IMG/VR virus record: IMGVR_UViG_2541047899_000011
DNA: 35,999 bases
Source of the DNA: a virus
Lineage: Duplodnaviria > Heunggongvirae > Uroviricota > Caudoviricetes
Strand: one strand, 5' to 3'
Shown: positions 1-35,999 of the stretch, in pieces
Layout of the letters: every line of letters starts with the position of its first letter
How positions within the stretch are numbered: position 1 is the stretch's first letter
Program-made: the position numbers and the translations under genes
The notes under the pieces: generated by a model
Seen by the model: the letters and a program-made list of their open reading frames with translations, nothing else
Told to the model about the DNA's origin: nothing
Database searches by the model: none

Positions 1-237
1 ATGATGGTTAGAAATGAAGTAATGAACAAAGACTGGCACCGCGAGTACATCGTTGCCGCTGTGCACACCAAAGGTTTTACATTGCGTGAACTTTCTGAAC
101 GCGCTGGTCTAAAAAAAGACTCTTTAAAAAATGCACTGTATCGCTCATGCCCTAAATATGAACGCATCATAGCCGATGCTATTGGTGTGGAACCTGCGGA
201 GATCTGGCCAAGCCGGTATGCCAGTAAGGCGGCGTAA
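1..237 (+). CDS. ner: Ner-like DNA-binding transcriptional regulator
   Basis: 78 aa; DWHREYIVAAVHTKGFTLRELSERAGLKKDSL...EIWPSRY resembles Mu Ner/Nlp family; directly precedes transposase with TAATG stop-start overlap. Confidence 0.7.
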   Translation: MMVRNEVMNKDWHREYIVAAVHTKGFTLRELSERAGLKKDSLKNALYRSCPKYERIIADAIGVEPAEIWPSRYASKAA

Positions 238-2279
238 TGTTTTATTCAGCCAATGAGCTGGCCGGTCTTCCTGGTTTGCCCGGTACAGTTCAGGGGGTGC
301 GCTGGACGCTCAATCGGATCACAGAGACGCACCCGGAATGGAAGCGCAAGCGTGAAGGCACCAAAGCATTCGAGTATCACATCGACTGCCTGCCCACTGA
401 AGCGCAGAAAGTTTTACGTAAGCGCCTGACTCATCAGGTTCTGGAAGATGCGCAACTGCCCGCCGTGGTTGAGCAGAAGGCAGTTAAAAACGTCACCGTT
501 CGCGATGAACTGGAAGTGATGGTCAAATGCCCGGAGCTGGCATTACGCGAAGTCCAGGCACTGACCGACAAGCAAAAGGCCATCGCTGATGCGCGGATAT
601 TGCTGGCTACCGAAGTGCATAAACTGCGTGAATACGCTGGAATGTCCAGGACAGCAGCAGTAAAACACATCGTTGATGGTATTCGTCAGATGGCATTGCC
701 TGACCGCATTATTGAGGCCGCAGGCACTGCAAACGCCAGACAGGGTAAGCGAACTGGCGTCAGTTGGGGAAGTTTGCAGGAATGGTATTCCGCCTGGCTG
801 ATGGCGCGCGGTGATGCCAATCAGTTACTGGCGTTACTGGCTCCCGGTCATCATAAGGGGACACCGTGGGAGCAGGTCTGGTGGTTGAGCGATTTCTTTA
901 TGTTCTATCGCTCATGGAAGCGCCCGACCGTTGAATATGCGTATCGCGAGTTTTCAGCCTGGTGGCATGAAAAACACGCGAACGATGCGGGAATGCTGGC
1001 GGCACTGCCTTCAGTTCACGCAGTAAGGCGGGTGTTAAGCAGCGTCCCGGTGATTGTTAAGGAGCGTTTCCGCTCCACAGGTTCAGCCTGGCGTTCGCTC
1101 AATCCCTTTGTGCGGCGCGACTGGAGCACATTACCGGTTAATGCGGTATGGGTCGGGGATGGTCACTGTATGAAAATGACCGCGTTTAACCCACTGACCG
1201 GCAATATTTTCCGGCCAGAAGTGACGCTGGTTATGGATGCGGGGCAGCGCTTTGTTGTGGGCTGGTCACTGTCCCTGTCGGAGAACGTGATAGCTGTTGC
1301 TGATGCGTTGCGTTACGGCATGGCACAGCACGGGATACCGCTGATTTATTACTCCGATAACGGGGGCGGTGAAAAAAACCGGGTGCTTGATGCCGATATT
1401 ACCGGGATTCTGCCCCGGCTGGGTGTGGAACATCACACGGGGATACCAGGTAACCCGCAGGGGCGCGGGGTGATTGAACGGGCAAACAAAGGAATACCCA
1501 AAGACGTGGCTCTGAGTTTCCAGACGTACTGCGCAAGGGATGCAGACAGGGAAACCGTAATGATGCAGCAACGGATTATGCAGTCAGCCATTAAGGCCAC
1601 CCACAAAGGGAAAGAGCTGACAAAACGGCAGGTTAAGGCAAGGGATGAAGTCCCCACCTTTGAGCAACTGATGGCAGCCATAGAGCTGGAGGTCAGACGC
1701 TATAACAACCGGCCACACAGCAGCCTACCACGCAAAGAGGATGGCGAATATTACAGCCCGGCAGCGTATCGCCGGAAACTGATAAAAGAGCAGAATGTTG
1801 AAATTGATTTCCTGTCGCCGGAAGAACTGCATGAAATGTTCAGACCGGAAGTGACGCGCAAAACATTTCGCGGGGAAATTCAGTTATTCAACAATATTTA
1901 TTACTCGTATGAGCTGGCCGCAGAGCACGGGAATGAAGTCAGGGTCAGTTACGATATTCATGATGCAAACAGCGTCATTGTCCGGCGGGCTGATGGCTCT
2001 TATATCTGCGATGCCATCTGGAACGGTAACAAGGTTGATGCCTTCGCTAAACCAGTTATCGAACAAAAACTGGAGAAACGCGTCAGGGGCCGCATTGCAC
2101 GGGCCACGCAGAAAATCGAAGAGGCTAAACGCGAGCTTACCCCGGCTATTACGCAGAAGCCTGACTTTAATCTGGGATATGGACTGGAGCGCCCGGAGAA
2201 AAAGGAAAAAGAAGAACTTTATTTATTCGCATCTGAGCGCGAGCGCAATTTAAAGAAAAACGGCACAAACAACCGTTAA
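237..2279 (+). CDS. Mu-type DDE transposase (MuA-like)
   Basis: 680 aa; N-terminal ELAGLPGLP DNA-binding region; central integrase-like core with candidate D-D-E residues (WVGDGH, YYSDNGG, VIERANK); position after ner and before B. Confidence 0.9.
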   Translation: MFYSANELAGLPGLPGTVQGVRWTLNRITETHPEWKRKREGTKAFEYHIDCLPTEAQKVLRKRLTHQVLEDAQLPAVVEQKAVKNVTVRDELEVMVKCPELALREVQALTDKQKAIADARILLATEVHKLREYAGMSRTAAVKHIVDGIRQMALPDRIIEAAGTANARQGKRTGVSWGSLQEWYSAWLMARGDANQLLALLAPGHHKGTPWEQVWWLSDFFMFYRSWKRPTVEYAYREFSAWWHEKHANDAGMLAALPSVHAVRRVLSSVPVIVKERFRSTGSAWRSLNPFVRRDWSTLPVNAVWVGDGHCMKMTAFNPLTGNIFRPEVTLVMDAGQRFVVGWSLSLSENVIAVADALRYGMAQHGIPLIYYSDNGGGEKNRVLDADITGILPRLGVEHHTGIPGNPQGRGVIERANKGIPKDVALSFQTYCARDADRETVMMQQRIMQSAIKATHKGKELTKRQVKARDEVPTFEQLMAAIELEVRRYNNRPHSSLPRKEDGEYYSPAAYRRKLIKEQNVEIDFLSPEELHEMFRPEVTRKTFRGEIQLFNNIYYSYELAAEHGNEVRVSYDIHDANSVIVRRADGSYICDAIWNGNKVDAFAKPVIEQKLEKRVRGRIARATQKIEEAKRELTPAITQKPDFNLGYGLERPEKKEKEELYLFASERERNLKKNGTNNR

Positions 2280-2297
2280 TTTAAAAGGTATTTAATT

Positions 2298-3191
2298 ATG
2301 AGTTTAATTACGCAATTAAATGACGTAATGGCCCGTCGCGGCTATACGCAGACCCACGTCGCCCGTGCTATTGGTCGTAGCAGCGCCGTTATCAACCAGT
2401 ATTTACAGGGTAAATATCAGGGCGATATGGCTGATATTGAAGAACGCATTTCTGCCTTTGTGACCCGTGAGCGGGAAAAGGAAAACAGCCGCCGTATTAA
2501 AGCGAAATTTGTTGCCACCGGTATGGCTGCCAAAGGACTGGAAGTGCTGGCCTATGCTCACCTGGAATGTGAAATCTGCGTACTGTATGGCGCGGCAGGT
2601 CTTGGCAAAACAATGATTCTGCGTGAATACGCCGCCAGAAACCGGGATGCGGTCCTGATTGAGGCTGACCCGGGCTATACAGCCAGGACACTGCTTGAGG
2701 AGTTGTGCCGCCAGTTGGGGGTAAAAGTTCGCGGCAATATCCACGAACTGATTGATGCATGTGTGCGAGAACTGCGTGATTCCGGTCGCCTGCTGATGGT
2801 GGACGAGGCTGAACTGCTCCCCTATCGCGCACTGGAGGTTCTGCGCCGTCTACATGACAAAGCGGGTATCGGGATTGTCCTGGCGGGTATGCCACGCCTT
2901 CTGATTAACCTCAAGGGACGTCGCGGTGAGTTCGCCCAGTTATACAGCCGTGTGGCGCTGGCGCTTAACCTGGGCGATACGCTGGCGCAGGAAGATTTTA
3001 ACCAGATAGCCACCGGGCTGATGCCGGAAGCAGCAGAACCGGAAATCAGCGAGGCGCTTTATACACGTTCGCTGGGTAATGCCCGCCGCCTGTTCAAACT
3101 GGCGCGTGGTGTGTACCGGATTTGTGATATCAGCGATGCGCCGGTCAGTGTGCAGGCCATTGATAAATTCGCAGAAATGTTAATTCACTGA
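2298..3191 (+). CDS. Mu B-like AAA+ ATPase, transposition target-DNA activator
   Basis: 297 aa; N-terminal HTH-like region, Walker A GAAGLGKT, Walker B LLMVDEAE; immediately downstream of transposase. Confidence 0.85.
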   Translation: MSLITQLNDVMARRGYTQTHVARAIGRSSAVINQYLQGKYQGDMADIEERISAFVTREREKENSRRIKAKFVATGMAAKGLEVLAYAHLECEICVLYGAAGLGKTMILREYAARNRDAVLIEADPGYTARTLLEELCRQLGVKVRGNIHELIDACVRELRDSGRLLMVDEAELLPYRALEVLRRLHDKAGIGIVLAGMPRLLINLKGRRGEFAQLYSRVALALNLGDTLAQEDFNQIATGLMPEAAEPEISEALYTRSLGNARRLFKLARGVYRICDISDAPVSVQAIDKFAEMLIH

Positions 3192-3205
3192 TGGAGAATA
3201 AGACG

Positions 3206-3430
3206 ATGGACAAGCAGACCATTAACGCCGTCCGTTCCCGTGCCCGTGTGGCCATTCACACCACCGGCGGTCGTGTAACGGGACAGCATCACCGTTTACC
3301 TGTGGTTTATGCCTGCCCGCCCGTGGGTGGTCCTGTATGGCCGGTAACGGAAATCATCCAGACATTCAGCGGCCTGCGCCGCGTGGTGAAAACATCCTGT
3401 ATCGACGGCTGCACCGTCGTATGGCAGTAA
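3206..3430 (+). CDS. hypothetical early-region protein
   Basis: ORF with GGAG 9 nt upstream of ATG 3206; an alternative ATG at 3191 overlaps the B stop. Confidence 0.45.
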   Translation: MDKQTINAVRSRARVAIHTTGGRVTGQHHRLPVVYACPPVGGPVWPVTEIIQTFSGLRRVVKTSCIDGCTVVWQ

Positions 3431-3445
3431 AACGAGGAGCTGAAA

Positions 3446-3637
3446 ATGTCATTAGAGCTTGAATTAACTTTCAGCCTGGACAGGCCAGGTAAACCGGAGA
3501 AAACCGTCGTGACGTATCAGTTGCCGCCTGATGTCACGGGAGAGCAGATTTCCGACATTATCAGAAAAACTCACGGTTTTATGAACGAAATTATTTTCGA
3601 ATCGTTTGATATCAAAGGAGAAAAACATGGCGGTTAA
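3446..3637 (+). CDS. hypothetical early-region protein (63 aa)
   Basis: ATG preceded by GAGGAG; compact spacing in operon. Confidence 0.5.
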   Translation: MSLELELTFSLDRPGKPEKTVVTYQLPPDVTGEQISDIIRKTHGFMNEIIFESFDIKGEKHGG

Positions 3638-3842
3638 GTTAGAAGTAATTATCTATACCGATGAAAAAGGCTGTGTATTAACCCAGACCACGGGGAGTTA
3701 TTCGAAGGACGGAGCTTCCGAAAAAGAGTTTCAGATAGCAACAAGATTACATGATGCTATCAAGGAAACGCTTAGAAATGACTATAACGGCGTGAATCTT
3801 TTTTCTGAAAACGTTGCGCCTCGCGCACATAACACAAATTAA
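3627..3842 (+). CDS. hypothetical early-region protein (71 aa)
   Basis: ATG 3627 with AAGGAG 6 nt upstream; the ORF track begins at an upstream TTG (3606). Confidence 0.5.
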   Translation: MAVKLEVIIYTDEKGCVLTQTTGSYSKDGASEKEFQIATRLHDAIKETLRNDYNGVNLFSENVAPRAHNTN

Positions 3843-3871
3843 TCTGTAAATATCACTGAGGTAATTTAATT

Positions 3872-4516
3872 ATGACGACTGAAAATAAAGTTAAGCAATA
3901 CACGAAAACTCAAGCGCCAGAAGGTTACTGGGTGGATGCCCGTGGCGTAATGACACCTGAAAGCCTTATCAAAGATATTGACCGCGACCGCGAGCAGCTG
4001 GTCGGTGAGCTTGTGGAGATGGTGATTGCTGCCTCCGCCTCACTGCGTGAACTGAAACTGCGTGCGTTTGGTGATATTCAGGCATTTATTGACCTGTCGG
4101 CGGAGAAATACGGCGCTGTGAAAGGCGGCAAAAAAGGCAATATCACGCTTTACAGCTTTGACGGACGCTACAAGATTCAGCGCGCTATGCAGGACCGTAT
4201 CGCGTTTGATGAGCGCATCCAGACCGCGAAATCGCTGATTGATGACTGTCTGGCTGACTGGACGGAAGGTGCGCGCCCTGAAATTAAAGCCATCATTAGC
4301 GAGGCATTCAGCACGGACAAGGAAGGCAACATTAACACCGGGCGCGTTCTGGCCCTGCGTCGCCTGGAAATTGAGGACGAACGCTGGAATAACGCTATGA
4401 CGCTGATTGGTGAAGCCGTCCAGGTGATTGGCAGCAAGAGCTATATTCGTGTGTATGAGCGCGTCGGTGATTCTGATGAATACCGCGCAATCCCGCTTGA
4501 TATTGCAGGGGTTTAA
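3872..4516 (+). CDS. conserved Mu-like early protein (DUF3164-like, recalled from memory)
   Basis: 214 aa; YWVDARGVMTPESLIKDIDRDREQLV ... GGKKGNITLYSFDG resembles the DUF3164 family common in Mu-like prophages; not Gam-like by eye. Confidence 0.6.
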   Translation: MTTENKVKQYTKTQAPEGYWVDARGVMTPESLIKDIDRDREQLVGELVEMVIAASASLRELKLRAFGDIQAFIDLSAEKYGAVKGGKKGNITLYSFDGRYKIQRAMQDRIAFDERIQTAKSLIDDCLADWTEGARPEIKAIISEAFSTDKEGNINTGRVLALRRLEIEDERWNNAMTLIGEAVQVIGSKSYIRVYERVGDSDEYRAIPLDIAGV

Positions 4517-4517
4517 C

Positions 4518-4751
4518 ATGCATCAGGATATCAAAGAGTACAGGGCCGGAAATAGTTGCGCGGCGTATTCGCTGGGCGCGTCCAGAGCAGAACAACGCGG
4601 CGATTATGACGAGGCAGAAAAACTGTGGCGCAAGGCAGCGCAAAGCCCGTGTAGCACCCTGCGCCGCATCTGGGCTGAACATCGTGCGGAGTTCTGCGCT
4701 AACGCTCACCTGAAGGGCTGGAGGCCACGCCATGAATGCGAAGAACTTTAA
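4518..4751 (+). CDS. small helical protein (ANR-like family, tentative)
   Basis: 77 aa from ATG 4518; CAAYSLGASRAEQRGDYDEAEKLWRKAA repeat-like helix motif. Confidence 0.45.
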   Translation: MHQDIKEYRAGNSCAAYSLGASRAEQRGDYDEAEKLWRKAAQSPCSTLRRIWAEHRAEFCANAHLKGWRPRHECEEL

Positions 4752-4923
4752 TAAGCAGTATCCGGTAGGGACTCGCTTCATGCACACTGCACATCCGGCG
4801 TTGCGTGGTGGTCGTGTGGTGAAAACCGTTTCACCTGCCAGAGATTTTAAATGTGGTTGTGTGGTTGAAATTAATGTCGAGCCTTATTTCGTTAAAGTCG
4901 AAACACTGAAAGCAGCGCATTAA
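4732..4923 (+). CDS. hypothetical protein (63 aa)
   Basis: ATG with GGAGG upstream; overlaps previous gene end. Confidence 0.45.
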   Translation: MNAKNFNKQYPVGTRFMHTAHPALRGGRVVKTVSPARDFKCGCVVEINVEPYFVKVETLKAAH

Positions 4924-4952
4924 TTTAATTCAATTTTAATTGTTATTTAAAA

Positions 4953-4986
4953 CAGGCGTAAACCCGCCGGGGCTGGCTTACGCCTG
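4953..4986 (+). promoter_or_regulatory. leader hairpin upstream of gene 5004-5390
   Basis: CAGGCGTAA ... TTACGCCTG stem enclosing a GC-rich loop, preceded by a 40-nt AT-rich tract and followed by GGAG and ATG. Confidence 0.45.
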
Positions 4987-5003
4987 AATCTGGAGAAATG
5001 AAA

Positions 5004-5390
5004 ATGAGTGTTACCGTTATCAATGAAATGATTGGGCGTACATTTAAAGAAGTAGTTAAGAATGAAAACGATGAACTTGTTTTTCGTGGTGATTATTCCC
5101 GGGGAGTATGGGGAACCGTGTTTACATTTTTCCACTTTCAGGAAGGCTGCGAAAAAGTCTGGATTGAGGACATCGTCGGAGACCTTGACGACCTGAAAGA
5201 TGAACCGCTGACAGAGGCTGAAGTGGTTACCGAAGAATGTGATGTTGGGGAAGGTCATCAGACATGGAGTTTCTTTAAGTTCGGCACATCAAAAGGCTGT
5301 GTAGTCGTCAGATGGTGCGGTGAGAGCGAGGGCTTTTATTCTGAGTGCGTTTCACTGAAGCGGGAATTAACTGACGTCTTCGATTTTTAA
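5004..5390 (+). CDS. hypothetical acidic protein, moron-like accessory gene
   Basis: GGAG 8 nt upstream of ATG 5004 (alternative ATG 4998); appears AT-richer than neighbours by eye; flanked by related hairpin elements. Confidence 0.55.
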   Translation: MSVTVINEMIGRTFKEVVKNENDELVFRGDYSRGVWGTVFTFFHFQEGCEKVWIEDIVGDLDDLKDEPLTEAEVVTEECDVGEGHQTWSFFKFGTSKGCVVVRWCGESEGFYSECVSLKRELTDVFDF

Positions 5391-5410
5391 CTCTGACTTC
5401 GTTTTTTTAT

Positions 5411-5434
5411 GGCGCAGGTAAACAGGTCTGCGCC
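5411..5434 (+). promoter_or_regulatory. related leader hairpin upstream of gene 5454-6170
   Basis: GGCGCAG gtaaacaggt CTGCGCC; shares TAAAC...CGCCTGAAT..GAGAAAT with the 4953-4986 element. Confidence 0.45.
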
Positions 5435-5453
5435 TGAATAAGAGAAATTCATT

Positions 5454-6170
5454 ATGGAAAATAAAAGCAAATACATCGCCAAAATTAAAAAACTGTTACG
5501 CCTTGCCAGAGGAACATCAAGCCCGGAAGAAGCCGCTAACGCTATTGCAAAAGCCCAGGCTTATATGCGCCAGCATGGCATCAGCGAAAACGACGCGGAA
5601 TTGTTCGACATTCAGGAAGCTGCCAGCGCGGGTGCGCCGAGTGATGCCAGTACGCCGCCGCGTTATATGCACATCCTGTGTGACCTGGTATGTAAAGCCT
5701 TCGGTGTCGAGTGTTACATCTCCGGTGAGTACCGGGCTTCTGGTTCACTCAAACGTTACGTGCGTTTTTATGGTCCTGACAGCCGCCCGGAAATTGCGGC
5801 CTACGCGTTTGATGTGCTTTCCCGTCAGATGATGGCTGAACGCAAGAAATATCAGGATAAACACTGCAAACGTTGCGGCCCGTCCACGCGGGTGGCCCGT
5901 GGCGACCAGTTCTGCGAAGGCTGGGTCTTTGGTGCCCGTGATGTCATTGCGGTGTATGACGTCTCCCCGGAAGAAAAAAGCCGCCTTGAGCTTTACAGAA
6001 AGAACCTGCACAGCACTAAGGGGCTGCGCGACGGGGATATGCGCACAGCTAAAGCGTGTCGGGGTGCAGAGTTTGCCGCTACTGCCGGTTTTATCGCCGG
6101 GAAAAACGCCAGGCTGCATCAGGGGGTTAATGGTCAGAGCAACAGACCGCTGGCACTGGGGAGGGCGTAA
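5454..6170 (+). CDS. conserved Mu-like early protein (DUF2786-like N-terminus, recalled from memory)
   Basis: 238 aa; N-terminal KIKKLLRLARGTSSPEEAANAIAKAQAYM is typical of the DUF2786 family. Confidence 0.6.
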   Translation: MENKSKYIAKIKKLLRLARGTSSPEEAANAIAKAQAYMRQHGISENDAELFDIQEAASAGAPSDASTPPRYMHILCDLVCKAFGVECYISGEYRASGSLKRYVRFYGPDSRPEIAAYAFDVLSRQMMAERKKYQDKHCKRCGPSTRVARGDQFCEGWVFGARDVIAVYDVSPEEKSRLELYRKNLHSTKGLRDGDMRTAKACRGAEFAATAGFIAGKNARLHQGVNGQSNRPLALGRA

Positions 6171-6172
6171 CG

Positions 6173-6400
6173 ATGGCTTTTAAACTTCTCAGTGTTACCG
6201 AAGCAATATACCAGCCGCCCGGAGAACGCCACGAATACAGGATGAATGACGGCAGCGCGGCGGTTGAGTTCCCTAAATATCCGGGGGCTTCCCGGTGGCG
6301 GTTCTATGACAGTGCGGGACGCCGGATTATTAAAAGAACCGTGCACAACGCCATGAAAGCCGCTGTAGAACGTCACAAAAGAAGGTTTAACTGCAAATGA
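6173..6400 (+). CDS. hypothetical protein (75 aa)
   Basis: ORF tightly packed after previous gene. Confidence 0.4.
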   Translation: MAFKLLSVTEAIYQPPGERHEYRMNDGSAAVEFPKYPGASRWRFYDSAGRRIIKRTVHNAMKAAVERHKRRFNCK

Positions 6401-6621
6401 ATATTGAATTTTATGACTACGGAGTCACCGCAAAAATCATTGTTACCTGCTGGTTCTGGGAGTTCCGTCGCTATTGTCGGGTTGTGGATGCGGCGCTGTT
6501 TGTTGCTCCTGAAGTGCGCCACCAGAGTGGCGGTGGCCTTTTAATGAAAACCGTCATCACCGGTAAAACGGTTCCGATGTTACGGGCGTTTAAAGTGGCA
6601 AAACAGGAGGCGGCGCAGTGA
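6397..6621 (+). CDS. hypothetical protein (74 aa)
   Basis: Start overlaps previous stop; operon-like packing. Confidence 0.4.
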   Translation: MNIEFYDYGVTAKIIVTCWFWEFRRYCRVVDAALFVAPEVRHQSGGGLLMKTVITGKTVPMLRAFKVAKQEAAQ

Positions 6622-6806
6622 ACCAGCAAACCAGAATAAGCGATAAGAGCCTGACCAGACTGATTGCCGATGCGGACAAGGTGCTGGAGCGGAACACCCC
6701 CGTTGCCGATGAGGAATGGTGGCAGGATTTCCGGGCCGCAATGCTGGAACTTCAGGAGCGCCGCAGGGCTGACAGTGCAGAGTCAGTAGTAAATACAGGA
6801 GAATGA
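6618..6806 (+). CDS. hypothetical protein (62 aa)
   Basis: Start overlaps previous stop. Confidence 0.4.
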   Translation: MNQQTRISDKSLTRLIADADKVLERNTPVADEEWWQDFRAAMLELQERRRADSAESVVNTGE

Positions 6807-6810
6807 AACG

Positions 6811-6987
6811 ATGAAAAACCGTAAAGCAAAACGACTTCTTTTACAGCGACCTGTGCGTGTGGTGGAGCTGGTTATTAGCAACCATAAGATAGCGGTACTC
6901 CATCCATTTGGTCAGGTGGCTTTTGCCGCAAAGCGTAAGCCTACTGCGTCACAGAACAGGCGGAATAAAGGGTACGCAGTACGATGA
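6811..6987 (+). CDS. small basic protein, paralogue 1 (58 aa, MKNRKAK...)
   Basis: Not in the ORF track (below 60 aa); translated by hand: MKNRKAKRLLLQRPVRVVELVISNHKIAVLHPFGQVAFAAKRKPTASQNRRNKGYAVR. Confidence 0.4.
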   Translation: MKNRKAKRLLLQRPVRVVELVISNHKIAVLHPFGQVAFAAKRKPTASQNRRNKGYAVR

Positions 6988-7160
6988 AAAACCGTAAGGC
7001 AAAAATTCTGTTAGCTCGCAGAAACGGCTTTGATGTCTGGCGGTGGGTGAGGATTAGTAACAGACGGTTGAGGTTGACAGGGTTTTTAGGGGGTATGGGG
7101 CACAGTTGTTGCCAAAAGCCCAGCGCGGCGCAAAACCGCAGGAAAAATCACGGTATGTAA
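6984..7160 (+). CDS. small basic protein, paralogue 2 (58 aa, MKNRKAK...)
   Basis: ATGA stop-start overlap with paralogue 1; MKNRKAKILLARRNGFDVWRWVRISNRRLRLTGFLGGMGHSCCQKPSAAQNRRKNHGM; shares the N-terminus and a C-terminal QNRR motif with paralogue 1. Confidence 0.4.
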   Translation: MKNRKAKILLARRNGFDVWRWVRISNRRLRLTGFLGGMGHSCCQKPSAAQNRRKNHGM

Positions 7161-7172
7161 AGGAGGTACCAG

Positions 7173-7586
7173 GTGAAGAAAATGATTTTTGTGGCGGTAT
7201 TGCTGACAATTACCCAACAGGCGCAGGCCTCAGCAGTTATTGTGGCATCTGCCGCTGCGACCACGGCTGCTACCGCAGCTGCTGCGAACTCTGCGAATAT
7301 CGCAAATCAACAGGCACAGCGTGCTGCTAATGCATCAGCCAGTGCTCTCCCGATTTCTGTTAAGGGCAGTAAGCAAAATCTGGGGTTCATAACGTGCGGT
7401 AAGCGTTCTTCTGAAGCTGTAGGCTCACTGGGATGTACGGTATATGGCGATGGTGAGAGCAGAGAAATTCCATGGAAAACGTGGCCCGGATACGTTCTTG
7501 GCTCGAAGCTCCCGGTCAGTTATGAGGTAAACGCCGTGTCGTTTGACCACTATAACGGTGTGGCAACTGTCTATTTCACATACTGA
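7173..7586 (+). CDS. secreted protein with Ala/Thr-rich linker (signal peptide predicted by eye)
   Basis: GTG start 6 nt after AGGAGG; MKKMIFVAVLLTITQQAQA then a likely AQA cleavage site; mature part has 2 Cys and an aromatic C-terminus. Confidence 0.6.
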   Translation: MKKMIFVAVLLTITQQAQASAVIVASAAATTAATAAAANSANIANQQAQRAANASASALPISVKGSKQNLGFITCGKRSSEAVGSLGCTVYGDGESREIPWKTWPGYVLGSKLPVSYEVNAVSFDHYNGVATVYFTY

Positions 7587-7627
7587 GTCCCGGCATGAAA
7601 TTTTCTGAATCACGGAGTAACAACCTG

Positions 7628-7813
7628 ATGAAAACTATCACCGTAACGGTTGAAATCGACGTTCCTGATAACGCAACGGACAATGATATTGCTGATTTTG
7701 TCGATGTCGAGTATGGGGAGTGCGGAAAAATGGCACTTGATAACCCATGCCGGACAGATGGAACGGAAATACTCGATGCCAGATGGGAACACGGACCTGA
7801 TTACGCGGGGTGA
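7628..7813 (+). CDS. small acidic protein (61 aa)
   Basis: ATG 7628 with GGAG upstream (ORF track starts at 7595); appears AT-rich. Confidence 0.4.
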   Translation: MKTITVTVEIDVPDNATDNDIADFVDVEYGECGKMALDNPCRTDGTEILDARWEHGPDYAG

Positions 7814-7817
7814 AAAG

Positions 7818-8069
7818 ATGAGATGGGTTGACATTTTTATTATCGCTCTGATTGCTACGGGTATTGCGCTTTGTGTGACAACTAACAAGGCTTCTGATGA
7901 TGCGAAAAATGGGCATTGCGTGGTAAAGAGAAATTTCATCAAAACCATTACGCATTGTGATGATGGAAGTGCCACCATGACCGACGGAGATAAGTTTATT
8001 TATTGCTCTGCCGGGAAAGATGGCACGCCATCCTGCCATGAAGTGACGCTCAGTGATGGTGATAAATAA
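7818..8069 (+). CDS. membrane-anchored Cys-rich small protein (83 aa)
   Basis: ATG 7818; N-terminal hydrophobic segment WVDIFIIALIATGIALCV followed by a domain with 5 Cys; the ORF track's upstream start (7650) overlaps the previous gene. Confidence 0.5.
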   Translation: MRWVDIFIIALIATGIALCVTTNKASDDAKNGHCVVKRNFIKTITHCDDGSATMTDGDKFIYCSAGKDGTPSCHEVTLSDGDK

Positions 8070-8099
8070 TTCACCACATTGAGCAAATAACAATCAAGC

Positions 8100-8127
8100 G
8101 CAGACCAAAACATATGTTTTGGTCTGC
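8100..8127. repeat. perfect 28-bp palindrome GCAGACCAAAACATATGTTTTGGTCTGC
   Basis: Exact dyad symmetry centred on CATATG; a third copy of the half-site GTTTTGGTC at 8138-8146. Confidence 0.8.
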
Positions 8128-8149
8128 CAAAAGTAGTGTTTTGGTCATT

Positions 8150-8428
8150 ATGAAGATTGAACAAATCGGAATGGCAGCTTTCAGGCAACAGGCTGAAAGC
8201 GGTGGCGTGGATGAGTTCGTCGTGCAGCGGTTCGGTGGTGTGTATCACCTCTTTGCTGTGAATCGTCGCGCCGGGGTGTCCTATTTTCTACAGGAACGCC
8301 GTGGCGATTACAAGACGTGGCTGTCTCTTGACCGTGCCGCTGCGTTCCTGTCAGGGATTGGCGTTTCACGTTTTACCGTGCGTTTTGAGGATAACAAACA
8401 TGCTGAAAAAGATGATCGGAGCCATTAA
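8150..8428 (+). CDS. hypothetical protein (92 aa)
   Basis: ATG 8150 just downstream of the palindrome; an in-frame ATG at 8114 lies at the palindrome centre; no clear SD for either. Confidence 0.4.
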   Translation: MKIEQIGMAAFRQQAESGGVDEFVVQRFGGVYHLFAVNRRAGVSYFLQERRGDYKTWLSLDRAAAFLSGIGVSRFTVRFEDNKHAEKDDRSH

Positions 8429-8813
8429 AGCCGGTCAGGCGTATCTGGGGTGGGATGATGTCCTTTATCGCCAGACGCTGGCCCGCCTGACCGGTAAAAC
8501 CAGCACCACACGCTGCAACCTCGATGAACTGCGCATCATCCGGGAATACATGCACGAACAGGGATTTCCGCGTAAAGCCCCCGCCGGTAAAGGTCGCCGC
8601 CCCCGTGTGGCAATGAGCAGAAAATCGGTATTATCCAAAATTGAAGCGTTGCTGGCTGATGCCGGTCGTTCCTGGGCATATGCGGAAGGACTGGCATCTC
8701 ACATGTATAAGCAACATGTGATCGAATGGCTGACAGATGATCAACTGTTCGGGGTGATGGTGGCGCTGACAAAAGACGCCAGAAAACGAGCCAGAGCAGC
8801 ACGTAAACAATAA
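8400..8813 (+). CDS. gemA: GemA-like regulatory protein
   Basis: 137 aa from ATG 8400; LGWDDVLYRQTLARLTGKTSTTRCNLDELRIIREYMHEQGF and C-terminal WAYAEGLASHMYKQ resemble Mu GemA; located just before mor. Confidence 0.7.
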   Translation: MLKKMIGAIKAGQAYLGWDDVLYRQTLARLTGKTSTTRCNLDELRIIREYMHEQGFPRKAPAGKGRRPRVAMSRKSVLSKIEALLADAGRSWAYAEGLASHMYKQHVIEWLTDDQLFGVMVALTKDARKRARAARKQ

Positions 8814-8818
8814 AGAAT

Positions 8819-8846
8819 CAGCCCCTGCCTTGCAGGGGCTTTTTTG
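8819..8846 (+). terminator. intrinsic terminator after gemA
   Basis: 8-bp GC stem GCCCCTGC/GCAGGGGC (8821-8828 / 8832-8839) followed by TTTTTT (8840-8845). Confidence 0.7.
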
Positions 8847-8851
8847 TGGTC

Positions 8852-8879
8852 TGTACAGGCGATCATGTATGGCTATAAT
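8852..8879 (+). promoter_or_regulatory. candidate sigma70-like promoter upstream of mor
   Basis: TGTACA (8852-8857), 16-nt spacer, TATAAT (8874-8879); about 30 nt upstream of the mor start. Confidence 0.35.
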
Positions 8880-8908
8880 AACAGTAAGTTACTACCGGAG
8901 ACGCCATC

Positions 8909-9376
8909 ATGCAGACCTTCAGTGAAACAGATCTTCGCGATGCGCAGGCACTGCTGCCCGATTCCGTGCAGCAACTGATTAGCGTGATTGGCTTCCCCGC
9001 CCTGACCCGGTTGATTCGTTCTTTTGGTGGCGTGACGTTAAGCGGTAAAACCGGCGTACACGCCGGACGCACCGGCGGTGTCCATGCCCTGTTACATGAT
9101 GTGCTGACCGAAGACGAAATCAACAAACTGATCCGCTTTCTTGGCGGTGCACCGTTTTACATTCCCCGTTGTGATCATGCGTTACGTGCCCTGCGTAACA
9201 CCCGTTTTATGGCTGATTTACAGCAGCATGTAAAAGACGGATGCTCACACCGGCAGGCGCTGGCACTACTCTGTCCCCGTTACGGGATTTCAGACCGGTA
9301 TGCATGGCAACTGATACACCGACGACAAAAACAGACTTCGCTGAAAAGCCCCACCCAGGTGGGGCTTTTTGATTAA
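8909..9376 (+). CDS. mor: Mor/C-family transcriptional activator
   Basis: 155 aa; C-terminal region with GGAPFYIPR and an HTH-like segment typical of Mu Mor/C; follows gemA. Confidence 0.75.
   Translation: MQTFSETDLRDAQALLPDSVQQLISVIGFPALTRLIRSFGGVTLSGKTGVHAGRTGGVHALLHDVLTEDEINKLIRFLGGAPFYIPRCDHALRALRNTRFMADLQQHVKDGCSHRQALALLCPRYGISDRYAWQLIHRRQKQTSLKSPTQVGLFD
9346..9371 (+). terminator. intrinsic terminator-like hairpin overlapping the 3' end of mor
   Basis: Stem GCCCCAC/GTGGGGC (9348-9354 / 9359-9365) then TTTTT (9366-9370); lies inside the last codons of mor. Confidence 0.55.
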
Positions 9377-9402
9377 TGGGCCTCAGAAAAAAGGAGACAC
9401 TT

Positions 9403-9681
9403 ATGACCAACTATACGGCACTTGGCGAGTATACGGCCTACTCAGAGCAGGCCCGGGATGCTGCCGGACGCCGCTTCGCTTATATGAAAAATCTGGCCAG
9501 CCAGCTAAACCGAATGGCCGAACAACCGGATATGGTTGTTCAGGAAGAAGCGTTGCAGTGTGCTATTGCTGACATCATCGCCAGCGAAAACGAGATGCGC
9601 GCAGCGATGGAAAAGGCGAACGCCTCTGCTCCGCTTTGTAATAAACCTCTTATTACGCCGGATTCCCTTTCCCGCTTCTGA
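9403..9681 (+). CDS. hypothetical protein (92 aa)
   Basis: ATG 9403 with AAGGAG 6 nt upstream; no Mor/C-like motif. Confidence 0.45.
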   Translation: MTNYTALGEYTAYSEQARDAAGRRFAYMKNLASQLNRMAEQPDMVVQEEALQCAIADIIASENEMRAAMEKANASAPLCNKPLITPDSLSRF

Positions 9682-9700
9682 TTTATCACCCCGCCGCTGC

Positions 9701-9718
9701 GGGGTGCTGAACTCCCCC
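9701..9718 (+). promoter_or_regulatory. late-leader motif copy 1 (GGGGTGCTGAACTCCCCC), upstream of lysis genes
   Basis: Shares GTGCTGAAC-CCC with the copies at 17862 and 29813; overlaps hairpin 9687-9706. Confidence 0.4.
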
Positions 9719-9863
9719 AGCAGTACCCACCATACCAGACCGTTTACCCTGTCCACTCAGACCACAAGGCACCTTAAGGGATAGCGCCCTGCAAAAGGCT
9801 TTTGTGCCTTTGACAGGGTGTTATTTACGGGCCGTCAGTGGCTCAGATTTACAGGAGAAACTC

Positions 9864-10256
9864 ATGTCTGAACCCTTATCAGGCGGCGGAGCTGTGGCAG
9901 TCACCATCGGTGGTGCCAGTGTGTTTGGCCTTCTCACCAATACCGATTTCGGGGTTGTGGTGGGCGCGTTTGCCGGGGCGCTTTTTGTTGTCACGCAGCA
10001 GAAAGAAATCCCGGTCTGGCGAATGGCTATCCACCTGCTCGTCGCGTTTGTGGTTGGCGTTCTGGGGGCTGGCGTGGCTGCGTCACTGATGCAGTGGCTG
10101 ACCCACTACAACGACAAGCCGCTCGATGCATTGTGTGCGGTCGGTGTCTCTGCTTTATCCATCAAGATACTGACTTTTCTTTATCAACAGGAAATTTCAT
10201 CGCTGTTCAGCCTGTTTTCCAGACTGCGCGGCGGAGGGGGCGGAAATGGAAAGTAG
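9864..10256 (+). CDS. multi-pass membrane protein, holin candidate
   Basis: ATG with AGGAG upstream; 3-4 hydrophobic helices and a charged Gly-rich C-terminus; first gene of the lysis cassette. Confidence 0.5.
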   Translation: MSEPLSGGGAVAVTIGGASVFGLLTNTDFGVVVGAFAGALFVVTQQKEIPVWRMAIHLLVAFVVGVLGAGVAASLMQWLTHYNDKPLDALCAVGVSALSIKILTFLYQQEISSLFSLFSRLRGGGGGNGK

Positions 10257-10542
10257 CCTTGCCGGTATTGTGAACGTCTGGCTGTGTCTCGCCATTGTGC
10301 TGGGGTTGTTTATGTATCGCCGCCACGGCGCAGCGCATAAACCGATGATTACCTGGCTGGCGTACTGGCTGATGCTCGGTTACATCATCATCCCGTTCCG
10401 CTGGCTGTCCGGTACATACACGCACTCCAGCTGGCTGGTTGTGGCGCTGAATCTGGTTTTCTGTGCGCTTATCGTGTGGGCGCACGGGAATTTGTCAAAA
10501 ATCCTTTCGTTACTGAGGCATCCACATGAAATCAAAAGATAA
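10246..10542 (+). CDS. three-helix membrane protein, holin/antiholin candidate
   Basis: 98 aa with three hydrophobic segments; directly upstream of and overlapping the endolysin gene. Confidence 0.5.
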   Translation: MESSLAGIVNVWLCLAIVLGLFMYRRHGAAHKPMITWLAYWLMLGYIIIPFRWLSGTYTHSSWLVVALNLVFCALIVWAHGNLSKILSLLRHPHEIKR

Positions 10543-11071
10543 AATTTTTGATGAAGTCCTGGGCAAAGAAGGCGGTTACGTCAATCACCCGGATGATAAG
10601 GGCGGCCCGACCAAATGGGGCATTACGGAAAAAGTCGCCCGCGCCCACGGATACCGTGGCGATATGCGTGAGTTAACCCGCGAACAGGCGCTGGATATCC
10701 TTGAAGCCGATTACTGGTATGGCCCGCGATTTGACCAGGTCGCCGCATTATCCCCTGATATTGCCGCAGAGCTGTGTGATACCGGTGTGAATATGGGGCC
10801 AACCGTGGCGTCCAGAATGCTTCAGCGCTGGCTGAACGTTTTCAACCTGCGCGGCAGGCTGTACCCGGATATGGATACAGACGGACGCATCGGACCTCGC
10901 ACCATCAGTGCATTGCGCGCCTTCCTGAATAATCGCGGTCAGGACGGTGAGCGGGTGATGCTGACGGCCCTGAACTGCACGCAGGGTGACCGCTATCTGG
11001 AACTGGCAGAGAAACGCGAGGCTAACGAATCGTTTGTTTATGGCTGGCTGAAGGAGCGCGTGGCGGTATGA
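10526..11071 (+). CDS. endolysin, glycoside hydrolase 108-type with peptidoglycan-binding domain
   Basis: 181 aa; N-terminal EGGYVNHPDDKGGPTKWGIT motif characteristic of GH108 lysozymes; no N-terminal TM/SAR segment. Confidence 0.85.
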   Translation: MKSKDKIFDEVLGKEGGYVNHPDDKGGPTKWGITEKVARAHGYRGDMRELTREQALDILEADYWYGPRFDQVAALSPDIAAELCDTGVNMGPTVASRMLQRWLNVFNLRGRLYPDMDTDGRIGPRTISALRAFLNNRGQDGERVMLTALNCTQGDRYLELAEKREANESFVYGWLKERVAV

Positions 11072-11250
11072 CGCGTCAGCACTGGACCCACAGAACGCCA
11101 CGTAAAGCCGCGCGCTGTGTTCTGGCCCTGTTTCTGATGATGTTGCTTCCGGTGGGATGCACAGACATTAACAGAGCGGGCCAGCTGTTTGACGCGGCGG
11201 CACAGGTCTGCCGGATTATTGACGGCATCCGGCAGTGTTCGCAGAACTGA
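11068..11250 (+). CDS. small lipoprotein, o-spanin (Rz1-like) candidate
   Basis: 60 aa; hydrophobic stretch ending LPVGC (lipobox-like), short Cys-containing mature part; ATGA overlap with the endolysin stop. Confidence 0.5.
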   Translation: MTRQHWTHRTPRKAARCVLALFLMMLLPVGCTDINRAGQLFDAAAQVCRIIDGIRQCSQN

Positions 11251-11270
11251 TTTTTTGAAGGTCTGACACA

Positions 11271-11477
11271 GTGAGCATTATCAGATTTACAGAATGCGCA
11301 GGCTCAGGGAGCACCAGCGCTGTCATGGTAGTCGCTGAACGCATCACCCATTTTTACCGTCAGTGTGGTGCATATGGTGGCACGATCATTGAGCTGGATA
11401 CCGGGAAAAACGTGTATGTTCTTGAAAATCCCGACGAAGTTAAATGCCTGATTGAACAGGCTCAGAAGGACACTTAA
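11271..11477 (+). CDS. hypothetical protein (68 aa)
   Basis: GTG start ORF between lysis and packaging genes. Confidence 0.4.
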   Translation: MSIIRFTECAGSGSTSAVMVVAERITHFYRQCGAYGGTIIELDTGKNVYVLENPDEVKCLIEQAQKDT

Positions 11478-11977
11478 TGGCGTGGTCACAGGATATCAGG
11501 GACAAAGTCCGTAACGGGTACATCTTTGACCAGCTTCCGCTGGATATCGTCGCCATGAAGTACGCCGTGCCGCACGACACCGCGCGGCGCTGGAAAACGC
11601 AGGCGATGAAAAACGGCGACGACTGGGACAAGCTGCGTGCCGCTCACGCGCTCGCCGGTGACGGGCTGGAAAGTGTCGCCCGCACCGTGCTTATCAGTCT
11701 GGTGGTGAAGTGTCAGACGACGCTTGAACGGCTGAACCAGAACCCGGACATCCCGCCGCAGGAGTCCGTCGAACTGCTGGCGAGTCTGTCTGACAGTCTC
11801 AGTAAGGCGGTGGCCAGCAGTAAAAAAATCCTGCCGGAAACCGACCGGCTCGCCACAGCACTGGAAGTGGTGCAGCGGCTCGGCGCGTTCATCAAGGAGC
11901 GTCACCCGGCACAGTATGCCGCGTTCCTTGAGGTGCTCGAAGGCTTCGCTAAAGAGCTTGAGGATAATTTCAGTTAA
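11477..11977 (+). CDS. DUF1804-like packaging protein (Mu gp27-like, putative small terminase)
   Basis: 166 aa; MAWSQDIRDKVRNGYIFDQLPL N-terminus is typical of the family preceding TerL in Mu-like phages. Confidence 0.7.
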   Translation: MAWSQDIRDKVRNGYIFDQLPLDIVAMKYAVPHDTARRWKTQAMKNGDDWDKLRAAHALAGDGLESVARTVLISLVVKCQTTLERLNQNPDIPPQESVELLASLSDSLSKAVASSKKILPETDRLATALEVVQRLGAFIKERHPAQYAAFLEVLEGFAKELEDNFS

Positions 11978-11983
11978 CCACAG

Positions 11984-12003
11984 CGGCCCGGTTTTCCGGG
12001 CCG
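11984..12003 (+). promoter_or_regulatory. GC-rich stem-loop between the DUF1804 gene and the methyltransferase
   Basis: CGGCCCGG tttt CCGGGCCG; no following T-tract. Confidence 0.4.
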
Positions 12004-12023
12004 TCTGATATTCGGGATTTGTA

Positions 12024-12764
12024 ATGCAAAAACAGATTATTGGTAACGCAACGTTGTATTGCGGTGATGTTCTTGATGTGCTGCCGGCGTTATCTGAACG
12101 TTTTGATGCCGTCATTACCGACCCGCCTTACAGCAGTGGTGGCACACACAAATCAGACCGCAGCATGGCCCCTTCGGACAAGTATGTCGGTCACACTCAG
12201 TATGCCGAGTTCACCGGCGATAACCGCGACCAGCGCAGCTGGGCGTTCTGGTGTTCCATGTGGATATCTCATGCATTGCACAGGCTGAATCCCGGCGGTT
12301 ATTTCATGGTGTTCAGTGACTGGCGACAACTACCGGCGCTTACCGATGCATTTCAGGCCGGTGGTGTGCTGTGGCGCGGTCTGGTTGTCTGGGATAAAAC
12401 GCAGGCTTCCCGTGCGCCACACACCGGCTATTTCCGGCATCAGGCCGAGTATGTGGTCTGGGGCAGCAACGGAAAACTCGACAAATGCCCGCACGGTGGC
12501 CCGTTCCCGGGTGTGATTACGCAGCGTGTCGTCCCGTCCGAAAAACTGCACATGACCGCAAAGCCGGTTCAGCTGATGGCCGAGCTGGTTAAACCGCTGG
12601 CACCGGATGCGCACGTTCTCGATCCGTTTATGGGAAGCGGGACAACCGCGCTTCCGGTTCTTGCCCGTGGCGGACGATTTACCGGCATTGAAATGACTAA
12701 CCAGTATTTTGATATCGCCTGCGCACGTCTCGAAAAAGCGCAGGCAGAAGCAGCGCAGGTGTGA
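12024..12764 (+). CDS. orphan DNA amino-methyltransferase (beta-class, N6-adenine or N4-cytosine)
   Basis: 246 aa; motif IV DPPY near the N-terminus (VITDPPYS) and motif I DPFMGSGTT near the C-terminus; no adjacent nuclease gene. Confidence 0.85.
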   Translation: MQKQIIGNATLYCGDVLDVLPALSERFDAVITDPPYSSGGTHKSDRSMAPSDKYVGHTQYAEFTGDNRDQRSWAFWCSMWISHALHRLNPGGYFMVFSDWRQLPALTDAFQAGGVLWRGLVVWDKTQASRAPHTGYFRHQAEYVVWGSNGKLDKCPHGGPFPGVITQRVVPSEKLHMTAKPVQLMAELVKPLAPDAHVLDPFMGSGTTALPVLARGGRFTGIEMTNQYFDIACARLEKAQAEAAQV

Positions 12765-12765
12765 C

Positions 12766-14406
12766 GTGGCAAAACGTAAACTTTCCATTAAAGAGTTTCA
12801 GAGAAGCTTACAGGAGTACATCGCCAACCTCCGCCAGACCATTGAGGCTGAATGTCTGGGGTTCGATGTTAACCCGCAGGCCACACAGGCCCGCCGGGCG
12901 GCAGTCTGCGACCCGGTGACGGGCTACGATTATTTTGTCGAAAACTATTTCCCGCACTACGTCCGCAACCCGGCAAAAAGCGAGCTGCATAAATACCTGT
13001 TCAGCCGTCTGCCACAGGTTGTGGCAAGCCCGGACCCGGAGAACGACGCCATCGCCGCCCCCCGTGGTGAAGCAAAATCCACGCTGGTGACTCAGTTGTT
13101 TACCCTGTGGACCATTATCCGGGCCATTAAACATTACCCGGTCATCATTATGGACAGTATCGACCAGGCTTATCCGATGCTGGAAGCCATCAAGGCTGAA
13201 CTGGAATTTAACCCCCGTTTAAAAAACGATTTCCCGGAAGTGTGCGGACAGGGGCGCGTCTGGCGTATGGGGACCATCGTCACGGCCAACAATATCAAGG
13301 TGACCGTTGCCGGTAGTGGTAAAAAACTGCGTGGTCTGCGCCACGGTCCGTACCGTCCTGACCTGGTCATCCTCGACGACATCGAGAACGACGAGATGGT
13401 GCGTAACCCGGAGCAGCGCGACAAGCTGCATGACTGGCTCACCAAAACCGTGATGCCGCTGGGCGAGGCTGGCGGTAAAACCGATATTATTTATATCGGG
13501 ACCATCCTGCATTACGACTCCGTACTGTCACGCACGCTGAATAACCCGATGTGGAAAACGGCCCGCTTTAAGGCTGTCATTCAGTGGCCTGCCAATATGA
13601 AGCTGTGGGACGAGTGGGAAGAACTCATCCGCAACAAACAGCCGGAAGCAGCAGAGGCACTTTACCGACAGAACGAAGCCGACATGCTCGCCGGGTCGGT
13701 GGTGTCATGGGCGGCGCGTCCCCTGCTGGCACTGATGAAAATCCGTGTCCGTGACGGTCATGACACCTTTGATTCTGAATACCAGAACGACCCGGTCAGC
13801 GGTGAAGATGCGCTGTTTGCTGGCTGCATTAAGTTCTGGGTTAACCGTCTTGATGAATGGGTGTTTTATGGTGCTGTTGACCCCAGTCTCGGGAAGAAAA
13901 ACAAAAACCGCGACCCGTCGGCCATTCTCGTGGGGGGCTTTAACCGCTTTACCGGCATTCTGGATGTGGTTGAAGCCGATATCCGCCGACGTCTGCCAAA
14001 CAAACTTATCGAAGACGTGATTAAGTATCAGCGGGAATACCACTGTCTGTGCTGGTCGTTTGAGTCCGTCCAGTTTCAGGAGTTTCTGCGTACCGTGCTG
14101 GTTGAGCGTTCGGCGGCGCTGGGCGTGCCGGTTCCGGCGCTGCCGGTCATCCCGCTGGAGGATAAAGCGCTGCGTATTGAGTCTCTTCAGCCGCATATGG
14201 CCAACGGCCTGATCCGCATCAGTCCGGCACATCAGACGCTGATTGACCAGCTACGCCACTACCCCAAAGCCGACCACGATGATGGCCCGGACTGTCTGCA
14301 CATGCTGTGGACGCTGGCGGTATCGCGCAGCGCAAAATTTCAGATTCACACCCCACGCAGCACCGGGCGTGACCGTGGCGGGCGTTTTGGTTCAGGAGGA
14401 TGGTAA
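12766..14406 (+). CDS. terminase large subunit (Mu gp28-like)
   Basis: About 546 aa from GTG 12766 (the ORF track extends to a TTG at 12709 that overlaps the methyltransferase); Walker-like AAPRGEAKST; position before portal. Confidence 0.85.
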   Translation: MAKRKLSIKEFQRSLQEYIANLRQTIEAECLGFDVNPQATQARRAAVCDPVTGYDYFVENYFPHYVRNPAKSELHKYLFSRLPQVVASPDPENDAIAAPRGEAKSTLVTQLFTLWTIIRAIKHYPVIIMDSIDQAYPMLEAIKAELEFNPRLKNDFPEVCGQGRVWRMGTIVTANNIKVTVAGSGKKLRGLRHGPYRPDLVILDDIENDEMVRNPEQRDKLHDWLTKTVMPLGEAGGKTDIIYIGTILHYDSVLSRTLNNPMWKTARFKAVIQWPANMKLWDEWEELIRNKQPEAAEALYRQNEADMLAGSVVSWAARPLLALMKIRVRDGHDTFDSEYQNDPVSGEDALFAGCIKFWVNRLDEWVFYGAVDPSLGKKNKNRDPSAILVGGFNRFTGILDVVEADIRRRLPNKLIEDVIKYQREYHCLCWSFESVQFQEFLRTVLVERSAALGVPVPALPVIPLEDKALRIESLQPHMANGLIRISPAHQTLIDQLRHYPKADHDDGPDCLHMLWTLAVSRSAKFQIHTPRSTGRDRGGRFGSGGW

Positions 14407-14409
14407 TTA

Positions 14410-16005
14410 ATGGCACAGCTTGTTGATATTTACGGACGCCCGCTGAAACGCGAGGCACTCAAAACCACGCAGACGGTCAGAGTGGCGGAACGGCTGCGCA
14501 TTTATCCCGACCACCCGTCCCGTGGTCTGAACATCAGAAAACTGCCGCGCATTCTGGAAGCTGCCGAACGCGGCTATCTTCCGGCGCAGGCGATGCTGTT
14601 TGCGGATATGGAAGAACGTGATGGCCATCTGTTCGCCGAGATGGAAAAGCGCAAAAAAGCGTTGCTGACGCTGGACTGGTCGGTGGAGCCGCCCCGCAAT
14701 GCCTCGAAGGCAGAAAAGGAGCTGGCCGCCGCCGTGGATGAATGGCTGCACGGTATCCCGGACATGGAGGACATCATCCTCAACGGGATGAGCAGTGTCG
14801 GTTACGGCTTCAGCTGTCAGGAAATCAACTGGGCGTTCGTGGATAAAACGTGGTTACCGGATGCGGTGACGCTGCGCCCGCATAACTGGTTTATTACCCT
14901 GCCGGAACACAATGACGAACTCCGGCTGGATGACGGCGGTCGCGGGGAAGACGGTAAGGACGGTTCCGCGCTGTGGCCGTTCGGCTGGCTGGTTCATCGT
15001 TATAACGCCCGGTCGGGATTTCTGGGTTCATCTGGCCTGTTCCGCGTACTGGTCTGGCCGTATCTGTTCAAAAACTTTGCGCTGCGTGATATGGCGGAGT
15101 TTCTGGAGATTTACGGCCTTCCGGCGCGCATTGCTTACTATGCACAGGGCACCAGTGACGAGGACCGGGACAACATTCTCGAAGCCCTGGTCAATCTGGG
15201 CCATGAAGCGGTGGCAGCCCTGCCGCAGGGTAACGAGATTGAGTTCAAGGAGGCCGCATCCGGCGGGCCGGAGGCGTTCATGTCGATGGTGGAATGGGCG
15301 GAGCGCACCACCTCAAAAGTGATTCTGGGCAGTACGCTGACCAGCCAGGCTGACGGTAAAACCTCCACCAACGCGCTGGGTAATGTGCATAACGAGGTCC
15401 GGCACGACATTCTGGCCGCCGATGCGCGCCAGCTGTCCGGCATGTTCAGCAGCCTGATACAGATGATGGCCAGCCTGAACGGCTGGCAGGATATCCCGCC
15501 ACGCCGTCTGCCGCGACTGGTGTTTGATGTGCAGCAGGAAGCCGACATTAAGGGCGTGGCGGAAGCCGTCAGCGTGCTGGTCAACAATGTGGGAATGAAG
15601 GATATCCCGGTGTCGTGGGTACGCAAAAAAACCGGTATCCCCACCCCGAAAGACGGCGAAGAGGTACTGGTGCCGGTGGCACAGCGTCTCCCTGTGCAGG
15701 CGGGCCTCAGCCAGCTGCGTGAGCGGCTGAATGTTGTTGCACTCAGTCAGCAGGACAACGGGGAGGACGACCCGGCACAGCGCGCCATCGACCGGGCAGA
15801 GCTTCCGGCAGAGGCCATCGCGCAGGGGATGAACGAACTGGTGGCCCCACTGGTGCAGGCCATACAGGAAGGCCGGGATGCAGACGAGGCCATGAACGTA
15901 CTGGCGGAAGCCTGGCCGGAGCTGCCGGATGACACGCTGCGGCAGTTGCTGACGCAGGCATTCTTTGTGGCGGATATCTGGGGGCGACTGAATGCCGACA
16001 GCTGA
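14410..16005 (+). CDS. portal protein (Mu gp29-like, DUF935)
   Basis: 531 aa; size, position and MAQLVDIYGRP...RIYPDHPSRGL N-terminus typical of Mu-like portal. Confidence 0.85.
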   Translation: MAQLVDIYGRPLKREALKTTQTVRVAERLRIYPDHPSRGLNIRKLPRILEAAERGYLPAQAMLFADMEERDGHLFAEMEKRKKALLTLDWSVEPPRNASKAEKELAAAVDEWLHGIPDMEDIILNGMSSVGYGFSCQEINWAFVDKTWLPDAVTLRPHNWFITLPEHNDELRLDDGGRGEDGKDGSALWPFGWLVHRYNARSGFLGSSGLFRVLVWPYLFKNFALRDMAEFLEIYGLPARIAYYAQGTSDEDRDNILEALVNLGHEAVAALPQGNEIEFKEAASGGPEAFMSMVEWAERTTSKVILGSTLTSQADGKTSTNALGNVHNEVRHDILAADARQLSGMFSSLIQMMASLNGWQDIPPRRLPRLVFDVQQEADIKGVAEAVSVLVNNVGMKDIPVSWVRKKTGIPTPKDGEEVLVPVAQRLPVQAGLSQLRERLNVVALSQQDNGEDDPAQRAIDRAELPAEAIAQGMNELVAPLVQAIQEGRDADEAMNVLAEAWPELPDDTLRQLLTQAFFVADIWGRLNADS

Positions 16006-17158
16006 CGATGTTGACCTGGGTTATGCGTACACCCTGAAACCGGAAGAAGCGATTAAGTATTTCGAAAGCAAGGGATACGTTATCGGCTTCCGCTGGCACG
16101 ATGTGAAGGACATCGCACACGCCCGGGCGTTCACGGTGGCGGGCGTGCTGAAACTGGATGTGCTGAAGGATATCCGTGATGGCCTGACGGCGGCACTGGC
16201 TGACGGCGGGACGTTCCGGGAGTTTGCTGCACAACTGGAGCCGTTACTGGAGAAAAAAGGCTGGCTGGGTAAACGGCTGATTGTGGACGAGGACACCGGC
16301 GAACTGCACGGCAGACAGCTGACGCCGCGCCGGTTGCGTACGATATTTGATACCAATATTCAGTCGTCATACAACGCCGGACGTTATCAGCAGCAGATGG
16401 CGAACGTGGCTGACCGGCCTTATTTTGAGCGCGTGGCAGTGATGGACCTTCACACACGCCCGAAACACGCCGCCCTGAACGGCTTTACCGCCCGGGCGGA
16501 TGACCCGGTCTGGGAGTATTTCTACGCGCCTGACGGGTACGGATGCCGCTGCCGTATCCGGGCGCGTTCGGCGTCTGATGTGGAGAAATATGGCCTGACG
16601 GTGCAGAGCAGCGAGGGGCGACTGGTTGAGGTTGAACAGGAATATGGCCAGCCGGGCCAGACCATCAGAACAATGGGGCTGAAGATGCCGGACGGTTCCG
16701 TGTATACCGCCGACCCGGGCTTCGGATTTAATCCCGGTCGGGTGGCATGGCAGCCGGAACTGGAAAAATACGATTACCGCAGCGCCCGCCAGTATGTCAC
16801 CGGCACCCTGACCGGGCCGGATTTTGCCCGGGGACTGGCGAACGTCAGCGAACTGGATGCGCGCCAGCGATATCCGCTGGCCATCCGTTCACCGGAACAG
16901 GTCGCCGCCACGGGGGCCGCACGGCAGACGGTAAACCTTACGGCTGACGTTATGAAGCGCCTCAGTGCAACAGACACGCCCCCGACCGCCGCCGACTATG
17001 TGCTGATGCAGCAGACCATCGAACGGGCGGAGCATGTCACGCAGGACGGCAACGCGTGGCGGTATGCGTTACAGTCTGGCGACCGCTGGTCAGTGGCGAC
17101 GGTTGAGGATGACGTGCTGACAGACTGGGTTATGCAGGACACCCCGGAGGCATCATGA
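15992..17158 (+). CDS. head morphogenesis protein (Mu F-like, gp30)
   Basis: 388 aa following portal; Mu F-like family by sequence and order. Confidence 0.8.
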   Translation: MPTADDVDLGYAYTLKPEEAIKYFESKGYVIGFRWHDVKDIAHARAFTVAGVLKLDVLKDIRDGLTAALADGGTFREFAAQLEPLLEKKGWLGKRLIVDEDTGELHGRQLTPRRLRTIFDTNIQSSYNAGRYQQQMANVADRPYFERVAVMDLHTRPKHAALNGFTARADDPVWEYFYAPDGYGCRCRIRARSASDVEKYGLTVQSSEGRLVEVEQEYGQPGQTIRTMGLKMPDGSVYTADPGFGFNPGRVAWQPELEKYDYRSARQYVTGTLTGPDFARGLANVSELDARQRYPLAIRSPEQVAATGAARQTVNLTADVMKRLSATDTPPTAADYVLMQQTIERAEHVTQDGNAWRYALQSGDRWSVATVEDDVLTDWVMQDTPEAS

Positions 17159-17706
17159 GCGGCGGCAAACTGGATATTAAGATTGATTTAAGCGCGTATA
17201 ACACCACGCTGGGGAAACTGATTCGTTCCGTGAAGGACCGGCGCGACCTGATGACGGCACTTGCAGGCTCCATGCTGGATGCGGTTGAGACTAACTTTGA
17301 ACAACAGGGTCGCCCGAAATGGATGGGCTGGAGTCCGGCTTATGCGAAGCGACGCGGCCCCGGGCAAATCCTCCAGAAGTCCGGGCGACTGGCTGCCAGT
17401 ATCCGCTCTGCGGTTAACAATAACGAGGCCACGGTCGGGACAAACGTCCGTTACGCCCGTATCCACAACGAAGGCGGCGAAATCCGCCATCAGGCACGGA
17501 CGCAGAACCTGTATTTTAAACAGTACAAAAACGGCAGCGTCAGCACCCGCTTTGTGAAAAAGCGCAACAGTAACTTTGTGCAGAGCGCAACGGTCGGAGC
17601 GTATACGGTCAACATGCCCGCGCGTCCCTTCCTTCAGCTTGTGCAGGACGACATCGACGAGCTGGAGAACACTGCAAACCGCTATTTTGCGCGTGTGATT
17701 GACTGA
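17155..17706 (+). CDS. virion morphogenesis protein (Mu G-like)
   Basis: 183 aa; follows the F-like gene; conserved Mu order. Confidence 0.75.
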   Translation: MSGGKLDIKIDLSAYNTTLGKLIRSVKDRRDLMTALAGSMLDAVETNFEQQGRPKWMGWSPAYAKRRGPGQILQKSGRLAASIRSAVNNNEATVGTNVRYARIHNEGGEIRHQARTQNLYFKQYKNGSVSTRFVKKRNSNFVQSATVGAYTVNMPARPFLQLVQDDIDELENTANRYFARVID

Positions 17707-17798
17707 GTGGCCAGAAACGCGCTGTAATCGCCTTTGACGACATAAACGCCTCACGGATGAGGCATTACAGCACCGCATCCCATAAATGCCGTCAGAAT

Positions 17799-17823
17799 CG
17801 TTTTTAAAAGGGTTTTAAAAACG
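17799..17823. repeat. AT-rich 25-bp palindrome CGTTTTTAAAA-GGG-TTTTAAAAACG
   Basis: Perfect 11-bp inverted arms separated by GGG, in the G-I intergenic region about 40 nt upstream of motif copy 2. Confidence 0.75.
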
Positions 17824-17859
17824 GTTTTATTTCCCATTTTATCCTTTCGCGTTATGGCA

Positions 17860-17876
17860 GGGTGCTGAACACCCTC
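17860..17876 (+). promoter_or_regulatory. late-leader motif copy 2 (GGGTGCTGAACACCCTC), upstream of the I gene
   Basis: 15/15 identity with copy 3 over GTGCTGAACACCCTC; small GGGTG-ctgaa-CACCC hairpin. Confidence 0.4.
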
Positions 17877-17906
17877 CACAGTACCCCGTGTTCCCCTTCC
17901 GTCATC

Positions 17907-19049
17907 ATGCCGCGTATGAAGATGAACATTGCGGCGTTAAGCCTCGAAATTACTAAAGCAACCCACAGCGAAATCCAGCTGTTTCCGGCGGGCGAGTTCA
18001 GTGCTGTGGATGGTCGCCCACATACCGATGAAGTCGAAAGCGGTAAATGGGTGCTGACCGCTGAACTGGCCGCGCAGCTTGTCGCACAGGTGGCAGCCCG
18101 TGCCACGCCTTTTGTCATTGATTACGAACATCAGACGCTGCGCGCCGTAAACAACGGCAAGCCCGCCCCGGCGGCGGGCTGGTTCAGCCAGGTGGAATGG
18201 CGAGAAGGTGCGGGCCTGTATGCCACCGGTGTGGAGTGGACGGATAACGCGGCGGCCATGATTGCCGCCGGTGAGTACAAGTTTATTTCCCCTGTTTTTG
18301 CCTACAACAAGCGCGGCGAAGTGCTGGAGCTGTTACACGCCGCACTGACCAATACCCCTGCGCTCGACGGTATGGATGCGGTCATGCTGGCTGCGGCCAG
18401 CCGTCTGGCGAGTCTGTCAACTGAAACGGAGACCACAACGGTGGATGAAGAACTGTTAAACGATTTGCTGTCCAGTCTGCGCTGGATGCTTAACCTCCCG
18501 GTTACCTCAACGGCGGAAGATATTAAAAGCGAGCTGCAAAAGGTCGTTGACATGATTTCGAACGGTCAGGGAACGGCGGCGGCATCCGTCAGCCTGCTGG
18601 CCCTGCTGAATCAGAAAGACGAGCAAATCGCCAGCCTGTCAGCAAATGCCTATGACCCGACGAAGCATATCCCTCTGACGGCATATGAAGAACTTCAGGG
18701 ACGTTATGCCGTACTGGCGCAACAGTCCGGTGAAGCCGAAGCCGGGGCACTGATTCAGGCGGCGCTGTCTGACGGGCGGCTGCTTCCGACGCTGGAAGAC
18801 TGGGCGAAAGATTACGCTCGTCGCGATATCAACGGTTTTAAAACCTGGCTGGATAAAACCACCCCGCTTGCCGCACTCAGTAGCACCCAGACCGGCGGCA
18901 AACCACCCAAAACGCCGTCACCGGCCCCGGCGCAGATTAAAACCGGCGATGACGTCGATGTCGATATCGCCATTTGTTCCATGATGGGCACTGATCCAGA
19001 GGATATCGCCCGTTATGCAGGAAACGACTATTACGCAGGAGATGAGTAA
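17907..19049 (+). CDS. head protease/scaffold protein (Mu I-like)
   Basis: About 380 aa; QLFPAGEF...DYEHQT motifs typical of Mu I; start uncertain (GTG 17862, ATG 17907, 17919 or 17925). Confidence 0.8.
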   Translation: MPRMKMNIAALSLEITKATHSEIQLFPAGEFSAVDGRPHTDEVESGKWVLTAELAAQLVAQVAARATPFVIDYEHQTLRAVNNGKPAPAAGWFSQVEWREGAGLYATGVEWTDNAAAMIAAGEYKFISPVFAYNKRGEVLELLHAALTNTPALDGMDAVMLAAASRLASLSTETETTTVDEELLNDLLSSLRWMLNLPVTSTAEDIKSELQKVVDMISNGQGTAAASVSLLALLNQKDEQIASLSANAYDPTKHIPLTAYEELQGRYAVLAQQSGEAEAGALIQAALSDGRLLPTLEDWAKDYARRDINGFKTWLDKTTPLAALSSTQTGGKPPKTPSPAPAQIKTGDDVDVDIAICSMMGTDPEDIARYAGNDYYAGDE

Positions 19050-19445
19050 ATGGATCGCAATACCCCCTACCGTGACGGCGAGCTGAACCCGGTGCCGGTT
19101 GCCGCTGCGACCGAAATTTTTGGTGGTCATATGGTGGCCGTTAACGCATCCGGTTATGCCGTTCCGGCCAGTGCCACGGCCTCACAGATTACGCTGGGCG
19201 TGTCTGATGGCTGGGCGGATAACAGTACCGGCAGCGATGGCGATGTCACCGTTCTGGTGCGTTGCGGCAAAGATTTTCTGATGGTGAACAGCACCTCAGA
19301 CCCGGTCACACAATCGCAGGTCGGCAAGCTGTGCTACGTGGAAGACAGCGTGACCGTGGCAAAAACCGACAACAGCAGCGCCCGTCCTGTCGCAGGGAAA
19401 GTGATCGGCATCTGTGGCGATGGCGTCTGGGTTCATTTCAGTTAA
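19050..19445 (+). CDS. small head-associated protein (decoration-like, tentative)
   Basis: 131 aa between the I and major capsid genes; Gly/Val-rich beta-type sequence. Confidence 0.5.
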   Translation: MDRNTPYRDGELNPVPVAAATEIFGGHMVAVNASGYAVPASATASQITLGVSDGWADNSTGSDGDVTVLVRCGKDFLMVNSTSDPVTQSQVGKLCYVEDSVTVAKTDNSSARPVAGKVIGICGDGVWVHFS

Positions 19446-19455
19446 GGAGCAAAAC

Positions 19456-20364
19456 GTGTTAGTCAACGTTAAAAACGTCAAACAGATTTTTATCAATCTG
19501 AAGGCCACCTTCCAGAAAGCCTTCGACCAGTCGCCAACTGACTGGCAGAAGGTGGCAATGGAAGTGCCATCAAACGGCAAGGAAAACGACTACAGCTGGT
19601 TAAGTCGTTTCCCGAAAATGCGCGAGTGGATTGGTGACAAGGTCGTCAAATCACTGGCGGCATTTAACTACACCATCCGTAACAAGGACTGGGAAGCCAC
19701 GGTTGAAGTCGATCGTAACGACATCGAGGACGACCAGATTATGGGCTATGCCCTTCAGGCGAAAGGAGCCGGACAGTCGGCAGCAGAGCTACCGGCAGAT
19801 ATTGTGGCGTCCCTTATCAGTAACGGTTTTACCAATCTCTGTTATGACGGTCAGCCGTTCTTTGATACCGACCACCTGGTCGCCGGTAAATCGGTGTCCA
19901 ACAAAGGCACCAAAAAACTCAAAGTTGGTTCGCTTGCCGAGGCGAAAGCCTCCTACGGTGCCGCCCGTACATCCATGCGCAGCCTGAAAGATGACGAAGG
20001 CGCATCCCTCAAAATTCGCCCGAATCTGATGGTTGTACCACCGGCGCTGGAAGATGACGCGAACTACCTGATGACCGCCGAGAAGTTCCCGGACGGTACG
20101 CCGAACCCGTACCGCAACACCGCCGACGTGCTGGTGATGCCGGAGCTGGCGTCGGATTCTGCGTGGTTCCTGTTTGACACCACCAAACCGGTGAAACCGC
20201 TGATTTATCAGCTGCGTAAAAAACCTGTTTTTGTGGAGCAGACGGACTACAACAGCGACAACGTGTTCAAGCGTAAGAAGTTCCTGTTTGGTGCCGAAGC
20301 GCGCTGTAACGGTGGTTACGGCTTCTGGCAGATGGCGTTTGGCTCTGACGGTACGGAGGAATAA
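19456..20364 (+). CDS. major capsid protein (Mu T-like)
   Basis: GTG 19456 lies 6 nt after AAGGAG; alternative upstream starts GTG 19414 / ATG 19420; sequence and position match the Mu major head subunit. Confidence 0.85.
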   Translation: MLVNVKNVKQIFINLKATFQKAFDQSPTDWQKVAMEVPSNGKENDYSWLSRFPKMREWIGDKVVKSLAAFNYTIRNKDWEATVEVDRNDIEDDQIMGYALQAKGAGQSAAELPADIVASLISNGFTNLCYDGQPFFDTDHLVAGKSVSNKGTKKLKVGSLAEAKASYGAARTSMRSLKDDEGASLKIRPNLMVVPPALEDDANYLMTAEKFPDGTPNPYRNTADVLVMPELASDSAWFLFDTTKPVKPLIYQLRKKPVFVEQTDYNSDNVFKRKKFLFGAEARCNGGYGFWQMAFGSDGTEE

Positions 20365-20366
20365 GG

Positions 20367-20708
20367 ATGGCAAAAGTGATTGAGATTACCGCCCGCCGTG
20401 AGGGGTTTCGCCGCTGCGGTGTGGCACACAGCGCAACCACGAAGGCATGGCCTGCGGATGCGTTCACACCAGAACAACTGGCGGTGCTGAAGGCTGACCC
20501 CATGCTGATTGTGGTGGAACGTGATAAAGCGTCCGGCCAGAACGACGCGGCCCGGGGTGATGAGCTGGCCGCACAGCTGGATGCCGAACGCCAGAAAGTC
20601 AGCGAACTGACGGCGCAACTGGAAGAAGAACGCCAGAAAGTCAGTGAACTGACCGCACAGCTGAACGCCGCACAGAAAACACAAAAAGCGGACAAAAAGG
20701 AGAAGTAA
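20367..20708 (+). CDS. hypothetical head-region protein with internal 14-aa tandem repeat
   Basis: 113 aa; contains ERQKVSELTAQLEE / ERQKVSELTAQLNA encoded by a 42-bp direct repeat. Confidence 0.6.
   Translation: MAKVIEITARREGFRRCGVAHSATTKAWPADAFTPEQLAVLKADPMLIVVERDKASGQNDAARGDELAAQLDAERQKVSELTAQLEEERQKVSELTAQLNAAQKTQKADKKEK
20586..20669 (+). repeat. two copies of a 42-bp direct repeat inside gene 20367-20708
   Basis: GAACGCCAGAAAGTCAG(C/T)GAACTGAC(G/C)GC(G/A)CA(A/G)CTG at 20586 and 20628. Confidence 0.7.
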
Positions 20709-20711
20709 CCC

Positions 20712-21143
20712 ATGTCTTACGCCACACCGGAACAGTTCATCAGGGCGTTCAGTGAACGCGAGGCACGCACACTGACGGATGAAGACATGACAGGATTCAT
20801 CGACGAAGAAAAACTGGCCTCCGCGCTTGCGCGCGCCAGTGCCCAGATTGATGGCTATCTGGTGGGGCGTTACCGGACCCCGTGGCCTGACAGCCCGGGG
20901 ATTCTGGTGGGTTACTGCTGCGATATCGCCCGCTATCACCTGGCGACCGATTACCGTATCAGCTCAGAAGAAATTCAGATGCGCTACCGGGACGCCATCC
21001 GCTATCTGGAGAAAGTCGCGGCAGGACAAATCAACCTCGGGCGGGATACGTCCGGCAGCGTGATCCAGTCATCGTCACAGGTGCGTATCCGCTCCGGCTC
21101 CCGTCAGTTCGGGCGTGAGTCCACGCGGGGAGGTGCATTCTGA
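20712..21143 (+). CDS. Mu gp36-like protein (DUF1320)
   Basis: 143 aa; conserved position after the capsid gene. Confidence 0.7.
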   Translation: MSYATPEQFIRAFSEREARTLTDEDMTGFIDEEKLASALARASAQIDGYLVGRYRTPWPDSPGILVGYCCDIARYHLATDYRISSEEIQMRYRDAIRYLEKVAAGQINLGRDTSGSVIQSSSQVRIRSGSRQFGRESTRGGAF

Positions 21144-21778
21144 TTACTGAAATTGAACGGGCGCTGGTTGAACGTCTGCGTTGTGGTCTGGGGCATATGG
21201 TGCGGGAAGTCCGCACCTATGCCGGTGAACTGGATGAAGACCCGGGCCGGATTGTTCGCAGCCTTCCGGCAGCCTGGGTGACGTTCGGCGGCATCGTGAA
21301 AACCGAACGCTATTCCACGTCACGCCGGAAATACATTGCCACCGGACGCTTTGTGGTTGTGGTGGGTGATTACAACACCCGCAGCGAACAGAGCGCCAGA
21401 CAGGGAGGCACCGTCCGGGATGAGGTCGGGACAAACCAGCTGGTTGAATCCGTCCGTCGCCTGCTGACCGGTCAGGATTTGGGGCTGGAGATTGATTATT
21501 TCGAACCCGGGCGGGTCAGGACGCTGTTTAACACCGGCGTGGCAGAGCGGGCAATGTCCGTGTTTGCCTGTGAGTTCGATACCCGCTGGGTGGAGCACGC
21601 GCTGGAGAACGGCAAATGGCCGGAGCGTGGCGCAGAAGCGGACCGCCTCTTCAACCGCTACCACGGCAGGCTGTCAGACCCGGATCCGGATTTACTGCGA
21701 ATTGGTACGCAATACGGCGCAGATATCTGTGGTCTGGATGAATTAAGAGAGCAACAGCATGAACAAAATGAAGGTTAA
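21140..21778 (+). CDS. Mu gp37-like protein (DUF1834)
   Basis: Start uncertain: first ATG is at 21197, but the frame is open from 21140 (CTG) and encodes a plausible N-terminus ITEIERALVERL. Confidence 0.6.
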   Translation: MITEIERALVERLRCGLGHMVREVRTYAGELDEDPGRIVRSLPAAWVTFGGIVKTERYSTSRRKYIATGRFVVVVGDYNTRSEQSARQGGTVRDEVGTNQLVESVRRLLTGQDLGLEIDYFEPGRVRTLFNTGVAERAMSVFACEFDTRWVEHALENGKWPERGAEADRLFNRYHGRLSDPDPDLLRIGTQYGADICGLDELREQQHEQNEG

Positions 21779-22001
21779 GGCGGCTCCCGGGATGAAGTTC
21801 CCGATGGAGGATAACGCCCGGAAATACATCACCACGGAAGCGGTGACCGTTGAGAACACCGCTTATTACCGGCGCGCCGTTCAGGACGGTGACCTGATTC
21901 TGGTGAAGGATGAGCCTGAAACCACCGTGACGGCTGAACAGGACGCCGTGCAGGTAAAAGCGAAGGCGAAGAGAGAGAAACAGGTGGATTCCGATGAGTG
22001 A
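21759..22001 (+). CDS. Mu gp38-like small protein (DUF2635)
   Basis: 80 aa immediately upstream of the sheath gene. Confidence 0.65.
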   Translation: MNKMKVKAAPGMKFPMEDNARKYITTEAVTVENTAYYRRAVQDGDLILVKDEPETTVTAEQDAVQVKAKAKREKQVDSDE

Positions 22002-23415
22002 AATTCAGTTTGACACCATTTCGGGCGGCATCCGTAAGCCCGGCGTGCATTTTGAGTTTAATACCCGGCTGGCCGTTAACACGCTGCCGGGTAATGAACA
22101 GCGTGTTCTGGTGATTGGCCCGATGCTGTCAGGCGGCACCGCCACGCCCCTGAATGCCGTTTCCGTGTATTCCGAAGACGAAGCGGATGTGTATTTCGGG
22201 GCCGGTTCGCTGGCCGCTGCAATGGCGCGCGCGGCCATTAATGCCAACAGCTATCTGCAACTGGATGTTATCGGTATTGCAGACAGTGGCGCAGGAAAGG
22301 CGGCAACCGGCGCAGTTACCGTCAGTGGCACGGCAACCAGCAGCGGCACGCTGTCGGTATGGGTTGCCGGTGAGCAGGTCACGGTGGATGTGGAAACCGG
22401 TGATGAACCGTCGAAAATCATTCCGGCACTGGTGGAAGCAATGACGCAGACGCCCTCGCTTCTGGTGACGGGGGAATACAAATCGGAAGCCTCTCAGCTG
22501 ACGGTGACCACCCGGACCAAAGGAGCCTGGGGGAATGACATCACCCTGTCAGCATCCACCACGGCAGGTGGTCTGACCGTGAGCGCCACGCCGATGGCGA
22601 ACGGTGAAATGGACCCGGATATTCAGCCCGCACTGGATGCGGTCTTTGCCGCCGGTCACAACATTCTGATTTGTCCGTTCAGTACCACGCCAGCCCTTGC
22701 CGCCCTGAAGCAGCATCTGGAGAAAACCGGGAACGCGATGGAACAGCGCGGCGCGATTGGCTGTGCGGGCTGGACGGGCAGTCTCGGAAACGGGATCACC
22801 CTGGCAGCCGGTGTGAACAGCGGGCGCGTGTCCGTCCCCTGGTATCGCGGCTCCGTGAAGCTGCCAGCGGTGCTGGCCGCCATCTACGGCGCTGTGATGG
22901 CGGGCGAGGAAGACCCGGCGCGTCCGCTGAACTCGCTGGCACTGTCCGGGCTGGATGTGGTCGCCATGTCACAGCGTGAAAGCCGTAACGAGCAGGAAAA
23001 CGCCCTGCATAATGGCCTGACGCCGGTTGAGGTTGGCCCGGGTAACACGGTACAGATTGTGCGTGCGGTCAGTACGTACACGGTTAACGCACAGGGCGTG
23101 ACTGACGTCTCGTTACTGGATATCACGTCCATCAGAACGCTGGACTACACCCGCAAGGCGTGCCGCGAACGCATCAGCCTTCGCTTCCCGCGCGAAAAAC
23201 TCAGCACCCGCACTATCGCAAAAGTGGAAAGCGAACTGTATGACGTGCTGATCAAGCTGGAGGAAGCGGAGATTCTGGAGAACGTGGAAGCGAACAAGGC
23301 AAAGCTGCGCGTTCAGCGAAACGGGAAAGATGCAAACCGTCTCGACTGCGTGGTTCCGGCGGATGTGGTTAACGGCCTGCATGTGTTTGCCGGTCGCATC
23401 GACATGATTTTGTAA
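21994..23415 (+). CDS. contractile tail sheath protein (Mu L-like)
   Basis: 473 aa; size, order and sequence typical of a myovirus sheath. Confidence 0.85.
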   Translation: MSEIQFDTISGGIRKPGVHFEFNTRLAVNTLPGNEQRVLVIGPMLSGGTATPLNAVSVYSEDEADVYFGAGSLAAAMARAAINANSYLQLDVIGIADSGAGKAATGAVTVSGTATSSGTLSVWVAGEQVTVDVETGDEPSKIIPALVEAMTQTPSLLVTGEYKSEASQLTVTTRTKGAWGNDITLSASTTAGGLTVSATPMANGEMDPDIQPALDAVFAAGHNILICPFSTTPALAALKQHLEKTGNAMEQRGAIGCAGWTGSLGNGITLAAGVNSGRVSVPWYRGSVKLPAVLAAIYGAVMAGEEDPARPLNSLALSGLDVVAMSQRESRNEQENALHNGLTPVEVGPGNTVQIVRAVSTYTVNAQGVTDVSLLDITSIRTLDYTRKACRERISLRFPREKLSTRTIAKVESELYDVLIKLEEAEILENVEANKAKLRVQRNGKDANRLDCVVPADVVNGLHVFAGRIDMIL

Positions 23416-23427
23416 GGAGCGCGGTAA

Positions 23428-23802
23428 ATGTCCATTAAAGAATATGTCGGCTCGATTGTGCTGGAGGTGGACAGCCAGGAAATCGAGATCACCGACTTCG
23501 ATGTTCAGATCAACACCGGGCGAAAGCTGGTCAAGACCATGAACAAAACCGGCAGGGCCAAAGGCTTTGCCCGTGGCATTGCCACCTACGATATTTCAGT
23601 TTCGGCGGTTATCCCTGATACCAACGAGCCGGACTGGGAAAATCTGGAAGGTGTGAAAATTTCAATTTATCCGCTCAGCAACAGCGGTAAGCGCACCTCC
23701 TATCTGGACTGCTTCACTGTTGAAGTGGGTGAGAAATACACCGTCGACAGTGAAGCGAAAATTGATATCAAAATGGCTGCACTCAGGAAGGTGACAGGAT
23801 GA
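23428..23802 (+). CDS. tail tube protein (Mu M-like)
   Basis: 124 aa directly after sheath. Confidence 0.8.
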   Translation: MSIKEYVGSIVLEVDSQEIEITDFDVQINTGRKLVKTMNKTGRAKGFARGIATYDISVSAVIPDTNEPDWENLEGVKISIYPLSNSGKRTSYLDCFTVEVGEKYTVDSEAKIDIKMAALRKVTG

Positions 23803-24182
23803 CTTTGATTAATACACAGACCGGCGAACTGTCTGATGGCGTGGTATTTAACGGCACCGTTCATAAAAACTTTGAGCTGCGTCTGCCGGTCATGCGTGAT
23901 AACGGGCAGGCACTGGAAGAAACGGAAGAACGCTTTCAGACGGTGGACGGCTTCGCGGCAGATTATTACTACCGTTGCGCAGTGATGGCGGCAACGCTGG
24001 TCCGTCTTGGGGATATCCCGCAGGAAGAACTGACGGCGGATCTGTTGCACGACAACATGACGCCGGACGATTTTAATATTCTGCTGGCATCACGCAACGT
24101 CCTGAAGGTAAAGCGGAACGGCGGGAATCCCGGCTCGCCGGACTCCGGCTCGCAGTCCTTATCCTCGGGCGCTACGGAATAA
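23799..24182 (+). CDS. tail assembly chaperone (upstream frame)
   Basis: 127 aa between tube and tape measure; the -1 frame is open across its 3' end. Confidence 0.7.
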   Translation: MTLINTQTGELSDGVVFNGTVHKNFELRLPVMRDNGQALEETEERFQTVDGFAADYYYRCAVMAATLVRLGDIPQEELTADLLHDNMTPDDFNILLASRNVLKVKRNGGNPGSPDSGSQSLSSGATE

Positions 24183-24196
24183 CCGAAGAGCAAATC

Positions 24197-24355
24197 ATGA
24201 CCATGAGCCGTCCCGAGCTGGACGGCTGGCTTGCCGCCGTTGACAGGCTGAACGGCGGCGGCTCAGGAAGAAAGGACACCTCACAGACCACCCGCCAGTC
24301 ATTTAAATCCCTCAGAAAGAAACGCAGAAAAGGTAAGCAGAAAAATGGCCGGTAA
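24197..24355 (+). CDS. small basic ORF in the -1 frame; possible frameshift extension of the chaperone or independent 52-aa product
   Basis: -1 frame open from 24077 to 24355; ATG at 24197; basic C-terminus KKRRKGKQKNGR; overlaps the tape measure start. Confidence 0.35.
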   Translation: MTMSRPELDGWLAAVDRLNGGGSGRKDTSQTTRQSFKSLRKKRRKGKQKNGR

Positions 24356-26618
24356 TTTCAAAGTTGGCATGACCCTGACTGCGAAGGACGAAGCCTCGCA
24401 GGTTCTGGAAAAGGGACAAAAACAGGTTATCAAAGCCACCGAAGGTGTAACAAAGGCAACCCGGAAGGCAGGCGCAGAGCAGAAGCGTACCGGGCAGGAA
24501 AGCATTAACAGCACGAAAAAGGCCGCAAAAGAGATACAGCGTGCCGCCCGTGCCCGGGAAACGCTCGGTATTCGTGCAGAACGCGAGATCCGGCGTGAAA
24601 TTTATCTGACGGTTGCCAGTTATAACCGTCTGGCCCGCGCCGGTTTTGAATCTGCGCAGGAGCAGGAGCGCGCCATGCAGGCCACCCGGGAAAAAGCCCG
24701 GGCACTCAAGCGTGAACTGGATGGCGTTACTCAGGCTCAGATGAAGATGGCGAAAACGCCTGTTATCCCTGAACGGGGGCGTTTTGCCCGTGCGGCTGCA
24801 TTTGGCGGGAATGCCGTGACAATAGGCGGTGGTATTGCAGCAGGTGCTGCCATTATGGCGCAGCCGGTCAAAAAGCAGATGAGCTACGAACGCCAGCTGG
24901 CAATGATGGCCAATACCGCCTTCAGTGATGGCGGTCTGGAGGGGCGCAGGGCTGGTCTTGAGCAGATGAAAAGCAGCATCCGTAACGCGGTGACCTATGG
25001 CGGCGGTACGAAAGAAGACGCAGCCGAAACGCTGGATGCCCTGCTGAAAGATGGCGGTATTTCATTTGAAACAGCCAGTAAGTGGCTGCCTGAACTGATG
25101 AAATACGCCACGGCTTCCGGTGCATCAGCGACAGACCTGGCTAATGTGATGCTTAAGGGTAAAAAGACCTTTGGATTCAGGGATGAAGATATTTCCACCG
25201 TTCTGAATATGGCGATTGCGGCAGGAAAAGAAGGCAGCTTTGAACTGAACGATATGGCCCGCTGGTTATCCCAACAAATGGGATCTGCGTCAGCTGCGGG
25301 AATGAAAGGCAAGGATGATTTCGTCAAGATTCTTGCACTGAATGAAGCCGCCGCCATCACGGCGGGAAGCAGTGATGAAGCAGGGAATAACGTGGTTAAC
25401 CTGCTGGCCAAACTGACCAGCCATGATATTGAAACTGCGGCAAAGAGCATTGATTACAACGGTAAAGGGATTGATTTTTCAGGTACGCTGACTGAAGCGC
25501 GCAAGCATGGACTGGATCCGATAGACGCGCTTTCCAGCCTGATAGATAAAATCGTTGCCAACGATAAACGCTATCAGGAGTTGCAAAAGAAACTGTCATC
25601 TGCCCGGGATAAAGGTGAACAGACGGCTGTTTACGATTCGATGGCAAAACTCCTTGAAGGCTTTGGTGTCGGGAAACTGGTTGCAGACCGTCAGGCGTTG
25701 ATGGCGTTGTTAGCCTACCGTAACAACCCGGAATACCGTAAGAAGGTTGAAGACGCGATTAATCAGCAACGTACCCTGCCGGAAGGCCAGCGCGCGGGGG
25801 ATGTTGATTTCAGATTCATATCCGGCCTCAATGACTTTAAAACCGAACAGGCTAAAAACACGCTTGAATTTTCACAAATGGACAGCGTGAAAAAGCTGGC
25901 TGATGCGTCCGGTGCTGTGGCCGATGCCATAAGCTGGGCGGGTGAAAAGTTCCCGGGACTGACCACGGCAGTGGTGGGTGCCACGACCGCCATTGAAGCG
26001 ATGACCGCAGCGGCCCTGACATGGGCCGGGATCAAAATCCTGACCGGGGGTAAACCCGGTGGCAAGGCTGGCGAGGTTGTCGGTGATGTCATTGAAAACA
26101 CGGTCAAAAAAGGCAAAGGATTTAAATTCCCCGGCATCGCCGGTGGCCTGCTTTCTTTCGGTGGCACCGTTACGGCACTGGCCACCGCAACCAGCCCGGA
26201 AGAAGACGCCGCCGTCGAAGGAAGCGAAGAACGCTGGAAACGCATCCGCGCCCGATATCCCCAGGAAATCATCGACGCCGCCCGCAAAAAATACCAGCCG
26301 TGGTGGCAGTTTGGGGAAGGCTATTCCACCGAAAACGAAGAATGGTTGAGGCGCTGGGAGGAAGACAGGAAAAAAGCCGCAGCTGATGCCCTGCCATCAC
26401 CGGCGCAGGTCAACAAAGCCGCCGGAAACACAACGCCTGAATCAGCATCAACGCAACCCGGACGCATCACCCAGCCGGAATACCTCACGCACTGGGGACC
26501 ACCTGCCAGCCCCATTAATTTCACCACACAACTGGTGCTCGATGGTCAGGTCGTGGCGGAAGCGGTGAATAAATACAACCTTCAGGACGGCAACAGAGGC
26601 ACGGGAGGAACTTACTGA
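24345..26618 (+). CDS. tail tape measure protein
   Basis: 757 aa, Ala/Gly-rich helical protein after the chaperone pair. Confidence 0.85.
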   Translation: MAGNFKVGMTLTAKDEASQVLEKGQKQVIKATEGVTKATRKAGAEQKRTGQESINSTKKAAKEIQRAARARETLGIRAEREIRREIYLTVASYNRLARAGFESAQEQERAMQATREKARALKRELDGVTQAQMKMAKTPVIPERGRFARAAAFGGNAVTIGGGIAAGAAIMAQPVKKQMSYERQLAMMANTAFSDGGLEGRRAGLEQMKSSIRNAVTYGGGTKEDAAETLDALLKDGGISFETASKWLPELMKYATASGASATDLANVMLKGKKTFGFRDEDISTVLNMAIAAGKEGSFELNDMARWLSQQMGSASAAGMKGKDDFVKILALNEAAAITAGSSDEAGNNVVNLLAKLTSHDIETAAKSIDYNGKGIDFSGTLTEARKHGLDPIDALSSLIDKIVANDKRYQELQKKLSSARDKGEQTAVYDSMAKLLEGFGVGKLVADRQALMALLAYRNNPEYRKKVEDAINQQRTLPEGQRAGDVDFRFISGLNDFKTEQAKNTLEFSQMDSVKKLADASGAVADAISWAGEKFPGLTTAVVGATTAIEAMTAAALTWAGIKILTGGKPGGKAGEVVGDVIENTVKKGKGFKFPGIAGGLLSFGGTVTALATATSPEEDAAVEGSEERWKRIRARYPQEIIDAARKKYQPWWQFGEGYSTENEEWLRRWEEDRKKAAADALPSPAQVNKAAGNTTPESASTQPGRITQPEYLTHWGPPASPINFTTQLVLDGQVVAEAVNKYNLQDGNRGTGGTY

Positions 26619-27967
26619 TGGGCTGGGCTGAAAACCTGCAAAACGCCTCCTTTCGTGGCGTGCAGTTTGATGTACTGAACACGGATGAACAAATTAGCCG
26701 CGACCATGCGGTCTATGAATACCCGTTTGTTGACGGGGCGGATTTGCACGACCTCGGGCGCAAGGCGCGACCGTTCCGCATGACGGCGTTCCTGTGGGGG
26801 GAGTATTACGAATATAAACTCGAAAAGCTGATCGCCGCCCTGGACGAAGGCGGCGATGGTGAGCTGATTCACCCGGTTTACGGCTCCGTACCATCGGTGA
26901 TTGTGACCGGCTACAGCATCCGCCATGACGCAGAAAGCCCGGACAGCTGCACCATCGACATGAGTTTTCTGGAGAACCGCACCGGCAGCGCGTTGTTCAG
27001 CACCCCGTTACCGGAGCTGTTTGCACAGCAGTTATTTGAAGAACTGGATAAGTTACTGGCACAGTTAAGCGAATTATTTGACGCTGTTACGGCCCCTTTA
27101 AAGACCATTAACAGCGTGATTAAAAAAATCCAGACAGTGCGCGCCACACTGGTAAATACCCTGCTGACGTTCAAAAGCGATTTTCTCTCATCCATCGACA
27201 ATATGATGTCGCTGGCCAGCGAACCCGGGAAATTTATTGGCGGGCTGGCAGAGGTGCTGGAAATCCACACGTCAGATGTCGGGCACGCGGTGCCGGTGCT
27301 GGAGCGTACTGATTCCGCCACCACGACCGGACTGACCGGGGAAGACAGCGTCGCCAGTTCTGCGACAGTGATGACCTGCTGGAATGAGGTGATGGCAGAT
27401 ATGGATGAGCTGGTCGCGCTGCCGGTCGCACTGGTCAGCGGTGATAAAACGCCGTCTGTGGCACTTCCGCCGGATGCGTCCGTGGAAGACGTGCAGGACG
27501 TGAAAGCGGCTTATGCGGTTCTGGCGGCCTCAGAGCTGGCCAGCGTGGCGACAGCGATACTGTCCGATGAAGCCCAGTCAGAACAGCTTATACCGGCGGA
27601 TATCGGGCGACTGGTCGGGGATGTGCGCACCCGCTTACAGGCAACTATCACGCTGTTCCGTGAACGCTATGAAGGCGAACGCGAACGGATAACCGAAACC
27701 GCATCACCGCTGGGGCTGATGTACCCGGAAATCATTCAGAGCATGAAGAACGTGGCGGCATCCGTGCAGGATGTCGGTCTGCTGGTTCTGTCACGCCGCC
27801 CACCGCTGACGCAGAAACAGGTGCAGGCGGACAGCTGTCTGCTGTTGCTGGCGTGGCAGTGGTACGGTGATTACAGCCGTGCGGCAGAGCTGCAACGTCT
27901 GAACCCGCAGCTGCGTGACCCGAACAACATAACCGCCGGGATGGTGATTAATGCCTATGCAAAATAA
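26618..27967 (+). CDS. DNA circularisation protein N-like tail protein
   Basis: 449 aa; resembles the Mu N family; conserved position after the tape measure. Confidence 0.75.
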   Translation: MGWAENLQNASFRGVQFDVLNTDEQISRDHAVYEYPFVDGADLHDLGRKARPFRMTAFLWGEYYEYKLEKLIAALDEGGDGELIHPVYGSVPSVIVTGYSIRHDAESPDSCTIDMSFLENRTGSALFSTPLPELFAQQLFEELDKLLAQLSELFDAVTAPLKTINSVIKKIQTVRATLVNTLLTFKSDFLSSIDNMMSLASEPGKFIGGLAEVLEIHTSDVGHAVPVLERTDSATTTGLTGEDSVASSATVMTCWNEVMADMDELVALPVALVSGDKTPSVALPPDASVEDVQDVKAAYAVLAASELASVATAILSDEAQSEQLIPADIGRLVGDVRTRLQATITLFRERYEGERERITETASPLGLMYPEIIQSMKNVAASVQDVGLLVLSRRPPLTQKQVQADSCLLLLAWQWYGDYSRAAELQRLNPQLRDPNNITAGMVINAYAK

Positions 27968-29162
27968 CGACGACAAAATCAGCCTGGTCATTGCCGGAAG
28001 GTCGCATTCTGACTGGAGCAGTTATCGTATTGACAGCGATTTCCTGAAAGCCGCCGACGGCTGGCAGCTTCAGCTGGGACTGCCTGAAAAGGTGTTCCCG
28101 GCGGATATCGTCCGGGGTGCGCCGGTCCGTTTGCAGGTGGGAGACGAGACGGTGCTCAGTGGGCGCGTGGACAGCGTGCGCCGCAGTGTATCCCGTCAGA
28201 GCTGCACGCTGACCCTGTCCGGGCGTGATGATGCCGCCATTCTGGTGGACTGTGCCGCGCCGGTGTTCAGCGCCAATCAGCTGACGCTGGACGAGGTCAT
28301 CGACAGGATTGTCAGACCGCTGGGGATACAGCGCATCCGTATTCAGGCGTCCGGTGTGTCACGTAATGACAAGGTCGTTATAGAGCCGGGGATGCGTGCG
28401 TGGGATGCACTGGCTAAAGCTGCCGCCGGTCGCGGCTTATGGCCGTGGTTTGAGCCTGACGGGACGCTGGTTGTGGGTGGCCCTGACTACACCACCACGC
28501 CGGTGGATACACTGATTATGAAGCTGGACGGCACCGGGAACAACGTGATGGAGCTGGACGATACCCGGTCCATTAACGGCTGTTTCTCCGAGCTGACGGT
28601 GCTGGCCCAGAGCCACGCCCGCCGCGCAGACAGCAAGAAACAGGTGGCCGTGGTGCCGCTGGATATCTGGAACGAGGACGGCAGCGTGCGCACATTATCC
28701 GGGCAGGACAGCGGTAATACAGGCAGTGGTCAGACAGGCATTCATAACATGAAAGCCGTGGCCACCGACCCCACCGTGGATTATTACCGCCCGCAGATAA
28801 TCACCCAGGGCGACACCAGCAACATGGAGCAGGTGAACTGGCGCGCCAAAAAAATGATGAGTGATGCCCGCCTGTCGGGGCTGGATATCGTCGCACTGGT
28901 TGCAGGCCATCGCACGGCGGACGGTGTCCTGTGGCAGCCCGGCCAGCGTGTGCGGATTGTCAGCGAACCCCACGGCATCGATGCCATCTTTTTTCTGATG
29001 GGGCGTGAGTTCAGCGGAGGCCGGAGCGGGCAGACAACCCGGCTCCGCTTTAAGGAGGATGGCGTGTGGATACCTGATGCCTTCCCGCGCGAGAAGAAAC
29101 GCCATCACCGCAGGGGCAAAAAGAAAAAAGAGGTCGCCATTGTTAAGGTCTGGGAGAAATGA
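27951..29162 (+). CDS. tail/baseplate hub protein (Mu P-like)
   Basis: 403 aa; Mu P-like by order and sequence. Confidence 0.75.
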   Translation: MPMQNNDDKISLVIAGRSHSDWSSYRIDSDFLKAADGWQLQLGLPEKVFPADIVRGAPVRLQVGDETVLSGRVDSVRRSVSRQSCTLTLSGRDDAAILVDCAAPVFSANQLTLDEVIDRIVRPLGIQRIRIQASGVSRNDKVVIEPGMRAWDALAKAAAGRGLWPWFEPDGTLVVGGPDYTTTPVDTLIMKLDGTGNNVMELDDTRSINGCFSELTVLAQSHARRADSKKQVAVVPLDIWNEDGSVRTLSGQDSGNTGSGQTGIHNMKAVATDPTVDYYRPQIITQGDTSNMEQVNWRAKKMMSDARLSGLDIVALVAGHRTADGVLWQPGQRVRIVSEPHGIDAIFFLMGREFSGGRSGQTTRLRFKEDGVWIPDAFPREKKRHHRRGKKKKEVAIVKVWEK

Positions 29163-29812
29163 TGTGGGACAAGGTTAATCAGCGCATACAGCAGGCACTG
29201 GCCGCCGTTCGCCAGGCATTCAGGGTGGTGACCGGTACGGTAGACAGTTCTACCAAAGTACAGCTACTTCAGCTGAACGGGCTGGCAGGCGAACAGCTGG
29301 ACGGTGCGGAGTATTTCCAGCATTACGGCCTCACCACATCCCCGCCGCCCGGCTCAATGGGTATTGCCGTTCCGCTGAACGGTAATACCTCCCATACCGT
29401 CGTCGTGGCCACAGAGCACGGCGCATATCGCCTGACGGAACTGAAACCCGGCGAGGTGGCCCTGTATACCGACGAAGGCGCGAAAATCGTACTGAAGCGC
29501 GGGCGGATTGTTGAAACCGAATGTGACGTTTACCGGGTGAAATGCAAACGCTATGAGGTTGAGGCAGAGGAGAACGCCGCATTCACGACACCGTTACTGA
29601 CGGCCAGCGATAAGCTGACGGTGGAAGGTAAAATCACCGGCAACGGTGGCATGGCCATCAGTGGGGGCAAGAAATACGCCGCCACCTTTGAAGGCAACAT
29701 CAACCATGTGGGTGGTGTGATTACCTCCGTTGACGTCACCATTAATGGCGTTAAAATCGGAACGCACAAACACCCGACCCCACACGGCATGTCTGACACG
29801 CCGGTTAATTAA
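29159..29812 (+). CDS. baseplate assembly protein V / spike (Mu gp45-like)
   Basis: 217 aa; gpV-like N-terminal region. Confidence 0.75.
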   Translation: MMWDKVNQRIQQALAAVRQAFRVVTGTVDSSTKVQLLQLNGLAGEQLDGAEYFQHYGLTTSPPPGSMGIAVPLNGNTSHTVVVATEHGAYRLTELKPGEVALYTDEGAKIVLKRGRIVETECDVYRVKCKRYEVEAEENAAFTTPLLTASDKLTVEGKITGNGGMAISGGKKYAATFEGNINHVGGVITSVDVTINGVKIGTHKHPTPHGMSDTPVN

Positions 29813-29828
29813 GTGCTGAACACCCTCA
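29811..29828 (+). promoter_or_regulatory. late-leader motif copy 3 (AAGTGCTGAACACCCTCA), upstream of gp46-like baseplate gene
   Basis: Begins 1 nt after the gp45-like stop; about 45 nt upstream of the next start codon. Confidence 0.4.
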
Positions 29829-29865
29829 CCTGATTCTGACCTGCCCATGCTGCCAGACTGGCGGC

Positions 29866-30216
29866 ATGGACCAGACGATTTCACCTGCAACCGGCGACTA
29901 CGAACGCCGCCGGATTTATACACTCCATAACGCGGTTTATCTGCGACTGGCGACACCGCTTGGCAGTTACTGGGCGGATGCGTCGCTGGGGTCACGCCTG
30001 CACGAACTGAAGCGGGAAAAAGACGTTTCCCGTGTTCACAGGCTGGCGGCGCAGTATGCCAGCCAGGCACTTCAGCCCCTGCTTGATGACGGGCGGGCAA
30101 AATCCATTACCGTTGACACGAAAGCGGGCCAGCGCGGCTGGCTGTTGCTGTTAATCACCGTCACGGATAACGCGGGCACACCGCAGACGTTTGAACACCC
30201 TGTGAGGATTATGTAA
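29866..30216 (+). CDS. baseplate protein (Mu gp46-like, GPW/gp25 fold family)
   Basis: 116 aa preceding the J-like baseplate protein. Confidence 0.7.
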   Translation: MDQTISPATGDYERRRIYTLHNAVYLRLATPLGSYWADASLGSRLHELKREKDVSRVHRLAAQYASQALQPLLDDGRAKSITVDTKAGQRGWLLLLITVTDNAGTPQTFEHPVRIM

Positions 30217-31295
30217 TGCCGTTTCCTGTTCCGGGCGTTGCTGAAAACACAGAACGCCAGCTACGTGATATCGCTAACGCTCTGCCGGGAGAAACCATCG
30301 ACACCGGCGCTGACAGCGACTACCGCATTCGTGCAAATGCTGTATCCGGCGTGGCGGAGGGGCTTTTTATGCATCAGGGATGGATCCTCCGTCAGGTGTT
30401 TCCTGACACGGCAGACCCTGAATATCTGGAGCTGCACTGCCGCACGCGCAATGTTTTTCGTAAAAAAGCAACGGCCTCATCCGGTCAGGCAGTGATTACC
30501 GGCACACCCGGTAAGACGCTGCCAGCCGGTGCGGAAATTCGTGGTGAAGGTGTCAGCGTGGCCACCACAGCAGACTGCACCATCGGTGATGAAGGCAGCG
30601 CAGAGGTGACGGTAAAAAGCACCGCTACGGGGGCACAGACGAACGCATCCGCGACGCAGACGGCAACGCTGGTCAGTCCGCCGGAAGGCATCAACAGCAC
30701 GGTGACGATTAAATCCCTGACCGGCGGAACGGACAGGGAAAGCGACGCTGACCTGCTGGCGCGTTATCTGGATATTCTGCGCAGGCCGCCCGCTGGCGGT
30801 AATAAATATGATTACAAACGCTGGGCGCTGGAAGTGGATGGCGTTACGTCTGCATATGTGGAGCCATTGCGCAGAGGGAAAGGTACTGTTGATGTGGCTA
30901 TTACGTCAGCCAATGACCTCCCCTCGCAGGAACTGATCAATGCCGTGCTGGCACATATTGAGGAAGTCCGCCCGGTTACAGCGAAGGACACGATGGTGCT
31001 GGCACCGACGAAAAAAGCCGTTGATTTCGTTGTCCGGGTAAAAACCAGCGGCCTGACCGTTGAGCAGATAAAACCGCAGATAACTGACGTTATCACGGAT
31101 TTTATGAACCGACTGGAGCCGGGGCAGGAATTAATTATTTCACAACTGGAAACCCAGATTTCACTCATTTCCGGTGTGAGTGACAGAAAAATAATCACGC
31201 CTGACGGGAATGTAAAAGCCGTGATTAATGCGTCAACGTGGGAATGGCTGCGCCCCGGAAATATTGATATTCAGCCTTTTCCGCGTGAGGGGTGA
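30216..31295 (+). CDS. baseplate J-like protein (Mu gp47-like)
   Basis: 359 aa; baseplate J family by sequence and order. Confidence 0.8.
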   Translation: MPFPVPGVAENTERQLRDIANALPGETIDTGADSDYRIRANAVSGVAEGLFMHQGWILRQVFPDTADPEYLELHCRTRNVFRKKATASSGQAVITGTPGKTLPAGAEIRGEGVSVATTADCTIGDEGSAEVTVKSTATGAQTNASATQTATLVSPPEGINSTVTIKSLTGGTDRESDADLLARYLDILRRPPAGGNKYDYKRWALEVDGVTSAYVEPLRRGKGTVDVAITSANDLPSQELINAVLAHIEEVRPVTAKDTMVLAPTKKAVDFVVRVKTSGLTVEQIKPQITDVITDFMNRLEPGQELIISQLETQISLISGVSDRKIITPDGNVKAVINASTWEWLRPGNIDIQPFPREG

Positions 31296-31298
31296 TTC

Positions 31299-31871
31299 AT
31301 GAATATGGTCGATTTATTTCGCGCCATGCTGCCGCCGGTCAGTTATGACCTGAACGGGAAATATATTTCCGCGGAGCTGACAGCCGAGGCTAACGTCATG
31401 GAGGCCGTGAAGGCCTCAGCAGCGCGCGTTCTGGCACAAATCACCCCGTTGCAGGCATCGATGACGCTGTCCGACTGGGAGCGCGTGTACGGTGTTGTCC
31501 CCCGTGAAGGGGCAACCCAACAGGAGCGGCGGCAGAACATCCTGGTAAAAATGGCGGCAACGGGCGGGCTGTCCATTCCCTATTTTAAAAATCTGGCCGC
31601 AAGCCTGGGATACACCATAACGATAACCGAACCACGAGCCTTTCGCACCGGGGTAAATCGTTGCGGTGACCGTCTGTTTATCCCTGAAATGCGCTGGGTA
31701 TGGCAGGTCAATGTTATTGGTGCAAAAACGCCGGTATACCGTTTCAGAACGGGCGCATCTGCAACAGGTGAGCCGCTGACGGCCTTTGGTGAATCCATTT
31801 TAGAAAATACCTTTAAAGACCTTAAACCGGCTTTTACAGACTGTTATTTCACGTATGAGGATAAGCAGTAA
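31299..31871 (+). CDS. tail protein (Mu gp48-like, DUF2313)
   Basis: 190 aa between the baseplate J and fibre genes. Confidence 0.7.
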
Positions 31872-32905
31872 TGCAGAATTTAATGCCTCCGGTGAATACG
31901 CCGGATCAATTGTTTCACGATGGTGACCCCACTCAGGGCATTGAGGGCACTATTGTTTATGCTGAACACATGAATAATCAGCAGGGAGCCATTCGTGACC
32001 TGCAACAGGAACTTATTAATTTGCTCCGTGCGGCTGATATATCACCGGACCCGAAGAAACAAAATCAACTGGTTGATGCTATATCGCAATATGTCGGGAA
32101 AAAAGTTCCTGACGCATCATTAACGAAGAAGGGCATCGTTCAGCTCAGTAGCGCAACAGACAGTGATTCAGAAACGGAAGCAGCCACACCAAAGGCAGTA
32201 AAATCACTGGCGGAAAAAATAACAGAATTGCAGGGAGTGGCTTTACCGGTAGGTACCCCAATACCGTGGCCGTCTGATTCAGTGCCACCCGGCTATGCCT
32301 TAATGCAGGGGCAGAGCTTTGATAAAGGCTCTTACCCTAAACTTGCAGCTGTCTACCCATCCGGGATTATCCCGGATATGCGGGGCTGGACAATCAAGGG
32401 TAAGCCTGCCAGTGGTCGTGCTGTATTGTCTCAGGAGCAGGACGGCATTAAATCACACGCCCACAGTGCCAGTGCATCCAGTACGGATTTGGGGACGAAA
32501 ACCACGTCGTCGTTTGATTATGGTACTAAGTCTTCAAATGCCACTGGTGACCATAACCACAACCGAGGCACTATGGAAATTACCGGTACTCTCGGTTACT
32601 TCAGAAGTGATAGCGGTAATTTCTATACAGCAAGTGGAGCATTTACACTGGGTGGCTCTGCGGCAGCCCATGGATTTACGGGTTCTAATTTTACTTATGG
32701 TGTTCCTGTAAACTTTAACGCTTCCAGAACCTGGTCTGGTGTCACAAACACTACAGGTAACCATGCGCACGCCGTTCCAATTGGTGCACATGCACACTCC
32801 GTTGCTATTGGTCCACACGGACACACCATCACCGTTAACGCTGCGGGCAATACGGAAAACACCGTCAAAAACATCGCATTTAACTATATTGTGAGGCTTG
32901 CATAA
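31871..32905 (+). CDS. tail fibre protein with tail-collar domain (Mu S / P2 H-like)
   Basis: 344 aa; conserved fibre box [24 protein letters not shown]; collar-like [30 protein letters not shown]; His-rich C-terminus. Confidence 0.85.
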
Positions 32906-33480
32906 TGACTTTTAAAATGAGCGATAAAGCACGGACCATTCGTGTATTTAATTTTCTTGAAGATACAAAAGAATTTATCGGCAGTAGTGACGCTTATATA
33001 CCGCCTCATACCGGATTACCCGCAAACTGTACGGATATTGTACCGCCGGAAATCCCCGAAGGTTTTACAGCAATGTTTGATACTGCTGACAATTCATGGC
33101 GTCTGGTTGAAGACCATCGGGGGGAAACGGTTTATTCAACAGAAACCGGAAATGCAGTCCCGATATCTGAACTGGGGGAACTTCCTGAAAATGTCACATT
33201 TATTGCACCAGACGGAGAATACCAGCGCTGGGATGGCAGTCAGTGGGTGACGGATGAAGAGGCGAAGCGTGATGCGCTGATTAATCAGGCGGCAGAAAAG
33301 AAAACCAGCCTGCTGAAACAGACTGGAGAACAAATCGCAATCTTACAGGATGCTGTTGATTTTGGTGAAGCAACACCAGAGGAACAGGAGCAACTGACAG
33401 CCCTCAGAAAATTACGAATAAAGTTAAATCGTATTCAACCGGAAAATGCACCAGATATCGACTGGTCAGACTTTGAATAA
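32905..33480 (+). CDS. tail fibre assembly protein (Tfa-like)
   Basis: 191 aa; YIPPHTGLPANCTDIVPPEIPEGF and C-terminal APDIDWSDFE closely resemble the lambda Tfa / Mu U family. Confidence 0.85.
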   Translation: MTFKMSDKARTIRVFNFLEDTKEFIGSSDAYIPPHTGLPANCTDIVPPEIPEGFTAMFDTADNSWRLVEDHRGETVYSTETGNAVPISELGELPENVTFIAPDGEYQRWDGSQWVTDEEAKRDALINQAAEKKTSLLKQTGEQIAILQDAVDFGEATPEEQEQLTALRKLRIKLNRIQPENAPDIDWSDFE

Positions 33481-33488
33481 ATTCCACA

Positions 33489-33509
33489 GCCGCCAGCAGG
33501 CGGCTTTTT
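33489..33509 (+). terminator. intrinsic terminator between the first Tfa and the Stf-like gene
   Basis: GCCGCC agca GGCGGC followed by TTTTT. Confidence 0.65.
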
Positions 33510-33525
33510 ATCATTCAGAGGCTCT

Positions 33526-35406
33526 ATGTCTGTATTAATTTCAGGGGCGCTGATTAATGGCGCTGGCGTTCCGATGGCGGAATGCAAAATTTATTTAGAT
33601 GCACTGGTTAATACCAGTGAAGTGGTCACAGAATCATTTGCGGTTATTGAAACCGATGTAGCGGGACAGTATGCCTTTGAAGCACCAAAAGGCAAATACA
33701 CCGTACACATCAAGCAAAAGAACGGCCCTAAGTGCTGCGTGGGTGACATTTCGGTTTACGACGATTCAAAGCCCGGCACGCTGAACGACTTTCTGACTGC
33801 CCTTGATGAAAGCGATTTAAAGCCAGATGTAGTGAAACGCTTTGAGGAACTGGCGCAACAGGCACAGCAGAGCGCGGAAGCGGCAGCGGAAAGCGAGCAG
33901 GCATCAGACACTGCAAGGAGTGAAGCCATTAATGCAGCCAAAAATGCCCGTCTCCATCGGAATGCTGCATCTTCAGCGGCGACCAGTGCTGAGCAATCGG
34001 CAAATGTTGCACTGGGCCGCGAAAATAACGCTGCCGAATATGCCCGACAGGCTAAAGCCAGTCAGGATGCGAGCGCAGGCAATGCGCAGGAAGCGAAACA
34101 GCACAGGGACGAGGCGCAACGGATAGTTGATGACCTGAAGGGAAGCAATGCTTCCACAACAGAAAAAGGTCTGGTGCAACTCTGTAGTGATACAGACAAC
34201 GACAGCGAAGAACTGGCTGCCACACCAAAGGCTGTCAAAGCCGTCATGGACGAGACGAAAACAAAAGCGCCGCTGGACAGCCCGGCATTCACCGGCACGC
34301 CCACCACACCAACCCCACCGGACGATGCAGCCGGTCTGGAAACAGCGAACGCGGCATTTGTCCGCAAACTGCTCGCTGCGCTGGTTGGCTCGTCACCGGA
34401 AGCCCTGGACACGCTGAACGAACTGGCAGCGGCGCTGGGCCATGATCCGAACTTTGCGACAACGGTCACTAAAGCACTGGCAGGTAAACAGCCGCTTAAT
34501 GACGTGTTAACGGCGGTCAGCCAGATAACACCGGAAGAAAACACACTGCCTTATTTCAGTGCAGAGGGCCGGATTTTACTGGCGCAGCTGTCAGAAAAAG
34601 CCCGCGCATTACTGGCACTGGACACGCCTGAAGCCATGCGCACGGAGCTTGAACTGAAAGCGGCTGCGACGATGGAACCCCAGACCGATATCCGTGACCG
34701 CACACCCGGCAGGCTGGCGCTACCGGGCGCTTTTGGCTTTGGTAAGGCATTCAGTAACACAGAAGCCCTGGCATTTAACGGTCAGGCCGATTTTGCTGAA
34801 TGGCTGAAAGAGGCCACCCCGGGGCGTTATGCGGTCAGTATTGCGGACTCTTCCACACTACTGGCGGGCACCACGAAATTTAACGGCATCATTGATGTGA
34901 TGTGGTCCCCCTTTGATAACGACGAATCAGATGCAATACGCAAATTCAAAACGTTGCTGTGTTTTAACCAGTATTACGAAGGTGAGCACAGTATTCATCG
35001 CCTGACTTACCGCTGGAGTGGAAACAACTGGAATGCAACAGTAAGCCCCATTATTTACGACGGCGATTCGCTGGCGTTCCTGCTGTCCCGGACGGCGGGC
35101 AACGGCCCGTCCTCATATTACAAATATCCGGCAGTTGGCTCTCTTATTCTCGCTGTCTATCAGGGAACAGCGGCAGGAGATAAGGAAATAAAAATTGGCC
35201 TTGGGGATGTAGTGGCGGGGTCGCGACTTGGTCCTGTGGCTATCGACTGTGCAATTAATAATTCCGGGACATATGTTTCCACACCTTCAGTAAAGGCGGG
35301 TGGTGCTGGGGCATTCAGTTTTCCTGGTCGTTATCAGGCCCTGTCAGGTTATCGTGCAACGTATGGCGACAGAGGCTTTATCTGTTTGTTCGTGCGCATT
35401 GAGTAA
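33526..35406 (+). CDS. side tail fibre protein (lambda Stf-like)
   Basis: 626 aa; N-terminus ISGALINGAGVPMAECKIYL...VYDDSKPGTLNDFL matches the lambda Stf N-terminal domain; internal fibre box [24 protein letters not shown]. Confidence 0.8.
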   Translation: MSVLISGALINGAGVPMAECKIYLDALVNTSEVVTESFAVIETDVAGQYAFEAPKGKYTVHIKQKNGPKCCVGDISVYDDSKPGTLNDFLTALDESDLKPDVVKRFEELAQQAQQSAEAAAESEQASDTARSEAINAAKNARLHRNAASSAATSAEQSANVALGRENNAAEYARQAKASQDASAGNAQEAKQHRDEAQRIVDDLKGSNASTTEKGLVQLCSDTDNDSEELAATPKAVKAVMDETKTKAPLDSPAFTGTPTTPTPPDDAAGLETANAAFVRKLLAALVGSSPEALDTLNELAAALGHDPNFATTVTKALAGKQPLNDVLTAVSQITPEENTLPYFSAEGRILLAQLSEKARALLALDTPEAMRTELELKAAATMEPQTDIRDRTPGRLALPGAFGFGKAFSNTEALAFNGQADFAEWLKEATPGRYAVSIADSSTLLAGTTKFNGIIDVMWSPFDNDESDAIRKFKTLLCFNQYYEGEHSIHRLTYRWSGNNWNATVSPIIYDGDSLAFLLSRTAGNGPSSYYKYPAVGSLILAVYQGTAAGDKEIKIGLGDVVAGSRLGPVAIDCAINNSGTYVSTPSVKAGGAGAFSFPGRYQALSGYRATYGDRGFICLFVRIE

Positions 35407-35420
35407 CAAGGAGATAGAAC

Positions 35421-35999
35421 ATGAAAATCAGAGCGGTAAAGGGCATCAGAAACGCCCATTATCTCGAAAATGGTGCGGTTGACTGCGAGGTGTTATTTGA
35501 AGGTGAAACGGAATTCGTCCCGTATACCGCCATGCAGGACGATAGCGCCCCGACAGGCCAGCACATCTGGGAGGAGCTGCAAAGCGGCAAATGGGGTGAA
35601 ATCGCCCCGTTCACCGTCACGCCTGAACTTATCGCAGCGGCAAAAGATGCCAGAAAGCGGGAAATCGAGGCATGGCGCACAGAACAGGAAGCGAAGCCGT
35701 TCACGTTCGAATGGAACGGCCACATCTGGAACGCTGGCCCCGACTCACTGGCTCGCCTTTATCCGGTGGTGATGGCATCAAAATCCGATACGGCGCGTGA
35801 CGTGATGACGTGGGGTGACGCCGATAATCAACAAGTGAAGATGTCGATGTCAGAGCTCGAAGGGCTGGCTACAGCAATGGCGCAGGCACAGGTTGATCGC
35901 AACGACGAGATTTATCAACGTCAGCGGGAGATGAAAGAGAGGTTGAGCAACCTGGATGATTTGCGCTCAATCAGAGCGATGACGATTAGCAGCAGTTAG
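35421..35999 (+). CDS. putative tail fibre assembly/chaperone protein
   Basis: 192 aa directly after the Stf-like gene; stop codon is the last triplet of the window; family assignment by position only. Confidence 0.55.
   Translation: MKIRAVKGIRNAHYLENGAVDCEVLFEGETEFVPYTAMQDDSAPTGQHIWEELQSGKWGEIAPFTVTPELIAAAKDARKREIEAWRTEQEAKPFTFEWNGHIWNAGPDSLARLYPVVMASKSDTARDVMTWGDADNQQVKMSMSELEGLATAMAQAQVDRNDEIYQRQREMKERLSNLDDLRSIRAMTISSS

Follow-up and report, generated by a model that had tools for sequence, protein, structure and literature searches.

Coupled small basic genes of the PHROG 1380 family in the early region of a Mu-like prophage

Results and discussion

The gene pair and its Mu-like surroundings

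The window analyzed here is a stretch of 35,999 nucleotides from a virus of the class Caudoviricetes (IMG/VR record IMGVR_UViG_2541047899_000011). It carries two genes of 58 codons, ORF1 and ORF2, which lie head to tail and overlap at an ATGA, in which the TGA stop codon of ORF1 runs into the ATG of ORF2 (Table 1). ORF1 also begins with an ATG, located 4 nt past the stop codon of the preceding ORF. The initial annotation had described this arrangement, together with a start shared at 20 of 21 nucleotides (MKNRKAK), a QNRR motif close to both C termini, a strongly basic composition of both products and an AGGAGG directly 3′ of the pair, and it was accurate in all these respects. The two starts differ by one base (ATGAAAAACCGTAAAGCAAAA in ORF1 vs ...AAGGCAAAA in ORF2), and the 21-mer is found at these two sites only in the 36-kb window when three mismatches are allowed, with no occurrence expected by chance. 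Over 53 residues, the proteins share 43% identity (E = 1e-9), and each contains 15 lysines and arginines and a single acidic residue. The AGGAGG precedes a gene with a GTG start.

Table 1. Features of the gene pair, of its surroundings and of related units in two Stx-converting phages
Feature	Position	Strand	Comment
MuA-type transposase	237-2279		
MuB-like AAA ATPase	2298-3191		
Cassette, DNA common to unrelated phages	6796..7151	+	mobile two-gene cassette, blastn
Shine-Dalgarno of ORF1, AGGAG	6797..6801	+	9 nt 5′ of the ATG, read from sequence
ORF1	6811..6987	+	58 aa, A-type PHROG 1380 member, MKNRKAK...ISNHK...TASQNRR...KGYAVR, net charge +14
ATGA stop/start overlap of ORF1 and ORF2	6984..6987	+	translational coupling junction
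ORF2	6984..7160	+	58 aa, B-type PHROG 1380 member, MKNRKAK...WRWVRISNRR...KPSAAQNRRKNH, net charge +14
Shine-Dalgarno of the downstream gene, AGGAGG	7161..7166	+	precedes GTG 7173
Signal-peptide protein	7173-7586	+	137 aa, phrog_8805 (unknown function), GTG start
GemA	8301-8813	+	
Terminator hairpin	8820-8840		first strong terminator after the pair
Mor	8909-9376		late genes then follow
933W (L001, AF125520)	2504-2692 and 2622-2909		unannotated 62-aa family member overlapped by L0068
VT2-Sakai (L128)	1622-1909		H0078, same out-of-frame overlap

A Mu-like setting had been proposed for this DNA, and a MuA-type transposase, a MuB-like ATPase, GemA and Mor are all present in it. The window also encodes proteins with DUF3164, DUF7448 and DUF2786. 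Within the Mu-like early operon, the pair is located in the accessory section, between B and gemA, and the ORFs around it are all on the same strand and tightly packed; the gene immediately upstream belongs to phrog_14672. No site resembling a promoter or a terminator was found inside the pair; downstream of it, a strong terminator first occurs past gemA. This is a symmetric, GC-rich hairpin of 9 bp (7 GC) between gemA and mor with T-runs on both strands. It is the sole convincing intrinsic terminator between 3 and 10 kb, and the early transcript probably ends there. At gemA, two long plus-strand ORFs (8114-8428 and the GemA ORF) overlap by 128 nt. In the near-identical prophage of STEC313, the PGAP call for gp16/GemA is shorter (396 nt), so the listed 170-aa, GTG-initiated GemA ORF is probably over-extended at its 5′ end.

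Both genes belong to PHROG 1380

One profile, phrog_1380, matches both proteins over their full length: residues 1–58 of ORF1 align to positions 1–60 of 62 (E = 2.1e-22) and residues 1–57 of ORF2 to positions 1–57 of 62 (E = 2e-26), which bears out their proposed paralogy. When the window is translated in all six frames, a profile built from homologs also recovers both ORFs (E = 4e-25 and 7e-32). PHROG 1380 is a catalogued phage protein family of unknown function, the entries of which are all labelled hypothetical or prophage proteins. Homologs of ORF1 are 81–97% identical to it, and those of ORF2 up to 93%. At 50% identity, the family comprises 43 clusters out of 1.84 billion representatives, all consisting of proteins of ~55–70 aa or of fusions of such units; at 90% identity, there are 185 clusters. 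According to protein searches, its hosts belong to Enterobacteriaceae only (Escherichia, Salmonella, Citrobacter, Enterobacter, Klebsiella and Phytobacter); this range is drawn from those searches, and a scan of a one-genome-per-species collection returned two loci only.

The family signature is M(K/N)NRKA(K/R)-x-hydrophobic…(I/V/L)SN(R/H)(R/K)…G…(K/R)x(S/T)A(A/S)QNR(W/R)KNH, followed by a short tail. Its motifs occur in order in ORF1 (MKNRKAK, ISNHK, TASQNRR) and in ORF2 (MKNRKAK, ISNRR, SAAQNRR), and six residues (N3, R4, K5, S25, N51 and R52) are invariant in 47 diverse members. The net charge of 83 distinct proteins ranges from +10 to +18, with a mean pI of 11.65–11.83. The Cys pair of ORF2 (HSCC), which had been singled out earlier, is present, but it is confined to one subfamily and is not a property of PHROG 1380. 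The cysteines vary between subfamilies, which rules out a metal site at this position.

ORF1 and ORF2 share their MKNRKAK start, core and C-terminal motif with other members of the family (e.g. WP_370926431.1 and YP_009624945.1 of RCS47), as well as size, charge and a place in the early region of temperate enterobacterial phages. There is no essential difference between them and the rest of PHROG 1380, although a Mu-like host genome is unusual for the family. The tail of ORF2 is shortened, ending in NHGM and the stop codon instead of the usual NHLRTKGE and stop, because the DNA passes into the Mu-like backbone at a recombination junction located at ~7151. ORF1 and ORF2 are ordinary members of an orphan family that had already been catalogued, and we see no indication of a new type of system.

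Searches of ORF1 and ORF2 against Pfam, NCBIfam, PADLOC and the PDB (sequence and profile), as well as fold searches, gave no significant match. No homolog was found among the named small proteins of the E. coli K-12 cryptic prophages Rac and Qin (best E = 0.23). A literature search for the peptide string returned no match, and the unit is absent from the supplements of two EHEC Ribo-seq papers.

A-type units are always followed by another unit

The family is made up of two types of units. A-type units carry ISNHK, end in a KGYAVR tail and are 58 aa long, and B-type units carry an ISNRR-like motif, usually end in LRTKGE and are 58–65 aa long. The start motif was found at 120 loci in IMG/VR, and relaxed matching within 124 loci gave 205 units with 100 distinct complete DNA sequences. 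An A-type unit joined at −4 to a B-type unit is found in 63 loci, a B-type unit alone in 45, two B-type units joined at −4 in seven, and an A-B-B array in one. There is no locus with a lone A-type unit. The −4 junction is kept in 72 arrays across many phages (63 A-B, 7 B-B, one A-B-B and one A-B...B), which substantiates the translational coupling proposed for the pair. The initial annotation had presented the two genes as tandem paralogs. They are indeed paralogous, but the A-then-B architecture recurs across loci, and the pair is therefore an old, conserved heteropair of an A-type and a B-type unit rather than a recent local duplication. The A and B subtypes and the A-then-B rule appear not to have been described before.

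Larger arrays also occur. In IMGVR_UViG_3300008491_000015 (locus L054), three successive units of 58, 60 and 63 aa, each with an ATGA overlap, are found on the minus strand (script offsets 1193-1737 on the reverse-complemented locus). At locus L065, an A-B pair is accompanied by an extra B-type unit 742 nt downstream.

Judging from their sequence, the tails of the family double as ribosome-binding sites. The A-type tail encodes an AAAGGG 11 nt upstream of the second ATG, so that A-type tails (…AAAGGGTACGC…ATGA) run into the next unit. The B-type tail, KGE and stop in most relatives, corresponds to AAAGGAGAATGAtATG and gives the next gene its Shine-Dalgarno sequence and start context. Upstream of the first unit, a GGAG at the same distance as in ORF1 is kept in other family loci.

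The layout of the pair invites comparison with antagonistic modules. Two small genes with an ATGA overlap and an upstream partner that never stands alone recall type II toxin–antitoxin operons, and the A-type protein could accordingly restrain the B-type protein, either as an antitoxin or as the inhibitor of an effector; alternatively, the pair could be an anti-defence factor. Phage host-takeover and anti-defence genes typically sit among early accessory genes, as this family does, and the family is both lineage-restricted and mobile. However, A and B are paralogs (43% identity) of equal size and charge, unlike the partners in known toxin–antitoxin pairs. B-type units that are alone in 45 loci or paired with each other in seven also imply that B is not obligately neutralized by A. 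A PADLOC search with the pair and three neighbours gave no match at E ≤ 1, and dN/dS does not exceed 1 in any region of the unit (see below), so an arms race has left no signature. We consider a module of either kind unlikely.

Both genes are under purifying selection for their protein sequence

Pairwise dN/dS values (Nei–Gojobori) were calculated over the 100 distinct unit DNAs. The value is 0.25 in the proposed frame and 0.96–1.10 when these alignments are shifted into the +1 and +2 frames; a Ka/Ks analysis had been named as a check on the coding status, and its outcome is purifying selection that is specific to the proposed frame. Differences in this set are distributed over codon positions 1, 2 and 3 as 1097, 943 and 2358. 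The other two sense frames are open in no unit and the antisense frames in at most 12% of units. Invariant columns are encoded by varied synonymous codons (AGC, AGT and TCA for Ser; CGC, AGG and AGA for Arg; four codons for Gly; the codons of Asn also vary), which means that selection acts on the amino acids. The constraint is strongest at the N terminus (dN/dS of 0.04–0.09, with dS of 0.11–0.64); the values are 0.16 in a predicted β core, 0.12–0.21 in the C-terminal motif, 0.33–0.41 in a variable middle and ~0.7 in the tail. The values for the middle reveal no diversifying selection there. ORF1 and ORF2 are genuine, selectively maintained protein-coding genes.

The pattern of strongly conserved unit ends and a variable middle, and the existence of a few frameshifted database copies, would also suit a non-coding region in which the 21-mer and the conserved ends belong to a small RNA, a regulatory DNA repeat or a recombination site. 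In-frame selection against a neutral background in the shifted frames effectively refutes this explanation, which is left with a very small probability. Synonymous changes are found inside the conserved motifs, Rfam matches are at chance level (E ≥ 1.8, far under the gathering scores), folding of the RNA is not more stable than that of shuffled sequence (z = −0.06), and promoters and terminators are absent inside the pair. The variation of synonymous codons within invariant motifs likewise rules out gene conversion or a recombination site as the cause of the conserved ends.

A different possibility is that the peptides themselves matter little and that the units are translational coupling adaptors, or selfish filler ORFs, which feed ribosomes to whatever lies downstream. 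The A-rich start region (AUG AAA AAC CGU AAA GCA AAA), the KG (AAAGG...) that serves as the Shine-Dalgarno sequence of the next unit or gene in the tail of every subfamily, the distance of 0–1 nt between a stop and the next start, the weak protein-level constraint in the tail and the variety of downstream genes between phages are all compatible with such a role. Nevertheless, the constraint is strong in the β core and C-terminal motif, far from the junctions, and the invariant S-N and Q-N-R survive synonymous codon changes. Length and motif order are kept across subfamilies that are less than 45% identical, and a pure adaptor needs neither 58–65 conserved codons nor a specific A-then-B order. 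A role as adaptors is therefore quite unlikely to account for the family.

A mobile cassette in early regions of temperate phages

The cassette listed in Table 1 is 87% identical at the DNA level to segments of P1-like phages (RCS47 and P1 variants) and of Stx2c phages, and the flanking DNA is unrelated (blastn). It runs from the Shine-Dalgarno sequence of ORF1 to just before the stop codon of ORF2. Some phages match only its ORF1 half or only its ORF2 half. In tblastn searches, 84 of 50,697 phage records carry the family. Among them are the Stx-converting lambdoid phages 933W, VT2-Sakai, Min27 and the PA series, the P1-like RCS47, phiV10-type phages, TL-2011b/c and Sasha-like phages of Salmonella. 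The family is thus not Mu-specific, being found mostly in lambdoid/Stx, P1-like and phiV10-like phages. The unit is carried by 547 of 5426 complete E. coli genomes (~10%, blastn), and 263 of the 638 matching places in these genomes are on plasmids. Parts of two tandem units are also present in a 228-nt contig assigned to 'Acinetobacter idrijaensis' (JQCU01000388.1, locus L125), most likely as a result of assembly contamination.

In 933W and VT2-Sakai, a single B-type unit is located directly downstream of an ea22 homolog, and an ea22-like gene lies upstream of the family unit in RCS47 as well. Early transcription from pL has been described for ea22 and the exo-xis region of Phi24B, a phage of the 933W type (PMC4195576). 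The family unit is mentioned neither in this paper nor in a second one on the exo-xis region (PMC10789677). The lambdoid exo-xis genes (ea22, ea8.5, orf60a, orf61, orf63 and orf73) and the semi-essential early region of Mu share their neighbourhood with the family, and the accessory genes of both regions are small, dispensable, early and mosaic. Unlike the A/B pair, the exo-xis genes are not tandem paralogs. No sequence kinship of the unit to its neighbouring genes was seen. The exo-xis and Mu early accessory regions are poorly understood, and in lambdoid phages they influence the lysis–lysogeny decision.

The product of the gene that follows the pair in the window bears a clear signal peptide (MKKMIFVAVLLTITQQAQA) and a segment rich in Ala. 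Phage Av-05 and E. coli plasmids of ~94–109 kb carry the same gene at 80–86% DNA identity, and it appears to be another cassette, mobile in its own right, next to that of ORF1 and ORF2.

Annotation gaps and degenerate copies

Genes of this kind had been expected to be easily missed by annotation, and one or both units are indeed lacking from the annotations of STEC313, RCS47 and 933W. In the STEC313 prophage, which is 99% identical, PGAP calls only ORF2 (WP_370926431.1). In RCS47, only the A-type unit, the counterpart of ORF1, is annotated. In 933W and VT2-Sakai, the family unit is unannotated, and the genes annotated in its place (L0068 and H0078, respectively) start from a GTG and overlap the unit out of frame. 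Since the family unit went unannotated, the start of L0068 is probably wrong. For L0068 and H0078 alike, a likelier start is the ATG that directly follows the unit; in 933W, this is position 2694 of L001 (MAIAASYTMHLYCDC…, 69 aa), just past the GGAGAATGAtATG of the unit.

The databases also contain degenerate and fused proteins (P0072, P0009/P0094 and P0015; loci L005, L038, L068 and L083). The fusions, which are of the read-through or frameshift type, include a 119-aa A+B protein and an Ea22-like::B protein with PF13935. A variant with a frameshifted C terminus is found on 91 contigs. There are also truncated, 22-aa A-type stubs with an intact B-type unit 105 nt later.

Possible function

Beyond the demonstrated coding status, selection, family membership, architecture and distribution of the units, we favour, with modest confidence, a reading in which ORF1 and ORF2 are coupled paralogous genes for basic proteins on a mobile early cassette, and in which their products act together on a polyanion, A with B. 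In this reading, the two genes are co-transcribed and translationally coupled, and give rise to cytoplasmic proteins of ~60 aa with a net charge of +14 (family pI of about 11.7). The cassette, which has neither a promoter nor a terminator of its own, has been moved by recombination from one early accessory region of temperate enterobacterial phages to another. In the window, it lies in the Mu-like early operon, with the transposition genes on one side and gemA/mor on the other; elsewhere, it is found in the exo-xis/ea22 region of lambdoid phages and in genomes of the P1-like and phiV10-like types. The core of the cassette is a B-type unit, which can do without a partner, and A-type units are found only immediately before a B-type unit, joined to it by the ATGA. 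Both proteins would be made early after induction or infection and, because their translation is coupled, in roughly equal amounts. Their charge suggests that they bind a polyanionic target, most likely RNA or DNA. The gene order suggests that the A-type protein most likely acts together with the B-type protein, for example as a heteromer, and the two may modify some process of the host or the phage that growth does not require.

Conceptually, such a family is unsurprising, as small orphan early genes abound in temperate phages. The present analysis adds proof that the units are coding, the rule that A precedes B, the boundaries of the cassette and the gaps in annotation, including one in Stx phages. 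The family of ~60-codon genes is inconsistently annotated in medically important Stx-converting phages and in P1-like phage-plasmids. With its A-then-B rule, strong selection and extreme charge, it is a tractable candidate for functional work on small proteins.

An AlphaFold2 model based on the 47-sequence alignment predicts the order α1 (residues 4–13), β1 (20–25), β2 (28–32), β3 (38–43), α2 (48–56), which is the topology of dsRBD and HicA proteins. This topology, the size and the charge recall HicA and dsRBD, and the family was therefore compared with K-12 hicA and with HicA chains from the PDB. If the likeness reflected kinship, the units would be divergent dsRBD-like or HicA-like RNA binders, either a pair of mRNA interferase-like toxins or catalytically dead binders used for host takeover. 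HicA (PF07927; PDB ids 6hpb, 4c26, 4p78 and 1whz) is similar in being basic, ~58–66 aa long (58 in E. coli) and encoded by a small gene in mobile elements, and the α-β-β-β-α order predicted for the family is also that of HicA, with an S-N-H/R turn in the family, ISN(H/R), at the place of GSNH in E. coli HicA. In an hhalign comparison of A-type units with five PDB HicA sequences, ISNH falls on GS(N)H over 40 columns, and HicA-like or toxin entries are among the weak Foldseek matches. Comparisons of sequence, profile and fold, however, gave no significant similarity. The Pfam HicA profile did not match any of the 47 family members at E ≤ 10, and the hhalign probability is 0.65% against E. coli HicA and, against the five-sequence HicA alignment, 0.16% for the family and 0.94% for the A-type. 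The catalytic His of HicA is replaced by Arg in ORF2 and in all B-type units (ISNRR), His being found in the A-type only, the motif of the C-terminal helix of the family (SAAQNRWKNH) is unrelated to that of HicA, and no HicB-like gene adjoins the pair, the neighbours of which belong to phrog_14672 and phrog_8805. With profile probabilities of 0.2–0.9%, no His in the B-type and no HicB neighbour, kinship with HicA is unsupported, and we regard this reading as very unlikely.

An extension of it is likewise very unlikely: the A/B pair would be a heteromeric dsRBD/HicA-like RNA-binding factor for host takeover, with the A-type protein, in which a Ser-Asn-His turn like that of HicA is kept, in a catalytic or regulatory role and the B-type protein as a non-catalytic scaffold. 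If true, this would make the pair a new class of phage early effector, unannotated beside ea22 in 933W-type Stx phages and deployed by temperate enterobacterial phages, Stx-converting ones among them, at the start of the lytic cycle.

A further comparison is with the arginine-rich-motif peptides of lambda N and HK022 Nun, which are short, very basic, phage-encoded and early like the family. The A-A-Q-N-R-W-K of the family loosely recalls the AQW-K segment of the N arginine-rich motif, a likeness that has no statistical support. In contrast to these peptides, the family has a predicted β core, and no boxB partner of the lambda N kind was identified for it. The only match in the PDB, no more than a curiosity, is a 16-residue one at chance level (E = 5.7) to the coat protein of phage MS2, in which K(K/R)xSAAQNRWK (ORF2 residues ~43–54, window positions ~7110–7145) aligns to coat protein residues 42–57 (YKVTCSVRQSSAQNRK). 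This segment is part of the RNA-binding surface of the coat protein.

What the first reader, a model, noticed from the sequence alone, without database searches (positions are those of the whole stretch)
7173..8069. Cassette of secreted and membrane-anchored small proteins in the early region
Three consecutive small genes that look AT-richer than the flanks encode a signal-peptide protein with an Ala/Thr-rich linker (7173-7586), a small acidic protein (7628-7813) and a signal-anchored Cys-rich protein (7818-8069). Envelope-targeted proteins in the early region of a transposable phage are candidates for superinfection exclusion, receptor masking or other host-surface modification. None matches a family I recognise, so this is the most likely place in the window for an undescribed function.
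Basis: partly seen in the sequence, partly recalled or inferred. Interest (0 to 1): 0.55.

Follow-up and report, generated by a model that had tools for sequence, protein, structure and literature searches.

The report
Three independent small phage accessory genes
Three real but uncharacterised small genes sit in a variable slot of a Mu-like prophage's early operon; two encode proteins sent to the cell envelope, one of them with a confidently predicted fold unlike any solved structure, but they come and go independently and their function is still untested.

Summary
Three + strand genes lie at the stated coordinates in the early region of a Mu-like prophage: g1 (7173-7586), g2 (7628-7813) and g3 (7818-8069).

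- **g1** has a Sec signal peptide (AQA|S), an Ala-rich spacer and a 79-residue C-terminal domain with two invariant Cys.
- **g2** is a 61-residue acidic protein (pI 4.05) with no export signal.
- **g3** has an N-terminal membrane helix and a domain with four invariant Cys. Distant homologues carry cleavable signal peptides, so this domain is periplasmic.

Only g2 and g3 are AT-richer than the flanks.

They are not a functional cassette. Related prophages carry every tested combination except g2 alone, always in the same order.

- g1 is mostly found outside Mu-like phages, in P1-like phage-plasmids, between ead/Ea22-like genes, and in lytic phages.
- g2 and g3 occur in only 9 of 5,426 complete E. 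coli genomes.

My best guess, at low confidence, is stand-alone periplasmic binders acting during lytic growth, for example entry exclusion that does not depend on the receptor. Interest is moderate.

The parts
7160..7166 (+). Shine-Dalgarno AAGGAGG for g1, 6 nt upstream of the GTG start
   Evidence: Read directly from the sequence. The GTG start is conserved in all related loci.
7173..7586 (+). g1: a 137-residue exported protein (phrog_8805; UniRef name 'Prophage exported protein')
   Evidence: dN/dS is 0.16-0.52. PGAP calls the same gene.
7173..7229 (+). g1 signal peptide (residues 1-19: MKK, then MIFVAVLLTIT, then QQAQA|S)
   Evidence: Hydropathy and the -3/-1 rule. AxA-type signal peptides are conserved in homologues that are only 43-49% identical in the C-terminal domain.
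7230..7346 (+). g1 low-complexity spacer (residues 20-58; 19 Ala, 5 Ser, 4 Asn, 3 Thr, 3 Gln)
   Evidence: Length and composition vary among homologues, from about 13 to 45 residues, so it is a linker and not a ruler.
7347..7583 (+). g1 C-terminal domain (residues 59-137): four strands, a helix, then two strands. Cys75 and Cys88 are invariant, and the protein ends in ...ATVYFTY-COOH
7628..7813 (+). g2: a 61-residue acidic protein with no signal peptide (phrog_8773)
   Evidence: The conserved core is MKTIxVTVEIDVPD...DI.DFVDVEYG...LDNP.
7818..8069 (+). g3: an 83-residue membrane-anchored or secreted 4-Cys protein (phrog_8391)
7833..7883 (+). g3 N-terminal hydrophobic helix (residues 6-22, IFIIALIATGIALCVTT). 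It has no canonical lipobox, because Leu is at position -1
   Evidence: and inspection of the sequence. The homologue in Klebsiella phage Snook has a cleavable signal peptide (AMA|AD) instead.
7884..8066 (+). g3 periplasmic domain with invariant Cys34, Cys47, Cys63 and Cys73. The neighbouring His residues are not conserved
   Evidence: Alignment A2.
8100..8146 (.). Two tandem palindromes (GCAGACCAAAACATATGTTTTGGTCTGC and CCAAAAGTAGTGTTTTGG) that mark the right border of the variable slot, just upstream of the conserved gene at 8150-8428
   Evidence: Seen in all five related loci where this upstream region could be retrieved (L006, L007, L010-L012), which differ in accessory content.

Best explanation
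**Shown**
- The interval holds three separate single-gene accessory modules. They sit in a hypervariable slot of the early operon of an enterobacterial Mu-like prophage, between the DUF2786 gene and the conserved gene at 8150-8428 followed by gemA and mor.
- Each module is gained or lost on its own.
- g1 is a Sec-exported periplasmic protein. It has a cleavable signal peptide, a variable low-complexity spacer and a compact 79-residue alpha/beta domain with two invariant Cys and an invariant aromatic C-terminus.
- g3 presents a roughly 60-residue, 4-Cys mini-domain to the periplasm from an N-terminal anchor.
- g2 has no export signal and is presumably a cytoplasmic acidic protein.

**Inferred**
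- The genes are transcribed with the early operon during lytic development.
- g1 and g3 each act alone as stoichiometric binders of a conserved enterobacterial envelope component, not of the carrier phage's own receptor.
- The most likely effect is to block a periplasmic step of entry by later-arriving phages, or otherwise to condition the envelope of the infected cell. This would work like T4 Sp/Imm or HK97 gp15 (comparison from general knowledge), without being related to them.
- g2's role is unrelated to the envelope and unknown.
For: - **Genes are real and conserved:**
- **Context is Mu-like:**
- **Independent presence or absence, with fixed order**:
  - g1+g2+g3 in the window, L001, L018/L019 (Salmonella), L022 and L024.
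  - g1+g2 in L006.
  - g1+g3 in L008, L017, L023 and L028.
  - g2+g3 in L085.
  - g3 alone in L020 and L086.
  - g1 alone in L007, L009, L012, L025-L027, L040 and L045.
  - None of the three in L010 and L011.
- **g1 export:** all divergent homologues keep an n-region, a hydrophobic core and an AxA signal. Two Cys are invariant.
- **g3 periplasmic:** four Cys are invariant while the His residues vary. Snook and YC1 homologues carry secretory leaders.
- **Use during lytic growth:**
  - A full-length g1 homologue (69% identity) is in the lytic phage Av-05, and remote ones are in ~45-kb phages.
  - g3 relatives are in lytic Klebsiella phages.
  - No + strand promoter-like site lies between 6000 and 8043.
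- **Not tied to a receptor type:** g1 is in Mu-like, P1-like, Ea22-region, Vequintavirinae and 45-kb phages, and never beside tail genes.
- **The g1 domain is a folded, constrained unit:** pLDDT 87.7. The C-terminal half is almost invariant at 43-49% overall identity.
Against: - There are no functional data of any kind.
- No similarity in sequence or fold to any known exclusion protein.
- Signal-peptide cleavage and g3 topology rest on sequence rules and homologues, not on a dedicated predictor or experiment.
- Expression timing is inferred by analogy with Mu. The promoter scan is a crude consensus match.
- g2 and g3 are so rare (9 of 5,426 E. coli genomes), and decay so readily (g2 remnants), that their benefit must be marginal or conditional.
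- The weak structural echo of DUF1471 stress proteins would point to host physiology, not exclusion.
Confidence: 0.35

Rival explanations
1. g1, and perhaps g3, changes host envelope physiology, for example stress tolerance, surface properties or biofilm. It would act like the small enterobacterial periplasmic DUF1471 proteins (BhsA/YcfR, McbA, YhcN), so it would be a fitness or lysogenic-conversion factor and not an anti-phage function.
For: - The architecture is the same: a signal peptide plus a small alpha/beta domain ending in a hydrophobic hairpin.
- Named homologues are confined to Enterobacteriaceae.
- hhalign picks the expected C-terminal hairpin register.
Against: - hhalign probability is 0.7%.
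- No PF07338 hit for any of 16 family members, even at E <= 10.
- The genes lie in an early lytic operon with no detectable promoter of their own.
- Homologues occur in lytic phages, where host fitness is irrelevant.
Confidence: 0.12
2. One or more of the genes are counter-defence or host-takeover factors. g2 would be an acidic cytoplasmic inhibitor, for example of a nuclease or a sensor. g1 and g3 would neutralise envelope-located defence or abortive-infection triggers.
For: - The genes sit among early genes in a variable accessory slot. From general knowledge, anti-defence genes typically cluster in such slots.
- g2 is small and very acidic (pI 4.05). It is scattered among unrelated phages: Pantoea G19, 111-116 kb E. 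coli phages (IME392, EP_H11) and an Stx1c phage.
- The genes are present in lytic phages as well.
Against: - No similarity to any known anti-defence family. PADLOC, Pfam and NCBIfam are all negative.
- Few envelope-located defences are known for g1 or g3 to target.
- There is no co-variation with host defence content, although this was not tested.
Confidence: 0.2
3. g3 and/or g1 regulate lysis timing as periplasmic antiholin-like or holin/endolysin-modulating factors, comparable to T4 RI.
For: - g3 has an N-terminal anchor plus a small periplasmic domain.
- The prophage's holin and GH108 endolysin lie about 1.8-3 kb downstream.
- The genes are expected to be expressed during lytic growth.
Against: - The genes are not adjacent to the lysis genes.
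- g1 occurs in phages with unrelated lysis cassettes.
- Closely related prophages with identical holin and endolysin modules lack g1 to g3 entirely (L010, L011).
- No similarity to RI or any antiholin.
Confidence: 0.06
4. The genes are selfish or near-neutral passengers of a recombination hotspot, with no significant function for phage or host.
For: - g2 and g3 are rare (9 of 5,426 genomes).
- g2 deletion remnants are seen in L007, L008 and L012.
- Closely related prophages do without all three genes.
Against: - g1 is under purifying selection (dN/dS 0.16-0.52).
- The C-terminal half of its domain is nearly invariant across 43-49% identical homologues, and the domain models as a confident fold.
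- Four Cys of g3 are invariant down to 30% identity.
- The genes are retained in streamlined lytic phage genomes.
Confidence: 0.12

Closest known systems
Phage T4 Sp (spackle) and Imm: early-expressed envelope proteins that block entry of superinfecting phage (from general knowledge)
   Same: Small, single-gene and phage-encoded. Targeted to the periplasm or inner membrane, made during lytic infection, and independent of the receptor used.
T5 Llp and the Cor proteins of phi80, N15 and T1: outer-membrane lipoproteins that mask FhuA (from general knowledge)
   Same: Small, disulfide-containing, beta-rich periplasm-facing proteins of about 60-80 residues encoded by phages. g3 has a similar size and Cys content.
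   Different: Neither g1 nor g3 has a canonical lipobox. g3 has IALC with Leu at -1, and g1 has no Cys near its leader. They are not linked to a receptor-binding protein gene, they are carried by phages with unrelated virions, and there is no sequence similarity.
HK97 gp15: a single-pass inner-membrane moron protein that blocks DNA entry (from general knowledge; reviewed in PMC3594210, which I did not read in full)
   Same: g3 has the same architecture, an N-terminal membrane helix followed by a small periplasmic domain, and is an accessory gene.
   Different: HK97 gp15 is a true moron with its own promoter and terminator and is expressed from the prophage. g3 lies inside the early operon with no promoter-like site. 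No sequence similarity.
DUF1471 / YdgH-BhsA-McbA family (PF07338): small enterobacterial periplasmic stress and biofilm proteins
   Different: The g1 domain has an extra disulfide-stapled three-strand insert and a different C-terminal motif (ATVYFxY against GTAxIYK). There is no HMM match, and profile-profile probability is 0.7%.
Phage Mu semi-essential early region (kil, gam, gp11-gp15, gemA)
   Same: Same genomic slot: small non-essential genes between the transposition genes and gemA/mor, transcribed with the early operon.
   Different: No homology between g1, g2 or g3 and any Mu early protein. The Mu proteins in this slot show no obvious signal peptide on inspection.

Membership tests
PHROG families phrog_8805 (g1), phrog_8773 (g2), phrog_8391 (g3), all of unknown function | Full-length HMM match | tested here: met
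   E-values 3.5e-80, 4.5e-47 and 5.6e-45, each covering the whole profile.
DUF1471 / YdgH-BhsA-McbA (PF07338) | Match to the Pfam HMM at or near the gathering score | tested here: not met
   No hit for g1 at E <= 1. No hit for any of 16 family members at E <= 10. Control DUF1471 sequences scored 1e-13 to 1e-20.
DUF1471 / YdgH-BhsA-McbA (PF07338) | Profile-profile similarity | tested here: not met
   hhalign probability 0.7%, with only 23 columns aligned.
DUF1471 / YdgH-BhsA-McbA (PF07338) | Shared fold (strand, helix, two strands; small periplasmic domain) | tested here: inconclusive
Cor / Llp superinfection-exclusion lipoproteins | Lipoprotein signal with lipobox [LVI][ASTVI][GAS]C | tested here: not met
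   g1 has no Cys in or near its leader. g3 has IALC with Leu at -1. Only one divergent g3 homologue (P0065, VFGAC) would fit.
Cor / Llp superinfection-exclusion lipoproteins | Sequence similarity to Llp or Cor, and linkage to the receptor-binding protein gene | tested here: not met
   tblastn against 50,697 phage records gives no hit in well-known model phages. The genes lie among early genes, not tail genes.
Cor / Llp, T4 Sp / Imm, HK97 gp15 (functional class: superinfection exclusion) | Expression reduces infection by other phages | not testable with these tools
   Needs plaque, adsorption and DNA-entry assays.
T4 Sp (spackle) | Similarity in sequence or fold to Sp | tested here: not met
Moron (independent transcription unit, as for HK97 gp15) | Own promoter and terminator flanking the gene | tested here: not met
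   No + strand promoter-like site between 6000 and 8043. On the + strand, no terminator-like site was reported between the one at 6518-6537 (far upstream of g1) and the one at 8234-8249 inside the next gene. This is a crude consensus scan.
Phage Mu early (semi-essential region) proteins | Sequence homology to Mu gp5-gp15 | tested here: not met
   tblastn of g1, g2 and g3 against Mu bases 1-11000 gives nothing better than E = 0.47. GemA, the positive control, is found at E = 0.001.
Known anti-phage defence proteins (PADLOC-DB) | HMM match | tested here: not met
   No meaningful hit. The best is E = 0.054, to a type I methyltransferase model.

The most novel reading that the evidence does not exclude
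g1 founds a new structural class of phage periplasmic effector. Its fold is absent from the PDB. Its invariant C-terminal strand (...ATVYFxY-COOH) resembles the aromatic C-terminal signal of outer-membrane porins. It could therefore dock by beta-augmentation or PDZ binding onto the outer-membrane protein assembly or quality-control machinery (BamA/BamD, DegS/DegP). That would reprogramme receptor display or envelope stress in the infected cell. This would explain why phages with unrelated virions, both temperate and lytic, all carry it.
Probability: 0.05. Interest if true: 0.8.

Novelty: new variant of a known kind. Interest (0 to 1): 0.38.

Why it matters
Small exported phage proteins are an under-explored source of tools that act on the Gram-negative envelope, such as entry blockers, receptor modulators and enzyme inhibitors.

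g1 is a clean target for follow-up:
- It is a single gene with a conserved signal peptide.
- Its 79-residue domain is confidently predicted and disulfide-stapled, with no structural relative.
- It has spread horizontally among Mu-like, P1-like and Ea22-region temperate phages and several lytic phages of Enterobacteriaceae.

If it blocks phage entry regardless of receptor, or targets an essential envelope machine, it would add a new family to a short list of characterised mechanisms.

The negative result also matters. The three genes should be studied separately and not as an operon-like system.

Tried and rejected
- **Curated libraries:** Pfam, NCBIfam and PADLOC scans of all three proteins and their neighbours gave nothing.
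- **PDB sequence searches:** single sequences and profiles gave nothing.
- **Full-length g1 model:** AlphaFold2 gave pLDDT 47 and was unusable. It was replaced by a domain-only model built on a more diverse alignment.
- **DUF1471 membership:** rejected.
- **Zinc-binding reading of g3** (HC...HC...C...CH): rejected, because the His residues are not conserved while the four Cys are.
- **Lipoprotein reading of g3:** rejected, because Leu is at -1.
- **Second transmembrane helix in g1:** rejected, because remote homologues have only 3-5 hydrophobic residues after the cleavage site.
- **BRCA2 hits of the g1 profile:** spurious, caused by the GFxTCGK motif resembling the BRC repeat.
- **Antisense ORFs across g2 and g3 as the real genes:** rejected.
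- **Hidden RNA gene:** no Rfam match in or near the three genes; the only matches in 5000-10000 are three weak sub-threshold ones at 9298-9399.
- **Literature:** searches found no paper on these proteins.

Full report
**What is there**

The window is a Mu-like transposable prophage. Pfam identifies the Mu transposase (237-2279), a MuB-like AAA ATPase (2298-3191), DUF3164, DUF7448, DUF2786/DUF7168 (5454-6170), GemA (8400-8813), Mor (8909-9376), a holin, a GH108 endolysin and the Mu portal.

- g1 (7173-7586, GTG start) is preceded by AAGGAGG.
- g2 starts at 7628, 10 nt after a GGAG.
- g3 starts at 7818, 4 nt after the g2 stop.

Several lines show they are real genes:
- RefSeq annotates the same three genes as hypothetical proteins in E. 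coli STEC313, which is 96% identical in DNA.
- Each protein matches a PHROG of unknown function over its full length.
- g1 evolves under purifying selection, with dN/dS 0.16-0.52.
- The long antisense ORFs over g2 and g3 match nothing.
- No Rfam family matches in or near the three genes.

The composition claim is only partly right. g3 (GC 0.433) and g2 (0.478) are AT-richer than the window (0.546). g1 (0.510) equals the early-region average of 0.512.

**The three proteins**

g1 (137 residues)
- It has a textbook Sec leader: MKK, then MIFVAVLLTIT, then QQAQA|S.
- A 39-residue spacer follows that is half alanine.
- The last 79 residues form the C-terminal domain.
- An exhaustive profile search of 1.84 billion cluster representatives found only 15 hits.
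- The genuine hits all share the same plan: an AxA-type signal peptide, a spacer of very variable length and composition, and the same domain, which in most of them ends the protein at ...AT(V/I)YFxY.
- Invariant positions include G-x-x-T-C-G, a second Cys, and the C-terminal Y-F-x-Y.
- The full-length model was poor, at pLDDT 47.
- The domain alone, with a more diverse 16-sequence alignment, gave pLDDT 87.7 and pTM 0.75. Its order is four strands, a helix, then two strands.

g2 (61 residues)
- It is very acidic (pI 4.05), has no hydrophobic segment, and has a conserved N-terminal two-thirds.

g3 (83 residues)
- It has a strongly hydrophobic N-terminal helix and a roughly 60-residue domain.
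- Four Cys in that domain are invariant down to 30% identity, while the adjacent His residues are not. This indicates disulfides and not a zinc site.
- Its distant relatives in Klebsiella phages Snook and YC1 begin with ordinary secretory leaders, which places the domain in the periplasm.
- It lacks a lipobox, because Leu is at -1.

**Not a cassette**

I mapped the slot between DUF2786 and gemA in related prophages from E. coli, Salmonella, metagenomes and IMG/VR. Every tested combination except g2 alone occurs, always in the order g1, g2, g3, then the conserved gene at 8150-8428.

| Content | Loci |
|---|---|
| g1+g2+g3 | window, L001, L018/L019, L022, L024 |
| g1+g2 | L006 |
| g1+g3 | L008, L017, L023, L028 |
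| g2+g3 | L085 |
| g3 alone | L020, L086 |
| g1 alone | L007, L009, L012, L025-L027, L040, L045 |
| none | L010, L011 |

- Internal-deletion remnants of g2 persist in L007, L008 and L012.
- Among 5,426 complete E. coli genomes, g1 is detectable in 64.
- g2 and/or g3 is detectable in only 9.
- The right border of the slot is a conserved pair of palindromes at 8100-8146.

**Where else the genes live**

- **g1:**
  - It is mainly not a Mu gene. Of 60 IMG/VR contigs carrying it, 49 lack gemA nearby, and about 35 place it between two ead/Ea22-like genes.
  - It is on 66 P1-like phage-plasmids of 85-110 kb.
  - A 69% identical full-length copy is in the lytic phage Av-05.
  - Remote copies lie between terS and terL in ~45-kb phages.
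  - Named hosts are all Enterobacteriaceae.
- **g2:** it turns up in a Pantoea phage, 111-116 kb E. coli phages and an Stx1c phage.
- **g3:** apart from Mu-like prophages, it has only distant relatives in lytic Klebsiella phages.
- None of the genes is ever next to tail or receptor-binding genes.

**Comparison with known families**

- Pfam, NCBIfam and PADLOC give nothing.
- PDB sequence searches give nothing.
- Phage Mu itself has no homologue. Its equivalent slot holds gp11-gp15.
- tblastn against 50,697 phage records finds only a handful of mostly little-studied phages, and no well-characterised model phage. There is therefore no sequence link to Sp, Imm, Llp, Cor, Sim or gp15.
- The g1 domain model has no significant structural neighbour:
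  - The best Foldseek/PDB E-value is 0.18.
  - The only hit in BFVD is its own family.
  - I tested this lead and it failed. No PF07338 hit appeared for any of 16 members, even at E <= 10.
  - hhalign probability was 0.7%.
  - It remains a faint resemblance and not membership.

**How it most likely works**

Shown:
- There are three autonomous modules.
- g1 and g3 are predicted to be exported, and g2 is not.
- g1 has a constrained, folded domain.

Inferred:
- No + strand promoter-like site precedes the genes, they lie inside the early operon, and homologues exist in strictly lytic phages. They are therefore probably made during lytic development and not in the lysogen.
- Carriers have unrelated virions and the genes are never linked to tail genes. 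Masking of the phage's own receptor, the Llp/Cor logic, is therefore unlikely.
- The most economical model is that g1 and g3 are stand-alone periplasmic binders of conserved envelope components.
- These would block a periplasmic step of later phage entry or condition the infected envelope. That works like T4 Sp/Imm or HK97 gp15 without being related to them.
- I give this about 0.35.

Rivals:
- Counter-defence or host takeover, especially for g2 (0.2).
- DUF1471-like host-physiology factor (0.12).
- Near-neutral passengers (0.12).
- Lysis-timing control (0.06).

**Verdict**

- The functional reading is plausible but untested, and the "cassette" framing is wrong.
- The families are catalogued but uncharacterised.
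- g1 is the most worthwhile target. It is rare, with 15 clusters at 50% identity in 1.84 billion, and is known only from phages and prophages. It moves between phage types and has a confidently predicted fold with no known relative.
- Interest is moderate. This is the kind of gene that fills phage accessory regions, and nothing here yet points to an unexpected mechanism.

Noticed in passing
window 6811-7160: A tandem pair of 58-residue, very basic ORFs (MKNRKAK...; phrog_1380) lies immediately left of g1. The DNA is 88-96% identical to segments of P1/RCS47, Stx2c-converting phages, TL-2011b/c and phiV10, so this is a highly promiscuous small module of unknown function. A related ORF also lies near the g1 homologue of lytic phage Av-05.
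   Followed up: partly
window 8100-8146: Two tandem palindromes (GCAGACCAAAACATATGTTTTGGTCTGC, then CCAAAAGTAGTGTTTTGG, in 22-nt register) lie directly upstream of the conserved gene at 8150-8428. They were seen in all five related loci where this upstream region could be retrieved (L006, L007, L010-L012), which differ in accessory content. They could be an operator, an RNA hairpin or a recombination boundary.
   Followed up: partly
window 8820-8840: A GC-rich 9-bp hairpin with T-runs on both strands lies between gemA and mor. It looks like a bidirectional intrinsic terminator inside what is a single early operon in Mu.
   Followed up: no
L007 ~2640-2700, L012 (equivalent position), L008 2596-2643: Internally deleted remnants of g2 persist in prophages that keep g1. 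This shows recent decay of g2 and not independent insertion.
   Followed up: yes
window 7230-7250 (g1 residues 20-26) and homologues P0080-P0087: The predicted mature N-terminus of nearly every g1 family member starts with 3-5 mostly beta-branched hydrophobic residues (AVIVA, VVIA, VVVA, VVITKP) right after the AxA site. This feature is conserved and unexplained.
   Followed up: no
window 7383-7406 (g1 motif GFITCGKR): The g1 domain profile draws multi-stretch hits to eukaryotic BRCA2 proteins, because GFxTCGK resembles the BRC repeat core. I judge these spurious for an exported protein.
   Followed up: yes
L016 5001-5330, L094 3528-3905, L095 4501-4860: Remote g1 homologues in ~45-kb phages sit in a run of small genes between the small terminase (GP3_package) and the large terminase. 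This is an unusual accessory slot.
   Followed up: no
L096 (JAFAFN010000164.1, 'Actinomycetes bacterium' MAG): This was the only hit for the g1 domain among 185,579 species-representative genomes. It is a 3.2-kb contig 88% identical to the coliphage gene, so it is probably mis-binned enterobacterial phage DNA.
   Followed up: no
window 8150-8428: A conserved 92-residue gene lies just upstream of gemA and is 97-100% identical across all related prophages. It matches phrog_7844 and has a weak sub-threshold hit to the ParC partition-associated family (E = 0.0038).
   Followed up: no
L022 (IMGVR_UViG_2531839665_000019): This 39.7-kb IMG/VR contig matches the window's g1, g2, the 8150-8428 gene and gemA at 99-100% protein identity (g3 at 95%). 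It is a very close relative of this prophage.
   Followed up: no

Follow-up and report, generated by a model that had tools for sequence, protein, structure and literature searches.

Tandem dyad operators are known from phages and plasmids, among them those of HipB, which have the form 5-N8-5 (TATCC-N8-GGATA), and those of lambdoid and 434-type repressors. On RNA, Com of phage Mu binds the mom mRNA and controls its translation, and at com-mom, as with the MS2 coat protein and T4 RegA, loops or bulges are recognized and the stems covary. The reference list of one source (PMC3820752) cites the gem operon of Mu for its constitutive expression in lysogens, and another source (PMC12407980) describes the operon as molecularly uncharacterized. 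GemA is a protein still lacking molecular characterization, and Mor-family activators time the lytic programme of transposable phages. Herein, we describe an array of inverted half-sites that stands directly upstream of a gemA-mor block in a prophage of Escherichia coli.

The window, by which we mean the whole stretch of 35,999 nucleotides that was analyzed, is a Mu-like prophage with ner at its left end and reads rightward. The ner gene (1-237, HTH_35) is followed by the transposase gene (237-2279, Mu-transpos_C and HTH_Tnp_Mu_1) and the B ATPase gene (2298-3191), after which small accessory genes stand in series up to ORF92. ORF92 (8150-8428, + strand; 92 aa, phrog_7844) overlaps gemA (8400-8813, + strand; Pfam PF06252, E 3.8e-18) by 29 nt at its 3' end. 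A terminator-like hairpin with a T6 run lies 3' of gemA (8820-8846, + strand) and closes the ORF92-gemA unit. The gene for the Mor-family activator (8909-9376, + strand) comes next, with a sigma-70-like site upstream of it (8852-8879), and the lysis and structural genes are located downstream. Of 5426 complete E. coli genomes, 58 carry a prophage of this family, EPEC E2348/69 and several STEC strains among them, and no phage record of INPHARED belongs to it.

The hairpin behind gemA reads AGCCCCTGC-CTT-GCAGGGGCT before its T6 run, and the site ahead of mor reads TGTACA-16-TATAAT, matching the sigma-70 pattern at 10 of 12 positions. Mu differs here, in that gemA and mor overlap and no terminator stands between them. 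At the 3' end of mor, a perfect 12-nt inverted repeat (AAAAGCCCCACC/GGTGGGGCTTTT, 9344-9369) with flanking A and T runs overlaps the stop codon and resembles a bidirectional terminator. Among the accessory genes, two adjacent genes of 58 aa (6811-6987 and 6984-7160) both belong to phrog_1380 and are therefore read as a tandem duplication. Positions 7000-7137 share 87-88% DNA identity with phiV10 and with the O157 typing phages 9 and 10, from which it follows that this phrog_1380 accessory gene is common to unrelated phages. Leminorella grimontii carries the prophage twice, and there the ORF92 block is separated from gemA by an inserted HNH_3 endonuclease gene (L017/L018, 3492-4076).

The first-pass annotation of this DNA reported a perfect 28-bp palindrome at 8100-8127, and this was confirmed by direct reading and by script: GCAGACCAAAACATATGTTTTGGTCTGC is its own reverse complement, with arms of 14 nt. 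No other perfect palindrome in the 36-kb window has arms longer than 7 nt, the longest palindrome arm in 200 shuffles did not exceed 11 nt, and the calculated expectation for arms of at least 14 nt in 36 kb is about 1.3e-4. The dyad symmetry and its inverted half-sites thus exceed chance, as would be looked for in an operator. The window contains only three exact copies of the 9-mer GACCAAAAC/GTTTTGGTC, at 8103-8111 (+), 8116-8124 (-) and 8138-8146 (-). The third of these had also been noticed earlier and is an exact copy, although its spacing is not exactly the 11 nt first given; it begins 10 nt past the end of the palindrome and 22 nt, start to start, from the second half-site. When one mismatch was allowed, 15 sites were found against 9.3 expected, with no enrichment outside the array.

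A fourth, weaker half-site, (G)CCAAAAG at 8127-8133, was overlooked in the description of the locus as three evenly oriented half-sites. With it, the order becomes forward, reverse, forward, reverse (-> <- -> <-), and the locus resolves into two tandem dyads, CCAAA-N8-TTTGG-N4-CCAAA-N8-TTTGG, which cover 40 bp (8105-8144) and end 5 nt upstream of the ORF92 ATG at 8150. Dyad 1 is the perfect palindrome (8100-8127), with arms at 8100-8110 and 8117-8127 and a centre (8111-8116) that is free to vary. Dyad 2 is the imperfect palindrome GCCAAAAG-TAGT-GTTTTGGTC (8126-8146), in which the arms are invariant and the centre (8133-8138) varies. The dyad centres are 22 bp apart, or about two helical turns. 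Each dyad contributes two of the four units that can be aligned in register among 10 lineages: unit 1 (CCAAA, 8105-8109, +); unit 2 (TTTGG, 8118-8122, -), 8 nt past unit 1; unit 3 (CCAAA, 8127-8131, +), 4 nt past unit 2, part of the weaker half-site and the best conserved of the four across the family; and unit 4 (TTTGG, 8140-8144, -), 8 nt past unit 3 and inside the half-site at 8138-8146. In the four prophage sequences checked there was one array per prophage and no secondary dyad.

It had further been suggested that, as RNA, the palindrome would hide an ATG at 8114 in its stem. A8114 and U8115 lie in the loop, and this ATG is not a conserved start: an ATGT centre puts it out of frame, the GTAT centre of E2348/69 has no ATG at the equivalent position, and every homologue begins with MK.E at the position equivalent to 8150. 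The gene annotated by PGAP is mostly the one of 279 nt. Position 8114 was therefore rejected as a start, and the question of its being hidden is moot.

The palindrome had been placed where the accessory cassette meets the gemA/mor block, and megablast against other E. coli prophages bore this out, many alignments beginning at window positions 8085-8092. At least five unrelated upstream contexts converge on this point and have only about 15-25 nt before the palindrome in common, within the conserved A-rich leader AAATAACAATCAAGC (8085-8099, + strand), the first stretch of the conserved block and the site of the mosaic junction. These alignment starts and contexts together make the array the first conserved sequence element of the ORF92-gemA-mor block, abutting the variable cassette. 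By blastn, the 68-nt element was detected among the 5426 E. coli genomes only in this prophage family (58 genomes). The half-site search that had been proposed returned the exact 9-mer, within the window, only at the array, and there were no extra copies of the 68-nt element in the 5426 E. coli genomes, so that a host factor is not indicated as the binder. A literature search returned nothing on the array sequence.

An element exactly at a mosaic junction, joined to at least five upstream contexts, might be no more than a recombination linker, retained as the place where prophages exchange modules, or a palindrome perfected by template-switch (quasi-palindrome) correction, with no regulatory function. 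Similar hairpins (CAGGCGTAAA...) do occur at different intergenic places in related phages, and template switching would make a single event of the one compensatory double change in the family, which is found in E2348/69. We nevertheless hold this explanation to be improbable, on account of the way in which the array has diverged.

Among 25 distinct E. coli-type upstream sequences, 20 differ within the 60 nt compared. Variation in these 20 is confined to the dyad centres (8112-8115 and 8133-8138), to the closing (8111/8116) and terminal pairs, and to four single arm changes, all of them rare. The centre of dyad 1 appears as ATAT, ATGT or GTAT, and that of dyad 2 as GTAGTG, GTAATG, GTGATG, ATGATG, GCAATG or GCGATG. 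The lineages L043 and L179 are considerably further removed, with 61-63% third-codon identity to the window in ORF92 (61% in L043), that is, about 39% synonymous divergence, and only 38-63% identity over the 60 nt upstream. Within the same 50 nt, L043 has changed at 0 of 33 arm positions and at 6 of 17 non-arm positions (Fisher p = 0.0008), and L179 at 0 of 33 and 3 of 17 (p = 0.035). Recent transfer of a linker fails to explain arms without a change when the non-arm differences are interspersed with them. About 17 arm positions are open to a transition that would preserve G.U pairing, and none is changed in L043 or L179, which points to a constraint on the sequence and not merely on the pairing.

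The same conclusion is suggested by more distant relatives, namely sequences from Leminorella, Intestinirhabdus and Logan and IMG/VR contigs with 62-76% identity in ORF92. Ten lineages align without a gap over the 40-nt array in the register 5-8-5-4-5-8-5, even though their spacers are unrelated; a linker would not be expected to keep this register between spacers that cannot be aligned. In the distant relatives the array reads CCARA-N8-TWTGG-N4-CCAAA-N8-WWTGG, the ATG follows unit 4 after anything between 2 and 10 nt, and the position of unit 4 is occupied by GGA(A/T)TGG, which carries a Shine-Dalgarno sequence. Pairing is lost in several of them (TATGG in L022 and L047; ATTGC in L017 and L048), and the predicted RNA folds differ from one to another. 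The only change of spacing that we saw is a 1-nt deletion, ATAT to ATA in the centre, in L178 (1880-2435), a decaying copy of the locus in which ORF92 is frameshifted into the gemA frame. Judged by these alignments, the thing conserved is the motif and its phase, not the helix. The substitution pattern shows the arms, and not the spacers, to be under purifying selection, and the array travels with ORF92. On this comparative evidence the array is functional, with sequence and phase both under selection.

This combination of frozen arms, freely varying centres and constant phase is the mark of half-sites that a symmetric protein reads on duplex DNA. We therefore tentatively favour, ahead of an element acting in the mRNA, the interpretation that the array is a set of DNA sites to which a protein binds sequence-specifically and under a constraint of phase, and through which the ORF92-gemA block is gated; our confidence in it falls somewhat short of even. 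The two dyads could be tandem operators for one dimer or for two cooperating dimers of a protein that is probably phage-encoded. From its position within the long rightward early operon, where the conserved ORF92-gemA(-mor) block begins, the array might act as a gate on early transcription, either a roadblock or an autoregulatory brake, and would hence influence the amounts of GemA and Mor made. Protein binding, DNA rather than RNA as the target, the identity of the binder and the regulatory consequence are four steps that we infer.

The first-pass annotation had preferred an operator to a terminator, and much in the array agrees with that preference: the half-sites are conserved around variable centres, the spacing is fixed across relatives, and no U-tract follows on the + strand. 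A classical operator would also overlap or adjoin a promoter. No consistent sigma-70-like promoter was present at or beside the array in four E. coli-type contexts or in five distant relatives, and L022 was the only relative with such a promoter there; the scans were for sigma-70-like sites, activator-dependent promoters falling outside their scope. A local sigma-70 promoter under an operator was thus rejected for the contexts and relatives scanned. Because the array has no promoter of its own and departs from the classical promoter-operator layout, a gating action can only be deduced, and a roadblock has to be assumed.

We considered which protein might bind. Ner and the immunity repressor, which is of the Phage_CI_repr type, are unlikely, because the c-ner intergenic region of a sister prophage, corresponding to sequence upstream of window position 1, carries a different set of dyads (GGATAAC-N8-GTTATCC-N4-GGATAAC; L023, 3400-3440) and a single 9/10 match to the half-site, AGACCAAAAG at 3319-3328. 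Mor is also an unlikely candidate, since the motif occurs once per prophage and is absent elsewhere in it, including ahead of the late operons; moreover, a Mor dyad centred at -43.5 would put the start of transcription inside ORF92. A transposase end or enhancer site was likewise rejected, since the end sites read ATT(C/T)TGGAC and not (G)TTTTGGTC, the operators of Mu differ, and L048 has the array beside SSB and terminase genes. The left ends of these prophages begin with TGTGGGG followed by three ATT(C/T)TGGAC(T) repeats (L023, 2320-2470; L176, 2680-2830; L177, 1-160), which are presumably the sites (L1-L3) where the transposase of this phage group binds and which differ from the Mu consensus.

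The most economical candidate would be the product of ORF92, with the array as its autoregulatory operator. Among the matches listed, ORF92 is the only gene that always adjoins the array, and wherever a true match is listed from the viral and metagenome scans, ORF92 follows it directly; in L048, the array and ORF92 have no gemA neighbour. The phrog_7844 family is tiny, comprising 13 clusters at 90% identity and 7 representatives at 50%, with F11, G19, N38, R51, W57 and V77 invariant. ORF92 matched no Pfam family and is encoded by no INPHARED phage record. Its structure was modelled with confidence as an eL38-like (alpha/beta) fold, of which the structural neighbours among viral proteins are all uncharacterized, with no annotated relative. 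We put forward autoregulation as a conjecture from co-occurrence, in which ORF92 is the sole constant partner. In its full form the proposal is that ORF92 may be a small nucleic-acid-binding autoregulator of a new type, that the array may be its operator, on DNA or in its own mRNA leader, and that the pair may form a self-contained gate on GemA and Mor, and hence on the early-to-late switch, in Mu-like prophages of pathogenic E. coli. We regard this full form as rather unlikely.

The eL38-like fold counts in favour of a different explanation, in which the array forms a double hairpin in the early polycistronic transcript and controls the translation of ORF92 or the stability of the mRNA, and through the overlap gemA as well. 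We consider this possible, albeit less probable than half-sites on DNA. Such an element could occlude a weak ribosome-binding region, possibly together with a bound protein; it could serve as a 5' stabilizer after cleavage in the A-rich leader; or it could be a barrier to 3' exonuclease. With no promoter nearby, the array is certainly transcribed within the operon. The fold of 8070-8175 is more stable than that of shuffled sequences (z = -3.6). Hairpin 1 (8100-8127) has a 12-bp stem, a 4-nt loop and a dG of -18.4 kcal/mol, and hairpin 2 (8126-8146), which is weak (-5.9 kcal/mol), ends 5 nt before the ORF92 AUG. In the E. coli type no Shine-Dalgarno sequence can be recognized ahead of ORF92; in distant relatives unit 4 itself provides one. 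An array that abuts the start codon and overlaps a Shine-Dalgarno sequence speaks against a target on DNA, and an mRNA element fits this position equally well. Hairpins that lack a U-tract and stand just before a ribosome-binding site count on the same side: two of unrelated sequence precede gemA in Mu and in the Mu-like Klebsiella phage ST405-OXA48phi1.1, and others occupy two gaps of the present operon (4953-4986 and 5410-5436). The latter two are both followed by GCCTGAAT, and in L022 a further hairpin that shares their 5' arm (AACAGGCGTAAA.CC) lies immediately ahead of the array (about 2875-2915); these may be examples of a 'boundary' hairpin that recurs in the early operon.

The stem changes C8101T, A8104G, C8111T and C8127T all leave G.U pairs on the + strand, the double change of E2348/69 replaces C-G by A-T (A-U in RNA), and disruptive changes in the stem are limited to the closing and terminal pairs. 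However, four G.U-compatible changes out of four give only p ~0.06, and the covariation is not significant, since 98.2% of cells were paired as against 97.8% in shuffles and 60-146 of 500 shuffles were as good. At about 39% neutral divergence the arms show neither a G.U nor a compensatory change, and neither the pairing nor the predicted fold is kept in the distant relatives. The loops vary in sequence and never in length, a pattern not usually seen in RNA hairpins or in RNA-protein operators. A search of the whole window against Rfam 15 gave no match at the gathering score, the best (19.8 bits against 55.8) being to an unrelated plastid family. It could be that the arms are frozen because each unit has two alternative pairing partners in RNA. 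On balance, we prefer the half-sites on DNA. The bracketing of ORF92-gemA in this prophage type, by the array on the 5' side and the terminator-like hairpin on the 3' side, would suit a gated unit and a discrete, stable mRNA alike.

The stem-loop of hairpin 1, a stable one with 6 G-C pairs in its 12-bp stem and the dG given above, has what would be expected of an intrinsic terminator. On the + strand, a terminator was rejected: the stem is followed by CAAAAGUAGUG, with no U-tract, and a consensus scan made no call. The earlier statement that no U-tract follows therefore holds for this strand. It does not hold for the - strand, where the tail is T-rich, and there the consensus scan called terminator-like structures in four upstream contexts, with the tails GCTTGATTGT, TTGGTTGTTA, ATTTGATTAC and GGTTGATTAT. 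Termination of leftward (antisense) transcription is even so highly improbable. No leftward promoter-like site was found to its right in 8150-10000 and there is no plausible - strand gene, the U-tract is interrupted, and the four single stem variants become A.C mismatches on this strand. In addition, distant relatives do not keep the A-rich tract, and units 3 and 4 are left unexplained.

The array is a sharply defined, single-copy and constrained cis-element at the entrance to the gemA/mor block, and its 40 bp, made up of four units, offer a concrete handle for experiments and lead to clear predictions for mutants. It may assign a function to the orphan phage protein family phrog_7844, and it marks where accessory cassettes are exchanged in these prophages, including those of EPEC E2348/69 and several STEC strains. 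Should it be only a stabilizing hairpin, it would be ordinary.

Set beside the described systems, the array most resembles the tandem dyad operators of repressors, with which it shares short conserved inverted half-sites, free centres and fixed spacing, as well as two dyads about two turns apart, one perfect and one weaker, at a single site by a small gene. Unlike these operators, it has no promoter, it lies within an operon, with the early promoter 8 kb away, and the neighbouring ORF92 has no recognizable DNA-binding fold. The immunity operators of Mu-like phages (O1-O3 and the Ner sites of Mu) offer a second likeness, for the c-ner region of the sister prophage also combines a palindrome with an additional half-site at a distance of 4 nt. 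Motif and phase are different, however: Mu operators consist of CTTTTCAGTAAT-type repeats, and the c-ner region contains nothing of the array motif beyond the one 9/10 match. Like the com-mom operator, the array places a stem-loop immediately ahead of a start codon in a phage of the Mu type, where a bound protein might possibly decide if the ribosome loads. We know of no Com-like protein for this site, and the array departs from com-mom, MS2 and RegA targets in that its loops vary and its stems are frozen. As in intercistronic stabilizing or processing hairpins of the REP type or the RNase III sites of T7, its hairpins have no U-tract and stand in the gap before a ribosome-binding site. The hairpins that precede gemA in Mu (GGCGGTG-TTGCAG-CACCGCC) and in ST405-OXA48phi1.1 are single, GC-rich and unrelated in sequence, whereas the array consists of four phased units that are conserved at the level of sequence.

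Follow-up and report, generated by a model that had tools for sequence, protein, structure and literature searches.

A Mu-like Escherichia coli prophage that makes up the whole stretch of DNA analyzed here (35,999 nt, hereafter the window) carries an intact orphan beta-class DNA amino-methyltransferase gene, which lies in a cassette at the junction between a DUF1804 gene and the gene for the large terminase subunit, TerL. We regard late-expressed anti-restriction self-methylation of the phage DNA by this enzyme as the best reading of its role, and as probably the right one.

The methyltransferase coding sequence occupies 12024..12764 on the plus strand, starts with ATG, and specifies 246 amino acids. 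Motif IV (DPPY; 12120-12131, residues 33-36) precedes motif I (FMGSGTT; 12627-12647, residues 202-208), which is the order characteristic of the beta class. The protein matched Pfam PF01555 N6_N4_Mtase with an E value of 2.4e-24 and a score of 86.9 bits against a gathering cut-off of 26.7, PHROG family phrog_67 'DNA methyltransferase' at 2.6e-54, and, over its full length, the PADLOC MTase_II model for Type II methyltransferases at 5.4e-65. An AlphaFold2 model had a mean pLDDT of 85.2 and a pTM of 0.85, and its best Foldseek matches in the PDB were CcrM, M1.HpyAVI, and M.BceJIV (E about 1e-15; TM 0.68-0.75; 20-24% identity), in agreement with a phmmer search of PDB sequences (M1.HpyAVI, 3e-15). 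The ORF, the motifs, PF01555, and the fold therefore all agree with the first-pass annotation, which had described a 246-aa beta-class amino-methyltransferase with DPPY before FMGSGTT; the PGAP label in a 98% identical prophage (L002) is 'DNA-methyltransferase'.

In an alignment of about 42 homologues (56-80% identity), TDPPYSSG and DPFMGS were invariant in every sequence, showing that the catalytic and SAM-binding motifs are not degenerate, and the N-terminus MQKxxIGNATLYCGD was conserved across the alignment, which supports the ATG at 12024 as the start codon. Compared with orthologues in Intestinirhabdus, Buttiauxella, and Serratia, the methyltransferase gene had dN/dS values of 0.08-0.11, which are to be read qualitatively because synonymous sites are near saturation; the neighboring DUF1804 gene gave equal values. 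By these sequence comparisons, the gene is real, intact, and kept by selection, and it would encode a functional, SAM-dependent enzyme.

DPPY is typical of adenine methyltransferases, and N4-cytosine enzymes usually have SPPY/F. Given this motif and the fact that the closest relatives are adenine enzymes, the target base is probably N6-adenine. An N4-cytosine methyltransferase, with otherwise equal anti-restriction logic, is unlikely: PF01555 spans N6-adenine and N4-cytosine enzymes, and PvuII and the rotifer N4-cytosine methyltransferase (N4CMT) were also among the fold matches, but motif IV is DPPY and the best matches by both sequence and fold are adenine enzymes. Sequence specificity cannot be transferred from the solved relatives, because they share just 20-24% identity with the window protein and differ from it in the recognition region. 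Literature searches found neither a target motif nor a characterization for this protein or close homologues, and nothing on the target of its BPP-1 homologue, Bpm.

The surroundings of the gene are those of a Mu-like element. The left part of the window holds a transposase gene (237-2279), followed at the MuB position by an ORF (2298-3191) that is annotated as 'AAA family ATPase' in L002; GemA, Mor, a GH108 endolysin, and a Mu-type portal are also encoded, and tail-fiber genes extend to the right edge. From the holins through the head genes, all genes lie on one strand with intergenic gaps of 46 nt or less, and we took two long minus-strand ORFs beneath the methyltransferase gene (11486..12115 and 12330..12788) to be non-coding. 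The left flank of the junction is the DUF1804 gene (11477..11977, plus strand, 166 aa), whose product matched Pfam PF08822 (E 5.7e-53) and phrog_756 'DNA binding protein' (5.9e-68) and is a putative DNA-binding or small-terminase-like protein. The right flank is the TerL gene (12766..14406, plus strand, GTG start, 546 aa), whose product matched phrog_38 (3.5e-143) and TIGR01630. With PF08822 upstream and phrog_38 downstream, the location originally assigned to the methyltransferase, between DUF1804 and TerL, is secure. The accompanying statement that these two genes are adjacent in canonical Mu holds as a positional analogy and fails in its particulars: Mu gp27 belongs to PF11985, Mu has no DUF1804 gene, and Mu gp28 had no BLASTP similarity to the window TerL. 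Mu gp27 and gp28 are separated by 7 nt. The likeness at the junction is only positional, namely a small-terminase-like gene abutting TerL. A megablast search of phage records with the junction returned no match, and the element is known as a prophage only.

The methyltransferase gene ends immediately before TerL begins. Its TGA stop codon (12762-12764) is followed by a 1-nt spacer and then by the TerL GTG at 12766, and we therefore replace the overlap of stop and terminase start given in the first-pass annotation with this 1-nt gap. The GTG agrees with the PGAP TerL start in L002, the TerL N-terminus (VAKRK or VARRK) is conserved across genera, and the same layout, consisting of a stop codon, 1-2 nt, and GTG, recurs in Serratia, Intestinirhabdus, and Buttiauxella. 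A candidate TerL start at TTG 12709, which would give a 56-nt overlap with the methyltransferase gene, was rejected in favor of the conserved GTG. The junction segment CAGGTGTGAcGTG (12756..12768, plus strand), which is identical in two prophages without the methyltransferase (empty alleles L036 and L037), holds a Shine-Dalgarno-like AGGTG for TerL inside the last methyltransferase codons, and the methyltransferase gene takes its final two sense codons and its TGA stop from this same backbone segment. The spacing fits translational coupling of the methyltransferase to TerL.

A presence/absence cassette of about 743 nt (12013..12755, plus strand) was delimited by aligning the window to L036, L037, and a near-empty Trabulsiella allele (L020). 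The common left flank stops at ...CCGGGCCGTCTGATATT (12012) and the common right flank starts at CAGGTGTGACGTG (12756), with an uncertainty of about 10 nt in these boundaries because 'ATTTGTA' is present in both alleles. The cassette contains the ribosome-binding region of the methyltransferase and its ORF minus the last three codons, and the empty E. coli alleles, in which DUF1804 adjoins TerL, have 7 nt, TGTATAC, in its place; the TerL ribosome-binding region, which is present in the empty alleles, belongs to the backbone. The prophage junction was present, at 95-99% identity, in 55 of the 5,426 complete E. coli genomes searched. It was occupied in 35 of these and empty in 20, the latter matching end to end, and the flanks of occupied and empty alleles were about 98% identical. 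One strain, STEC316, has one prophage of each kind. Otherwise identical elements thus occur with and without the segment, as expected of an accessory cassette, and because 20 of the 55 E. coli copies manage without the gene, any benefit that it confers must be conditional.

The same junction varies in other species. A TerL scan of a single genome for each species, followed by tblastn with the window proteins, yielded 22 related Mu-like prophages. The methyltransferase was at the junction in two (Intestinirhabdus alba and a Buttiauxella MAG), DUF1804 directly abutted TerL in 11, six had small inserts of some 150-420 nt that are unrelated to it, and one had no DUF1804 match; the near-empty Trabulsiella allele used to delimit the cassette also came from this set. 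A Serratia prophage has a 76% identical methyltransferase in the same arrangement as the window. Between genera, the methyltransferases are 76-80% identical and the DUF1804 proteins 75-78% identical, and this roughly equal divergence suggests that the methyltransferase gene has occupied the site for a long time and has now and then been lost or exchanged between alleles. These results bear out the first-pass proposal that the gene was inserted at the DUF1804-TerL junction, both through the 20 precise empty sites in E. coli and through direct abutment in 11 of the 22 relatives, and they answer its question of whether related Mu-like prophages carry a gene there, as those of Intestinirhabdus, Buttiauxella, and Serratia do in addition to 35 of the 55 E. 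coli copies. We conclude that, in Mu-like prophages, the DUF1804-TerL junction is a variable slot in which small accessory genes recur.

RNA folding predicted a GC-rich hairpin, GCGGCCCGG-UUUU-CCGGGCCGU (11983..12004, plus strand), between DUF1804 and the gene that follows. The hairpin has a 9-bp stem and a UUUU loop, and the 91-nt fold had a z score of -2.9. A terminator scan did not call the hairpin because no T-run follows it, and an Rfam search of 11000-13500 returned no RNA family for it. The hairpin is retained at six loci across five genera, both where the methyltransferase gene is present and where it is absent, and two of its nine pairs had compensatory changes. The GC-rich stem-loop reported to precede the methyltransferase gene therefore exists, but it is part of the backbone and not of the insert, as it is also present in the empty-site alleles of prophages that lack the methyltransferase. 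We also considered and rejected a Com-type translational switch, as the methyltransferase start is not sequestered by the hairpin and the window contains no Com-like ORF.

Apart from TerL, no nuclease is encoded near the methyltransferase gene. The PGAP annotation of the 98% identical prophage contains no restriction gene, Mom, Com, or second methyltransferase, and no restriction gene was present in five other homologue contexts. PADLOC reported methyltransferase models only, with no match for either of the two upstream proteins included in the scan. The paired endonuclease that defines a Type II restriction-modification system is thus missing, and the original description of the methyltransferase as lacking a nuclease partner stands for the window and for the homologue contexts examined. 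The last gene in the window encodes a DUF4376 protein, and the STEC316 prophage terminates about 120 nt past its DUF4376 gene, where host agaE follows. DUF4376 closes both the window and the STEC316 prophage, and therefore there is no com-mom operon at the right end of this lineage.

A consensus-only scan of 9000-15000, which weak or activator-dependent promoters might escape, detected no sigma-70-like promoter sites. With no detectable promoter of its own, the methyltransferase gene would rely solely on the late lysis-packaging operon for its transcription. The gene also differs from a phage 'moron' in having neither a sigma-70-like promoter by this consensus scan nor a terminator of its own, the one nearby hairpin being the upstream backbone element. 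A 93% identical allele is present in the EPEC reference strain E2348/69, for which SMRT and nanopore sequencing of overnight LB cultures showed methylation of GATC, two bipartite Type I motifs, and CCWGG and of no other motif (PMC8495745). As no extra Type II motif is present, the gene appears to be silent in this lysogen, although activity would be masked if the enzyme targets a motif that is already methylated, such as GATC. Silence in the lysogen is typical of prophage methyltransferases, which are thought to protect phage DNA (PMC5778455, PMC3299994, PMC4659465); the E2348/69 result matches reports on M.EcoGI/II, Hin1523, and M.EcoMIV/V.

These observations speak against an epigenetic regulator, a role that the first-pass annotation had held possible and that would require an enzyme expressed in the lysogen to alter host or prophage gene expression in the manner of Dam or CcrM. 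Orphan methyltransferases can be regulators (PMC7544214), and two regulatory orphans, CcrM and M.BceJIV, are among the best fold matches. However, these matches are at about 20% identity and are uninformative with respect to biological role, the gene is part of the late lysis-packaging operon and no sigma-70-like promoter precedes it, and the E2348/69 lysogen has no additional methylated motif. We consider regulation of this kind quite improbable, disfavored by both the promoterless late-operon position and the methylome.

The apparent silence in E2348/69, where no methylation is attributable to the gene, is also what would be expected of an inactive or decaying hitch-hiker without current function, as is the presence/absence polymorphism. 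Such a passenger would not be expected to show the strong purifying selection (dN/dS about 0.1), the invariance of the catalytic motifs in about 42 homologues, or the conservation of a full-length ORF at the same site in four genera that we observe for this gene, and we assign this explanation the slightest of chances.

The homologue family is large, with more than 7,500 matches that come mainly from Enterobacterales and Betaproteobacteria, and the exact protein is public on 91 contigs as 'site-specific DNA-methyltransferase'. Homologues occupy several positions in other phages. In a Salmonella Mu-like prophage, a 62% identical homologue lies between the holin and lysozyme genes, upstream of DUF1804; in an E. 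coli lambdoid prophage, a 59% identical homologue separates the lysis genes from HNH-TerS-TerL; in Burkholderia P2-like phages, 44% identical homologues lie among the tail genes on the opposite strand; and in the P2-like Escherichia phage Chuche, a 54% identical homologue lies directly behind a gene for a Com zinc-ribbon protein (PF10122, 1.1e-11). Com is the translational activator of the Mu anti-restriction gene mom (PMC3299994). The association with Com and the repeated placement of homologues in late operons point to a function in lytic growth.

In phage P1, adenine methylation is required for cleavage at pac, and a role linked to packaging, in which methylation of the phage DNA at or near pac, for example, would be needed for terminase or regulate it, deserves mention because the gene is immediately upstream of TerL at a distance suited to coupling and because homologues adjoin terminase genes in the lambdoid prophage. 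Packaging is also one of the functions listed for the Dam homologues of phages (PMC5005818). Packaging cannot depend on the methyltransferase, however, because the 20 near-identical E. coli prophages without the gene keep the same DUF1804 and TerL. Most of the related Mu-like prophages likewise lack the gene and yet keep DUF1804 and TerL, and other homologues reside among tail genes or behind com. A packaging-linked role is accordingly very improbable.

Self-methylation for restriction evasion, as the first-pass annotation had suggested, is a plausible function, given the position in the operon, the absence of com-mom, the Com-linked homologue, and precedent in the literature. According to this model, transcription of the methyltransferase gene would be confined to that of the late lysis-packaging operon, and its translation would immediately precede that of TerL. 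Phage DNA replicated in the lytic cycle would be methylated by the enzyme shortly before headful packaging, and virion DNA would reach the next host already shielded from those restriction enzymes that are blocked by the methylation. In a lineage without com-mom, the methyltransferase would fill the anti-restriction role of Mom. We infer the late expression, adenine as the modified base, the anti-restriction benefit, and the coupling to TerL.

A more specific version of anti-restriction self-methylation holds that the enzyme has very relaxed or no sequence specificity, as do M.EcoGII, Hia5, and M.EcoGIX, and would serve as a general Mom-like device whose toxicity is contained only by placement in the late operon. 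We consider this version possible but unlikely. The central region of the homologues is unusually conserved, with hosts that range from Enterobacterales to Burkholderiales. Containment would come from the lack of a promoter and, in some phages, from control by Com, and in this lineage translation of TerL would be coupled to that of the methyltransferase.

The feature is an ordinary phage orphan methyltransferase for which RefSeq already has an annotation. Orphan methyltransferases carried by phages are well known as a means of anti-restriction, and the significance of this one is mostly a matter of annotation. What our analysis adds are precise cassette boundaries, the 35:20 polymorphism, and the recognition of DUF1804-TerL as a variable slot. 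The polymorphism supplies natural near-isogenic phage pairs in which an anti-restriction benefit could be tested, and, if relaxed specificity proves true, the 246-aa protein might serve as a compact tool enzyme.

Among characterized proteins, the solved beta-class enzymes M1.HpyAVI (5HEK/5HFJ), CcrM (6PBD), and M.BceJIV (8URK) share the fold and motif order of the window protein, but the central target-recognition region is not conserved between them and it. The small beta-class enzymes M.EcoGIX and M.EcoMVIII (NCBIfam PRK13699) align with it over the full length, at 28% identity and an E value of 8e-26 for M.EcoMVIII of pEC958; its score against PRK13699 was 75.6 bits, below the cut-off of 244. 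M.EcoGIX and M.EcoMVIII serve a mobile element in anti-restriction (PMC7736820), and their location in a plasmid leading region, single-strand specificity, and relaxed SAY specificity are features of their own. One paper lists a chromosomal M.EcoGIX homologue in a strain with a Mu-like prophage, and we considered whether the window gene might be M.EcoGIX; we rejected this identification, as M.EcoGIX is a plasmid enzyme and the identity is 28%.

Among functionally studied sequences, these plasmid enzymes and two groups of non-specific adenine methyltransferases from prophages come nearest to the window protein. M.EcoGII and M.EcoGI, from lambdoid prophages of E. coli, are beta-class enzymes like the window protein, and they are prophage-borne and unexpressed in lysogens (PMC5778455, PMC7544214). 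They are 349-352 aa long compared to 246 aa, and membership of the window protein in the M.EcoGII family was rejected, as a BLASTP alignment with the 352-aa homologue of phage 1720a-02 covered only motif regions (34% identity over 56 aa); the relationship to M.EcoGII seems to be at the level of class only. Hia5, Hin1523, and Nma1821 are orphan non-specific m6A enzymes of Mu-like prophages without mom; they are silent in lysogens, and an anti-restriction function has been proposed for them (PMC3299994). The Hia5 family is related to Dam, with DPPY near residue 194, and occupies the mom position behind a com gene (PMC3299994). On this published description, the window protein does not belong to the Hia5 family, as its DPPY is at residues 33-36 and its gene lies in the packaging module with no com.

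The role proposed here for the window gene is shared with Mu Mom, namely late and tightly restricted adenine modification of phage DNA for anti-restriction, but the two proteins are unrelated. Mom is an enzyme of the acyltransferase superfamily and makes acetamido-adenine (PMC3299994). The mom gene is at the right end of Mu, whereas the window gene is in the packaging module and is unaccompanied by a Com gene. By family (phrog_67 and PF01555), the window protein belongs with the orphan Type II methyltransferases of phages, including Bpm of BPP-1 and the methylase of Chuche, which are 53-54% identical to it, and the methylases of Burkholderia P2-like phages, which are 44% identical. Like the window gene, these phage orphans have no nuclease partner and are accessory genes in late regions. 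The window gene differs from the others in its insertion point at the DUF1804-TerL junction, which is specific to one Mu-like lineage of the Enterobacterales, where it resides in a cassette with no promoter or terminator of its own.

In other Mu-like prophages, the content of the slot between the DUF1804 gene and TerL varies, with inserts at L008 3582-4011, L012 ~3790-3986, L010 3743-3988, and positions ~3850-4000 of L013, L024, and L017. Junction inserts encode a Cys-rich ORF of ~140 aa in Morganella, a small Cys-rich ORF in Rubrivivax, an 81-aa ORF in Neisseria, and small hydrophobic ORFs in Glaesserella, Actinobacillus, and Psychrobacter; the methyltransferase is unrelated to any junction ORF of these genera. 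Salmonella enterica Mu-like prophages (L029-L031, 3807-8753) encode a 62% identical methyltransferase flanked by a holin on one side and a lysozyme on the other, and carry a different insert at DUF1804|TerL, of ~1.2 kb and containing an opposite-strand 159-aa ORF. Occupied and empty junctions also occur within a single E. coli genome, STEC316 (NZ_CP041431.1), where one of two related Mu-like prophages contains the methyltransferase cassette (2038174-2039974) and the other lacks it (empty junction at ~624683).

The methyltransferase of E2348/69 (L038 2596-3336) is 93% identical to that of the window (12024-12764). Sixteen of its 17 substitutions fall within residues 63-107, with the remaining protein otherwise identical, and this cluster looks like an intragenic recombination patch. 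One Escherichia albertii 200-kb 'plasmid' record also carries the prophage methyltransferase gene, at 92% identity. Among plasmids more broadly, a methylase of ~227 aa in the leading region was present in at least 5,000 records of a plasmid collection, mainly conjugative enterobacterial plasmids (for example, pEC958, L041 8148-8831); it aligns with the prophage methyltransferase over its full length at ~28% identity.

In five genera, the DUF1804 stop codon is followed by a GC-rich hairpin with the core GGCCCGG / CCGGGCC and a variable loop, which lies ahead of the next gene and is conserved both where this gene encodes the methyltransferase and where it encodes TerL (window 11983-12004; L003 ~3226-3245; L004 ~3232-3252; L020, from Trabulsiella, ~3958-3977; L032; and L036, the OkiPb01706 empty-site allele, ~2084-2105). 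Compensatory changes were observed in 2 of 9 pairs, and the hairpin had no match in Rfam. The hairpin is not a canonical terminator; it could act in attenuation or in mRNA stability.

The endolysin is an M15 metallopeptidase in OkiPb01706 (L036 778-1155) versus GH108 in the window (10526-11071), in E. coli prophages that are otherwise near-identical. This difference shows that modules are swapped within the same late operon. At the right end, the window contains two tandem sets of tail-fibre and assembly/accessory genes, all in one orientation, and it lacks an invertase. The closest match to this end is the tail-fibre end of the STEC316 empty-junction prophage (97.8% over 2.9 kb). The fibre region of the GPEC349-628 prophage (L002 40186-41801), which is otherwise 98% identical, differs from that of the window: its fibre-assembly genes are inverted, and it includes a gene of 768 nt with the annotation 'integrase'.

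The prophage terminates directly after the DUF4376 gene, and its right end lacks com-mom, the Mu anti-restriction operon (window 31871-35999; L027 2930-6467; L002 40186-41801). The packaging module of the window (11477-14406) also differs from that of phage Mu (L040 3317-5501), with DUF1804 in place of Mu gp27 (PF11985) and no BLASTP similarity between the window TerL and Mu gp28. The latter still carries the RefSeq label 'putative portal protein'. Unlike the packaging module, the portal of the window is Mu-type (PF06074).

Follow-up and report, generated by a model that had tools for sequence, protein, structure and literature searches.

Putative Mor/C-type late promoters marked by a repeated element in a Mu-like prophage of Escherichia coli

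The C-dependent late promoters of phage Mu combine a 16-bp imperfect dyad centred at −43.5 with a recognisable −10 hexamer and lack a −35 hexamer (PMC2582627), and those of lys and I additionally match each other over 10 bp in the −35/spacer region (PMC4461284). In the present work, we analysed a window of 35,999 nucleotides, i.e. the whole stretch of viral DNA deposited as IMG/VR record IMGVR_UViG_2541047899_000011, which represents a Mu-like transposable prophage of E. coli and carries the 9-mer GTGCTGAAC at three sites ahead of late genes. Judged from sequence comparisons, these three (+) strand copies probably belong to activator-dependent late promoters of the Mor/C kind. The original prediction had offered two readings of the motif, namely the site of a Mor/C-type late-promoter activator or a shared 5′ leader structure. 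The former appears strongly supported by the recurrence of the motif in related phages, its fixed spacing to a downstream hexamer, a geometry like that of Mu C sites and flanking nucleotides that co-vary with the activator subfamily.

A 401-bp probe around the motif matched 55 of 5426 complete E. coli genomes at 90–99% identity, EPEC E2348/69 being among those with a close copy of the prophage. In the annotated copy of strain B1172, the gene order is that of Mu: transposase A/B, early genes, GemA, one ‘Mor transcription activator family protein’, holins and endolysin are followed by terminase, portal, F, G, protease I, major head T, and the tail and baseplate genes. A megablast search with positions 8800–20000 against the phage collection returned no match, and the nearest named phage, found by protein search, was Klebsiella phage ST405-OXA48phi1.1 with 71% identity in the major head protein. 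Our comparative set comprised about 290 related loci in all, of which 80 surround homologues of the major head protein (57–99% amino acid identity) and 80 surround TerL homologues, with 48 further loci obtained via a DNA pattern, 80 from reference genomes and one from a named phage; gene I was used as a tblastn query from ATG 17916. In the open-access literature, we found neither the motif strings nor the late promoters of this phage group.

Counting both strands, GTGCTGAAC has four matches in the window compared with 0.35 expected, and none of 100 dinucleotide shuffles contained four or more. An exact search recovered the three (+) strand copies reported originally, at 9704–9712 (copy 1), 17862–17870 (copy 2) and 29813–29821 (copy 3). 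They lie in the gaps 9682–9863 ahead of the lysis genes, 17707–17915 ahead of head gene I and 29813–29865 ahead of gp46, all three being among the few intergenic gaps of the late region; on an approximate gene map, about 4.4% of the window is intergenic. The gap with copy 1 separates an ORF at 9403–9681 from the holin gene (ATG 9864), with the element equally placed in relatives, and the copy 3 element directly adjoins the TAA stop codon of gp45 (29810–29812). The similarities noted previously among the copies held as well: copies 2 and 3 are identical over 15 nt (GTGCTGAACACCCTC), copies 1 and 2 share CAGTACCC downstream at equal offset, and copy 3, if read as codons, meets a stop after six of them (GTG CTG AAC ACC CTC ACC TGA). 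The features discussed in the following are collected in Table 1.

Table 1. Positions of the motif copies and of neighbouring features in the window; promoter roles are predicted.
Feature	Position	Strand	Remarks
Mor/C-family activator gene (155 aa), proposed reader of the motif	8909..9376	+	Pfam Mor PF08765, E 2.4e-6, 28 bits (cut-off 24.9)
Copy 1 element, putative lysis-operon promoter, GTGCTGAACTCCCCCAGCAGTA	9704..9725	+	imperfect dyad GCTGA-N6-cCAGC
−10-like hexamer TACCCT, putative lysis promoter	9745..9750	+	32 nt past CTGAAC
Copy 2 element, putative head-gene I promoter, GTGCTGAACACCCTCCACAGTA	17862..17883	+	CTGAAS placement in unique I-upstream regions
Weaker hairpin, I start codon with hexamer region	17900..17924	+	−9.2 kcal/mol, z −2.5
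−10-like hexamer CATCAT, putative I promoter	17903..17908	+	ATG 17916 comes 7 nt later, predicted +1/+2
Fourth exact GTGCTGAAC	26995..27003	−	antisense within gene N (26618–27967)
Copy 3 element, putative promoter before gp46, GTGCTGAACACCCTCACCTGAT	29813..29834	+	CTGAAS placement in unique gp46-upstream regions
Hairpin CCATGCTGCCA-GAC-TGGCGGCATGG	29845..29869	+	hexamer at tip, gp46 AUG buried in 3′ arm; −19.9 kcal/mol, z −5.0
−10-like hexamer CAGACT, putative gp46 promoter	29854..29859	+	A of ATG 29866 is the exact predicted +1

When related prophages were compared, the element proved to recur ahead of the lysis genes, I and gp46 in many of them, and the 9-mer turned out to be only part of it. 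The exact 9-mer is kept in close relatives only; distant ones carry, in the same three places and on the (+) strand only, an element of ~22 bp with the consensus ccaCTGAACcCCtTCAnCTGAt. Its conserved core consists of CTGAAC and a C/T-rich right part, so that the element extends ~13 bp further downstream than the 9-mer, and the leading GTG is a variable, subfamily-specific flank. Host genera with the element include Trabulsiella, Kosakonia, Pectobacterium, Serratia, Symbiopectobacterium and Halothiobacillus, and Klebsiella phage ST405-OXA48phi1.1 (L290, MK388859) bears it too. Upstream regions were also anchored on the start codons of I and gp46 and picked without reference to the motif. Of 73 unique I regions, 67 have CTGAAS at −50/−51 relative to the start codon; of 38 unique gp46 regions, 34 have it, at −50 in all but one (−52).

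Downstream of the element comes a −10-like hexamer of the form yAnnnT, with T or C in position 1 and free variation in positions 3–5. A2 and T6 were present at all 67 unique I sites and all 34 unique gp46 sites, that is, at 101 of 101 sites chosen regardless of the hexamer. The spacing between CTGAAC and the hexamer was exactly 32 nt at 143 of the 148 sites with a hexamer nearby. Where CTGAAS was accompanied by right-half-like sequence, the hexamer followed in 125 of 143 instances on the (+) strand and in 0 of 19 on the (−) strand, the background being ~9%. Hexamer and 32-nt spacing recur, besides, at the lys sites and upstream of an activator gene, in a downstream context that is quite different. 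The window's own hexamers (TACCCT, CATCAT, CAGACT) are weak, and its −35 region reads CAGTAC or CCTGAT without any −35 hexamer. A scan for canonical sigma-70 promoters over 9300–18100 found none compared with 4.1 expected, and canonical scanning gave nothing at the three element sites. A sigma-70-like TTGACG-16-TAAAAT (10 of 12 matches; 29730–29757) was seen within the 3′-terminal part of gp45, some 55 nt ahead of copy 3, matches of this quality being at chance level there. An ECF-sigma-like reading (GAAC ... TCTGA) was rejected by inspection, as the two blocks are only 7 nt apart.

If the hexamer occupies −12 to −7, GTGCTGAAC would lie at about −53 to −45. Since this geometry puts the motif upstream of the predicted transcription start, the motif would not be part of a leader. 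At the lysis promoter, the predicted start is ~9757, with a leader of ~107 nt to the holin ATG and a Shine-Dalgarno sequence AGGAG at 9853–9857.

Across the family, the element contains an imperfect dyad, CTGAA-N4-TTCAG nested in GCTGA-N6-TCAGC, with a distance of 31.5 bp from its centre down to the first base of the hexamer. The dyad is perfect in some clades (e.g. GCGCTGAACCCTCTCAGCCGC) and 69% complementary in the family compared with 12–37% in slid controls. Far better conserved than the right half, its left half is invariant and hence leaves no covariation to be seen; what the dyad reflects is conserved sequence rather than structure. The window's own copies match it at 3–4 of 8 positions per half, which is comparable with Mu Plys. 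In the Mu genome (NC_000929), the distance from dyad centre to hexamer is likewise 31.5 bp at Pmom, from TTATgccccaATAA to TAAGAT, and the same 31.5 bp apply to the right half-sites ACCATAAT (Plys) and AGCATAAC (PI) with respect to TAGACT and CAAACT, all three hexamers having been assigned by us. The I-type sites of some relatives (L042–L047, L054, L058 and others) contain a perfect direct repeat, CCACTGAA-N6-CCACTGAA, and the consensus can also be read as TGAA-N4-TTCA-N2-TGAA, i.e. as two overlapping dyads; a possible reason for these arrangements is that Mor and C of Mu are reported to bind as two dimers (A site/B site).

Taken together, each promoter would consist of a ~22-bp element (xTG-CTGAAC-N-CC-N-TC...) with its dyad, a 32-nt spacer without a −35 hexamer and a weak −10 of the form yAnnnT, and GTGCTGAAC would be the promoter-distal part, or upstream half, of the activator-binding element at the three late promoters. 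A single Mor/C-family protein, encoded at 8909–9376, would be made from the early operon, occupy this element in dimeric or tetrameric form at a position that overlaps the −35 region, and recruit sigma-70 RNA polymerase to turn the late genes on. The predicted targets are the genes for lysis and packaging, those for the head from I on, and those for baseplate and fibres from gp46 on. The motif, its positions, the constant geometry, the −10 signature and the co-variation with the activator subfamily were observed; that the protein binds, that transcription depends on it and where transcription starts are what we infer from them. Against this reading stand the poor dyad of the window's own copies, the weak hexamers, the place of the third promoter ahead of gp46 and the lack of a mom-type site.

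The proposed activator shares the linker FLGGxxFYIP with Mu C, and a jackhmmer search seeded with it retrieved Mu C at E 4.6e-15; its best PDB matches are to the Mu late activator C (9l0x and 9vw8), albeit weak ones (E 0.4). Neither Pfam nor the jackhmmer search found a second Mor-family protein in the window. Related phages differ in this respect and in the three nucleotides that precede CTGAAC. In the window clade, a single activator goes with GTG-CTGAAC sites, and in phages that we call type A, a single activator goes with CCA-CTGAAC. In type B phages, two Mor-family paralogues are arranged as Mor and C are in Mu; the site between their genes reads CCA-CTGAAC, and those at lys and I read (C/G)TG-CTGAAC. 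The window activator groups with paralogue 2 (45–54% identity, neighbour-joining bootstrap 199/200) and the type A activator with paralogue 1 (45% identity, 190/200); the trinucleotide, xTG or CCA, co-varies with the activator subfamily, a co-variation of protein and site that follows phylogeny. At loci whose Mor homologue is ≤37% identical to that of the window, the element is absent. This is the best available evidence, albeit indirect, that the product of 8909–9376 may read the motif, and it suggests that the GTG highlighted originally could be the specificity-determining part.

Two further observations concern the activator genes of relatives. In type B loci L101–L113, L143 and L151 (~5500–7400), the hexamer of the site between the paralogues is AATACT and is followed at once by a terminator-like hairpin with a T-run; the predicted start lies inside the 5′ arm of this hairpin, so that transcripts from the promoter itself would escape the terminator. 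In ST405-OXA48phi1.1 (L290, MK388859), a Mor-family ORF in 8395–8790 is missing from the GenBank annotation.

This link between flank and activator also bears on whether the promoter-associated site might be read by a protein outside the Mor family, be it a factor of the host or a different phage protein, e.g. the product of ORF 9403–9681, an idea that we consider unlikely. That ORF sits between the Mor-family gene and copy 1 with no function assigned, and a dyad as weak as the present one fits many DNA-binding proteins. Yet the site shares its geometry with those of Mu C, the type of flank goes with the Mor-family subfamily (bootstrap values of 190–199/200), the element is absent from loci with the more divergent Mor homologues, as described above, and the site before the second paralogue in two-paralogue phages mirrors the cascade from Mor via Pm to C in Mu.

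Under the Mor/C-type reading, the predicted +1 at CTGAAC+50 coincides with the A of the gp46 ATG at 29866 and lies 1 nt before the I ATG at 17916, which is also the protease start in the RefSeq annotation of a 98.5% identical copy. For gp46, the A of the ATG falls on CTGAAC+50 in 33 of 38 regions; for I, it does so in 20 of 73, and another 47, with that of the window among them, have it at +51. The gap between hexamer and ATG is 6–8 nt at the I and gp46 sites, and distant relatives without the CTGAAC motif still keep ‘yAnnnT + 6 nt + ATG’. No Shine-Dalgarno sequence was evident before the I and gp46 ATGs upon inspection of the aligned upstream regions. The simplest reading, which we hold with less confidence than that of the promoters, is that the I and gp46 mRNAs may be leaderless, starting at or 1 nt before the AUG. 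Caution is advised by the high demand for gpI and by the GTG found at the predicted gp46 +1 in some relatives, including ST405-OXA48phi1.1, whose annotated gp46 start is a GTG exactly at CTGAAG+50 (29800); both weigh against leaderless mRNAs. Leaderless GUG is translated poorly in E. coli.

The start-codon regions can, in addition, fold. In 31 distinct relatives, the gp46 hairpin (Table 1) has 91% of its cells paired compared with 27–48% in slid controls, and 5 of its 11 pairs change on both sides; in one clade, for instance, a change of the start codon from ATGG to GTGG is matched by one from CCAT to CCAC in the 5′ arm. There are 21 G.T cells as opposed to 8 A.C cells, a bias that favours (+) strand RNA as the folding species, and the AUG is fully paired in 26 of 28 sequences. 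The hairpin at I is variable, with the AUG at least two-thirds paired in 26 of 47 relatives and unpaired in 20 of 47. As for the lysis operon, the leader region (9745–9870) is strongly structured (−49.3 kcal/mol, z −3.8), and its outer stem pairs 9748–9752, upstream of the predicted start, with ACAGG of the Shine-Dalgarno region. The central part of this leader exists in two different versions among close relatives. Two other explanations of the gp46 hairpin were set aside: an RNase III site is unlikely, given a stem of only 11–12 bp, and so is a palindromic repressor operator, as the I and gp46 stems differ within one phage and the mismatches are G.T-biased.

One hypothesis is that the folds would silence read-through RNA by fold-back, rendering it untranslatable and leaving only activator-initiated RNA productive. 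That all three of these proposals hold jointly, i.e. leaderless I and gp46 mRNAs, hairpin-embedded late promoters that silence read-through translation, and a 3-nt code for Mor-like versus C-like specificity, we would put at somewhat less than an even chance.

The same hairpins invite a different assignment of promoter parts, in which the conserved block itself is the core promoter, its second half (CTGAT, CTTAT, ATTAT or CAGTA) serving as the −10, transcription starting ~25–30 nt upstream of the I and gp46 AUGs, and yAnnnT merely forming the loop of a leader hairpin. In many relatives, the second half does resemble a degenerate −10 (e.g. CATTAT, ACTTAT), and the gp46 hairpin, clearly under selection and G.U-biased, demands the existence of an RNA with both arms. 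Read-through from the upstream operon already accounts for such an RNA, however, and the second-half hexamers are poorly conserved and usually lack the critical A2 (CTGATT, CTTATT). CTGAAC would, moreover, come to lie in the spacer, with nothing conserved at the activator or −35 position, whereas yAnnnT keeps A2, T6 and the 32-nt spacing at the lys and pre-activator sites, outside any hairpin loop. Because the same hexamer and spacing occur there in other contexts, the hexamer is more than a hairpin loop, and we regard this alternative as decidedly improbable.

Very little also speaks for the motif being an RNA element, that is, a 5′ leader hairpin with a CTGAA loop that acts as a stabiliser or in a boxB/nut-like manner and is transcribed from promoters farther upstream. 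The flanks of CTGAA had been proposed to pair in every copy. This is true of copy 2, in which six base pairs close a CTGAA pentaloop (−12.0 kcal/mol, z −2.4); the fold of copy 1 is weaker (−9.1 kcal/mol, z −1.6), and copy 3, with only 3 bp, is essentially unfolded (−0.7 kcal/mol, z −0.1). In the window clade, an extra palindrome, GGGTG-CTGAA-CACCC, occurs in two of the three sites and counts against the promoter reading, and lys and I sites often have arms of 5–7 bp. Over 111 distinct sites, however, 29.4% of the GGGTG/CACCC cells pair compared with 33.7% when slid by +1, and only one pair shows any double change; most relatives read CCA-CTGAA-CCCCT and are unable to pair. With the pairing missing in copy 3 and no better than in slid controls across relatives, the shared leader structure proposed originally finds no backing, and what is conserved is a sequence rigidly spaced to a downstream −10-like hexamer. 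An Rfam scan of the whole window matched no family.

The both-strand search called for in the original prediction returned, besides the three intergenic (+) copies, a fourth exact match that had gone unmentioned; it is located on the (−) strand inside a gene (Table 1). It lacks the C-rich right half and has no A2/T6 hexamer at +38. We treat this copy as a chance match outside the system. It recurs in most close relatives with loci covering gene N, all of them ≥90% identical in the neighbouring major-head protein, a recurrence that we attribute to N being coding sequence. One-mismatch variants of GTGCTGAAC are likewise more frequent in the window than expected (24 versus 9.7); those other than the exact copies lie within genes and in no case combine the C-rich right half with the downstream hexamer; this excess appears to be due to codon usage. 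Such coding-region matches are all that favours dismissing the repeats as a functionless product of chance or codon usage (GTG CTG AAC being a common Val-Leu-Asn string), a view with next to no chance of being right since the three (+) copies are non-coding, have up to 15 nt plus the hexamer distance in common and keep their positions across many genera.

Other features lie close to the putative promoters. An AT-rich element, CGTTTTTAAAAGGGTTTTAAAAACGGTT (17799–17826), is unique in the window; in relatives, 70 of 76 unique I-type sites have a matching element upstream. In Mu, the strong gyrase site is annotated in the equivalent gap between G and I, and CGTTTTTAAAAGGGTTTTAAAAACGGTT is probably its counterpart by analogy of position. 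GC-rich hairpins without T-runs were found past the stop codons of upstream genes, namely CCCCGCcgctGCGGGG (9689–9704), which adjoins copy 1, and GCCTCAcggaTGAGGC (17748–17763) after gene G; these are possible transcript ends or barriers.

The present analysis outlines the late-operon structure of a Mu-like prophage family that is widespread in Enterobacterales and fixes the start codons of I and gp46. It also yields more than 100 natural variants of a putative Mor/C-type activator site, paired with diverged activators, and two paralogous activator subfamilies that are apparently told apart by a 3-nt flank. With complexes of Mor and C with RNA polymerase now solved, these variants are material for understanding how the Mor/C family reads DNA, and they could give rise to orthogonal activator/promoter pairs. 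Should the leaderless and fold-back proposals be true, late structural genes of an enterobacterial phage would need no leader for their translation and would be shielded from read-through, which is unusual for E. coli phages.

Several described systems resemble parts of this arrangement. The late promoters of P2 and P4 are sigma-70 promoters that depend on a phage activator (the zinc-finger proteins Ogr or Delta) and carry a dyad, TGT-N12-ACA, near −55, upstream of a missing −35. They have in common with the window a phage-encoded activator (a predicted one in our case), sigma-70, an upstream dyad and the lack of a −35 hexamer, but the activator families differ, and an Ogr-type dyad was rejected for the window as sequence and position both differ. 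Like lambda cI expressed from PRM, which is leaderless, the window's I and gp46 have the A of their start codon 7–8 nt past the last base of the −10 and no Shine-Dalgarno sequence; unlike cI, they are late structural genes (protease/scaffold I and baseplate gp46), their promoters are predicted to depend on an activator, and their transcription starts are predicted.

In the fold-back inhibition of read-through transcripts in IS10 and IS50, the 5′ arm of an inverted repeat precedes the start site used by the element itself, the 3′ arm covers the translation start, and only transcripts from the proper promoter would be translatable. A similar layout of the arms appears robust at gp46 given the predicted start and variable at I, and at lys the outer stem touches the Shine-Dalgarno sequence. 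The context differs from IS10/IS50 in being a junction of phage late operons, with a function that we deduce from structure, covariation and the predicted start.

The closest parallels are found in Mu itself. In Mu and, as predicted, in the window, the dyad is positioned at −43.5 with a −10 present and a −35 absent, promoters head the lysis and head-gene (I) operons with another one inside the tail/baseplate genes, and a gene for a Mor/C-family activator lies just upstream of the first late promoter. The extra match between the lys and I promoters in the −35/spacer region also has its equivalent, which is CAGTACCC in the window. The recognition sequences are different, CTGAAC.CC.TC(A) in the window as opposed to half-sites of the TTAT-N6-ATAA type in Mu, and the window activator is only ~21–30% identical to Mu C and Mor. 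A third promoter is predicted ahead of gp46 in the window but lies ahead of P (gp44) in Mu, and a fourth site of the mom type is absent from the window, the late operon heads of Mu being lys, I, P and mom. Whereas the I leader of Mu, as read from NC_000929, has ~26 nt and a Shine-Dalgarno sequence, I and gp46 of the window have neither a leader, as predicted, nor a Shine-Dalgarno sequence. With regard to the Mor-activated promoter Pm, the CCA-CTGAAC site and −10 before the second paralogue of two-paralogue relatives are the positional equivalent of Pm driving C. Compared with Mu, the middle and late sites of these relatives have the CTGAAC core in common and differ mainly in the preceding 3 nt. 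This step is missing in the window phage, which has one activator where Mu has two and no site upstream of its gene. In kind, then, the elements described here would be ordinary Mu-type activator-dependent late promoters; what sets them apart from those of Mu is their recognition sequence, the gp46 position of the third promoter, a cascade with a single activator and the leaderless layout.

Follow-up and report, generated by a model that had tools for sequence, protein, structure and literature searches.

Two complete tail-fibre sets lie in tandem at the end of the 35,999-nt stretch of DNA analysed here (the window), which raises the question of whether the phage builds both fibres into its virion or chooses between them. 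The window is the transposable, Mu-like prophage of a temperate E. coli myophage; at each of three independent insertion sites its right end (...ACGCGAAGTTACA) is reached 82 bp beyond the last gene, with which the window stops. An identical prophage is found at three different host sites (in srlD, adjoining mltD and adjoining a giant adhesin gene) and relatives are inserted in ydiS, near katE and in tkt; because the same element occupies several sites and its relatives others, we take it to be, or recently to have been, active. As an earlier note on this DNA had reported, two intact, co-oriented fibre plus chaperone sets span positions 31871-35999, with all four open reading frames on the + strand. 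They follow two baseplate wedge genes on the same strand, one of Mu gp47/P2 J type (30216-31295; Pfam Baseplate_J, E 1.8e-67), which provides the context for fibre 1 attachment, and one of Mu gp48 type (31299-31871; Pfam Phage_Mu_Gp48, E 4.7e-31).

Fibre 1 (F1; 344 aa, 31871-32905, + strand; Pfam Phage_fiber_2 E 2.6e-16, Collar E 3.8e-10) is, judging by homology, a mosaic of a Mu gpS-type proximal end and a T4 gp37/lambda Stf-type tip. Its proximal part, in which residues 44-111 align with residues 47-141 of Mu S at 41% identity (E 1e-13), is followed by a fibre repeat, a collar domain and a receptor-binding-type tip with HxH motifs; residues 124-344 match the T4 gp37 tip (2XGF, E 3.5e-75), and the C-terminal part of lambda Stf is 48% identical to F1. 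The F1 reading frame is intact in relatives where the RefSeq annotation marks a pseudogene. The adjoining fibre assembly chaperone 1 (191 aa, 32905-33480, + strand; Caudo_TAP E 5.5e-33) belongs to the lambda Tfa/Mu U family, matches phrog_105 'tail fiber assembly' (E 5.9e-83) and is 56% identical to lambda Tfa.

Fibre 2 (F2; 626 aa, 33526-35406, + strand; phage_tail_N PF08400 E 2.1e-44, Phage_fiber_2) likewise reads as a mosaic, in which a lambda Stf N-terminal "collar" anchor is joined to a different tip and served by its own chaperone. A StfN-type Ig-like anchor (residues 1 to ~93) precedes an Ala/Gln/Glu-rich segment (~100-205) that is probably a coiled coil, a fibre repeat, a shaft that we take to resemble P2 H, and a distinct tip; phrog_2636 'tail fiber protein' covers the full length (E 2.5e-193). 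Residues 1-93 match the Ur-lambda Stf N-domain (PDB 9E7M, E 1.3e-15), and an AlphaFold2 model of residues 1-110 matches both 9E7M (TM 0.74) and XM1 gp40 (7KJK, TM 0.71). The last prophage gene (35421-35999, + strand) has a strong AAGGAGA ribosome-binding site and encodes a 192-aa DUF4376 protein (PF14301, E 3.3e-16), which presumably acts on F2 as its chaperone in assembly or as its cap, by analogy with Alteromonas phage V22 (PMC7289586) and a Campylobacter CJIE1 prophage (PMC7882524), where DUF4376 proteins have been proven to be fibre chaperones. In the relatives compared, a DUF4376 gene follows the myophage-type F2 (55-80% identity), and in phrog_1807 a DUF4376-like C-terminal part follows a Tfa-like N-terminal one. 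The type labels of the earlier note are therefore correct in part only, since each fibre is a mosaic: set 1 combines a Mu gpS-type proximal part with a tip of T4 gp37/lambda Stf type and a lambda Tfa-like chaperone, and set 2 is lambda Stf-like only in its first ~93 residues, with a tip and a DUF4376 partner of another type.

The terminator that the earlier note placed between the sets is real as a sequence feature: an intrinsic-terminator-like hairpin (33488-33510, + strand; 7-bp stem with six G-C pairs, 4-nt loop, T5 run), in which AGCCGCC-AGCA-GGCGGCT at 33488-33505 is followed by TTTTTATCATT. Compared with shuffled sequences, its local fold reaches a z-score of -4.5, and among the terminator-like sites in 29-36 kb it ranks first; no comparable + strand site (GC-rich stem, unbroken T-run, intergenic gap) was listed in 9-29 kb. 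The stem is identical in UMNF18 and STEC316, with varying loop and flanks, and B1172 and RM9088, which have a different chaperone allele, have at this position a hairpin and T-run of different sequence, in which one G-C pair is changed to G-U and pairing is maintained. A hairpin and T-run close each of the two unrelated chaperone alleles, and the homology breakpoint between the alleles coincides with the hairpin. Upstream of F2, the alleles share only ~20-27 nt, ribosome-binding site included and starting right after the hairpin, so a dedicated F2 promoter is unlikely; since the F2 start codon comes a mere 15-20 nt after the T-run, transcription of F2 must pass the hairpin. This anatomy, with neither room for a promoter nor promoter conservation upstream of F2, favours read-through. 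At the corresponding junction of phiP27 and pPE4 there is no significant hairpin (z-score -0.2), so that attenuation does not go with the layout in general, and this weighs against the two-fibre reading set out below.

From these sequence features we consider it reasonably probable that the four genes form a receptor-binding module at the right end of the prophage, in which both fibres are co-transcribed and serve as virion receptor-binding proteins, with the hairpin attenuating set 2. Two different fibres would both be built into the virion and one particle would have two receptor specificities, in contrast to Mu, which makes one of two fibres via DNA inversion. F1 would be short and held on the baseplate wedge by its Mu gpS-type proximal part, its T4 gp37/lambda Stf-type tip being folded by the lambda-Tfa-type chaperone; F2 would consist of the constant StfN-type Ig-like anchor, the probable coiled coil and an exchangeable distal part folded or capped by the DUF4376 chaperone, and might dock either at the neck, as Vibrio phage XM1 gp40 does, or at the baseplate. 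All four genes would be transcribed from the late tail operon, with gp48, F1 and chaperone 1 translationally coupled through the 1-nt overlaps between the gp48 stop and F1 start and between the F1 stop and chaperone 1 start. As F2 and its chaperone would be reached only by transcription past the hairpin, we propose that the latter acts as a partial terminator (attenuator) or RNA 3'-end stabiliser, giving a lower level of set 2.

Several observations touch on this two-fibre reading. In its favour, the prophage is or was recently active, it has no inversion system and its layout recurs in other lineages (both treated below), both sets are intact and fully annotatable, and Shigella phage Sf14 offers a structural precedent for two fibre sets on a Mu-like baseplate (PMC11821841). 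Against it, the StfN anchor has just one known docking site in lambda, the tail tube/gpM junction (PMC12617516), which the sheath covers in a myophage, so that incorporation of F2 is not self-evident. Furthermore, F2 is almost identical between phiP27 and pPE4, though BLASTP finds no similarity in their other virion proteins, which is odd for a protein needing a specific docking partner. Finally, with a canonical terminator directly upstream and no promoter, set 2 could be poorly expressed; a search of the literature for expression studies or virion proteomes of this phage and of phiP27 found none.

By analogy with Mu, where S/U and S'/U' are accompanied by gin, the two sets could be alternatives picked by G-segment-type inversion, to which we give next to no credence. 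Both sets lie on the same strand; inverted repeats longer than 27 nt at 70% complementarity are absent from 29000-35999, and an invertase (resolvase) domain from all 26 window proteins scanned against Pfam. The earlier note had proposed looking for flanking repeats and for a downstream Gin/Hin-type invertase, and the prophage ends 82 bp past the window, at all three insertion sites, so no invertase can follow. With neither, a Mu-type inversion switch is excluded and stands refuted for this element. A choice between particle types could also arise with no DNA rearrangement, if the hairpin were an efficient terminator and set 2 were made only under particular conditions, through a phage or host termination-suppressing factor or a weak promoter inside the chaperone 1 gene, yielding particles with and without F2. 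The canonical form of the hairpin (7-bp stem, six G-C pairs, U5), the only such site listed on the + strand of the late region, and its conservation in two chaperone alleles agree with this, and a predicted outer helix, pairing the chaperone 1 stop region with the F2 ribosome-binding site, could add translational control. We nevertheless think it unlikely: the U-tracts are short or interrupted (UUUUUAUCAUU; UUUUCAGUU), like those of leaky terminators, phiP27 and pPE4 lack the hairpin, and the sole sigma-70-like match in the chaperone gene (33064-33093) is weak (9/12) and unconserved in sequence between alleles. Also counting against it, Mu late transcription is not known to involve an antiterminator.

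How the layout recurs bears on whether set 2 is used at all. The order fibre, Caudo_TAP chaperone, PF08400 fibre and DUF4376 gene is fairly ordinary and not new, being already present in other temperate phages: it is found in phiP27 (L54-L57, sequenced 2002), pPE4, a Yersinia similis prophage and Shigella remnants. From one lineage to another, identity is as low as 14-29% for J, gp48 and the F1 N-terminus but stays at 63-99% for the F2 anchor, while the F2 distal part varies. Set 2 might be an add-on cassette, acquired by recombination at the genome end and carried unused in this virion, either serving co-resident prophages as a reservoir for recombining their fibres or heading for decay. Consistent with such a passenger are the promoterless position directly behind a terminator, the sole mapped lambda site of this anchor type at the tube/gpM junction, the movement of the cassette among phages with unrelated virion proteins, the lower G+C of both sets (0.47-0.55, versus 0.57-0.61 in the remaining tail region) and the Shigella copies, which are degraded remnants. 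This is nonetheless improbable, as every non-Shigella copy examined has an intact F2 and partner gene, apart from RM9088, whose F2 carries an annotated frameshift; the myophage-type anchors form their own clade (58-99% identical within, ~42% to siphophage Stf), which in none of the examined loci follows a lambda J homologue; and the DUF4376 gene has a strong ribosome-binding site. Moreover, the F2 slot in relatives (constant anchor, variable distal part, 484-992 aa, DUF4376 gene present or absent) has the pattern expected of a receptor-binding protein in use, and a conserved anchor with a hypervariable tip points to selection on function. It is more doubtful still that F2 docks on F1 or on F1-bound chaperone 1 and not on the tail, in a branched or serial fibre modelled on the branching LtfA/LtfB fibres of T5-like phages. 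An adaptor gene is absent between gp48 and the fibres, TfaMu remains on the Mu fibre tip according to work cited in PMC7289586, and the chaperone (74%) travels with F2 in phiP27 and pPE4, all of which would suit such an arrangement. However, between the window phage and phiP27 the F1 N-terminus, F1 C-terminus and chaperone 1 are 14-24% identical and the F2 anchor 63%, so that there is no co-variation; in addition, both solved homologous anchors bind tail or neck protein rings, not another fibre.

The preferred reading, with both fibres in the virion, can be set against known systems. Mu shares the Mu-type baseplate (gp44-48), a fibre gene directly after gp48, the S-like segment of F1 (residues 44-111), a Caudo_TAP-type chaperone and the encoding of two fibre specificities; its second set, however, lies in inverted orientation, has the constant N-terminal part of S in common with the first and is selected by Gin, whereas that of the prophage is a co-oriented, complete gene with an unrelated anchor, in an element without gin, mom or inverted repeats. 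Lambda (Ur-lambda) has homologues of the F2 anchor (the collar-forming Stf N-domain, 42% identity to residues 1-93; 9E7M) and of the F1 tip and chaperone 1 (Stf C-terminal part and Tfa), yet combines all parts in one fibre, encoded after J and seated on the gpV/gpM rings of a non-contractile tail; the prophage splits them over two fibres of a contractile-tail phage, and its myophage-type anchors are a separate clade paired with DUF4376. The DUF4376 chaperones of Alteromonas phage V22 (gp27), phage A5 (gp9) and Campylobacter CJIE1 have the same Pfam domain, a length of ~190 aa and a gene directly downstream of the fibre gene; they are only distantly related to the enterobacterial branch, and some relatives of the prophage have F2 without any DUF4376 gene.

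The layout has a close match in the Stx2e phage phiP27 (NC_003356), where L54-L57 close a Mu-type tail module in the same four-gene order, followed by the prophage end, with an F2 anchor 63% and a DUF4376 protein 75% identical; no functional test of L56/L57 was found in the literature. Unlike the window phage, phiP27 relies on an integrase and does not transpose; identity between the baseplate proteins of the two is only 23-43%, phiP27 has unrelated alleles of F1 and chaperone 1, and no significant hairpin separates its sets. As a contractile-tail phage with a second receptor-binding protein, Vibrio myophage XM1 provides a parallel: in its collar spike gp40 (7KJK), an Ig-like N-terminal anchor of ~100 aa, matched by the F2-anchor model (Foldseek E 9.9e-6, TM 0.71), leads into a long trimeric coiled coil and then a receptor-binding part, as proposed for F2. 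The spike differs in having only 22% sequence identity to the F2 anchor, in binding the neck (head-completion protein gp4 and tail terminator gp5) and in its gene lying, judged by gene number, far from the baseplate genes. Shigella phage Sf14 (Mooglevirus) is virulent, has a similar baseplate-binding N-terminal motif in both fibres and lacks chaperone genes, whereas the prophage has unrelated anchors and one chaperone per fibre; like the prophage, it combines a simple Mu-like baseplate with adjacent, co-oriented genes for a shorter and a longer fibre of similar size (gp52/gp53, 391 and 792 aa, versus 344 and 626 aa); its baseplate carries two fibre sets at once, and both of its fibre proteins have been detected in virions.

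At the right end of this transposable Mu-like E. coli prophage, four plus-strand genes form two co-oriented fibre and chaperone sets, coordinate for coordinate as an earlier note had proposed: a 344-residue fibre protein (F1, 31871–32905; Phage_fiber_2 and Collar domains) and a Caudo_TAP chaperone (chaperone 1, 32905–33480; E 5.5e-33) make up set 1, and a 626-residue fibre protein (F2, 33526–35406; PF08400 phage_tail_N and Phage_fiber_2 domains) and a DUF4376 protein (35421–35999; PF14301) make up set 2. That note's type labels, Mu/P2-type for one set and lambda Stf-type for the other, are each half right, each fibre being a mosaic. F1 directly follows the baseplate gene gp48, the gp48/F1 and F1/chaperone 1 pairs overlapping by 1 nt each, and its residues 44–111 align with residues 47–141 of Mu S at 41% identity (E 1e-13), which makes its proximal, baseplate-binding part Mu-like. 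Set 1 thus has the position after gp48, the Mu S-like proximal part and the directly downstream Caudo_TAP gene of a Mu S/U-type fibre, whereas its distal part differs: Mu S carries PF21446, and in place of the Gp34_trimer domain and tip of Mu, F1 carries the Collar domain and a T4 gp37-type tip, its residues 124–344 matching the gp37 receptor-binding tip in crystal structure 2XGF (E 3.5e-75). In the tip region F1 shares 48% identity with the C-terminus of lambda Stf, and chaperone 1 is 56% identical to lambda Tfa. RefSeq flags F1 as an incomplete pseudogene in two loci of relatives (L001 8872–9855 and L002 8872–9906 in their own coordinates; two pieces in STEC316), although the frame is in fact unbroken there from ATG to stop and the flag seems to be an artefact that arose from comparing it with longer mosaic fibres. 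Separately, in one otherwise identical prophage copy on a metagenome contig (L005 7484–8057), chaperone 1 is frameshifted, with a gene call of 88 residues and the remainder found in another frame by tblastn, reflecting either a sequencing error or a natural knock-out.

The second fibre opens with an StfN collar domain (PF08400, E 2.1e-44), hereafter the anchor, whose residues 1–93 match the Ur-lambda Stf collar domain (PDB 9E7M, E 1.3e-15) and are 42% identical to lambda. A segment of about 100 residues rich in Ala, Gln and Glu follows (residues ~100–205), which we read from its composition as a probable coiled coil, and then a fibre repeat, a shaft and a tip. No solved relative of the tip was found in a profile search of the structure database, and the gp37-like, Tfa-matured tip, which F1 possesses together with that chaperone type, is lacking in F2. 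The shaft we take to resemble that of P2 H. Unlike lambda Stf, which is encoded behind a gpJ-type central fibre within a siphophage tail module, F2 comes after a Mu-type baseplate and fibre. Its partner and presumed chaperone is a DUF4376 protein of about 190 residues (PF14301, E 3.3e-16), encoded directly downstream from 14 nt past F2 behind a strong ribosome-binding site, in a synteny that is kept in relatives, and profile comparison detects no similarity between it and Caudo_TAP (hhalign probability 0.4%). For DUF4376 proteins whose genes lie just 3' of a fibre gene, a role as intermolecular chaperone has been proven in Alteromonas phage V22 (PMC7289586) and also for one Campylobacter Mu-like prophage (PMC7882524), and the family has been proposed to act as transient fibre caps (PMC10579305). 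PHROG family 1807 (241 aa) matches chaperone 1 over its N-terminal 170 residues and the DUF4376 protein over its C-terminal 120, so natural hybrids of the two chaperone types exist, which suggests that the C-terminal modules of Tfa-like and DUF4376-like chaperones are interchangeable.

A Gin/Hin-type invertase with flanking inverted repeats, the finding that the earlier note had set against its own reading of the locus, was looked for and did not appear. No serine invertase of the Gin/Hin/Cin/Pin kind lies beside the fibre genes, and the 26 window proteins compared with Pfam, a set that takes in the small open reading frames in part, contain no resolvase domain. There are no gix-type flanking repeats either, the best inverted repeat in 29000–35999 being 27 nt at 70% complementarity and not placed around the sets, and no alternative set in the opposite orientation. 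Moreover, the DUF4376 gene is the final gene of the phage: identical prophage copies agree for 82 bp beyond the window and then part company, the element terminating in ...ACGCGAAGTTACA, after which host genes begin at three independent insertion sites, with downstream flanks consisting of a truncated srlD followed by gutM-srlR-gutQ, of mltD, or of a giant Ig-repeat adhesin gene. Nothing like Mu gin, com or mom can therefore come next, and with neither invertase nor flanking repeats and the prophage end 82 bp past the window, an inversion switch of the Mu G-segment type is excluded. Relatives of the prophage are inserted in ydiS, near katE and in tkt. The right-end stretch itself (L004 10580–10661, with equivalents in L006 and L007) contains an 11-bp perfect inverted repeat (CAATTCTGGAC / GTCCAGAATTG) and a third copy of TCCAGAA, which are probably transposase-binding sites. 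The right-end stem-loop has no U-tract, so that the late operon ends without a canonical terminator.

By profile annotation of its gene content the window is a transposable Mu-like prophage, with a MuA-type transposase (237–2279), a MuB-type ATPase (2298–3191), a GemA homologue, a Mor homologue (Mor-family activator gene, 8909–9376), a holin and endolysin, and a DNA N6/N4 methyltransferase gene (12024–12764) between a DUF1804 gene and a large open reading frame (12709–14406); unlike Mu, it has no mom. The virion genes include a Mu-type portal, Mu F protein, tail sheath, tape measure protein, DNA-circularisation protein and the full Mu-type baseplate set gp44–gp48; judged by position, the open reading frames at 20712–21143 and 21197–21778 are putative neck genes. 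The head genes are nearest to D3112/MP22-like transposable Pseudomonas phages (portal identity 45%), among isolated phages Klebsiella phage ST405-OXA48phi1.1 comes closest (portal identity 53%), and the first 25 kb have no DNA-level match among the isolated phages of the collection. An exact-match look-up of the last protein places the same prophage in 4 contigs; assemblies GCA_000460735.1 and GCA_964054545.1 contain the identical element. Sigma-70 promoter-like sites are scarce between 9001 and 29000 (2 found versus 9.3 ± 3.1 expected), which fits activator-dependent late transcription.

Between the two sets, at 33488–33515, stands a terminator-like hairpin, AGCCGCC-AGCA-GGCGGCT followed by TTTTTATCATT. 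As a sequence feature, the terminator that the earlier note had placed here is upheld by the form of the site, a GC-rich hairpin with a U-tract in an intergenic position at a gene end, as in Rho-independent terminators. Its fold is far more stable than those of shuffled sequences (z-score -4.5), and it is the top-ranked terminator-like site in 29–36 kb, and on the plus strand of 9–29 kb no site of like form (GC-rich stem, unbroken T-run, intergenic gap) was among those listed. F2 begins 45 nt past the chaperone 1 stop, and the 15–20 nt between the end of the T-run and its start codon are filled by the ribosome-binding site. There is hence no room for a promoter downstream of the hairpin, and none upstream of F2 is conserved across alleles, from which it follows that late-operon transcription must run across the hairpin to reach F2.

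Relatives with another chaperone 1 allele (23% identity) carry, at the same position, a hairpin of different sequence with a T-run of its own; DNA similarity to the window resumes at 33499–33507, on the 3' arm of the hairpin or just past it, and one G-C pair of this second hairpin is G-U in strain RM9088, a change that preserves pairing. The corresponding junction of phiP27 and pPE4 has no significant structure (z-score -0.2). Our inference is that the hairpin acts as a lineage-specific partial terminator, or else stabilises the 3' end of the message upstream of it, and so reduces the dose of set 2. An outer helix is also predicted in the window (33471–33520), in which the last chaperone 1 codons (CUUUGAAU) pair with AUUCAGAG; it overlaps the F2 ribosome-binding site, encloses the hairpin, is predicted to be weaker in the allele of strain B1172, and could couple translation of F2 to that of chaperone 1. 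A comparison with Rfam gave one far-sub-threshold match (IS009, 23.7 bits versus a gathering score of 117), taken as chance.

Both dual-fibre phages and this gene order were known before or are present in databases. The succession of fibre, Caudo_TAP, PF08400 fibre and DUF4376 genes recurs in phiP27 (L54–L57, followed by attR), phage pPE4, a Yersinia similis prophage and degraded Shigella and E. coli remnants next to ipaH, and several E. coli genomes hold close relatives of the window phage with the layout unchanged. A protein search with the 110-residue F2 anchor returned partial database entries only, informative on host distribution and not on architectures; an anchor-domain scan of one genome per species separated the copies into two groups. 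Among loci long enough to include the upstream flank, nearly all siphophage-type copies (~42% identity to F2) lie behind a lambda J homologue, the exceptions being L018 and L047, and none of the myophage-type copies (58–96% identity) does; a DUF4376 gene comes after every one of the latter. In a comparison of three myophage lineages, identity is 14–29% for baseplate J, gp48 and the F1 N-terminus, versus 63–76% for the F2 anchor; between phiP27 and pPE4 the anchor is 99% identical, although in no head, neck, tube or baseplate protein does BLASTP find any similarity between these two phages. In the lineage of the window phage itself the anchor is constant and the distal part of F2 differs greatly, with total lengths of 484 to 992 residues and the DUF4376 gene present or absent. 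At the level of sequence, an anchor that is kept while the tip is exchanged and the chaperone matches it is typical of a receptor-binding protein in use, not of dead cargo.

Several relatives depart from this layout. F2 is the last gene, with no DUF4376 gene behind it, in E. coli B1172 (L054 4520–6346; 608 residues) and E. coli AH19B041 (L058 10479–13457; 992 residues), where the tips presumably fold without a DUF4376 chaperone or carry an internal one, and the Klebsiella relative has an SGNH-hydrolase protein in the F2 slot. The Yersinia similis prophage has a family-2 glycosyltransferase gene (L010 8737–9738) exactly between chaperone 1 and F2, the position of the hairpin, likely a lysogenic-conversion gene. 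In Shigella flexneri an IpaH-type E3 ligase effector gene (NEL and LRR domains; L011 12019–13845, minus strand) directly follows the DUF4376 gene of a degraded module, an arrangement repeated in L012. Another co-oriented tandem occurs in Vibrio phage vB_VpaM_XM1 (PP580404; L062 19825–24324) and comprises a 521-residue fibre, a gene annotated as 'tail fiber assembly' and an 808-residue fibre, both fibres with the P2 H-type N-terminal domain PF12571; this phage is not the XM1 of PDB 7KJK, as its 808-residue protein matches no PDB chain. The mass-spectrometry-confirmed distal fibre p27 of Serratia myophage BZS1 was considered as an anchor carrier and rejected, with no PF08400 match and no BLAST similarity to F2.

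The most likely function of the locus, and a fairly probable one, is to display both receptor-binding fibres at once: transcription of the late operon would pass the hairpin into F2 and the DUF4376 gene, and the hairpin would attenuate it and lower the dose of set 2. Literature searches turned up nothing specific on how this layout is expressed or what it does in phages of the Mu-like or phiP27-like kinds. As to where F2 might dock, twelve Stf N-domains from four Stf trimers encircle the lambda tail and touch the tube protein gpV and gpM (PMC12617516), and this site, at the junction of bare tube and gpM, is covered in a sheathed tail. A model of F2 residues 1–110, of moderate confidence (pLDDT 74), matches in Foldseek not only the lambda Stf N-domain (E 1.6e-8, TM 0.74) but also the N-terminal domain of XM1 gp40 (7KJK; E 9.9e-6, TM 0.71, 22% identity), both standing clear of the generic transthyretin-like background (next best E 6.6e-3). 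In the Vibrio myophage XM1, six gp40 trimers are fixed to the neck, their Ig-like N-domains binding the head-completion protein gp4 and the tail terminator gp5, and beyond the N-domain gp40 continues into a coiled coil of about 100 residues and a tailspike part (PMC10457771).

F2 may share that layout of an Ig-like anchor followed by a coiled coil, and by analogy with gp40 its anchors might sit on the head-completion and tail-terminator rings as a collar of 18 Ig-like domains, making F2 a neck fibre. We offer this placement tentatively and consider it less likely than not. Against it stands Shigella phage Sf14, in which two fibre sets of similar sizes are borne by a simple Mu-like baseplate; for its part, Sf14 differs from the window phage in that its two fibres have similar wedge-binding N-termini (PMC11821841). 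Co-variation between phiP27 and pPE4 yielded no docking partner, since the two phages share no detectable similarity in their head, neck, tube or baseplate proteins, and it therefore cannot separate neck from baseplate.

Were F2 to sit on the neck, a widespread family of enterobacterial temperate myophages, of the Mu-like, phiP27-like and pPE4-like kinds, would possess exchangeable neck fibres whose genes close the tail-fibre operon, and the anchor fold would be a portable 'ring-binding' adaptor for siphophage tail tips and myophage necks alike, which would explain the transfer of the cassette between phages with otherwise unrelated virion proteins. Phages with two receptor-binding proteins on display simultaneously recognise hosts more broadly or in two steps, a property relevant to prophage spread in pathogenic E. 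coli and to host-range engineering. Since the layout is already in databases, in phiP27 and in related E. coli, Shigella and Yersinia prophages, its occurrence here is as such unsurprising, and the value of the locus lies in a testable question on a portable fibre anchor for siphophage and myophage tails: how an StfN-type anchor known to bind a bare siphophage tube docks on a sheathed tail, and why it tolerates transfer between phages with unrelated virion proteins. The answer would supply a general adaptor with which to retarget contractile-tail phages and tailocins. Set beside Mu and its inversion, the locus would represent a compact alternative, in which a second complete fibre and chaperone cassette with a portable anchor is placed behind a terminator-like hairpin.
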